A DNA stretch of 31,880 nt, taken from the IMG/VR virus record IMGVR_UViG_3300032257_000078, positions 1 through 31,880 of that record. One strand, given 5' to 3'. The notes under the pieces are model-generated. The model was not told the origin of the DNA and ran no database searches. It worked only from the letters and a program-made list of their open reading frames with translations. This DNA is from a virus. Lineage: Duplodnaviria; Caudoviricetes. The position numbers and the translations under genes are program-made. Positions 1-31,880 of this stretch are shown here, piece after piece (position 1 is the stretch's first letter; each line of letters begins with the position of its first letter).

Positions 1-55
1 CTGTCCCGTCCCAGGGAATCATCCCGTCAGTCGTCGTTATCTCAATCTCCGTCAT
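1..55 (-). CDS. 5' fragment of a hypothetical protein running off the window (MTEIEITTTDGMIPWDGT...)
   Basis: ATG at 55 overlaps TGA 52-54 (ATGA coupling). Confidence 0.5.
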   Translation of the reverse strand, partial: MTEIEITTTDGMIPWDGT

Positions 56-123
56 CTCGTTCTCCAGTGTCCTGGGCGGACGCAGTGGGTGCCATCTGGG
101 CTTTTGGCGCAGTGTTCGATCAC
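52..123 (-). CDS. 23-aa micro-ORF (MIEHCAKSPDGTHCVRPGHWRTR)
   Basis: GTG start overlaps upstream TGA; stop overlaps next ATG. Confidence 0.4.
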   Translation of the reverse strand: MIEHCAKSPDGTHCVRPGHWRTR

Positions 124-467
124 GGCAACACTCCGGCTGCGTCGAGGGCGCGGAGGAGGGCGCGGAGGTCGGTGGACCCCTCCGACGAAGGCAGGGTCGC
201 ATCTCCGGTCCGCCATGCATGGGCCGACACGTCGATGCCGTTGTAGTTGTAGGCGTACAGGATCCCCTCCAGTCGGCACTTAGCCAGCAGCGCGACGAGG
301 AGGTGGTCAGCCTCCGGGCCGGTTACCAGCGACTCATGAAGGCACCAGTGCTCGGTGCTACCGATGACGCGCTGGGGAGCTAGCGCGGACAGCCCAGACA
401 CTGGCCACCCGCACCACCCCGCCGCTCGCACGGCCAGCTGTACGTCGGGGTTGTTGGGGGTGGTCAT
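120..467 (-). CDS. Hypothetical phage protein
   Basis: ATGA-coupled start MTTPNNPD; globular composition. Confidence 0.7.
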   Translation of the reverse strand: MTTPNNPDVQLAVRAAGWCGWPVSGLSALAPQRVIGSTEHWCLHESLVTGPEADHLLVALLAKCRLEGILYAYNYNGIDVSAHAWRTGDATLPSSEGSTDLRALLRALDAAGVLP

Positions 468-652
468 GGCTGGCCTTCCCATGTGAGCGCGTCAGCCCGC
501 CCCGTGAACACGAGCCATGCAGCGCGCAACCGTCGGCCGAGGCTCGCGTACCCCACCGGGCGCGCAGGCACCCACTTGCCGCTTGGGAGCTGCGTGATGT
601 TCTCCTCGGACCGCAGCACGGACGCGACGGTGACGATGTTCGGATGACTCAT
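464..652 (-). CDS. Small phage protein (WVPARP...RLRAAWLVFTGRADAL type)
   Basis: TGATG-coupled start MSHPNIV; motif resembles a recurrent small phage protein family. Confidence 0.75.
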   Translation of the reverse strand: MSHPNIVTVASVLRSEENITQLPSGKWVPARPVGYASLGRRLRAAWLVFTGRADALTWEGQP

Positions 653-1035
653 CACACCCTCCAATACTGGCGCAGCGCCAGCAGGCAGGCCGTGGTGCTG
701 GCGGCGGGGAATGTGTCGCGCACGATCTGCTCCTCCCTGCACCCCACCTCGGATTCGAACTCGGCGTACCAGCGCATGCCGTCGGCGAACTCCACCGGGT
801 ACACGCGCACGCTGATATACGCTGGGCCCAACGCCGTGAATGCCAGCAGCTCGGTGGCGTGGACGGGGTCGGTGTAGGAGTGGATGCGGTGCCACTCCCC
901 GGCTTCCCAGAGTGATCCGTAGCCGTACTCATCCATGGCGCCGCCCATCGCCAGCGCCGCCTCGACCGCCATCTCCTCCGGCGTCTGGGCGATGCAGTCG
1001 GGGTAGGCTTGGACGTGGGCGGCGTAGGAGGTCAT
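652..1035 (-). CDS. Hypothetical phage protein, possibly ABA-sandwich-like
   Basis: ATGA-coupled start MTSYAAH; YTDPVHATELL and AASTTACLLAL loosely resemble that family. Confidence 0.7.
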   Translation of the reverse strand: MTSYAAHVQAYPDCIAQTPEEMAVEAALAMGGAMDEYGYGSLWEAGEWHRIHSYTDPVHATELLAFTALGPAYISVRVYPVEFADGMRWYAEFESEVGCREEQIVRDTFPAASTTACLLALRQYWRV

Positions 1036-1232
1036 GGCGTAACTCCAAACACAACTCGCCCCCGGATCACCGTCCGCTTGCCGCAGCCCTCGCACACATG
1101 GACAAGCCGCTTGCCAGCAGGCACTACGATCATCGTCGGCGGCTGGTGGTCGGGGTGGTGACACGTGTCAGGCCGCATCGTGTACGACACGGGCCGGGGC
1201 GTCGGGTCGTCTTCGACTGTGTAGGGGGTCAT
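1032..1232 (-). CDS. Small Zn-binding protein (CHHPDH...CEGC)
   Basis: ORF track; ATGA overlaps at both ends. Confidence 0.75.
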   Translation of the reverse strand: MTPYTVEDDPTPRPVSYTMRPDTCHHPDHQPPTMIVVPAGKRLVHVCEGCGKRTVIRGRVVFGVTP

Positions 1233-1357
1233 TCGTCGGACTCCGGAGCGTCACCGAGGAACTCGCTAAACGTCGGGCACCAGATGCCGCACAGAGCGCA
1301 GAACCTCTTTCCGTCCCGAACTACGGTCTCTTCGTGCTTGCAGCCGGCGGCTGTCAT
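1229..1357 (-). CDS. 42-aa Zn-finger-like protein (MTAAGCKH...CALC...), absent from ORF track
   Basis: Translated by hand; ATGA overlap at both ends; CxH...CxxC. Confidence 0.7.
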   Translation of the reverse strand: MTAAGCKHEETVVRDGKRFCALCGIWCPTFSEFLGDAPESDE

Positions 1358-1641
1358 TCGTCGGCCTCCTTCGCGGCGTCGATGCAGGCGCGGAGGGCCA
1401 CCTCACTGGGCAGCCCGTAGGCGTCGGCGAGTTCGGCGTTGGTTGCGTACCCGTCCACCAGCACATCCGGCACGCTCCAATCCCCCTCGATGTGGCACAG
1501 GATGACCCTCCCCAGCGCCACCCGCAGGGCGTCGCGCTCGGCGATGGACGGTGGGTGCTCGGCGTCCACTAGGTTCCACACGCCATCCGGCGTGCTGCGA
1601 TACATGAGGCGGCCGTCAATCAATCGCTCTTCGTAGTACAT
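1354..1641 (-). CDS. Hypothetical phage protein (MYYEERLIDG...)
   Basis: GGAGGA SD upstream; ORF track. Confidence 0.8.
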   Translation of the reverse strand: MYYEERLIDGRLMYRSTPDGVWNLVDAEHPPSIAERDALRVALGRVILCHIEGDWSVPDVLVDGYATNAELADAYGLPSEVALRACIDAAKEADE

Positions 1642-1643
1642 GG

Positions 1644-1922
1644 TCAGTCCTCCTCCTCTGCCGCTGCGATAAGAGCGGCGATCTCATCGGCTGACATTCC
1701 GAGCGCCTCGACGGCCAGCGCTTTCATGTCCTCGACGGCGTTGCTGGCGTGCGTGAGCTGGTCCTGGCTGTACCGGCCGCGTCCCTCGCTGATCCTCGCC
1801 AGGGCCAGGCGCAGCGCGTTGCGCTCGGCGGAGAGGCGCTTAATGATGCCCTGAGAACGCTCCATGCGCTCGACCAGCCGATACCGACCCCTGCTGTCTC
1901 TGTGGGTGTGCTCTTGGTCCAT
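1644..1922 (-). CDS. Coiled-coil hypothetical protein
   Basis: GGAGGGG SD; ATG 1922 overlaps TGA; helical composition. Confidence 0.75.
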   Translation of the reverse strand: MDQEHTHRDSRGRYRLVERMERSQGIIKRLSAERNALRLALARISEGRGRYSQDQLTHASNAVEDMKALAVEALGMSADEIAALIAAAEEED

Positions 1923-1978
1923 CACCCCTCCCCCGCCGCCGCGACGATTGCGCGGGAGAGTGTCTTGGGGTAGGTCAC
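1922..1978 (-). CDS. 18-aa micro-ORF (MTYPKTLSRAIVAAAGEG)
   Basis: GGAGG upstream; GTGA overlap at start, TGATG overlap at stop. Confidence 0.45.
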   Translation of the reverse strand: MTYPKTLSRAIVAAAGEG

Positions 1979-2208
1979 GCTCGGTCCTCCACCGACGGCT
2001 TCGACCCGCCAGGCGCCTTGCCCTTATAGACCTGCGACTTCGGGAGGCGCTCGTCGCTGCCCGGCACGCCAGGCGTCCTGATGTGAGCGTACTCGCCCTC
2101 GTACCGGATCAGCACATGCAGGCCCGCTCGCTCCTGTCCTGTCCTGGGGTCATGGATTACCCGCAGGACGTCCCCTGGCTGCGGCCACACTCGCTTTCCC
2201 TTTGCCAT
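1975..2208 (-). CDS. Small beta-barrel (SH3-like) hypothetical protein
   Basis: GAGGAG SD before MAKGKRVWPQPGDVLRV. Confidence 0.7.
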   Translation of the reverse strand: MAKGKRVWPQPGDVLRVIHDPRTGQERAGLHVLIRYEGEYAHIRTPGVPGSDERLPKSQVYKGKAPGGSKPSVEDRA

Positions 2209-2383
2209 CAGCGCACTCCTCGCACAGCATCCTGACGTTGCCGGAGGACTCGACCGCCTCGAGCCTCTCGACCGCACTGGACAGCATGTTGACCTGCCCG
2301 TGCATGTTCCAGCACCTGCCGCGGTGACCCGCCCTGCAGGTACCGGAACGACACTCGCATCGCGTGATCTCGCGCGCGTTCAC
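2150..2383 (-). CDS. Cys-rich protein (RCECRSGTC...H.GRC...LCEEC), HNH-associated Zn-scaffold-like
   Basis: ORF track; Cys pattern. Confidence 0.55.
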   Translation of the reverse strand: MNAREITRCECRSGTCRAGHRGRCWNMHGQVNMLSSAVERLEAVESSGNVRMLCEECADGKGKASVAAARGRPAGNP

Positions 2384-2385
2384 GG

Positions 2386-2574
2386 CTACAGCCCGAACGC
2401 CCTGCGGAGTTTGTCGGCCGGTGACTCAGGCCGACTGGACCGGATACGCTCGGCGGCCTCAAGCTCTGCCACACGGCGCCTGACTGTCACCAGCTCCTCA
2501 CGCATACGTCTGGCCTCGGCCTGCAGCCGCTTCCCGGCCTCGCTCAGCCGAAGGCATTCCTTGCACTCGCCCAT
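2386..2574 (-). CDS. Coiled-coil protein with N-terminal CxxC
   Basis: MGECKEC start after GGGGG-rich SD. Confidence 0.65.
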   Translation of the reverse strand: MGECKECLRLSEAGKRLQAEARRMREELVTVRRRVAELEAAERIRSSRPESPADKLRRAFGL

Positions 2575-2593
2575 GACTCGCCCCCAGCCTGGA

Positions 2594-2971
2594 TCAGCCC
2601 TCGGTGCCCGCCGACTCGCCATCGGCGTCGGGCTTGCGCGTGCCCTTGGGCTTGAACCCAGGCAGCTTGTGGACGTACACCACGCGGCGCGGCGTCTTGC
2701 CGTCGTCGCCCGGGGCGTCGTTGCCGTGCGTGGTGAGCGACACCATCAGGTGGCACTGCTTCTCCTCGCGCTCGCTGTAGGGGAAGCCGTTCTCGAGTGC
2801 GCGGCGCGCGGCGTTGCTGTAGCCGATCGCCTCGTCCGCGTCGGCGCAGACCACCTCGACGCTGCGGTTGACCGGGATGTTGCGGATGTTGTCCACCAGC
2901 GGCTTCATGTCCGCGGACACGGTGCGGCGGGTGAGGACGTCCTTGGTCTCGACGACGTTCAGGTCGGGCAT
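2594..2971 (-). CDS. Hypothetical protein
   Basis: ORF track; GC3-rich codons; starts 1 nt after upstream stop. Confidence 0.8.
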   Translation of the reverse strand: MPDLNVVETKDVLTRRTVSADMKPLVDNIRNIPVNRSVEVVCADADEAIGYSNAARRALENGFPYSEREEKQCHLMVSLTTHGNDAPGDDGKTPRRVVYVHKLPGFKPKGTRKPDADGESAGTEG

Positions 2972-2972
2972 A

Positions 2973-3527
2973 TCACTGTTCTCTAGATGGTTGTGAGTCG
3001 GCGATGCGCTCCGTTGCGCCCGCCGCAGGCATTTGAGGGCGCGATACTACCGCACCGCCGAGCGCATCGTCCAGAGCCTTCTGCCTTCTTATAGACCAAA
3101 GTGCGCGAAAAGTTCTCTGCACGCTGGAAAGCCGCTGCGCGTCAGCAGTTACGTCGAACGGTGAATACTCCATGTCGATGACCATTTGTTGCACGGACTC
3201 GTGCAGGAGGTCCATGCGCGTGCCAGGGGCAGCACGCCTGGCGCTCTCGACCTGCGCCCATGCCTCGTCGGGGGCCATCAACTCGCCTCCCATCACCCGT
3301 ATGACGGTGTCCATGAATGTCGCCAGATTCGGGAAGAACCGCTCGCTGCGCATGGTGATGCGCACAGCTTTGTCGAGCACGTCTGCCGACACGCGCCCGA
3401 ACTCAGCGGCCCACAGCCCGACAGTGGACTCGCTCAGCTCAGCCGATGGGTATGCCGCCGCCAGTATGGTCAGGGCCTTCTCGATCGGCGAAGGCTCGCC
3501 GGATGTTGTCGATGCTCTTGTCGACAC
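2973..3527 (-). CDS. Replicative helicase loader/inhibitor, G39P-like
   Basis: ILAAAYP...WAAEF...AV......ERFFPNLA and APDEAW motifs; follows the replication initiator; GTG 3527 has AAGGGAG SD. Confidence 0.75.
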   Translation of the reverse strand: MSTRASTTSGEPSPIEKALTILAAAYPSAELSESTVGLWAAEFGRVSADVLDKAVRITMRSERFFPNLATFMDTVIRVMGGELMAPDEAWAQVESARRAAPGTRMDLLHESVQQMVIDMEYSPFDVTADAQRLSSVQRTFRALWSIRRQKALDDALGGAVVSRPQMPAAGATERIADSQPSREQ

Positions 3528-4233
3528 GCGCACTCCCTTGCTGTGGTGCCGCAACGCCAGTGACGCACGGCTTGTTGATGTTCGAGGATAAGGCGCCGAC
3601 GCCCTTGCCCACCTTGGCCAGCCACGGGTCGTCCGACGCTAGGAAGTTCTCGACCCGCTGTGCCAGGTCTCTCCGATCCAGCGCCGCCAGCAGCCTCTTG
3701 GCGCAGGCCGTATCCTTCGTCTTGCTGGGCACATACGCGCATCCCTGAGTCGCCTGATACCGCTGCGAGAACCACGACAGGAAGGCCAGCGCCCGGCTCG
3801 ATGTCGTCGCCGCCTCCCTCCTTGCTGTCTGCTCCTGTCCTCCGGACACCTTCGTGGCTGACGCATGTCGCTTCGTGCGCTTGCGCTCGCGGTCCCGGAA
3901 GCGTTCGGCGTGCTCGGATGCGAGCCCGACGAACAGCCAGCTGCCGGCAACGTCACTCAGGGCGCCACTCTGCAGCAGCTCATCGAGCCCTTCCCTGGCC
4001 TGCTGGCCGGTGGTGGACCGCGGCATGAGCGGCCAGCAGGCGTCGGCGGTGAGGTGCTGCTTCGGCAGGTAGACGTCGCCCGGCCGGCCCGAGTCTGCCT
4101 CCCAGTTGCACTCCCCATGCTCGAGGGCGAGGAACCGGGCCGCCAGGTAGACGTGCGCGGCCACGAGGGAGAGCCCAGCGATGGCCGGGCCGCTCCCCCA
4201 CAGCTCGCTCGTGATGCGCTGGATGCTCGGCAC
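3439..4233 (-). CDS. Phage replication initiator / replisome organiser
   Basis: N-terminal wHTH-like region, basic RDRERKR linker, C-terminal FLSWF...Y...KD...AKRLL...FL.SDDPW domain; lies between annealase and helicase loader. Confidence 0.7.
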   Translation of the reverse strand: MPSIQRITSELWGSGPAIAGLSLVAAHVYLAARFLALEHGECNWEADSGRPGDVYLPKQHLTADACWPLMPRSTTGQQAREGLDELLQSGALSDVAGSWLFVGLASEHAERFRDRERKRTKRHASATKVSGGQEQTARREAATTSSRALAFLSWFSQRYQATQGCAYVPSKTKDTACAKRLLAALDRRDLAQRVENFLASDDPWLAKVGKGVGALSSNINKPCVTGVAAPQQGSARVDKSIDNIRRAFADREGPDHTGGGIPIG

Positions 4234-4244
4234 GGGCTACAGCA

Positions 4245-5252
4245 TCAGAACGGGAGGTGCGCGAGGTCTTCTCCGGGGTCCGCGTTCCACCCCGGCCCGT
4301 CGTCGGCATCGGCGCCGTCATAGGCATCACCGCCGCCCTCGCCGTGCCCCGGGTTGCCGCAGTAGCCCTCCACCGGCTCACCGCTCACCAGCTTGTTGAT
4401 GCGCTCGGCCCACTCGTTCGTCCACCACCCACTGATGTGGTCGCGGTCGCGCTCTCCGGCGCCACAGCCCTTGTCCTTGCACTTGAAGTCGGGGGCCTTC
4501 GGGTTGCGCTTCTCTCGCCGGTTGTCCCAGCAGGGTCCGCCGCAAGCCGGGCAGAGTGCGTGCTCGGTGCACGGCCAGGCGCTGCTGCAGCCCTCTCCGG
4601 GGCAAGGCTGGCCCACGGGGATGCCATGGAACACCGTGCCGGGTGCGGTGGCAGGGATGGCAGGGGTGGCCACCTGAGCGTCGACCCGCGGCGGGGCCTG
4701 CGCAGGCGCAGGTCGGGCTGGCTGAGGCGGGCGGTCAACAGCAGGCTGCCGTGGGGCCGTTCCGAGGGTCGGCGGGACCCAGTGCATCGGCCCCGCGGGG
4801 CCCTTGTGGTACTTGGACCCCGCGGGGCCTCTGCCGGCCACGAGATCAACCCACGTCGTGCCGAGCTTGTATAGCTCGCGACCGAGTCCCCATTGCACGG
4901 CGGCGCGCTTCATCGCACCGGACCAGGCGCCCTTCATGGCCTCGATGTCGCTGCAATCGCAAACGTCGTACTTCCAGACCCACTCGAGGATGCCGTCCGA
5001 CTCACCGACGCACACGCCGATGCCGACCTTGTACCCGGTTGATTGCCCCGCCTTGGTCTCGGTGCCCGAGTTCTGCCAACCCTGCGGGCCGAACGCGGCA
5101 TCAAAGCGGTCCATGACCGTGCGCGCCGTGGGGTAGCACAACACCATCGCGCTGTTGCGGTCGGGGAACGCCTGCTGGATGCGCCACTCAACCTCGTCGT
5201 CGGTGAGCGGGGCCGAGATCAGCGCAAGCCCGCCCTGGAAATCGAGTGTCAT
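4245..5252 (-). CDS. sak: Rad52/Rad22-family (Sak-like) single-strand annealing protein with C-terminal Cys/PDF module and acidic LPF tail
   Basis: APLTDDEVEWRI, YPTARTVMDRFDAAFGPQGW, WVWKYD, EAMKGAWSGAMKRAAVQWGLGRELY signatures; ATGA-coupled start. Confidence 0.9.
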   Translation of the reverse strand: MTLDFQGGLALISAPLTDDEVEWRIQQAFPDRNSAMVLCYPTARTVMDRFDAAFGPQGWQNSGTETKAGQSTGYKVGIGVCVGESDGILEWVWKYDVCDCSDIEAMKGAWSGAMKRAAVQWGLGRELYKLGTTWVDLVAGRGPAGSKYHKGPAGPMHWVPPTLGTAPRQPAVDRPPQPARPAPAQAPPRVDAQVATPAIPATAPGTVFHGIPVGQPCPGEGCSSAWPCTEHALCPACGGPCWDNRREKRNPKAPDFKCKDKGCGAGERDRDHISGWWTNEWAERINKLVSGEPVEGYCGNPGHGEGGGDAYDGADADDGPGWNADPGEDLAHLPF

Positions 5253-6166
5253 GCCTTGCTCCCTTCGTGTGCCTGCCAAAACGGGCAGGCGAAGTTGACG
5301 TTGCACCAGTCGCGACACCGCACTGGGTCGGCCGGCCTCTCCTCGACACGCATCTGCGCGCCGTCCTTGTGGGCCGCGATGTAGCTCTCGGCCTCGATGA
5401 GCGTGTCGCACAACTTGGTGGCGCGCTTGTTCTTGCCCTTCATCACGGCGAAGGTGGCGGGCTTCTCCCAGCGCTGCTCTGGCGGGCACTCGGCTGGGCC
5501 GCCATCCGCCCAACTGCCTGAGTCCCCGTCAGCGTTGCCAAGTGCCTCGCGCTCGGCGATCTGGCGCTCGACCCACGCGACCTGATCGTCGTCCGGCCAG
5601 CACTCCACCCGGATGAGCTGCCAGGCGCACTGCGGGTAGCCCGGGTCGCGCGCAGCCTCGGCCTTGGACCAGTCGCTGATGATCGCCTCGATCGCCAGGT
5701 CGTAGCACTCGGCGCCGGTCTCCATGCGGATCAGCATGGCGTACTCGTTGAGCTGCTGCTCCCACTCGTCGATGGCGCCGGGCTCGCCGGCCATGATCTT
5801 CTTGACCTTGTATGCCTTGCAGACCTTGTAGTCGCGCACGACCGGCGGCAGGGCGTAGTCCACGGCTCCGCTCACCGTGACACCAGCGATGACGGCCGAG
5901 AAGCGCTGCTCGATCAGAGCGCCGTCGCTGTGCTCGACGCCAGCCAGGGCTCCGTGCACGGCGTTGCCGATGAAGCTCGGCACGGAATCGGAGACGTCGC
6001 GCACGATATCCTGGTGGTGCTTGCGCTGGAGATAGCTCATCCAGGCCGGCTTGATGAGGTCGGTTGCGCTATAGTCCGCGCCGCCCTTGCTGTAGGCCCT
6101 CTCGAAGCCGGCCATCGCCGCGACCACTGCCGCGCTGATGCCGTGAAGGTTCGTGACGGTCGACAT
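5249..6166 (-). CDS. PD-(D/E)XK exonuclease, Cas4/RecB-like recombination nuclease
   Basis: YSATDLIKP, GNAVH, SGAVD, DYK, QLNEY, C-terminal RCRDWC...CPFW; coupled to annealase; start MSTVTN. Confidence 0.88.
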   Translation of the reverse strand: MSTVTNLHGISAAVVAAMAGFERAYSKGGADYSATDLIKPAWMSYLQRKHHQDIVRDVSDSVPSFIGNAVHGALAGVEHSDGALIEQRFSAVIAGVTVSGAVDYALPPVVRDYKVCKAYKVKKIMAGEPGAIDEWEQQLNEYAMLIRMETGAECYDLAIEAIISDWSKAEAARDPGYPQCAWQLIRVECWPDDDQVAWVERQIAEREALGNADGDSGSWADGGPAECPPEQRWEKPATFAVMKGKNKRATKLCDTLIEAESYIAAHKDGAQMRVEERPADPVRCRDWCNVNFACPFWQAHEGSKA

Positions 6167-6288
6167 CAGGAGGCCATCCACGCACGGCGGAATCCGCTGG
6201 GCAGCCTGCTGCGCAGAGCCGCCGACACGGCGTACCCGCCGCGCGTTGCGCCCCAGCGAAGGGCCTTTGTCTCGATCTTGCGTTGCAT
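6166..6288 (-). CDS. 40-aa basic peptide (MQRKIETKALRW...)
   Basis: GGAG SD; TGATG coupling to exonuclease. Confidence 0.55.
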   Translation of the reverse strand: MQRKIETKALRWGATRGGYAVSAALRSRLPSGFRRAWMAS

Positions 6289-6450
6289 GGCTCGCTCCAG
6301 AGTATGCATTGGGTTGGTTGATGGTGAGTTTAAGCGTGCATGACCGCGGCTCGGTGCTGCCATAGGAGCCCACCGTGAAATAAGCCCCTCCCCGGGCGGC
6401 AGTCCAACCGCAACAGAAGTCCTGCCATCCTCGGCGCTCGCGCGCCGCAG

Positions 6451-6975
6451 TCATGCACTAGATTCGGTTTCGCGCGCCAGCTTCCCGGCGCTGTTCCTCA
6501 GAAGGTAGGACCACGCCAGCCAGGCGTGCCAGTAACTGCACTCGTGGTCAGCTGCGAACCGCAGCATCTCGACTGAGTCGATGACCACGTCCTGCATCCG
6601 CGAGGCGTCCCAGGTGATGGTGTACCCCGGTCGCCCGAGCCCGATGGCCTTCATCGCGGCGGCCAACCCGTAGATCCTGTCGGGCTCGAGTCCGAGCCGC
6701 CTGGCCGTGCCTCGCACGTAGGTAGGGACAGCGTGGAAGGGTGAGACGCAGAGCGATGGGCTGGGCAGGCCGAGGATGCCCTGGCAGAGCGGCCTGAGCC
6801 TCATCTTGATCGGGCAGGGCGAGCCAGCGGCCCGGGCGTGCCAGTCGAGCACGACGACCGGCCTGGCCCTGACCCACCGGCCATCCGAGGAGAACCGGGG
6901 GCCCTTGTGGTCGCTCGTCCCGAGCCAGTTCAAGCAGCCTGTGGCCGGGTCGTGTTGCGTTCTGAGCTGCGCCAT
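6451..6975 (-). CDS. Degenerate HNH (HNH_3-like) domain protein with C-terminal extension
   Basis: GCLNWLG...RARPVV...LC...LCVSPFH parallels GCWxWxG...RAHRV...HxC..CVNPxHL; own promoter and SD. Confidence 0.65.
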   Translation of the reverse strand: MAQLRTQHDPATGCLNWLGTSDHKGPRFSSDGRWVRARPVVVLDWHARAAGSPCPIKMRLRPLCQGILGLPSPSLCVSPFHAVPTYVRGTARRLGLEPDRIYGLAAAMKAIGLGRPGYTITWDASRMQDVVIDSVEMLRFAADHECSYWHAWLAWSYLLRNSAGKLARETESSA

Positions 6976-6982
6976 GGGCGCC

Positions 6983-6995
6983 CTCCGTTGCGGTT
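6983..6995 (-). repeat. Leader motif copy AACCGCAACGGAG
   Basis: Match to the motif at 10.66-12.07 kb; contains the SD of the HNH-like gene. Confidence 0.85.
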
Positions 6996-7001
6996 CTGAG
7001 C

Positions 7002-7037
7002 ATGCTACCCGAAGCTGTGGCCATGGTCAATGGCCAC
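7002..7037 (-). promoter_or_regulatory. Sigma70-type promoter TTGACC-N17-TAGCAT with operator-like inverted repeat GTGGCCAT-N5-ATGGCCAC over the -35
   Basis: -35 at 7030-7025, -10 at 7007-7002, 17-nt spacer; repeat arms 7017-7024 and 7030-7037. Confidence 0.75.
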
Positions 7038-7067
7038 TCTCTCGCGTGCGCGTGTCGCGTGTGCGCG

Positions 7068-7532
7068 TCAATCCATGAACGGGCCGGCGGCCACGTCTGC
7101 GAGGATGGCGCGTTGATCCCCGGCGATAACTGCCAGGCTGACCCAGACCGTGATTTGAGCAAGCTCCCCGCCGAGGGATTCCGCGACGACCCACACGAGG
7201 AGTGCGTCGCTTTGTGTGGAAGCTGCCTCGTCTGGCGCTCCGAGGCTGTCGATGAGAGTTTGCAGGGCAGCGCTTGATTGGACGCGGTCCCCGGTTCCTG
7301 TCGCAGCCGTAGCCCTGAGGTGCAGGTGCGATGCGGTGTCCCGGGCGATGGCGTCGCACGCAAACCGTCGCATACTGTCGTCCCAGATCCCGCCGGCGAG
7401 CGCGCCAACCGCGCCGCCCCAGATGCTGTCCGTCTCGAGCAGCGAGCGCTCGAAGTCCCTGCGCCAAGCGTGGTCGCGAGCGAGCCAGATGGTGCCGGGC
7501 ATGAAGTGCGCGTCAATCATCGGAGTGTGCAT
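7068..7532 (-). CDS. Hypothetical protein
   Basis: TAATG coupling; RRFACD and QRAILAD segments look phage-like. Confidence 0.65.
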   Translation of the reverse strand: MHTPMIDAHFMPGTIWLARDHAWRRDFERSLLETDSIWGGAVGALAGGIWDDSMRRFACDAIARDTASHLHLRATAATGTGDRVQSSAALQTLIDSLGAPDEAASTQSDALLVWVVAESLGGELAQITVWVSLAVIAGDQRAILADVAAGPFMD

Positions 7533-7780
7533 TAGAACGGCTTCTCGTATTCGGGATCATAGTGTCCGTGCGAGCACACGCTACACGGGTCGTCGAACGG
7601 TCGCTCGTCCTCATCCCACTGCGCGCACTCCCAGCAGATGCCGAGCGTCTCCGCCAAGTCGCGCGCGGCATCCTCCACGGTAACCTCCTCGGGCTCGCCG
7701 ACTCGCCACTTTCCGCACGTCAGGTATCTCACGGCGTGCACCAGCGCGGCGGCTTCGATGAGCAGCTCCGGGTCGTTCAT
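7532..7780 (-). CDS. Acidic Zn-finger protein (CWEC...CSVC) ending in EKPF
   Basis: ATGA-coupled start MNDPELL. Confidence 0.75.
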   Translation of the reverse strand: MNDPELLIEAAALVHAVRYLTCGKWRVGEPEEVTVEDAARDLAETLGICWECAQWDEDERPFDDPCSVCSHGHYDPEYEKPF

Positions 7781-8004
7781 GGCGCGAAGTCCAGGCCGGT
7801 GTCCCCGTCGCCGGTGCGCTCCTCGCACCTCGGGCACCACGCCATGACGGGGTCAGCCTCGAAGTCAACCGACATCAGGCGGCCATCGAGAGCGCGGAAC
7901 CATGCGGGATATGCGACCTGAACATCGGGCGAGCCGCACTTATCGCACACCGCGTCGGTGGGGATGATTGGCGCCATCGGCGCCGTGTCTTCCTCAAGTG
8001 TCAT
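7777..8004 (-). CDS. Zn-ribbon protein (CDKCGS...WCPRC)
   Basis: ATGA-coupled start; two CxxC pairs. Confidence 0.75.
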   Translation of the reverse strand: MTLEEDTAPMAPIIPTDAVCDKCGSPDVQVAYPAWFRALDGRLMSVDFEADPVMAWCPRCEERTGDGDTGLDFAP

Positions 8005-8321
8005 GCCTGCCCCATTCTGCGGATGGCTGCCGCTGCCGCATCTGCGTCGCCGTTGGCTTTCTTCAATGCGTCCCGGCACGTTCTGATCGAGGCCTCGGTC
8101 GACGCCCGAAGAGTCGTGACAGCTTCGTGGGTAGGGTTGCGCGCCACGCATCCGGGGGGCAGTTCCATCTCGCGCCAAGCAGACGAGCCGCAGCGCCTCC
8201 AGACCGAGCCGTCGTCGCAAAGCACGACGACCACCCCGCCTGGCGCGTGGTCGATCTGCACCACTTTCCGATGCGTCGTCATTCCCCGCCCTCGCCCAGC
8301 GTCGTCGGCTGGGGCGGTCAT
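8001..8321 (-). CDS. Small phage protein with C-terminal EF-Ts N-terminal (UBA-like) domain
   Basis: N-domain KVVQI...VLCDDGSVW; C-domain VTTLRASTEASIRTCRDALKKANGD; start 8321 (ATGA) or 8282. Confidence 0.75.
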   Translation of the reverse strand: MTAPADDAGRGRGMTTHRKVVQIDHAPGGVVVVLCDDGSVWRRCGSSAWREMELPPGCVARNPTHEAVTTLRASTEASIRTCRDALKKANGDADAAAAAIRRMGQA

Positions 8322-8536
8322 CGGGCCGCCTCCACCGTCCGCTCGACGACGCGGAGGTCCGGGCCGCCATGGCCATGCCCGGCAGCGTAGTGGCACACCA
8401 CGACACGGGCCCTAGAGAGGGCCTCGGCCTCGGTGCGGTATCCGCGCCCGGGCCGCGTGCCGTGACTGCGGTAGGCCAGGCAGCCCGGCCAGTGGACGCT
8501 TGAGCGGTCGGCCAGGATGTAGTCGGTGGTGGTCAT
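8318..8536 (-). CDS. Hypothetical protein
   Basis: MTTTDYILAD; ATGA overlaps. Confidence 0.65.
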   Translation of the reverse strand: MTTTDYILADRSSVHWPGCLAYRSHGTRPGRGYRTEAEALSRARVVVCHYAAGHGHGGPDLRVVERTVEAAR

Positions 8537-8621
8537 CGGTTCGTCCATTTCGGTCTCTCTCGCCCCACCTCGCGGTGGGTGCGGTGGGGCTGGTGTGCGA
8601 GTCTGCGGGCCAGGGTCTGCC

Positions 8622-8873
8622 TCACGTTGTCTCGGCTTGCATGGCCTTCAGCAGGTCGACGATATCGCACTCCCGCGACAACGGCAGGAATGCGTTGGCA
8701 CCGCAGCAAGTGGAACGCCACGACAGCACTTCGCGCTCGTTGCCCAGTTCCTCTCGCAATCTGTCGTATGCCTCGGTCACGATATGACTGTCGCACTTGT
8801 CCCACCGTCGACCACTGGCGTACAGACGCTCAGCAACCATCCGATTAGTAACATTCTTTCGCTTTGTGGTCAT
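8622..8873 (-). CDS. Hypothetical protein
   Basis: ATGA-coupled start MTTKRKNV. Confidence 0.7.
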   Translation of the reverse strand: MTTKRKNVTNRMVAERLYASGRRWDKCDSHIVTEAYDRLREELGNEREVLSWRSTCCGANAFLPLSRECDIVDLLKAMQAETT

Positions 8874-9046
8874 CGCCGCACCCCGCACTCGGTTAGCAGG
8901 TAGCGCAGGCTCCCAAGGAAGCCCGCCATAAGGAGGCCGGCGCCGACGACAGCCACGGCGAGGTCGCCAGCGTGCCCGAATACCATCGCCGCTCCAAGGA
9001 GCACCATGGCGCCGCAGCAGGACGAGCCGATCATGTGGCGCTTCAT
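8870..9046 (-). CDS. Small two-TM membrane protein
   Basis: Two hydrophobic stretches (GAMVLLGAAMVFG; LAVAVVGAGLLMAGFLG); ATGA coupling. Confidence 0.65.
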   Translation of the reverse strand: MKRHMIGSSCCGAMVLLGAAMVFGHAGDLAVAVVGAGLLMAGFLGSLRYLLTECGVRR

Positions 9047-9564
9047 GCCCGCCATCGCACGATCGCCGACCGGACGCCGGTCCCGTTGAACGTCCCGGAC
9101 GGCAGCCGCTCCAGCCACTCAAAGTCCGCGAGGGCCTTTGCCTGGCGCGGCCCGTCGGCGCAGATCGCCACCAGCAGGCCGCCAGGGCGGGGGAAGCGCT
9201 GAGCGTGCTGGATGTGCCGCACGTCCGCGCCACCGTTGAACGGAGGGTTCATGATGACCCGGTCATACCGGGAGGCTGGCGTCACCGCCAGGAAGTCCAG
9301 CGGGCTAAAGCCTCGCGCCATGGCCAGCGCCTGGTCATGCTCGAACGCGGTCATGTTGACGCGCCACTCGCGCTCGACAGCGTCGACAAGCGCGCCCGTT
9401 CCTGCGCTGGGCTCCAGCACCATCGCGCCAGGGAACAGGTCCAGCGCCGCTACCATCCGGTCAGCGACAGCCCTCGGTGTCGGGTACAGCGTCGGCGCAA
9501 CCGCGATCTGCACCCCGGCCTTTAGCGCGGCTCGCATTGCTGCGACCTCTGGTGGGTCTGTCAT
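9043..9564 (-). CDS. SAM-dependent N6-adenine-type DNA methyltransferase domain (compact)
   Basis: YPTP, VLEPSAGTGAL (motif I), DFL, MNPPF (motif IV), GGLLVAI, GTF..TGV. Confidence 0.9.
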   Translation of the reverse strand: MTDPPEVAAMRAALKAGVQIAVAPTLYPTPRAVADRMVAALDLFPGAMVLEPSAGTGALVDAVEREWRVNMTAFEHDQALAMARGFSPLDFLAVTPASRYDRVIMNPPFNGGADVRHIQHAQRFPRPGGLLVAICADGPRQAKALADFEWLERLPSGTFNGTGVRSAIVRWRA

Positions 9565-10649
9565 CCTTCCGGCCTCCCGTGATCCTTGCTGTCGGTCAAG
9601 TACACCGCCGAAATGGTCAGCCCCTTGTCGTCACGGTGCATCGCAGTCCGCACTCGGTGCGAGCCGTCCAGAGACAGCGATGTGCCCTTGCTGTCCTTGC
9701 TCTTGCGCGCATACTCGGCTTTCGTCATGTCGATCTGCCCGTAGGTCATCGTCTCGCCCCGGTGGTAGCGGTTCTGAGTCACGACCTGCCCGCACTCGCC
9801 ACGGTAGTTCAGGAGCGGCGGCTGCTTCCGCCGTGGCTTCGGCTTGAGCATGTCCAGCCCGCCCTGATCGCCGAGCAACGCTCGCTCGTACGTGATCCTC
9901 CGGTCAAGGTGCGCAATGAAGCGCTGGCACCCGGCCTCGATGCTGGCCAGCAGGCGTTGAGGGACCCACGAACCGCCCCGGCCATCGCTGCACCAGACGT
10001 GCGGCTGAGGCTCGCAACGGATGCACGTCGCTTCGCGCCCGTGCTCCTTCCAGCAGCCGACGATAGGCCGTTGCACAATCGGCGGCGTGTCGTCGTGCGT
10101 GTACCGGCGCACCTGGCGCCGTCGGTCGGCTTCCAGTTTCTTGATGCGCCTAGCGCGGACTTCCGGCCGTTGCTTGTACTTGGCCGACGACAGCACGCCA
10201 GCAGCGCGGGCCGTCCAATACTCGGACGTATCCCACATACGGACGGCTCGGCGCATTCCTTTCTCGATCCGCTCGGCATCCTTCCGCGCCTTCCGCTCGC
10301 TGTGATGGCCTACCAGGATCGGCTGGCCAAGCGGGATGCCGTCGGCGATCTTTGAAACAGCGTTGGCTTCCCGGTGATAGTCCGCTTTCCGCTTGTCGCT
10401 GTAGCCAGCGAATCGATCGGCTCGGTCCTCTGCGCGGTCGACCAGCGAGGCATCCTCGTCGCGGATATCGCCGCACCACTCCAGCAAGAGGTCTTCGGCC
10501 GTCGGCGACCACGCCGGGCAGACGAACAGTTCTTGCTTGGGGGCCCATCGAAACCCGGCGCCGCGGGCGCGTTCGTAGTCTTCCGACGACAGTCGGCCAT
10601 CTGCGTACAAACGCAGTTTGTTGTCGTCGGGACTGTAGGTGGCATGCAT
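9561..10649 (-). CDS. DUF3560-domain protein
   Basis: ATYSPDDNKLRLY, GFRWAPKQELF, RAEDRADRF, GIPLGQPILVGHHSERKARKD, RARRIKKLEA; ATG 10649 after leader motif. Confidence 0.9.
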   Translation of the reverse strand: MHATYSPDDNKLRLYADGRLSSEDYERARGAGFRWAPKQELFVCPAWSPTAEDLLLEWCGDIRDEDASLVDRAEDRADRFAGYSDKRKADYHREANAVSKIADGIPLGQPILVGHHSERKARKDAERIEKGMRRAVRMWDTSEYWTARAAGVLSSAKYKQRPEVRARRIKKLEADRRRQVRRYTHDDTPPIVQRPIVGCWKEHGREATCIRCEPQPHVWCSDGRGGSWVPQRLLASIEAGCQRFIAHLDRRITYERALLGDQGGLDMLKPKPRRKQPPLLNYRGECGQVVTQNRYHRGETMTYGQIDMTKAEYARKSKDSKGTSLSLDGSHRVRTAMHRDDKGLTISAVYLTDSKDHGRPEG

Positions 10650-10657
10650 AGCGTGAT

Positions 10658-10673
10658 CCTTCCGTTGCGGTTG
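10658..10673 (-). repeat. Leader motif copy CAACCGCAACGGAAGG
   Basis: Lies between -10 box and DUF3560 start. Confidence 0.85.
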
Positions 10674-10680
10674 TGCGTGC

Positions 10681-10718
10681 ACTATACAGTATCGGTGCGC
10701 GGCGTGCTAAACTTTAGC
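10681..10718 (-). promoter_or_regulatory. Promoter with -10 TATAGT and palindrome GCTAAA-C-TTTAGC over the -35 region
   Basis: TATAGT at 10686-10681; AT-rich intergenic stretch; repeat 10706-10718. Confidence 0.65.
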
Positions 10719-10743
10719 GCGAAACATTTCCCCATTGCCCAGC

Positions 10744-10920
10744 CTAGGACACGCATCGCCGTACCTCGGCGACAAGCCGTCGCCGGTAGTCCTCGCGCAG
10801 ATCGGCCAGCTCCCCCCGCGGGGCACGGATGCCAAACTTCTCCCGTATGGCGTCTCGGATGTCGCGAAGGGCTTGCGCGTATTCGTAGCGCGCCCACTGC
10901 GATGGTGTGGCGGTTGTCAT
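10744..10920 (-). CDS. 58-aa helical protein (MTTATPSQWARYEYAQ...), absent from ORF track
   Basis: Translated by hand; leader motif plus GGAG SD. Confidence 0.75.
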   Translation of the reverse strand: MTTATPSQWARYEYAQALRDIRDAIREKFGIRAPRGELADLREDYRRRLVAEVRRCVS

Positions 10921-10925
10921 GTGTT

Positions 10926-10998
10926 ACTCCGTTGCGGTTGCGTGAGCCTACGCGCGCTGGCGCTCCCAGTATGCTGAGCGCCAGCTGGTGAGGGCTCA
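10926..10998 (-). repeat. Duplicated hairpin-plus-leader module, copy 1
   Basis: GAGCCCTCACCAGCTGGCGC...GCG.AGGCTYACGCAACCGCAACGGAGTA shared with 12056-12104. Confidence 0.9.
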
Positions 10999-11202
10999 GC
11001 GAGGTGTCAAGGTGTCAGCCGGCACCGTGACAATCGATCCAGCGGTGCGGGCTTCGGCGAAGAGCGGGGCGTCGGGCTTCGCCTTGGTCCAGCGGTCCAC
11101 CGTCACGATGGCATCCTTCCGACGATGGGACGGGCCGATGCGACCGAGCCCTGCGATCAGGTGATTGTCTCGTGGGGTCCAGAGGAACGTGGGGCGGGTC
11201 AT
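10996..11202 (-). CDS. Hypothetical protein
   Basis: ATGA-coupled MTRPTFLW; preceded by variant CCCCAACGGAAAG. Confidence 0.7.
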   Translation of the reverse strand: MTRPTFLWTPRDNHLIAGLGRIGPSHRRKDAIVTVDRWTKAKPDAPLFAEARTAGSIVTVPADTLTPR

Positions 11203-11405
11203 GAGTCCGGGCTTTCCGTTGGGGTGGGTCGGGGCCCCCAGTCGTCGTCGTCGGGTTCGGCGATGTCGTAACCAGCCCGCCGGCACAGGTCGGCGATATC
11301 GCTGGCGGTTTGGCTATCCCATTCGGTGCCAGACATCAAGTTTACGATTGCCTCTAGGGCGTCGGCGTTGCTAAGCGCTGGAGCTTCGTGCGGGTGGCGA
11401 GCCAT
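11199..11405 (-). CDS. Small acidic phage protein (MSGTEWDSQT type)
   Basis: GGAGG SD after the (AACCGC)4 array. Confidence 0.8.
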   Translation of the reverse strand: MARHPHEAPALSNADALEAIVNLMSGTEWDSQTASDIADLCRRAGYDIAEPDDDDWGPRPTPTESPDS

Positions 11406-11422
11406 GGGTCAGACCTCCGTAG

Positions 11423-11449
11423 GTTGCGGTTGCGGTTGCGGTTGCGGTT
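11423..11449 (-). repeat. Tandem hexamer array (AACCGC)4-AAC
   Basis: Direct count; occupies the gap between upstream TAA and the SD. Confidence 0.97.
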
Positions 11450-11604
11450 TACCAGTTTGGCGCGTGGCCGCCGGATGCGAGCCAGCTCAACAAGTCCTCG
11501 GTGGCTTGCGCCAGCTCGATAGCCTGCGCGGACTCTTCGTCCTGACGATCCAGGACGGCATCCAGAAGACAGCGGACGTCGTCCAGCGTTGCGTTGGGGT
11601 CCAT
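11449..11604 (-). CDS. 51-aa MDPNATL...WLxxGG-type small phage protein, absent from ORF track
   Basis: Translated by hand; GAGG SD; TGATG coupling; recognisable motif. Confidence 0.85.
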   Translation of the reverse strand: MDPNATLDDVRCLLDAVLDRQDEESAQAIELAQATEDLLSWLASGGHAPNW

Positions 11605-11756
11605 CAATCGCTGACCTCGATGCCTTCGGCTTCCGCGCAGTCATAGCAGAAGCGCTCGATCTCGGGGAAGCCGACGAGGACCTCAACCGTCGTATGAATG
11701 AGCGCCACCTCGCTCGGCGCTTCCAAGCACCTATCGCACATATGGAGGGTATGCAT
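11604..11756 (-). CDS. 50-aa Zn-finger protein (CDRC...CYDC), absent from ORF track
   Basis: Translated by hand; follows (AACCGC)7-AACGGAAG leader. Confidence 0.8.
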   Translation of the reverse strand: MHTLHMCDRCLEAPSEVALIHTTVEVLVGFPEIERFCYDCAEAEGIEVSD

Positions 11757-11767
11757 GTGTTACTTCC

Positions 11768-11812
11768 GTTGCGGTTGCGGTTGCGGTTGCGGTTGCGGTT
11801 GCGGTTGCGGTT
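11768..11812 (-). repeat. Tandem hexamer array (AACCGC)7-AAC
   Basis: Direct count; fills gap between TGA 11814 and GGAAG. Confidence 0.97.
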
Positions 11813-11813
11813 A

Positions 11814-12047
11814 TCAGTACCCCTCGCCATCGGTGAGTGCGATGAAGGGGCGCCAGTCGTCGGGTCGACGCTCGCGCCGCTGTTGCATTCTTACGGATCT
11901 TGCCATCGCCGATCGGTTCGACCACTCTCCCACGATGACATCGAAGTCCATGGGATTCCCTGAAGCCCTCTTCGTCGCCGATCGGTCGGGATTGCGGATG
12001 GCGGCGACATCATGGGACTGTGCGCCGGTTATGCGGTATGTCTTCAT
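11814..12047 (-). CDS. Hypothetical protein, first gene of the early cassette run
   Basis: Leader motif plus GGAG SD; ORF track. Confidence 0.75.
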   Translation of the reverse strand: MKTYRITGAQSHDVAAIRNPDRSATKRASGNPMDFDVIVGEWSNRSAMARSVRMQQRRERRPDDWRPFIALTDGEGY

Positions 12048-12055
12048 TGCGGCTG

Positions 12056-12104
12056 TACTCCGTTGCGGTTGCGTAAGCCTTCGCGCGCCAGCTGGTGAGG
12101 GCTC
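12056..12104 (-). repeat. Duplicated hairpin-plus-leader module, copy 2
   Basis: See copy 1; lacks a ~24-nt internal segment. Confidence 0.9.
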
Positions 12105-12107
12105 GGG

Positions 12108-12230
12108 TTACCAGTTCGGTGCGTGACCACCAGATGCGGTTGCGCGCTGCGATCGCTGCCCGCCTCAAAGGGCTGGACATGCGAGCGGTCACCAACATGG
12201 CGAGGGCCTCATCGCTGCGCACACTGGTAA
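12108..12230 (-). ncRNA. Candidate structured RNA (~125 nt, nested junctions)
   Basis: Nested helices found by hand, with G-U pairs only in the minus orientation; directly downstream of a -10 box. Confidence 0.55.
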
Positions 12231-12242
12231 GCGGCGCCACGC

Positions 12243-12290
12243 ACCATACCGAAGGAACAAAATACAGAAATAATAAGCTACACTTGTAGC
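12243..12290 (-). promoter_or_regulatory. AT-rich promoter region, -10 TATGGT, upstream palindrome GCTACA-CT-TGTAGC
   Basis: Most AT-rich stretch seen; -35 is poor; repeat 12277-12290. Confidence 0.55.
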
Positions 12291-12700
12291 GATGCACGCA
12301 CGAGCCTGGTCACGCTCAACCGACCCACGCGGTCCGGTGACGTGGGCGCGAGTAGCACTACAGGTGTGGCGCTCGGTCTTCAGCTACGGGTGTGGCTGGT
12401 AGGAGGACTGGTCCCACTCACCCCCGGGCCCCCGGGGAGGGAGGGGGTGCTGAGCACCTGGCAGGGAGAAGTCCCCACTACTCTCCCCTCGCCACCAGCC
12501 GCAGCATGGCCACAGCGCGCTGGCCTGGCTGCTCGAGCTGCGCTGCTCCGGACTCCGGCGACTGGCGTCCCCTCCGCCGGTACTTCATTGATGGCTGGGT
12601 GCCGGGCCTTGGGCGGCCCAGTGCTGGGGCCTGCCGGCCGGGATGTTCGTCGGCTGCGCGCAGAGCGCTCCGCCGCCGGGTGCGATTGTTGGACAGAGCG

Positions 12701-12729
12701 ATTGTCCAGCCGTCAGGCGGATCTGTCAA
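12701..12729 (-). promoter_or_regulatory. Near-consensus sigma70 promoter TTGACA-N17-GACAAT
   Basis: Perfect -35 at 12729-12724, 17-nt spacer, -10 at 12706-12701. Confidence 0.75.
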
Positions 12730-12803
12730 GGACGAGAGTGAGACGCCACACTCTGACGTAAATGCAGCGTCTCACTGGGGTTGCGTCGTGACTGCAGGTG
12801 TAG

Positions 12804-13043
12804 TCAGTCTGATAATCCGGGCGGACGTTCGGGGTCTGACCTGGGCGCGAGGTACGGGAAGGTGTACCTGGCTGGGCCGTCGTCCTCAGGCTCGTGTCGT
12901 GTGACCCGGGGCTCCGCAAACCCCGTCTCCCCGGCCCACCAGGAGGTCGGCATGCGCACCACACCCAGGTCGTCGGTGCTCAGTGCGATCAAGTCGGAGT
13001 CGCAGATGGGACAGGGCCAGTGCGTGCAGGCGTGCTCAGTCAT
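12804..13043 (-). CDS. Hypothetical protein with CPIC
   Basis: ATGA-coupled MTEHAC. Confidence 0.55.
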   Translation of the reverse strand: MTEHACTHWPCPICDSDLIALSTDDLGVVRMPTSWWAGETGFAEPRVTRHEPEDDGPARYTFPYLAPRSDPERPPGLSD

Positions 13044-13234
13044 CGGAGCATCCACCCGGGCCATGCAGTGGGCCCTCGGAAATCCATGCGGAGCAACGGG
13101 GTGTCGCACGGGTCAAGGGATGCGATGGCATCCTCGATGCTTACGTCCCACGCGACTGCCAGTGGCTCCCAGGCGCCATCGATCCACTCGTATGGACGCT
13201 GCTGAGAGGTGTCGTAGTAATAGCACGTTGTCAC
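13040..13234 (-). CDS. Hypothetical protein
   Basis: GTGA-coupled to RuvC-like gene; GAGGT SD. Confidence 0.55.
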   Translation of the reverse strand: MTTCYYYDTSQQRPYEWIDGAWEPLAVAWDVSIEDAIASLDPCDTPLLRMDFRGPTAWPGWMLR

Positions 13235-13713
13235 AGCAAGCACCTCGCCAGCATCAGTGATGCCGTGTGCAGCGCGTCGGCCTCGTTGTCGTCGATGTTG
13301 GCCGTTGCGCCAAGGTCCGGCCAGCGGATGCTTGCGGCCCGACACATGGCGCCTTTGTTCGCCTGGCCCTTGCCCGTGGCGTGCGACTTGATCTCGCCGA
13401 CGCCGAGCGCGCAGTAGGTGATGTCCAGGCTGTCGAAGATCTCGAGCATGTGCGCCTTGAACCCGCCGTAGGTGTGCCCTGCTGCGACGCTGAGTGGGCG
13501 CTGCTTGACGTCTTCGTAGCCGAACGAGATGTCGCCGTAGGCCGCCAGCAGCTCACTGAGGTTGCGGCGGAAGATGATGAAGCGCATGCCAGGGCTGGAC
13601 CCTGCCGACGGCTTGCAGTTCCACGCCCCGCTGGCGCTCCTCGAGCCGTCCTCGTTGAGCACGGCCCACCCGGTGCGCGTGCCCAAGTCGAGTCCCCCGA
13701 ACTTGCGGCTCAT
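13231..13713 (-). CDS. ruvC: RuvC-like Holliday junction resolvase
   Basis: GLDLGTRTGWA, YEDV, IKSHATGKGQANK, DDNEADAL acidic catalytic set. Confidence 0.9.
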   Translation of the reverse strand: MSRKFGGLDLGTRTGWAVLNEDGSRSASGAWNCKPSAGSSPGMRFIIFRRNLSELLAAYGDISFGYEDVKQRPLSVAAGHTYGGFKAHMLEIFDSLDITYCALGVGEIKSHATGKGQANKGAMCRAASIRWPDLGATANIDDNEADALHTASLMLARCLL

Positions 13714-13961
13714 CGCTTCAGCCTCCGCTCGAGTTGGTCCGCCGCCTCGTTCAGAGACGCTCTATGCGCGTTGACGCTGTCGGCGCCGCACCGACATGCC
13801 CGCTCTCCGACGCTCTCCGCGTAATCTACGCTGAAGTGGTTTTCACTCATCGGGCATGAGTAAAACCCGTCATCGCACTCGAGGTGATGTTCTTCCGGTA
13901 TGCGCCTGATGAGCCCGATGAGCCTGTGGCACTCCGCGACCAACTGCCTGTCATGGGTCAT
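13710..13961 (-). CDS. Cys/His-rich hypothetical protein (HLECDD..YSCP...CRCGAD)
   Basis: ATGA-coupled; GGAGG SD. Confidence 0.75.
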   Translation of the reverse strand: MTHDRQLVAECHRLIGLIRRIPEEHHLECDDGFYSCPMSENHFSVDYAESVGERACRCGADSVNAHRASLNEAADQLERRLKR

Positions 13962-14188
13962 GGCCGCCGCCTCCGCGGGATGATCTCGACGCCGGCGCTG
14001 TAGCTGCCCATGCACATGGCTTGGCCGCGACCGCCGATGACTACGGATCGTTCGGCCTTGAACAACGTCTCGTCCGGCATCTCGTCGCTCCCGCCGGACA
14101 TGACGGCGAGGGCCAGCCAGCGCGGCACGTCGTCGCGGACGTGGTCGGAGTACATGATGTTGTAGCAGAGCCCGGGGAGCGTCATCAT
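13958..14188 (-). CDS. Hypothetical protein
   Basis: ATGA overlaps at both ends. Confidence 0.6.
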   Translation of the reverse strand: MMTLPGLCYNIMYSDHVRDDVPRWLALAVMSGGSDEMPDETLFKAERSVVIGGRGQAMCMGSYSAGVEIIPRRRRP

Positions 14189-14580
14189 CGGCTGTCCCCG
14201 CTTCCGCCCAACACGCCACGCTCGTCACGATCACGCAGCTTGTCGATGTTGCGCTGCGCGACATCCGACAGCGTGACATTCAACTCTGACGCGCACGCAG
14301 CGACGTACCAGAGAACGTCACCCAGCTCGTCGATGAGCTTGAGGCGGGACTCCGGCGTCTCTTCTCCGCAGCCGTCGCGTATCAGTTTCTTGACCTTGCC
14401 GGCGTACTCACCCGCCTCTCCGGCGAGCCCGAGAGCGGAGTAAGACACGCGCAACAGCGCAGACATGTCCTCGTCAGGCTCGAAGGTCGTCGCATCGAAG
14501 GCAATGTCGTCGCACGCCTTGATGTACCTGTGCGCCGTCTTGCGCGCCGCCAACTGGTACTCGTTGAACCTGTCCATCAC
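14185..14580 (-). CDS. mazG: MazG-like nucleotide pyrophosphohydrolase
   Basis: FNEYQ..A..TA, LGLAGEAGE, KVKKLIRD, DELGDVLWY, NIDKL..R..RGVLGGSGD. Confidence 0.93.
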   Translation of the reverse strand: MMDRFNEYQLAARKTAHRYIKACDDIAFDATTFEPDEDMSALLRVSYSALGLAGEAGEYAGKVKKLIRDGCGEETPESRLKLIDELGDVLWYVAACASELNVTLSDVAQRNIDKLRDRDERGVLGGSGDSR

Positions 14581-15017
14581 TTCACCAACTCGGCGATCTC
14601 GTGGATGGCGCTCTGCTCTGGCGCGAAGATATCGCGTGCGTTACGAGGCCCGTCGATGATGATGTCTAAAAGGCCCATCATAGCGATGAAGCACGTGACT
14701 GCCGCAGCGACGTACCACGCAGTGGGGTCTGGGGCGTCGCTAGGCGAGAAGTAAGGGCCCGACTCTCTACCGGCCTTGATGGCTTTCGCGCGCTCGACCT
14801 CCACCAACCTGGCTGCGCATATGAATCTGTACGACGCGGCAGCCACGACGACCCCTACTACGGTGGACACCGCGAGTGACCCGATGGCCTCGATGCGGAT
14901 TCCGGCGACGTGCGCGTCCCAGACGCGCGGGGCTGCTGCGATGATGTGCTCCTCGATCCGGCCGACGCCGTCCGCCAGTGCGTTGACTGCTACCTGTACT
15001 GCGTCTGCGTTCTGCAT
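14577..15017 (-). CDS. Two-TM membrane protein
   Basis: APRVW motif, two hydrophobic helices, C-terminal FAPE; GGAG SD before ATG 15017. Confidence 0.75.
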   Translation of the reverse strand: MQNADAVQVAVNALADGVGRIEEHIIAAAPRVWDAHVAGIRIEAIGSLAVSTVVGVVVAAASYRFICAARLVEVERAKAIKAGRESGPYFSPSDAPDPTAWYVAAAVTCFIAMMGLLDIIIDGPRNARDIFAPEQSAIHEIAELVK

Positions 15018-15046
15018 GACTCGCTCCATATGGGAAATGTGCACGC

Positions 15047-15116
15047 ACCATCGGCGCGCACCGCGTGGCGGTCAAGCAGAATCGAAAGAACTTTGCAACC
15101 CGCCTTCTGGTAGCAT
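15047..15116. promoter_or_regulatory. Divergent promoter pair: leftward TTGACC-N17-GATGGT; rightward extended -10 TGG-TAGCAT
   Basis: Boxes at 15075-15070, 15052-15047 and 15108-15116; located at the strand switch. Confidence 0.6.
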
Positions 15117-15122
15117 CCCGGC

Positions 15123-15353
15123 ATGGGCGAAGACCCCGACTTCATCACCGGGCTGCTGCAGGGCGTTCAAACGATCGGCGGCTACACCGGGATCCCGGCT
15201 CTGGCTGCCGTGGCGGCCATCGCCCTGAAACTCCGCGGGGGGAGCCGGGCGGAGCCGAAGGTCGCCCGCCTGGAGCGACGCGTCGCCAGGCTGGAGGGCT
15301 GGCTCATGGCCCTTGGCCTCGAGCGTCTCCTGGAGGACCGCGATGAGTCGTAA
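15123..15353 (+). CDS. Small membrane protein with TM and coiled tail (holin-like candidate)
   Basis: GIPALAAVAAIALKL TM; adjacent to spanin-like gene; holin role is positional inference. Confidence 0.6.
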   Translation: MGEDPDFITGLLQGVQTIGGYTGIPALAAVAAIALKLRGGSRAEPKVARLERRVARLEGWLMALGLERLLEDRDES

Positions 15354-15723
15354 CCTGTTGCTGCTACTGGGTTTGTGCGGGTGCGGGGTGTCGTCCGCGT
15401 TCGACCGAACAGCCACCCCGACGACCGTGTTCATCGACCGCGGGGCCCCAGTCCCTCACGCCTTGGCCGACGGGACCGTCCTGGTCCTGCCGGGAGCCGA
15501 GGTGGTCGAGGTGGTTCAGCAGCAGGCCGGGCTCGAGACCGAGCGGATCACCGACGGGGCGGACTGGCTGCCGGGGGCCCTGGCTTCCCTCGCATTCCTC
15601 GCCCTCGCCGGCGCCTGGTGGTGGCACCGAAGCCGGACATCAGATGTCCCGGACGACGATGGCCCTCTGCCGCAGGTCCCTGCGCCGCGGCGTCAGAAGG
15701 GCCCGCGCACCGCAGAGAAGTAA
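15343..15723 (+). CDS. Lipoprotein with C-terminal TM; unimolecular spanin candidate
   Basis: GGAGG SD; MSRNLLLLLGLCG-C signal; C-terminal WLPGALASLAFLALAGAWWW followed by HRSR. Confidence 0.6.
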   Translation: MSRNLLLLLGLCGCGVSSAFDRTATPTTVFIDRGAPVPHALADGTVLVLPGAEVVEVVQQQAGLETERITDGADWLPGALASLAFLALAGAWWWHRSRTSDVPDDDGPLPQVPAPRRQKGPRTAEK

Positions 15724-15901
15724 GCAGACCCTGCACCCCGCGCGATTGCGAGATACAGGGTCTGTGGCGGTTGTCCAGGTGCGGGAGCGAGCCGTGGACG
15801 CGCGTAAGTCTATGCCTTGAACCGGCCTGCGTTCAAGTGGAGAATCCCTGGCAACCCGGCGAACGGCCGGATCCCACACACCAGCATCACGGAGCCAGAC
15901 A

Positions 15902-16327
15902 ATGGCCGTCTCCGGACCCGCTTCGTACAAGCACCAGATCATCACCGCCCACCTCGACGCGATCAGCAACTCCGCGACGAGCGCCTACCTTGTGGGCAGC
16001 GCCACCGGCGGCCCGACCCTGCCTGGCGGCCAGGGCGGACGGTTGCACAAGCTGTCCGCTGACGGCAACGTCGGCACCGCGGAAGCCTCGACCGACGTGG
16101 TCATCACGGTCTACAAGGGCGCCATGAACGCCGCGAACGAGGCCCTCGTGGTGACGCTCGACCTGGACTCCAGCGGGGACGTCCAGGGCACCAGCACGAC
16201 CGTCGTCGACAGCGGCATGGACGTCTTCGGGGCCAGCGACGAGCTGGTCATCCGGGCCACCAGCTCGGGCACGACCTACGCGCTGGCCGACCTCAACATC
16301 GCCCTCGAGTTCGCCGTCGCCTACTAG
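15902..16327 (+). CDS. Beta-rich putative virion protein (decoration-like)
   Basis: GGAG SD; S/T/G/A-rich; strong codon bias like the MCP gene. Confidence 0.75.
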   Translation: MAVSGPASYKHQIITAHLDAISNSATSAYLVGSATGGPTLPGGQGGRLHKLSADGNVGTAEASTDVVITVYKGAMNAANEALVVTLDLDSSGDVQGTSTTVVDSGMDVFGASDELVIRATSSGTTYALADLNIALEFAVAY

Positions 16328-16632
16328 TCGGCGGGGATGTTGGGGATGTCGTTGGCCGGGGCCAAGGCGGCAGCGCCGCGGGGCTCGAGCGGGGGAAGCT
16401 CCTCCAGCTCGCCCTCCGCCGGCATCCCCTCGTTCATGAAGACGGCCGGCGCCGTCCCGCTGGCGGACTTGGGTCTGATCGACAGCTTGACCGTCGTCGT
16501 CGGGCCGAGCGCCGTCGGCATCTCGAACGAAACCCCGCACTCACGGCACCGCAGCGAGAGGGCGACTTGCATGAGCCGATCGCCGCGACCAACCTCGGTG
16601 TAGGTGTCGATGACCTTGTGAGCACACTTCAT
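16324..16632 (-). CDS. Counter-oriented Zn-binding protein (CAH...CREC) with acidic Pro-rich tail
   Basis: Fills the gap exactly; GC3-rich codons on - strand. Confidence 0.65.
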   Translation of the reverse strand: MKCAHKVIDTYTEVGRGDRLMQVALSLRCRECGVSFEMPTALGPTTTVKLSIRPKSASGTAPAVFMNEGMPAEGELEELPPLEPRGAAALAPANDIPNIPAD

Positions 16633-17341
16633 GGCAGACCCCGGTGAGATAAGCGTCCCTGACGTGGTGGCGCCAAACTCCGCCGCCTCTCAGCTGCTGG
16701 CGCTGCAGAACGCCCTGCGCACCGCTGGCGACGTTGGCACCGGGGACATCATCCCGGAAGATGTGCGCAAGGTCCAGCCCGGCGCGGTCTACAGCAGCTA
16801 CGACGATGAGCTGATCGAGCGCGTGGTGTACGCCTTGGTGCACGCCGAGCTGGAGGCTGAGGAGTCCGGCGAGGCCGGCCTGACGTTCAGGAGCACCGAG
16901 AAGGCGCTGGAGGAGTGCGGCGTCCCGTTCGCGCAGTTCGTGCAGATGTCGGGCACGGACAGGTTCAAGAAGGCTCACCGCCGGGTCGCCCGCACGTTCT
17001 TCGTGGACCTGCGGTACGGGCGCATGATGAAGGCCGCCAGCAACGCGGCCATGAACGGCGACCAGCGGGCGCTGAAGATGGTGCTCGACGGCGACGAGGA
17101 GGAGACCGACGCAGTCAAGGCCAAGCTCGAGGAGGTCGAGGTCGGCGGCGAGCGGGCTTTCTACGCCACGGTGAACGAGTTGCGTGAGCGCCTCCGGCGG
17201 CTGACCGACCGGGTCGAGGTTCGCCAGGCCACCGATGAGCAGGTAGGGGCTGCTCGAGGCACTGCGTCAGAGCGCGAGTCTGAGGAGCGTGCGGTGGCTG
17301 ACGTCGACCACCGAGCCGCGACGCGAGGCGACCCCGGGTGA
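16631..17341 (+). CDS. Putative terminase small subunit
   Basis: Position; GTGA coupling to TerL; helical; no diagnostic motif. Confidence 0.5.
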   Translation: MADPGEISVPDVVAPNSAASQLLALQNALRTAGDVGTGDIIPEDVRKVQPGAVYSSYDDELIERVVYALVHAELEAEESGEAGLTFRSTEKALEECGVPFAQFVQMSGTDRFKKAHRRVARTFFVDLRYGRMMKAASNAAMNGDQRALKMVLDGDEEETDAVKAKLEEVEVGGERAFYATVNELRERLRRLTDRVEVRQATDEQVGAARGTASERESEERAVADVDHRAATRGDPG

Positions 17342-19077
17342 CCCAGACAGTTCAGCAGATTCGCGAGTTGGTCGAGTTGGAAGGCCTTGTGTCCGGGCTC
17401 GAGTCGATCAGCGCCAAGGACTGGATGCGCATCGACTACAGCCGCTACCTCTACGGCGGGTGGAAGCACCCCGATGGCCGGTGGATCGAGCGCGGCCACG
17501 TCAAGGCTCAGGCGTTCCACGAAGCGTGCAAGCAGTTCATGTGCCCGAAGTGCTGGGCTGTGATCGGCTACATGGGCACCTCGATGGACAACATCCTGCA
17601 CTGCAGGTCGTGTGACCTGGACGTCCCGCTGGTCGGGCCGGACGGCATCGCCGCTGGCGTCTACGACCTGTTGTTCATCAGCGGCGGAAACCAGAGCAGC
17701 AAGAGCTTCACGGGTATCACCGAGTTCTGCTCGTGGATCGAAGGTAGCCGGCCATGGGATGGGTCGCTGACCTGCACCGTCGATGAGCCCGGGCTCTGGC
17801 TGCTCTGCGGGCCAACCCACACCACGCACTTCCCGGACACGCTGAGCCCGTACTTTGAGGAGCGCCTGGCGCACCGGATCAAGCGCAGGCACAAGGACGC
17901 CAACGGGTCGATCAAGCGGTACGACCTGGACAACGGCGACCAAGTCGTGTGCGTGAGCTACGAGCAGTTCTTGCGCGCCGGCAAGCAGAGCACGGCGGCT
18001 GTCGAAGGCCCTCGCTACAAGGGCGCGTTCCTCGACGAGCCGCCGCCCGAGGGCATGTTCACAGGCATCATCCGCGGGCTGATGAAGTGGAAGGCGATGG
18101 GCTGGGGGCGGTGCATCATCGCGGCGACCGCACTGCACCACGAGTACCTGTTCAACCGCATCAAGGGGCAGAGCTGGAACGTCGGTGGCCCGAAGCGCAG
18201 CTACTTCAGCATCGAGTTCACCTACGAAGACAACCCATTCCTTGACGATCGCTCGCGCCGTTCACTTGAGGACGCCTGCTCGCCGGAGGAGCGCGAGGTC
18301 CGCCTGTTCGGCCGCAGCCGCTCGCTGAGTGGCCGTGTCTACTCGGCCTTCTCGCCCGAGACGCACACCTACAGCCAGCAGGAGTTCGACCCGCTCGTCG
18401 ACGAGAATGGTGATCCCAGCGACTGGCCGGTGACCATGGCGTGCGACCCGCACGACGTGCGCCCGTTCGCGATGTCGTGGTGCGCGACGGCTCCCAACGG
18501 CGACAAGTTCTACTTCGCCAACTGGCCGGAAGAGCACTACCAGGACATGCGTCGGTCCACGCTTTCGTTCACGGACTACGCCGACATCATCAGGGAGATC
18601 GAGGAGCGCATCCCCGGCGGCCCAGACCGCGTCACCGAGCGCTTCCTTGACCCGAAGTTCGGGCGCACCAAGAAGGCCGGCATGGTGGTCGAGTCGGTGG
18701 AGGCAGCGTTCGACGATCTCGGCCTGTACTTCACCACGGACTTCAACCCCGATGTCGCCACCGGGCACGCCGTTGTCCGCGAGGGGCTGCGCATTGACAC
18801 GACCCGCCCGGTCGACGCCATCAACCGGCCGAAGATCTGGGTCAGTCGTGACTGCCAGAACATCATCTGGTCGCTGATGAACTACACGCGCAAGCCCGAC
18901 GCCGACCCGTCCGCTGCGCCGAGCGCGCAGGTTCAGGACGCTGGCAAGGACTTCTGCGACACAGTACGCTTCATCGAGGTGGCCAGCGTTGGCTACCAGT
19001 CCTGGACGGCCAGGCCGGCACGCACACATCAACGCTTCGCGGCACGCAAGTCGTGGGGCTCATTCTGGGGCAAGTGA
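17338..19077 (+). CDS. terL: Terminase large subunit
   Basis: Walker A-like GGNQSSKS, Walker B AFLDEPP, coupling motif AAT, DNPFL, RNase-H-like ACDPH, FLDP, KDFCDTVRF. Confidence 0.95.
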   Translation: MTQTVQQIRELVELEGLVSGLESISAKDWMRIDYSRYLYGGWKHPDGRWIERGHVKAQAFHEACKQFMCPKCWAVIGYMGTSMDNILHCRSCDLDVPLVGPDGIAAGVYDLLFISGGNQSSKSFTGITEFCSWIEGSRPWDGSLTCTVDEPGLWLLCGPTHTTHFPDTLSPYFEERLAHRIKRRHKDANGSIKRYDLDNGDQVVCVSYEQFLRAGKQSTAAVEGPRYKGAFLDEPPPEGMFTGIIRGLMKWKAMGWGRCIIAATALHHEYLFNRIKGQSWNVGGPKRSYFSIEFTYEDNPFLDDRSRRSLEDACSPEEREVRLFGRSRSLSGRVYSAFSPETHTYSQQEFDPLVDENGDPSDWPVTMACDPHDVRPFAMSWCATAPNGDKFYFANWPEEHYQDMRRSTLSFTDYADIIREIEERIPGGPDRVTERFLDPKFGRTKKAGMVVESVEAAFDDLGLYFTTDFNPDVATGHAVVREGLRIDTTRPVDAINRPKIWVSRDCQNIIWSLMNYTRKPDADPSAAPSAQVQDAGKDFCDTVRFIEVASVGYQSWTARPARTHQRFAARKSWGSFWGK

Positions 19078-21311
19078 TGGTACGCAAGAGTCCGGTCGCC
19101 AGCAGTCAGTTCGATCTGGAGGTCCACGGCAAGCAGACGTTCGTGGGAGAGTTGACGGCCCGCGGCGAGCAGGACTGGATGTCTCTGCAGCCGCTGCGCC
19201 GGAAGATGGCTGAGCTGTACCGGGAGGCGTACCTGCTCAACGACGAGGAGGTGACGGTCCCGTGGGCGGGCGCGTGCAACATCCAGATTCCCACGCAGGA
19301 CAAGTACAAGACGCGCATGCGCGGGCCGCTCCGGTCACTGTTCGGATTCGGGTCTCCGCAGCATGTCCAGGTCCGGCCGGGGGCTGGAGACAGCTCGGTC
19401 GAGCGCGCCGCCAACCTCGAGATGCGCATCAACTCGGTGCTGCGCGGTGACTTCGCGGTCTACTCCCAGGATGACTTCAGCACGCAGGCGAACTTTGTTG
19501 TTGAGAGCCTGTTGCAGCACGGCTTCGGCTTCCTGTCTCCGGGCTACCGCTACTCGACTGAGGTGGGCTCCCGGCAGATCCGTCAGCGCGACCTCCCTGG
19601 TGTCCTGCAGTACCTGTCGTTCATCGATGCCGGAGTGAACCGCGAGCGCCACGCCGCGGCGCTGGAGGCCGCTGGCATCAACCCGAACCCCGAGGCTGTG
19701 ACGGCGTTGTTCGGTGGCGAGCCCATCAACCCGGTCACGCCGGAGGTCTTCGACAAGCACCGCAGCACGTTCAAGCAGATGGTCGCCGAGGGCTTCGATC
19801 TGGACGGTGACGACGACCTGGAGAGCGCTGCCTGCGACGAGATCATGACCTGGATGCGTGGTGGCGCGAAGGGCGAGTTGGTGGTGCTCACGCGCTACGT
19901 CACGCATGACCACCCGGAGCTGCGCTACGTCGAGCCACACCGCCTGATCGCTCCGGGCCGGGCGGACACGGCGCCCAGCGTCGCCAGTGCCGACAGGCTG
20001 TTCGAGATCATGCCGATGACCGAAGGGCGGCTGCGCTCCTTCGGGTACGACATGGGGTGGGAGAGGGCGTCGATCGACAAGGCCGCCGGCGCCATCGGCG
20101 ATGGCTCTGCTTTCGGCGAGTCGGACGACGAGTTCAAGATGGAGATGCTCGACCGCTCCGGCGAGATCAACCTCATCTCCGAGCAAACGCTCGAAGGTGA
20201 GGTCGTCGAGATCGTGCGCAGTCTACGCGAGGTGAAGCACCGCGGCGCGCACGTCAAGGTCGAGACGTACTTCGAGCCCCGCTCCGGCGCCCTGCTGTCG
20301 CACCGCTTGCTGCCGTTCAACCTGCCTGGCTGGAACTACGTCAGGTTCAGCTTCGAGGAAAACGAGCCCGGCATCTACTCGCCGCGCGGACTCCCCGAGG
20401 TGATCCAGGAGCCGGCGAGGTACATCACCGCGGCGCACCGCTCGGCGATGAACGGCATGATCGTGTCTACGACCCGCGGGTACTTCTTCGACAGCCGTCT
20501 CGGGATCGACGAGCACGACCCGTTCTGGGGGCCGAATGTCATCCGCAACGTGGACCTCAAGAAGTCGCGCCTAGGGATGACGGAGGCCATCCGCGAGATC
20601 GCCCCGGTGCCAGGCGCTGCGCAGGAGTGGCGCGGCGAGGAGTTCTTCCTCTCGGCCATGGTTGATGACCACGTCGGCGAGAACAGCGCGATTACCCGAG
20701 ACTCCAGGCTGCTCGAGCCCATCACCGCGTCGGAGAACGCCTCGCGCGACCGTCGCACGGCTCAGGTCCAGTCCACTCGCGGCGGACTCCTCGTCGACTC
20801 GTTCGCCCGGGCTCTGACCATGATGGCTGCCTACGATCAGCAGTTCATGGGTGATCGGGCGCCGGTGATGCTGAACGGCAACGCGCGCTGGCTTACGCCC
20901 GACGACATCAGGGGCAGCGTGCTCGTGCGCCCGTCCGCCGGCGTCGGAGACATGAGCCCGGAGTTTCGTGCGAGCAAGGCGTTCAACCGCCTGTCCGTCG
21001 CGACGCAGTTGGTGGCGCAGGTGCCCGATTTGGCCACCGACAGTGAGTACCGGGTCAACACCATGGCGCTCTTCGAGGAGTGGCTGCGCGAGGACGACCC
21101 GGAGGCAGCCGCTCGCTTCCTGCAGCGCCGTTCGCCGGAGGAGCAGCAGCAACTCGCAGAACAGATGAGCCAGCAGGCCGAGGCCGCACAGGCCGGGCAG
21201 GAGTTGGCGACTCAGGCAGCTCAGCTGGACAACGAGAAGACCATGGCCGAGATCGAGAAACTGCGCGCCGACGCGATGGCGTCGCTGGAGGGCGGCAATG
21301 CGACTGCGTGA
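19077..21311 (+). CDS. Portal protein, P22-like with Q/A-rich C-terminal barrel
   Basis: Follows TerL; PWAGACNI, LLQHGFGF, YSPRGLPE, ITASE motifs; ~744 aa. Confidence 0.88.
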   Translation: MVRKSPVASSQFDLEVHGKQTFVGELTARGEQDWMSLQPLRRKMAELYREAYLLNDEEVTVPWAGACNIQIPTQDKYKTRMRGPLRSLFGFGSPQHVQVRPGAGDSSVERAANLEMRINSVLRGDFAVYSQDDFSTQANFVVESLLQHGFGFLSPGYRYSTEVGSRQIRQRDLPGVLQYLSFIDAGVNRERHAAALEAAGINPNPEAVTALFGGEPINPVTPEVFDKHRSTFKQMVAEGFDLDGDDDLESAACDEIMTWMRGGAKGELVVLTRYVTHDHPELRYVEPHRLIAPGRADTAPSVASADRLFEIMPMTEGRLRSFGYDMGWERASIDKAAGAIGDGSAFGESDDEFKMEMLDRSGEINLISEQTLEGEVVEIVRSLREVKHRGAHVKVETYFEPRSGALLSHRLLPFNLPGWNYVRFSFEENEPGIYSPRGLPEVIQEPARYITAAHRSAMNGMIVSTTRGYFFDSRLGIDEHDPFWGPNVIRNVDLKKSRLGMTEAIREIAPVPGAAQEWRGEEFFLSAMVDDHVGENSAITRDSRLLEPITASENASRDRRTAQVQSTRGGLLVDSFARALTMMAAYDQQFMGDRAPVMLNGNARWLTPDDIRGSVLVRPSAGVGDMSPEFRASKAFNRLSVATQLVAQVPDLATDSEYRVNTMALFEEWLREDDPEAAARFLQRRSPEEQQQLAEQMSQQAEAAQAGQELATQAAQLDNEKTMAEIEKLRADAMASLEGGNATA

Positions 21312-21741
21312 GAAGCTCGCTCGAGCCTGGATGGCCTTCCGCGGCAAGCAGCCGATGTGGACGCCGGCGAAGGACCGCATGGATCGTGGCGCGTTCTTCA
21401 CCCGCCCGCCTGTCGGTGACGACTGGATCGCTCATAACACCTTGCTGGCAAAGGAGTTGAGCGCTGGCCGTGGCACCGGAGTTGTGCTGGCGCTGCTCGA
21501 CTTCACGGAGTCCCAACGGCTCTCCGCGCTGGAGGCCATGGCGGAGTCGTCCGACGAAACCTCGTGCCTGCGTAGGCGCGACCTGTACCGAGCGTGGGAT
21601 CTTGTGCTCTCGCAACTTTCCGATGCCCTGACGTTTGAGGATAAGTTGATGTCCAAAGAGCGGCAACGTGTGCGGATGACAGTGGAAAAGGAGCGATCCC
21701 AGGAGATCAGAGCGGCCGGGAGAAGCGACATCCTGGGTTGA
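21298..21741 (+). CDS. Hypothetical protein between portal and scaffold
   Basis: GGAGG SD; typical podovirus position. Confidence 0.7.
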   Translation: MRLREKLARAWMAFRGKQPMWTPAKDRMDRGAFFTRPPVGDDWIAHNTLLAKELSAGRGTGVVLALLDFTESQRLSALEAMAESSDETSCLRRRDLYRAWDLVLSQLSDALTFEDKLMSKERQRVRMTVEKERSQEIRAAGRSDILG

Positions 21742-21772
21742 ACCGCCGTAAGTCGTTGGGTAGGAAGTGTCT

Positions 21773-22612
21773 ATGAGCGATCAACAGAGCCCGATGGTGA
21801 CAGACGACGGCCTCGACACGGGGCCGGCCCCCGAGGGGATGAACCTCGACCCGAGCGTCTGGGACGCCATCCCGTCCGCAGCCCGCGCGACCATCCGCGC
21901 CCAGCACGCCGCTAGCGTGGAGACGGCGCAGGAGCTGCAGGCCATCCGGCAGCAGATGAGCACCGCGCCGCAGCAGTCGGCGCAGCCAGCGCAGGAGCCG
22001 ACGGGCAGCCCGCGCTCGCTCTCGGATCTGCCGGGCGAGGAGTTGGACCGCCTCGGCGGCCAGGTCTTCGGCCGCGTGATCGATCAGATCACCGCCGGCC
22101 TCGACGACGAGCAGCGCGAGTCATGGAAGGCCATCAACGGCAACGCCGTGTGGGGCCTGATCGACAGCAAGGTCAGCGCCGCCGTCACCGCGGCTCGCTC
22201 CGAGATGCAGAACGAATCACAGCGCCAACGCGCTGACGATGCCGCGTGGGGCGCACTGGAGACAGCGCTGCCCGGTGCGACGCAGAACGGCACCGCCTCG
22301 AACCAAGCTCTGCGCGAACACATGAACAGTGTCGCCGCGGACATGGAGCGCGCGGGCCGAAGCCGGGACGCCATCGAGGCGCACCTGGCGGACCCCTTCA
22401 ACGTGAGCCAGATGGCCCGCGTTGTGCAGGCCGAGCAGTTGGCGGCCAGGGGCCCATCAACGCGAAGCGGACCGACGGTGGGCGACGAGCGCGGTGAAGG
22501 CCCGCGTGCGACGGCGACCGACCGGGCCCGCGCCCTCCATCGGGATGGGCGGCCAAAGGAGTCGTGGGACACCATGCTTGCCGGCCATGTGAGCCGGCCC
22601 TCACGTTCCTGA
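21773..22612 (+). CDS. Capsid scaffolding protein
   Basis: Position before MCP; acidic N-terminus, helical core, flexible basic C-terminus. Confidence 0.75.
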   Translation: MSDQQSPMVTDDGLDTGPAPEGMNLDPSVWDAIPSAARATIRAQHAASVETAQELQAIRQQMSTAPQQSAQPAQEPTGSPRSLSDLPGEELDRLGGQVFGRVIDQITAGLDDEQRESWKAINGNAVWGLIDSKVSAAVTAARSEMQNESQRQRADDAAWGALETALPGATQNGTASNQALREHMNSVAADMERAGRSRDAIEAHLADPFNVSQMARVVQAEQLAARGPSTRSGPTVGDERGEGPRATATDRARALHRDGRPKESWDTMLAGHVSRPSRS

Positions 22613-22638
22613 CTGTTCACTGAACCGGAGTACCACCG

Positions 22639-23595
22639 ATGGCTGCCCCTTACGGCACCTCGTTCGACTTCGGCGGGACCGTCGCGAGCAACGCGGCCGG
22701 CTACGACACCGGCACCCGCGTGCTGGACATGATGCCTGGCATCACGCTCCTGGACCCCGCCAAGACCCCGCTGCTCAGCATGCTGAACCGCGGAGCACCC
22801 CTGCTCAAGACGAGCACCCCCAACTGGCTGAACGACTCGCTCGACGCGATCGGCGACAACGCCATCTCGGAGGGTGCTGACTACACGTTCACCGACCCGA
22901 GCATCTCGACGCGCACACAGAACGTGTGCCGGACCATCGAGAAGACCGCCAAGGTCAGCACGGTCACCGAGGCCGAGCAGCACTACGACGGCGGCAGCAA
23001 CACCATGAGCGAGCGCCAGCACCAGCTGAAGCTCAAGTTCATGGCGTTGAAGCGCGACGTCGAGTGGGCGCTCATCAACTCCGAGATCGCCTACACCAGC
23101 GAGGCTTCGGCCCCCAAGAACCGCGGCATCATCGAGGCGATGGACGACGCGAGCCACAAGATCGACGCCTCCGCGGCCAACCTGTCCGAGACGCTGTTCA
23201 AGGACAACATCATGAAGCTGCCCTACGACGACGGGGCAGAGGTCACGGACGTGTTCGCGCCGTACAGTCAGCACGTCGACATCGACGGGTTCACGGCCGG
23301 CATCGGCACCAAGTACATCGACAGCAACCAGCGCGAGCACATCGACTACGTCAACGTGTACGACACGCTGCTGGGTCGGGTGCAACTGCATGTGCTGCGC
23401 GACGAGTACATGCCGGACACCGAGACCATCTTCGGCTTCGACCGTCAGTTCTGGGAGTGGGCCTGGCTGATCCCGGTTCACGCCCGTGAGGTCTCTCCGA
23501 CGGGCCACTACTGGGCCAACGTCATCACCGGCACCGGCACGCTGATCCACCGCAACGGCAAGGCCGGCGCCTGCCTGCACAACCTCGCTGCCTGA
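22639..23595 (+). CDS. Major capsid protein, SU10/DUF5309 type
   Basis: TPLLSM, WLNDSL, EGAD, RTQNVCRTIEKTAKVS, LKRDVEWALI, VNVYDTLLG; GGAG SD. Confidence 0.92.
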   Translation: MAAPYGTSFDFGGTVASNAAGYDTGTRVLDMMPGITLLDPAKTPLLSMLNRGAPLLKTSTPNWLNDSLDAIGDNAISEGADYTFTDPSISTRTQNVCRTIEKTAKVSTVTEAEQHYDGGSNTMSERQHQLKLKFMALKRDVEWALINSEIAYTSEASAPKNRGIIEAMDDASHKIDASAANLSETLFKDNIMKLPYDDGAEVTDVFAPYSQHVDIDGFTAGIGTKYIDSNQREHIDYVNVYDTLLGRVQLHVLRDEYMPDTETIFGFDRQFWEWAWLIPVHAREVSPTGHYWANVITGTGTLIHRNGKAGACLHNLAA

Positions 23596-23604
23596 CGTGA
23601 CGCC

Positions 23605-23994
23605 ATGACCCGCTCCGGGCTGCTCATCATCTCCAGCGACTGGTTGCGCGAGGAAGTGCGCAAGGCGGTTGAGGTGTGGAAGAAGATGAATCCGGGCATC
23701 CTGGAGCGGGTCAAGGCGGACGTGAAGCAGAGCCGCGAGTCGCAACTGCGCCCAACGGGCATGAGCGACTCCGGTGACTTGTCGCTGTCCGCGCGCATTC
23801 CGTCTGACCTGCTCGAGATTCTCAAGTGGGATCCCGAGCAGGTCATGCCGGATGGCAGCAAACTAGGGGTCGGCATCGGCGTCGACCACGTTCGCGAGCA
23901 CGAGCACGACATCACGGACCTCATCCTTCGGGAGTGCCCGGAGTTCAAGGTCAGCACGCTCTACGGAGCGCCGAGCGCGAGGGGCTGGTCATGA
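23605..23994 (+). CDS. Hypothetical protein
   Basis: ORF track; SARIP...ECPEFKV. Confidence 0.75.
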   Translation: MTRSGLLIISSDWLREEVRKAVEVWKKMNPGILERVKADVKQSRESQLRPTGMSDSGDLSLSARIPSDLLEILKWDPEQVMPDGSKLGVGIGVDHVREHEHDITDLILRECPEFKVSTLYGAPSARGWS

Positions 23995-24380
23995 CCGACT
24001 ACACCGCGAACCACCCCGCGTTCAGCGGTCCGGCTCCTGCACAATCGGCTACCGGCAAGGCGTTGAGCGCCTTCGCTGCGCCGGCAGCCGAATCCAGTCC
24101 CCCGCGCTCATCTGCTGTCCCGCCGACAACCGACGACTTCTACACGGTGGCTGGCCAGTTCGGCCTGCAGGCGTCTGAGCAGGGGCCGAGCGAAAGTGCC
24201 CGCTGGGTTGTGGAGTACGCGCTCGATCAGGTAGGCGTCAAGGGCTCGGAGGAGTTCCGAGGGTGGTTGGTCAACGTGCTCAGTGGGGCGGCGCGAGCCA
24301 ACGGCGGCGAACTCCGCGGGGCAGCGGATGCTCGCGCCTACATCGAGCAGTCCAACTCAGTGCTGAGCAAGTTCCGGTGA
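23991..24380 (+). CDS. Hypothetical protein
   Basis: ATGA-coupled MTDYTANH. Confidence 0.7.
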   Translation: MTDYTANHPAFSGPAPAQSATGKALSAFAAPAAESSPPRSSAVPPTTDDFYTVAGQFGLQASEQGPSESARWVVEYALDQVGVKGSEEFRGWLVNVLSGAARANGGELRGAADARAYIEQSNSVLSKFR

Positions 24381-24607
24381 GCGGCCTCACGCCCGTCTTC
24401 GCAGTGCTCGAGGGCGGCCAGGTCCGCAATGCCATGCCGGCGTCGGCAGCTGCCGCGATGATGGCCGAGGAGTTGGTGGCTTTGTTCACGATGGACCTGC
24501 CGACGGACGAGGCCGTTGACGTTGCGGTGGCCAAGGTGCTGTCTGAGCTGAAGCGGATGTCGTTGCTGCAGTCGGGGTCGACAGGCCATGCCGTCGACGA
24601 TCACTGA
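24377..24607 (+). CDS. Hypothetical protein
   Basis: GTGA-coupled. Confidence 0.6.
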   Translation: MSGLTPVFAVLEGGQVRNAMPASAAAAMMAEELVALFTMDLPTDEAVDVAVAKVLSELKRMSLLQSGSTGHAVDDH

Positions 24608-25028
24608 GCGCTTCCAGGCGATCCTCGGCCGCGTGTCGAGGGTTGGCGCGCAGGCGCTGGCCACTATCGCTCAGCGCTACGACGGCTCGGACTACTACGA
24701 CGAGCCGACCGTGTATCAGGGGCATCCAGCCCCGCAGCTCTCCTACGGCGTCATCGGGCAGGGCATGGCAACCGGCACGGGGCCGTCGTACGTCACGGTG
24801 GCAGAGGCCAACCCAGCAAGGATCGGCGGCATCGAAGTCGGCAACCCGCTGAAGACCGGCGGCGCAGACATCCATGTATCCTTCAACGACGCCGCGCTCG
24901 CCGCCAGCGGGTTCATCATCAGGGCTGGCAACAACCGACACTTCGCGACCACGGCCAAGGTGCGGGCGTGGATCCCAACGGGCGCAGGCCCCATGAACGT
25001 CAGCTACGCTGAATACGGAGTCTCTTGA
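24588..25028 (+). CDS. Putative virion protein with jelly-roll-like C-terminus
   Basis: ANPARIGGIEVGNP...IHVSF...VRAW motif; TGATG coupling. Confidence 0.7.
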   Translation: MPSTITERFQAILGRVSRVGAQALATIAQRYDGSDYYDEPTVYQGHPAPQLSYGVIGQGMATGTGPSYVTVAEANPARIGGIEVGNPLKTGGADIHVSFNDAALAASGFIIRAGNNRHFATTAKVRAWIPTGAGPMNVSYAEYGVS

Positions 25029-26602
25029 TGGCCCGCTACGAACCGAGTTATACCACCACGACGGTCCTTGCCGCGAGCACGGCTGACATTGACTACACGC
25101 CGGATGACGTGACCACCCCGCACAGCGGGCAGAAGATGAGCCGCTATCTGCCGCGGCACGCTGAGCCGCCGAACGGCTACCCGACGGTGGTATTTCTGAG
25201 CTTCGCCAGTTTCACCTACTCGTCGCGCAGCCTCAACGGCACGACGACGACTCTGTCAGCCAACTCCCCGAACCCGGTGCTGCGCCTGATGTACGAGTTG
25301 GTGCGCGAGGGCGTGCAGTGCATCCAGGCGACGGTGAGCGTTGCTCGCGGAGGGAGCACCGGCAACGCGACGTCAGACGGCAGTTACGACCCAGAGAGCA
25401 ACCTCTACCACGGTGCGTACACGAACGGGAACGGCGCCTGGGTGTACCCCGGAGACAACCCGTTCTCCGATCCAACCGCGACGTTCGGCGAGTTCGACCG
25501 CGAGATGGCCGTGCAGGAGATCCTCTGGATCGTCCAGCACTTGAAGGAAAACTCCGATGCCCTCAACGTTGACGCGAGCAACATCTTCCTGCAGGGCTCG
25601 TCCGCTGGTGGGTTCACTACCGGATGGGGCGCGCTCAACGCCGACCTGAGCAGCCACTTCAGCGCAGGGACAGACGCGCAGAACGCCCAGAGCACCCGTG
25701 TCAGGGGCTGGATCCCGTTCGACACGCCGATGTTCATGCCGTGCATGAAGGCCGCGACGAGCGTCGCGCATTGCTTCCCGACAGACGCCGACGTCGACAC
25801 GCCAGCAGCCCTGCTGAACGACGTGTACCCAGCCGGCGGCACGATCGACGCCACCAACTACCAGTGGAAGTTCTCGCCGATGGCCTACGCCACGGCAGAG
25901 AACATGGTCGACACGCTGATGGTCTACACCGACGCCACGTCCGCGTCCAAGAGCACCACGGGGTCGCTCGGGTCTCTCGAGGCGAACATCGGGACGAACT
26001 TCCACGACCTTCGGTTCGGGTCTATGTTCCGGCGCAGGTTCCCTGGGAAGACGCAACTGGTCTTCGCTCCAGATGTCGGTGAGTACGACAAGCTCGCGCG
26101 TTACGCGGACCTCTACGACAACGTCGACCACGTCTTCGAGCAGGTCGCGGACAACGAGACGGACCCGCTGACCAAGCACATCGTCAAGTGGGTGCTGTCT
26201 CTCAGCGGACTTGCCGAGTCAAAGCCAGGGCCAGCCGCGATGGGTTACGGCTTGGCGAACTGCCGCGAGTTCAGCGTCAACGTGCCAGGCAGCACAGACA
26301 CTTGGACGCGAGTGCTGCGCCGCAACCCGAGCCGGGCCGGGCCTATCAGCATCCAGGCTCGGTCGTTCGGGACAGACTACCCGGCGGTCGACTTCGATGT
26401 CGTTGTGACGCCGGACCCCCAGGCCCTGAACATGCACGGCATGCTCATCAGCAGCCACCGCTCTACGGACGGACTTGGCGTCGATTTCCTGGAGGCGATG
26501 ACGCAGTTGAACATCGGTGGCGGCGAACTGTGGTGCAGGCTGCGCCACGCCTCGATGGCCGCGGACACGTCGGTTCTTACTGTGTTCGAGCCGAGCTACT
26601 GA
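25028..26602 (+). CDS. Alpha/beta-hydrolase-fold protein fused to a C-terminal beta domain
   Basis: YPTVVF, VQHLKENSDALNVDASNIFLQGSSAGG nucleophile elbow, STRVRG, FHDLRFG. Confidence 0.85.
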   Translation: MARYEPSYTTTTVLAASTADIDYTPDDVTTPHSGQKMSRYLPRHAEPPNGYPTVVFLSFASFTYSSRSLNGTTTTLSANSPNPVLRLMYELVREGVQCIQATVSVARGGSTGNATSDGSYDPESNLYHGAYTNGNGAWVYPGDNPFSDPTATFGEFDREMAVQEILWIVQHLKENSDALNVDASNIFLQGSSAGGFTTGWGALNADLSSHFSAGTDAQNAQSTRVRGWIPFDTPMFMPCMKAATSVAHCFPTDADVDTPAALLNDVYPAGGTIDATNYQWKFSPMAYATAENMVDTLMVYTDATSASKSTTGSLGSLEANIGTNFHDLRFGSMFRRRFPGKTQLVFAPDVGEYDKLARYADLYDNVDHVFEQVADNETDPLTKHIVKWVLSLSGLAESKPGPAAMGYGLANCREFSVNVPGSTDTWTRVLRRNPSRAGPISIQARSFGTDYPAVDFDVVVTPDPQALNMHGMLISSHRSTDGLGVDFLEAMTQLNIGGGELWCRLRHASMAADTSVLTVFEPSY

Positions 26603-26603
26603 C

Positions 26604-27659
26604 ATGAGCGACCTCTCCGGCTACCTGCCGCTATCCGCTATCTTGGCCAACATGGCGGCCTACTTTCGGATGAGCGTCGACACGCAGCCGGGGTGGAAGG
26701 CCAACGCAATCTCGGCCGTGAACCGCGCGCTGGAGGAGGCTGCCGAGCTGCGCGACTGGCCCGAGCTGATGCGCAACAGCGAACTGCAGCTCCGCGTGCA
26801 GGGAGACACCACGTCCGACACACTGCAGTCCGGCGAGGCGTACTTCGTCGCACCGTGGGCTTGCCGACGCATCGACGCCATGACCATGATGGCGCCTGCG
26901 AAGTACGTCATGAACGAGGTCTCGAGCGAGACGCTGCTGAACCTCATGACCACCGGCACAGACTCCGCCTCCGGCCAGCCCAAGCACTTCGCTCACTGGG
27001 GATGGACAGCTCAGCACGCGGCGCTCGCCGCAGAGGGCGCGCTCACCGTGCTCAGCGACTCGACGCTGAACGGCAGCGACGGGTCGAACAAGCGCGTGGT
27101 CGTGACATACCGGCAGGCCGGGCATCACCTCGGCGAGTCGCGCCAGGTCAACGTCGAGGGTGACTTCGACACGGGCGTGGCCCTGCCGACCGCCGCCGTG
27201 GCCGGTTGGCCCATCGAGTCGGTGCAACTGCCGTCGGGCTGGGCCGGGTCACTGACCATCCAGGACGCCTCGGCCAACGTCATCGTGGACGTCCCGAAGA
27301 AGCTCCTGCCAGAGTCGGCTGCGTCGTCTGGCCACGCCACGTACCGGCGCAGGCTCTATCGCATGGAGCGCTCGAGCGACGTCGATCGCGGCGGCAACCT
27401 GCGGTGGCTGGGGTATCCGCGCAGGCTGTCGTCGGGCTCCGACGTGCCGGACATCCCGGTGAGCAACTACCTGATCGAGAAGGCGACGGCGACCATGTAC
27501 GCCGTGCGCGGCAATGTCGTGGCCTCCAGGTCGCACGAAGCCAACGCGCGAGACTCGGTCGAGGACTCGGGCGCACGCGAGACCAAGCGCCACGGCACAG
27601 CGCCGCCACGGTTCGGCAACGTACTCGGCATGACGGGGGTGAGGACTTGGCCTCTGTAG
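26604..27659 (+). CDS. Head-tail adaptor-like protein
   Basis: AVNRALEE...DWPEL, GQPKHF, LSSGSDVPDIP motifs; position. Confidence 0.7.
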   Translation: MSDLSGYLPLSAILANMAAYFRMSVDTQPGWKANAISAVNRALEEAAELRDWPELMRNSELQLRVQGDTTSDTLQSGEAYFVAPWACRRIDAMTMMAPAKYVMNEVSSETLLNLMTTGTDSASGQPKHFAHWGWTAQHAALAAEGALTVLSDSTLNGSDGSNKRVVVTYRQAGHHLGESRQVNVEGDFDTGVALPTAAVAGWPIESVQLPSGWAGSLTIQDASANVIVDVPKKLLPESAASSGHATYRRRLYRMERSSDVDRGGNLRWLGYPRRLSSGSDVPDIPVSNYLIEKATATMYAVRGNVVASRSHEANARDSVEDSGARETKRHGTAPPRFGNVLGMTGVRTWPL

Positions 27660-29419
27660 AACTCGGCGACTCCGGCGACGGTCGTGCGCGCGTCCTGTTC
27701 TCGCAGGACCCGCTGCTGGGCGGCATGAACAGCCGCCTAGCCCCAGAGCACATTGCCGAGAACCAGGCTGCGGAGCTGGTCAACGTCAGCCTCCACGACC
27801 CGACGCGACCGGCGAAGCGCGAGGGCTACACCGAGATCGGTGCTGGCGCCGCTGGGATGGCCGCGTCTGACAGGCGGATCGCCAGGCTCACCGAGCTTGA
27901 CCTGGGCCCGGCGACGCGCCTGCTGGTGGCTCTGGTTCCTGGCACGGACGGCGGTGTCTACGTCACAACCTCGCCCTCGAGCGATGGCTGGACGCGGGCC
28001 CTGCTCGACGGGGTTACGCTCGACATCGGATCGGACTCGGTCGTCACTGGCCGCGGCCACGACGCGCTGTGGATCTTCCCGCAGAGCGGCCGGAACGCAC
28101 ACGCGCTGAAGCCCGACGGCACGATCATCGACTGCGGCGATGAGAACGGCAGCCCGCCGAGGGACGTGGTCGCGTTCGCCTACGGCCTGGCGCGTGGGTT
28201 CGCTGTGGTGCGGAACAACGTCTACTTCACTAAGCTCTTCCCGAGCCTGGAGGATCTCGAGGAGAAGACCGCGTTCAGCCGACTCACCGACTTCATCCCG
28301 ATGGAGCCCGGCTCTGGCGCGAGCTACGTCGCTGCGTCGTGGTGGCGCGACGACTCGCTTGTGGTGTTCGGCGACCGGCGCATCGACCGCATCTCGGTCA
28401 ACGCTGCCGACCCGATCGACAGCACGCGCCACGTCGTGGAGCAGGAGTTCGGCTGCTCAGCCCCCAACTCGGTGGCCGCTGTCGGCGACTCGCTGTACTT
28501 CCTGGACCAGTTCCTGGAGTTCCGGGAGCTGCGCCAGACCATCCAGGCGAACGTGGCTGGCGTGAGCCCGACGCCCGTCTCGGACCCGATCAGGACCGAG
28601 TTGAGCGAGTCCGGCAGGATCAACTCGGCCGCGGCGAGCAAGAGCTTCTCGGTGGTCCACGGTGAGCGCGTGCTGCTGTTCTACCCGCGCGACACGTCCG
28701 TCGACCCGGACTACGTGGCGGTGTGGAACACGCGGCTGCGCGTCTGGGAGGGCATCTGGCAACTCGGACACGCGATGTCGTCTGGCGTCACATCCAGCAT
28801 CGACGGCGCCACGAAGCTGTATACGTCGAACGGCGTCAGCGACGACGCGCTGTCCGCGGTGTACCGATGGGGCGGCGTGCACTCAGACGCCGGTCTCCCC
28901 GTCACGTATCGCGAGACGATGCGCGCCAACATCGGCAAGGTTCCCATGCAGGTATGGTCGCCCGACGACATCGCGTACGCGGTGCATGGCGACGCTGGAG
29001 CAAACTGCAGCGTGATGCTGCGCACAGACCACAACGACTCGCTCACGCGCATCAGCGAGGCCACGGTCGGGAGCAGCCCGACGTCGAGTTTCCCGCTGCT
29101 CAGCGCGGACTTCGCCGTAGAGGCCGGGGACTTCCCGCTGACGGGCGGGCTGCCGCTGGTGACCACGCAGCGCACGCAGGTCTGGCCGAAGGCCGACATG
29201 GAGAGCCAGGACGGCCCGCTGTACCAGGGCATCTGGCCGCTCTACTCCATGGACCACCCGCTCTTCGACACAGGGTACGGCGCGGATCCCGGCCCGTTCC
29301 TCCAGGTGCGCGTGGAAGAGACCTCGACCAAGGCATTCGAGAGGCGTAGCATGACCCTCGTGGCTCAGTTGATTGACGAGCCGGCCTCAAGCTCCTACTC
29401 GGACAACAGTTACAGCTGA
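27647..29419 (+). CDS. Tail nozzle / stabilisation protein (P22 gp10-like beta-propeller)
   Basis: TTG 27647 after a G-rich SD; GGMNSR..PEHI.ENQA..LVN, KREGY, FGCSAPNSV, LYFLD, PVSDPI. Confidence 0.8.
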   Translation: MASVELGDSGDGRARVLFSQDPLLGGMNSRLAPEHIAENQAAELVNVSLHDPTRPAKREGYTEIGAGAAGMAASDRRIARLTELDLGPATRLLVALVPGTDGGVYVTTSPSSDGWTRALLDGVTLDIGSDSVVTGRGHDALWIFPQSGRNAHALKPDGTIIDCGDENGSPPRDVVAFAYGLARGFAVVRNNVYFTKLFPSLEDLEEKTAFSRLTDFIPMEPGSGASYVAASWWRDDSLVVFGDRRIDRISVNAADPIDSTRHVVEQEFGCSAPNSVAAVGDSLYFLDQFLEFRELRQTIQANVAGVSPTPVSDPIRTELSESGRINSAAASKSFSVVHGERVLLFYPRDTSVDPDYVAVWNTRLRVWEGIWQLGHAMSSGVTSSIDGATKLYTSNGVSDDALSAVYRWGGVHSDAGLPVTYRETMRANIGKVPMQVWSPDDIAYAVHGDAGANCSVMLRTDHNDSLTRISEATVGSSPTSSFPLLSADFAVEAGDFPLTGGLPLVTTQRTQVWPKADMESQDGPLYQGIWPLYSMDHPLFDTGYGADPGPFLQVRVEETSTKAFERRSMTLVAQLIDEPASSSYSDNSYS

Positions 29420-30678
29420 TGGCTACCGACAAGATGACGGTCACGCTGGCAACCGATGTCGTCGGCAACGGGGAGGTCGCGAGCCTAGCCGAGCTGGCGG
29501 GGCTCACGACCGACTCGAGCTACGGCGACATCACGCAGAGCCACTTCAAGCAGTCGGTCTGCACGCCGATCGCCATCGGCCCAGTTGCGCCGAGCAACCC
29601 GTTCGCAGGGCTGCACTGGCTCGACACCAGCCTGAGTCGGTGGGAGCTGAAGTTCTACACGGGCTCGGCATGGAAGTCGGTGTCGTACGAGCGCCTGGCC
29701 GCGGCGCCCACGTCGCCTGTCGACGGCGACCTCTGGTACGACACGACGCTACGCCTGCTGCGCACCTACAAGACCGAGGACGACCTGACGGGCTGGCACC
29801 CGGTCAGCGAGGGCTACCAGCTCCGCTACAACGATGGTGCTCAGCCGATCACCGCCGAGCAGGTCGTGTCGTGGATCAGCCCTGTGGGAAGCAAGCGACC
29901 GTGCTCTCAGTCCGGGGGCGTGCCGAAGCTCACCAACGTGCTCGGGGTCGCGCTCGAGGACATCGCTGCCGCGGCGTCGGGTGTGATCGCCATGGTCGGA
30001 AGCCAGGCCGTTGTCGAGGTCAGCGTGGACACGTCGACGCACTCGGTGGCCGCTGGCGACTGGCTGGTGACCAGCGGAACGGCGGGCGTTGCTCGCTCCG
30101 CCGGCGGGCTCGTGACGAACCCCTACGTGTCGGCCGGCAAGCGCAGCTTCGGCGTCCCGCTCGGCGCCTTCGCCGTGGCCGCGGAAGCCAACACATCCGG
30201 CAGCACCGCGACAGTCAAGGCCAGGATGATCGACCAGCTCGGCACGGGCATGCACGTCCTGTTCCCGGCCAAGCAGATCATCGCGCTCGGCGACACGATC
30301 CCTGGCGGCGACCTGCTGGACGCAACGAACAGCATCGACGGAACGTCACGCGACGTCGACCTCGCCGACACCCCGCGCTCGGGCGGCACGGTGCTCGAGT
30401 CCGACAAGCACGACCCGATCGCCGGCGCACTGGTGACTATCCAGGCCGCGGTGAACGGTGGCGCCGCCGAGCTTGCCGAGTTCTATGCCGAGGGCCACTA
30501 CGTGTCGATCAGCGGCGAGACCCCGGGCGCCGACCTCACCGGCAGCTTGGTGAGCGTCTTCGCTGTCACCGACGACGGGTCCGGCGCGATGGGCAACCTG
30601 CTCGCGGTGAAGGGGTCGACGTCGACCGCCGCCGTGCCGAATACCTACGACGTCTACGTCGACGGGTACGTCTGCTAA
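29419..30678 (+). CDS. Tail fibre-like virion protein
   Basis: Two AP.SP..G.LW.DT repeats; GVALEDIAAA...VAAGDWLVTSGTAG cement-like domain. Confidence 0.75.
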   Translation: MATDKMTVTLATDVVGNGEVASLAELAGLTTDSSYGDITQSHFKQSVCTPIAIGPVAPSNPFAGLHWLDTSLSRWELKFYTGSAWKSVSYERLAAAPTSPVDGDLWYDTTLRLLRTYKTEDDLTGWHPVSEGYQLRYNDGAQPITAEQVVSWISPVGSKRPCSQSGGVPKLTNVLGVALEDIAAAASGVIAMVGSQAVVEVSVDTSTHSVAAGDWLVTSGTAGVARSAGGLVTNPYVSAGKRSFGVPLGAFAVAAEANTSGSTATVKARMIDQLGTGMHVLFPAKQIIALGDTIPGGDLLDATNSIDGTSRDVDLADTPRSGGTVLESDKHDPIAGALVTIQAAVNGGAAELAEFYAEGHYVSISGETPGADLTGSLVSVFAVTDDGSGAMGNLLAVKGSTSTAAVPNTYDVYVDGYVC

Positions 30679-31880
30679 TGGGCATCGCCGCCAACACCTA
30701 CTTCACCGGGCGCACGCCCGTCAGCATCGGCCCGAACAAGGACCCCGGTGCTGACCTGGAGGCGTTCGCCGAGCAACTCACGCTCAGCGTCGAGAACGGC
30801 GAGGTCGAGACCAACTTCCTGGTCAACGTGGTGTCGCCGAAGGTGAACGTGCTGGCCGCTGCCATCGCTGCGCCAACCGACGGCGCCGACGCCTCGTCCG
30901 CGCTCAACGCAGCGGTCACTGTCGCCAAGGCGTTCGCCCCGCTGTCGTGCGAGATCCTGCTACCCCGCGGCACCTACACCATCGACGCGAGCAAGGTGCT
31001 GCTCGACGCGAGCGGACTCATCATCGAAGGCCAGGGGCCTGGCAACACTGTGCTCAAGGCAAAGACCGGGTCGAGCATCACGTCGGCCATCCACTTCGGG
31101 CTCGACGACGGCAGCGCGACAGTCACGTCGTACTGCGGCCTGCGCAACATGACCGTCGACGGCAACGGCGAGTGCTCGACTGCCGTCGTTCGGACCTGGA
31201 ACATCCAGGACTTCCGCATGGAGAACGTGGAGGTCAAGGGCGGTGCGGCTCTTGGCATGCTGATGGAGACCGAGAAGTCGACGGCCTCGACGAAGTCCAA
31301 GAGGAACAAGATCATCGGGTGCCGGTTTCACAGCAACGGCACGTCCGGGTTCAAGAACATCGGTGACCGCTACCTGCACGTCGACGAGACGCAGGCGTAC
31401 AGCAACGGCTCGATCGGGATGTGGGTTGCCGGGTTCGAGAACACCGGCCTGACCTACGCGGGTGCTACCGAGGTGTTCTTCGGCAACGTCGAGTCGTACA
31501 GCAACGCCAGCGACGGGTTCTTCATCGACCGCGTGGCGCAGTTCACCGGAGTCCGCATGTCGGCCTTCGCCAACGGCGGATGGAGCCTGCAGTACGACAG
31601 CTCCACGACGTCGGCCGGCGAGAGCAACAGTGGCCACATCAACCACCTGATCTGCGACGGCGGGGCGAGTGGTGGTGTGAACATCCAGGACGACGCCGAC
31701 GTGTCCGACCTGTCCATCGGCCGCCTCGACATCCTGGACTCGCAGACGAACGCAGCGCTCAACTCGGTCGGCTTCAAGGTCCGTGGCGCCAAGCGCCTCG
31801 ACGTGGCCTGCGCCTACATCTCGGGGCAGCGCGGCAACGCCCTGTCGATCGTGAGCGGCAACCCGCTCGGCGTGGCGCGA
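30678..31880 (+). CDS. Tailspike with pectate-lyase-like beta-helix, truncated by window end (absent from ORF track)
   Basis: TAATG-coupled open frame; DASSALNAA...ILLPRGTYTI...IEGQGPGNTVLK...LRNMTVDGNG; repeated SNG/NASDG coils. Confidence 0.9.
   Translation, partial: MGIAANTYFTGRTPVSIGPNKDPGADLEAFAEQLTLSVENGEVETNFLVNVVSPKVNVLAAAIAAPTDGADASSALNAAVTVAKAFAPLSCEILLPRGTYTIDASKVLLDASGLIIEGQGPGNTVLKAKTGSSITSAIHFGLDDGSATVTSYCGLRNMTVDGNGECSTAVVRTWNIQDFRMENVEVKGGAALGMLMETEKSTASTKSKRNKIIGCRFHSNGTSGFKNIGDRYLHVDETQAYSNGSIGMWVAGFENTGLTYAGATEVFFGNVESYSNASDGFFIDRVAQFTGVRMSAFANGGWSLQYDSSTTSAGESNSGHINHLICDGGASGGVNIQDDADVSDLSIGRLDILDSQTNAALNSVGFKVRGAKRLDVACAYISGQRGNALSIVSGNPLGVAR

Follow-up and report, generated by a model that had tools for sequence, protein, structure and literature searches.

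The window analysed here, that is, the whole 31,880-nt stretch of DNA, is a linear virus record from a microbial-mat metagenome according to the run listing, and the subject is the gene-poor region ahead of its leftward (minus-strand) gene block. An earlier note had drawn an RNA of about 125 nt in this region (12108-12236), which was thought to head the early operon and to display a repeated leader motif. A structured, non-coding minus-strand element that heads the early operon beside the leader motif is upheld by the present analysis, whereas the fold and the boundaries given to it are not. The flagged stretch is probably a composite, in which an 81-nt predicted three-way fold has been joined to a gene leftover by a deletion. 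The features of the region are collected in Table 1.

Table 1. Positions of the features discussed in the text, numbered along the window.
Feature	Position	Strand	Remark
Predicted three-way junction, 81 nt	12142..12222	-	Supported core of the finding
Gene remnant, last 9 codons and stop	12108..12137	-	Second copy of a small phrog_865-like gene
Single leader-motif unit AACCGCA	12135..12141	-	Likely deletion breakpoint; CGCA common to both sides
Complete phrog_865-like small gene of about 52 aa; the remnant is its paralogue	11449..11607	-	PHROG E 3.3e-10; 8 relatives
Intergenic module, ends in motif and Shine-Dalgarno	12058..12104	-	Shorter copy of 10927-10997
Overlapping 95-codon ORF, not a conserved gene	12010..12297	-	Frameshifted in X3
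(AACCGC)n sites	11771-11812, 11426-11449, 12070, 10939, 10672, 6995	-	
Blocks UAUUU.G.UCCUUCGGU and CGCUU.CC, 14-nt spacer of equal length	12226..12264	-	Common to G002
Most conserved leader part, G/C-run blocks	12405..12500		Blocks common to G002
Sigma-70-type promoter TTGACA-17-GACAAT	12701..12729	-	10/12 consensus matches; kept in G002
Small genes, DUF3560 protein, methyltransferase, exonuclease, Erf-like protein	below 12.05 kb	-	
RuvC-like and MazG-like genes	13-15 kb	-	
Structural genes (terminase, major head protein)	from ~16.6 kb	+	

The major head protein (window 22639-23595) is recorded as an identical copy on a 41,159-nt contig, and the window is thus only part of a larger genome. 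In this linear fragment, operator-like palindromes are present, and a scan of the ORFs revealed no repressor. An imperfect 12-bp palindrome occurs in three places (12278-12289, 12358-12369, and 12792-12803; four matches against 0.69 expected) and once at the matching place (22687) in G002, a distantly related phage described below. It is operator-like, without an identified cognate regulator.

The complementary segments of the earlier model, their places, and the lack of a family match hold, whereas the drawn fold, its closing helix in context, and folding beyond chance do not. All six minus-strand helices are complementary where they had been placed, with 42 pairs, none invalid and three of them G-U, and the end of the model lies 4 nt short of the duplicated module, which starts at 12104. 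Folding is also better for the minus strand than for the plus strand. The absence of any likeness to tRNA, 5S, SAM-I, or hammerhead RNA is confirmed by Rfam 15, which includes these families as well as GOLLD and ROOL and gives no match in the window at the gathering threshold. Weak miRNA-like matches at E 0.23 or worse are the only ones, ARAGORN gives none, and in G002 no Rfam match is found at E up to 5.

The drawn multi-junction fold has an energy of -47.3 kcal/mol against -56.5 kcal/mol for the minimum free energy (MFE) structure, which places it 9 kcal/mol above the optimum with a probability of 1.8e-8. In the isolated 129-mer, the pair probabilities average 0.99 in the long arm and reach 0.89 in the closing helix, and those of the other four helices are at most 0.002. 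The 8-bp closing helix falls to a probability of 0.004 or 0.0 in longer context, and 20 of the 42 pairs depend on 12108-12134, which belong to a coding remnant. The mini-hairpin that was said to display the motif has a probability of 0.001, and the motif is predicted to be mostly unpaired (0.14-0.23; 129-mer and full leader). The 129 nt do not fold clearly beyond chance (z -1.50), with 12 of 200 shuffles and 41 of 454 GC-matched 129-nt windows folding as well. The hexamer TATGGT does occupy 12248-12243 and overlaps the conserved blocks at 12226-12264. However, this proposed -10 is not conserved in G002, whereas the promoter at 12729-12701 is.

The supported structure is a locally stable predicted three-way junction that differs from the drawn fold. 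It has an 11-bp closing stem with an internal loop, a first arm with an internal loop, and a second arm with two single-A bulges. The MFE structure is identical to the centroid, and the segment reaches z -2.44, with 2 of 200 shuffles as good, for boundaries that were picked after the fold was seen. The plus strand of the same segment gives z -0.49, and 4 of 350 GC-matched windows fold as well as the junction. Its four G-U pairs favour the minus strand (-41.0 vs -32.7 kcal/mol). In the full leader, the junction keeps pair probabilities of 0.82-0.99; when transcription is assumed to start at 12236, the junction core is broken by the downstream module (0.14). Model searches find no second copy of the junction in the window or in G002. 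The junction is based on two diverged sequences and one close contig, and matches no Rfam family.

The diverged sequence is that of G002, a 45-kb phage found by capsid-protein alignment (70% identical), in which the conserved promoter, the flanking blocks, and the same predicted topology all recur. In its collinear non-coding region, the promoter region matches that of the window at 74% (E 5e-5), and other blocks are common to both. The syntenic segment at 22531-22616 folds unaided into the same three-way topology (z -2.16), with an internal loop in the closing stem and another in arm 1, and with two single-A bulges in arm 2. A fold as close to that of the junction is reached by only 3 of 1500 shuffles and by 25 of 5690 windows of G002. 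In a sequence-only alignment, 10 pairs in register hold in 20/20 cells, with one double and two single changes; slid controls hold in 20-60%, and a shuffle control is uninformative for two rows. Hand registers match 18 of the 31 window pairs, among which 12 are the same, three are changed on one side, three are changed on both, and none is broken, the other 13 being unmatched. The double changes include arm 1, and three of the four G-U pairs are standard pairs at the matched G002 positions.

Little sequence is kept between the two phages in the loops and arms. In G002, the two strands of the segment fold equally well, and the probability of the closing stem ranges from 0.06 to 0.58 with the context. 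In a blind search with a covariance model built on the window only, the G002 site ranks 39th of 49 matches (E 7.9). RNAalifold on the plain two-row alignment recovers the closing stem and misses the arms, a result that is not informative with two rows. A match in G003 obtained with the two-sequence model was weak, at 14.4 bits with 3 of 10 pairs broken, and was rejected. Searches of viral contigs (by protein and by pattern), genome contigs, annotated phages, and plasmids gave no closer relatives. A metagenome scan returned 100 loci, one of them the window's own contig and 99 sharing only an 18-mer, and none of 45 viral loci from a motif scan was related by tblastn of 12 early ORFs.

In both phages, a short repeat of their own stands directly 3' of the junction and also follows downstream stop codons. 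The G002 repeat is GCAGGACA, found directly after the junction and after the stop of the first gene, and AACCGCAAC is absent from the whole of G002. Past the junction, G002 has about 230 more non-coding bases with several hairpins (L150:700-900, minus strand), and its leader holds three copies of CUUGCGAG.

The close relative X3 is represented by one 444-nt contig with a depth of 4.9 and 20 letters past the joint, both values below the caution limits. The contig matches 12135-12560 and then continues with 20 letters of the hexamer repeat (AACCGC)n; 12047-12134 is covered by no X2 or X3 contig, a gap to which no weight is given. None of the nine X3 changes in the junction lies in the closing 24 nt (p 0.034), and the mean pairing probability at the changed sites is 0.46 vs 0.75 (p 0.028), with four of the nine strictly unpaired (p 0.125). 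Two terminal pairs are broken and one loop-closing pair is lost, and both deletions within the junction fall in hairpin loops. The arms change faster than the flank (9 changes in 41 nt vs 17 in 130), and 12209-12274 has no change at all.

The last 30 nt of the flagged stretch are of a different kind. Sequence paralogy with the intact small gene at 11449-11607 shows them to be a coding remnant. A repeat search pairs 12091-12138 with 11432-11479, at the end of the small gene, and the remnant differs from 11449-11478 at five positions over 30 nt, all five of them synonymous third positions, a pattern matched by 61 of 200,000 random draws. It fits the C-terminal GG.xP.W pattern of the phrog_865-like family and has the invariant G, P, and W, which are kept in 9/9 aligned rows. 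The family HMM reaches only the last 9 codons, with E 1.5 and fourth place among 2025 frame segments, which is not significant alone. No start codon lies in the open frame, an MDPN-type N-terminus and the N-terminal two-thirds are absent, and the whole candidate read through with X gives no PHROG family at E up to 10; therefore, only the tail is gene-derived. The possibility that the whole candidate is a frameshifted pseudogene was rejected on the same read-through and on the first 27 residues, which lack the family pattern, and it is also opposed by two single-base X3 deletions there. The remnant thus has the invariant residues of phrog_865 (labelled HNH endonuclease in PHROGs) without being a gene. 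The 52-aa product of the intact gene has no Pfam HNH match, and the PHROGs label looks carried over.

Conservation at the protein level of the ORF at 12010-12297, which the earlier note had named as an argument against an RNA, was not seen. The ORF is broken in X3 by the two single-base deletions that fall in the hairpin loops of the junction, matches no PHROG or Pfam family, and has its best tblastn match in G002 at E 2.7.

The remnant and the junction meet at one copy of the leader motif. In the simplest history, a deletion at the CGCA common to both sides would have taken away the remaining repeat units, a ribosome site, and the greater part of one gene or more. Below 13,500, the minus strand has eight AACCGCA sites or arrays, of which six are followed by GGA(G/A) and a start codon; the site at 12141 is not among these six. 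The intergenic module comes after a stop codon in both of its copies, and the longer copy (10927-10997, minus strand) contains a 10-bp hairpin that is absent from the 12058-12104 copy. Leader positions 12234-12247 can pair on the minus strand with 11455-11472, where the small gene ends (-24.3 kcal/mol, a value equalled by 4 of 2597 windows), and with 12114-12131 in the remnant (-20.7 kcal/mol, equalled by 9 of 2597). This complementarity may be due to chance or may have helped the deletion. The case illustrates how the leftover of a gene cut short by a deletion can look like a closing RNA helix.

Elsewhere on the minus strand, (AACCGC)n is present in 1 to 7 units before the ribosome site of six early genes, and at 10672 and 6995 it begins 6-8 nt past a promoter-like -10. 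The same CAACCGCAAC leader is found in an unrelated 52-kb phage, G001 (L104/L105; 6102, 6434, and 7664, minus strand), where it follows three near-identical sigma-70-type promoters, two with the full ACGGAG. The motif may be a recurring phage translation leader.

The promoter form common to the window and G002 is TTGAC(A/G)-17-GACAAT, and the leader is predicted from this sequence to start near 12694. The conserved promoter lies 479 nt upstream of the junction, which would thus probably form the 3' end of a leader some 560 nt long. The distance from the -10 to the junction end is 559 nt in the window and 598 nt in G002, and that from the -10 to the first ATG is 654 nt and 858 nt, respectively. 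The stretch 12405-12560, the most conserved block of the region, differs at a single one of its 156 nt in X2 and likewise in X3, and comprises G/C runs and short-loop palindromes common to G002; it could be a DNA element (an origin or packaging site) or an RNA core. Its 12405-12500 part holds candidate long-range partners of the 12226-12257 blocks.

The explanation preferred here, tentatively and with a probability of about 0.45, is that the junction is the last domain of an untranslated early leader, roughly 560 nt in length, and serves as a boundary in cis, the remnant having been joined to it by a probable deletion. The junction would fold locally and keep the adjacent repeat and the ribosome-loading stretch open. 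Cleavage would occur in the single-stranded repeat, and the junction would then shield the 3' end of a stable leader RNA. It is unlikely that the region matters only as DNA, as an area of promoter, operators, and an origin or packaging site in which the junction is a near-neutral, GC-rich inherited fold. The palindromic 12-mers, the strongest conservation in primary-sequence blocks outside the junction, the failure of the blind covariance model, and the fast divergence of the arms would all agree with such a role, but the double changes in arm 1 and the topology kept in G002 speak for a folded RNA, as do the G-U pairs that favour the minus strand, three of which are standard pairs in G002, and the indels found only in loops. 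The discrete RNA of about 125 nt, which would run from a -10 at 12248, be closed by the 8-bp helix, and use the motif as a decoy or riboregulator, is very improbable, since the supported fold and bounds differ from those drawn, the motif is predicted to be unpaired, the -10 is not conserved, and the 3' quarter is the remnant. The closing helix does reach 0.89 in the isolated 129-mer, the 5' block of G002 has a partner 27 nt past the junction (-14.8 kcal/mol; 58 of 3997 windows as good), and the X3 contig stops just short of where such a partner would start. However, the closing helix of the candidate is no better than expected by chance (equalled by 472 of 2597 windows) and is lost in context, its 3' strand is coding-derived, no terminator-like site was found at the 3' end of the candidate, and G002 lacks the AACCGCAAC sequence.

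The put RNA of phage HK022 suppresses termination by binding the beta-prime zinc-binding domain. A put-like, factor-independent antiterminator, with two abutting stem-loops that bind RNA polymerase and allow read-through of the ~12-kb early operon, is a doubtful alternative for the junction. The accessible text on HK022 describes putL and putR as two adjacent bulged stem-loops of about 70-80 nt downstream of an early promoter, putR lying about 270 nt from the start (PMC9378689). The junction is similar in size, has two abutting arms and a shape kept in G002, and is likewise preceded by an early promoter where a long operon begins. Both arms are enclosed by a closing stem in both phages (11-bp in the window), and an enclosing stem is not mentioned for put in the accessible text (PMC9378689). 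Moreover, put copies follow both early promoters, whereas the junction is a single copy 479 nt from its promoter despite other promoter-like sites, terminator-like sites are not enriched in 1-17500 (6 found vs 6.7 +/- 2.8 expected), and the loops and arms keep little sequence between the phages. Just as doubtful is a large multi-domain RNA of about 560 nt with long-range helices and a pseudoknot, which would function in its entirety, either in trans or on the transcript as it is being made. In both phages, three segments immediately upstream of the junction do find pairing partners at aligned positions: helix a uses the best-ranked partner in each and shows changes from G-U to A-U, helix b has 9/13 and 12/13 pairs in one register, and helix c has 10 pairs with five double changes by hand register. 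None of 27 X3 changes falls in the 57 nt of these segments (p 0.018, an optimistic value because X3 changes cluster). Against this, an enumeration of shared helices gives 15, compared with 12-36 for 12 column shuffles and 37 for the plus strand, showing no excess, and when the whole transcripts are folded, the probabilities of helices a, b, and c are near 0. In the window, the partner in helix c ranks fourth and requires a 2-nt bulge, and helices a and b join sequence-conserved blocks, so their pairing is inherited and not covarying. The whole leaders fold no better than shuffles (z -0.53 and z -1.78). It is likewise doubtful that an uncatalogued RNA of about 560 nt ending in the junction, with a pseudoknot between 12491-12484 and 12257-12250 and a stack of two long-range helices, would be the first product of infection and would target the RNA polymerase or ribosomes of the host directly, using the phage-specific single-stranded repeat as a handle.

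For the preferred reading of the junction as the end of an early leader, the closest known system is in mycobacteriophages. According to the accessible part of the report, L5 and D29 make a stable non-coding RNA of about 500 nt between Pleft and the first gene, and such long early-leader RNAs can exceed all other transcripts of infection in abundance and can harm the host by their toxicity (PMC5712189). The Pleft RNA of the cluster A phages L5, D29, and StarStuff is described there as non-coding from promoter to first gene, with no conserved ORF, many small indels, and deletions between nearby repeated motifs (PMC5712189), and the window leader is similar in these respects. The window and G002 both have the Pleft-type long, ORF-poor stretch from early promoter to first gene. 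However, blastn of both leaders against 50,697 phage records shows no similarity to the cluster A right end. The Pleft RNA is placed by the same text at a genome end under a repressor and stoperator system (PMC5712189), whereas the window is known as a linear fragment. It is also reported as very abundant, with processed shorter species, whereas the leader RNA of the window is a prediction from its letters. The terminal three-way junction predicted here is not mentioned for the Pleft RNA in the accessible text (PMC5712189). By analogy, the junction may be regarded as placed like the Pleft RNA and shaped loosely like put, while it departs from the former in sequence and from the latter in copy number.

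No description of the junction RNA was found in the literature, and a catalogue of candidate viral RNAs gave no motif match in the three supplementary files searched (PMC10690425). In Rfam and in these files the junction is uncatalogued, whereas a long early-leader RNA as such is already known from L5 and D29 (PMC5712189). The accessible part of that work leaves open how the 3' ends of early-leader RNAs are set (PMC5712189). A compact junction that likely ends the leader in two diverged phages, followed in each by a repeat of its own, would offer a small testable unit for this 3'-end question.
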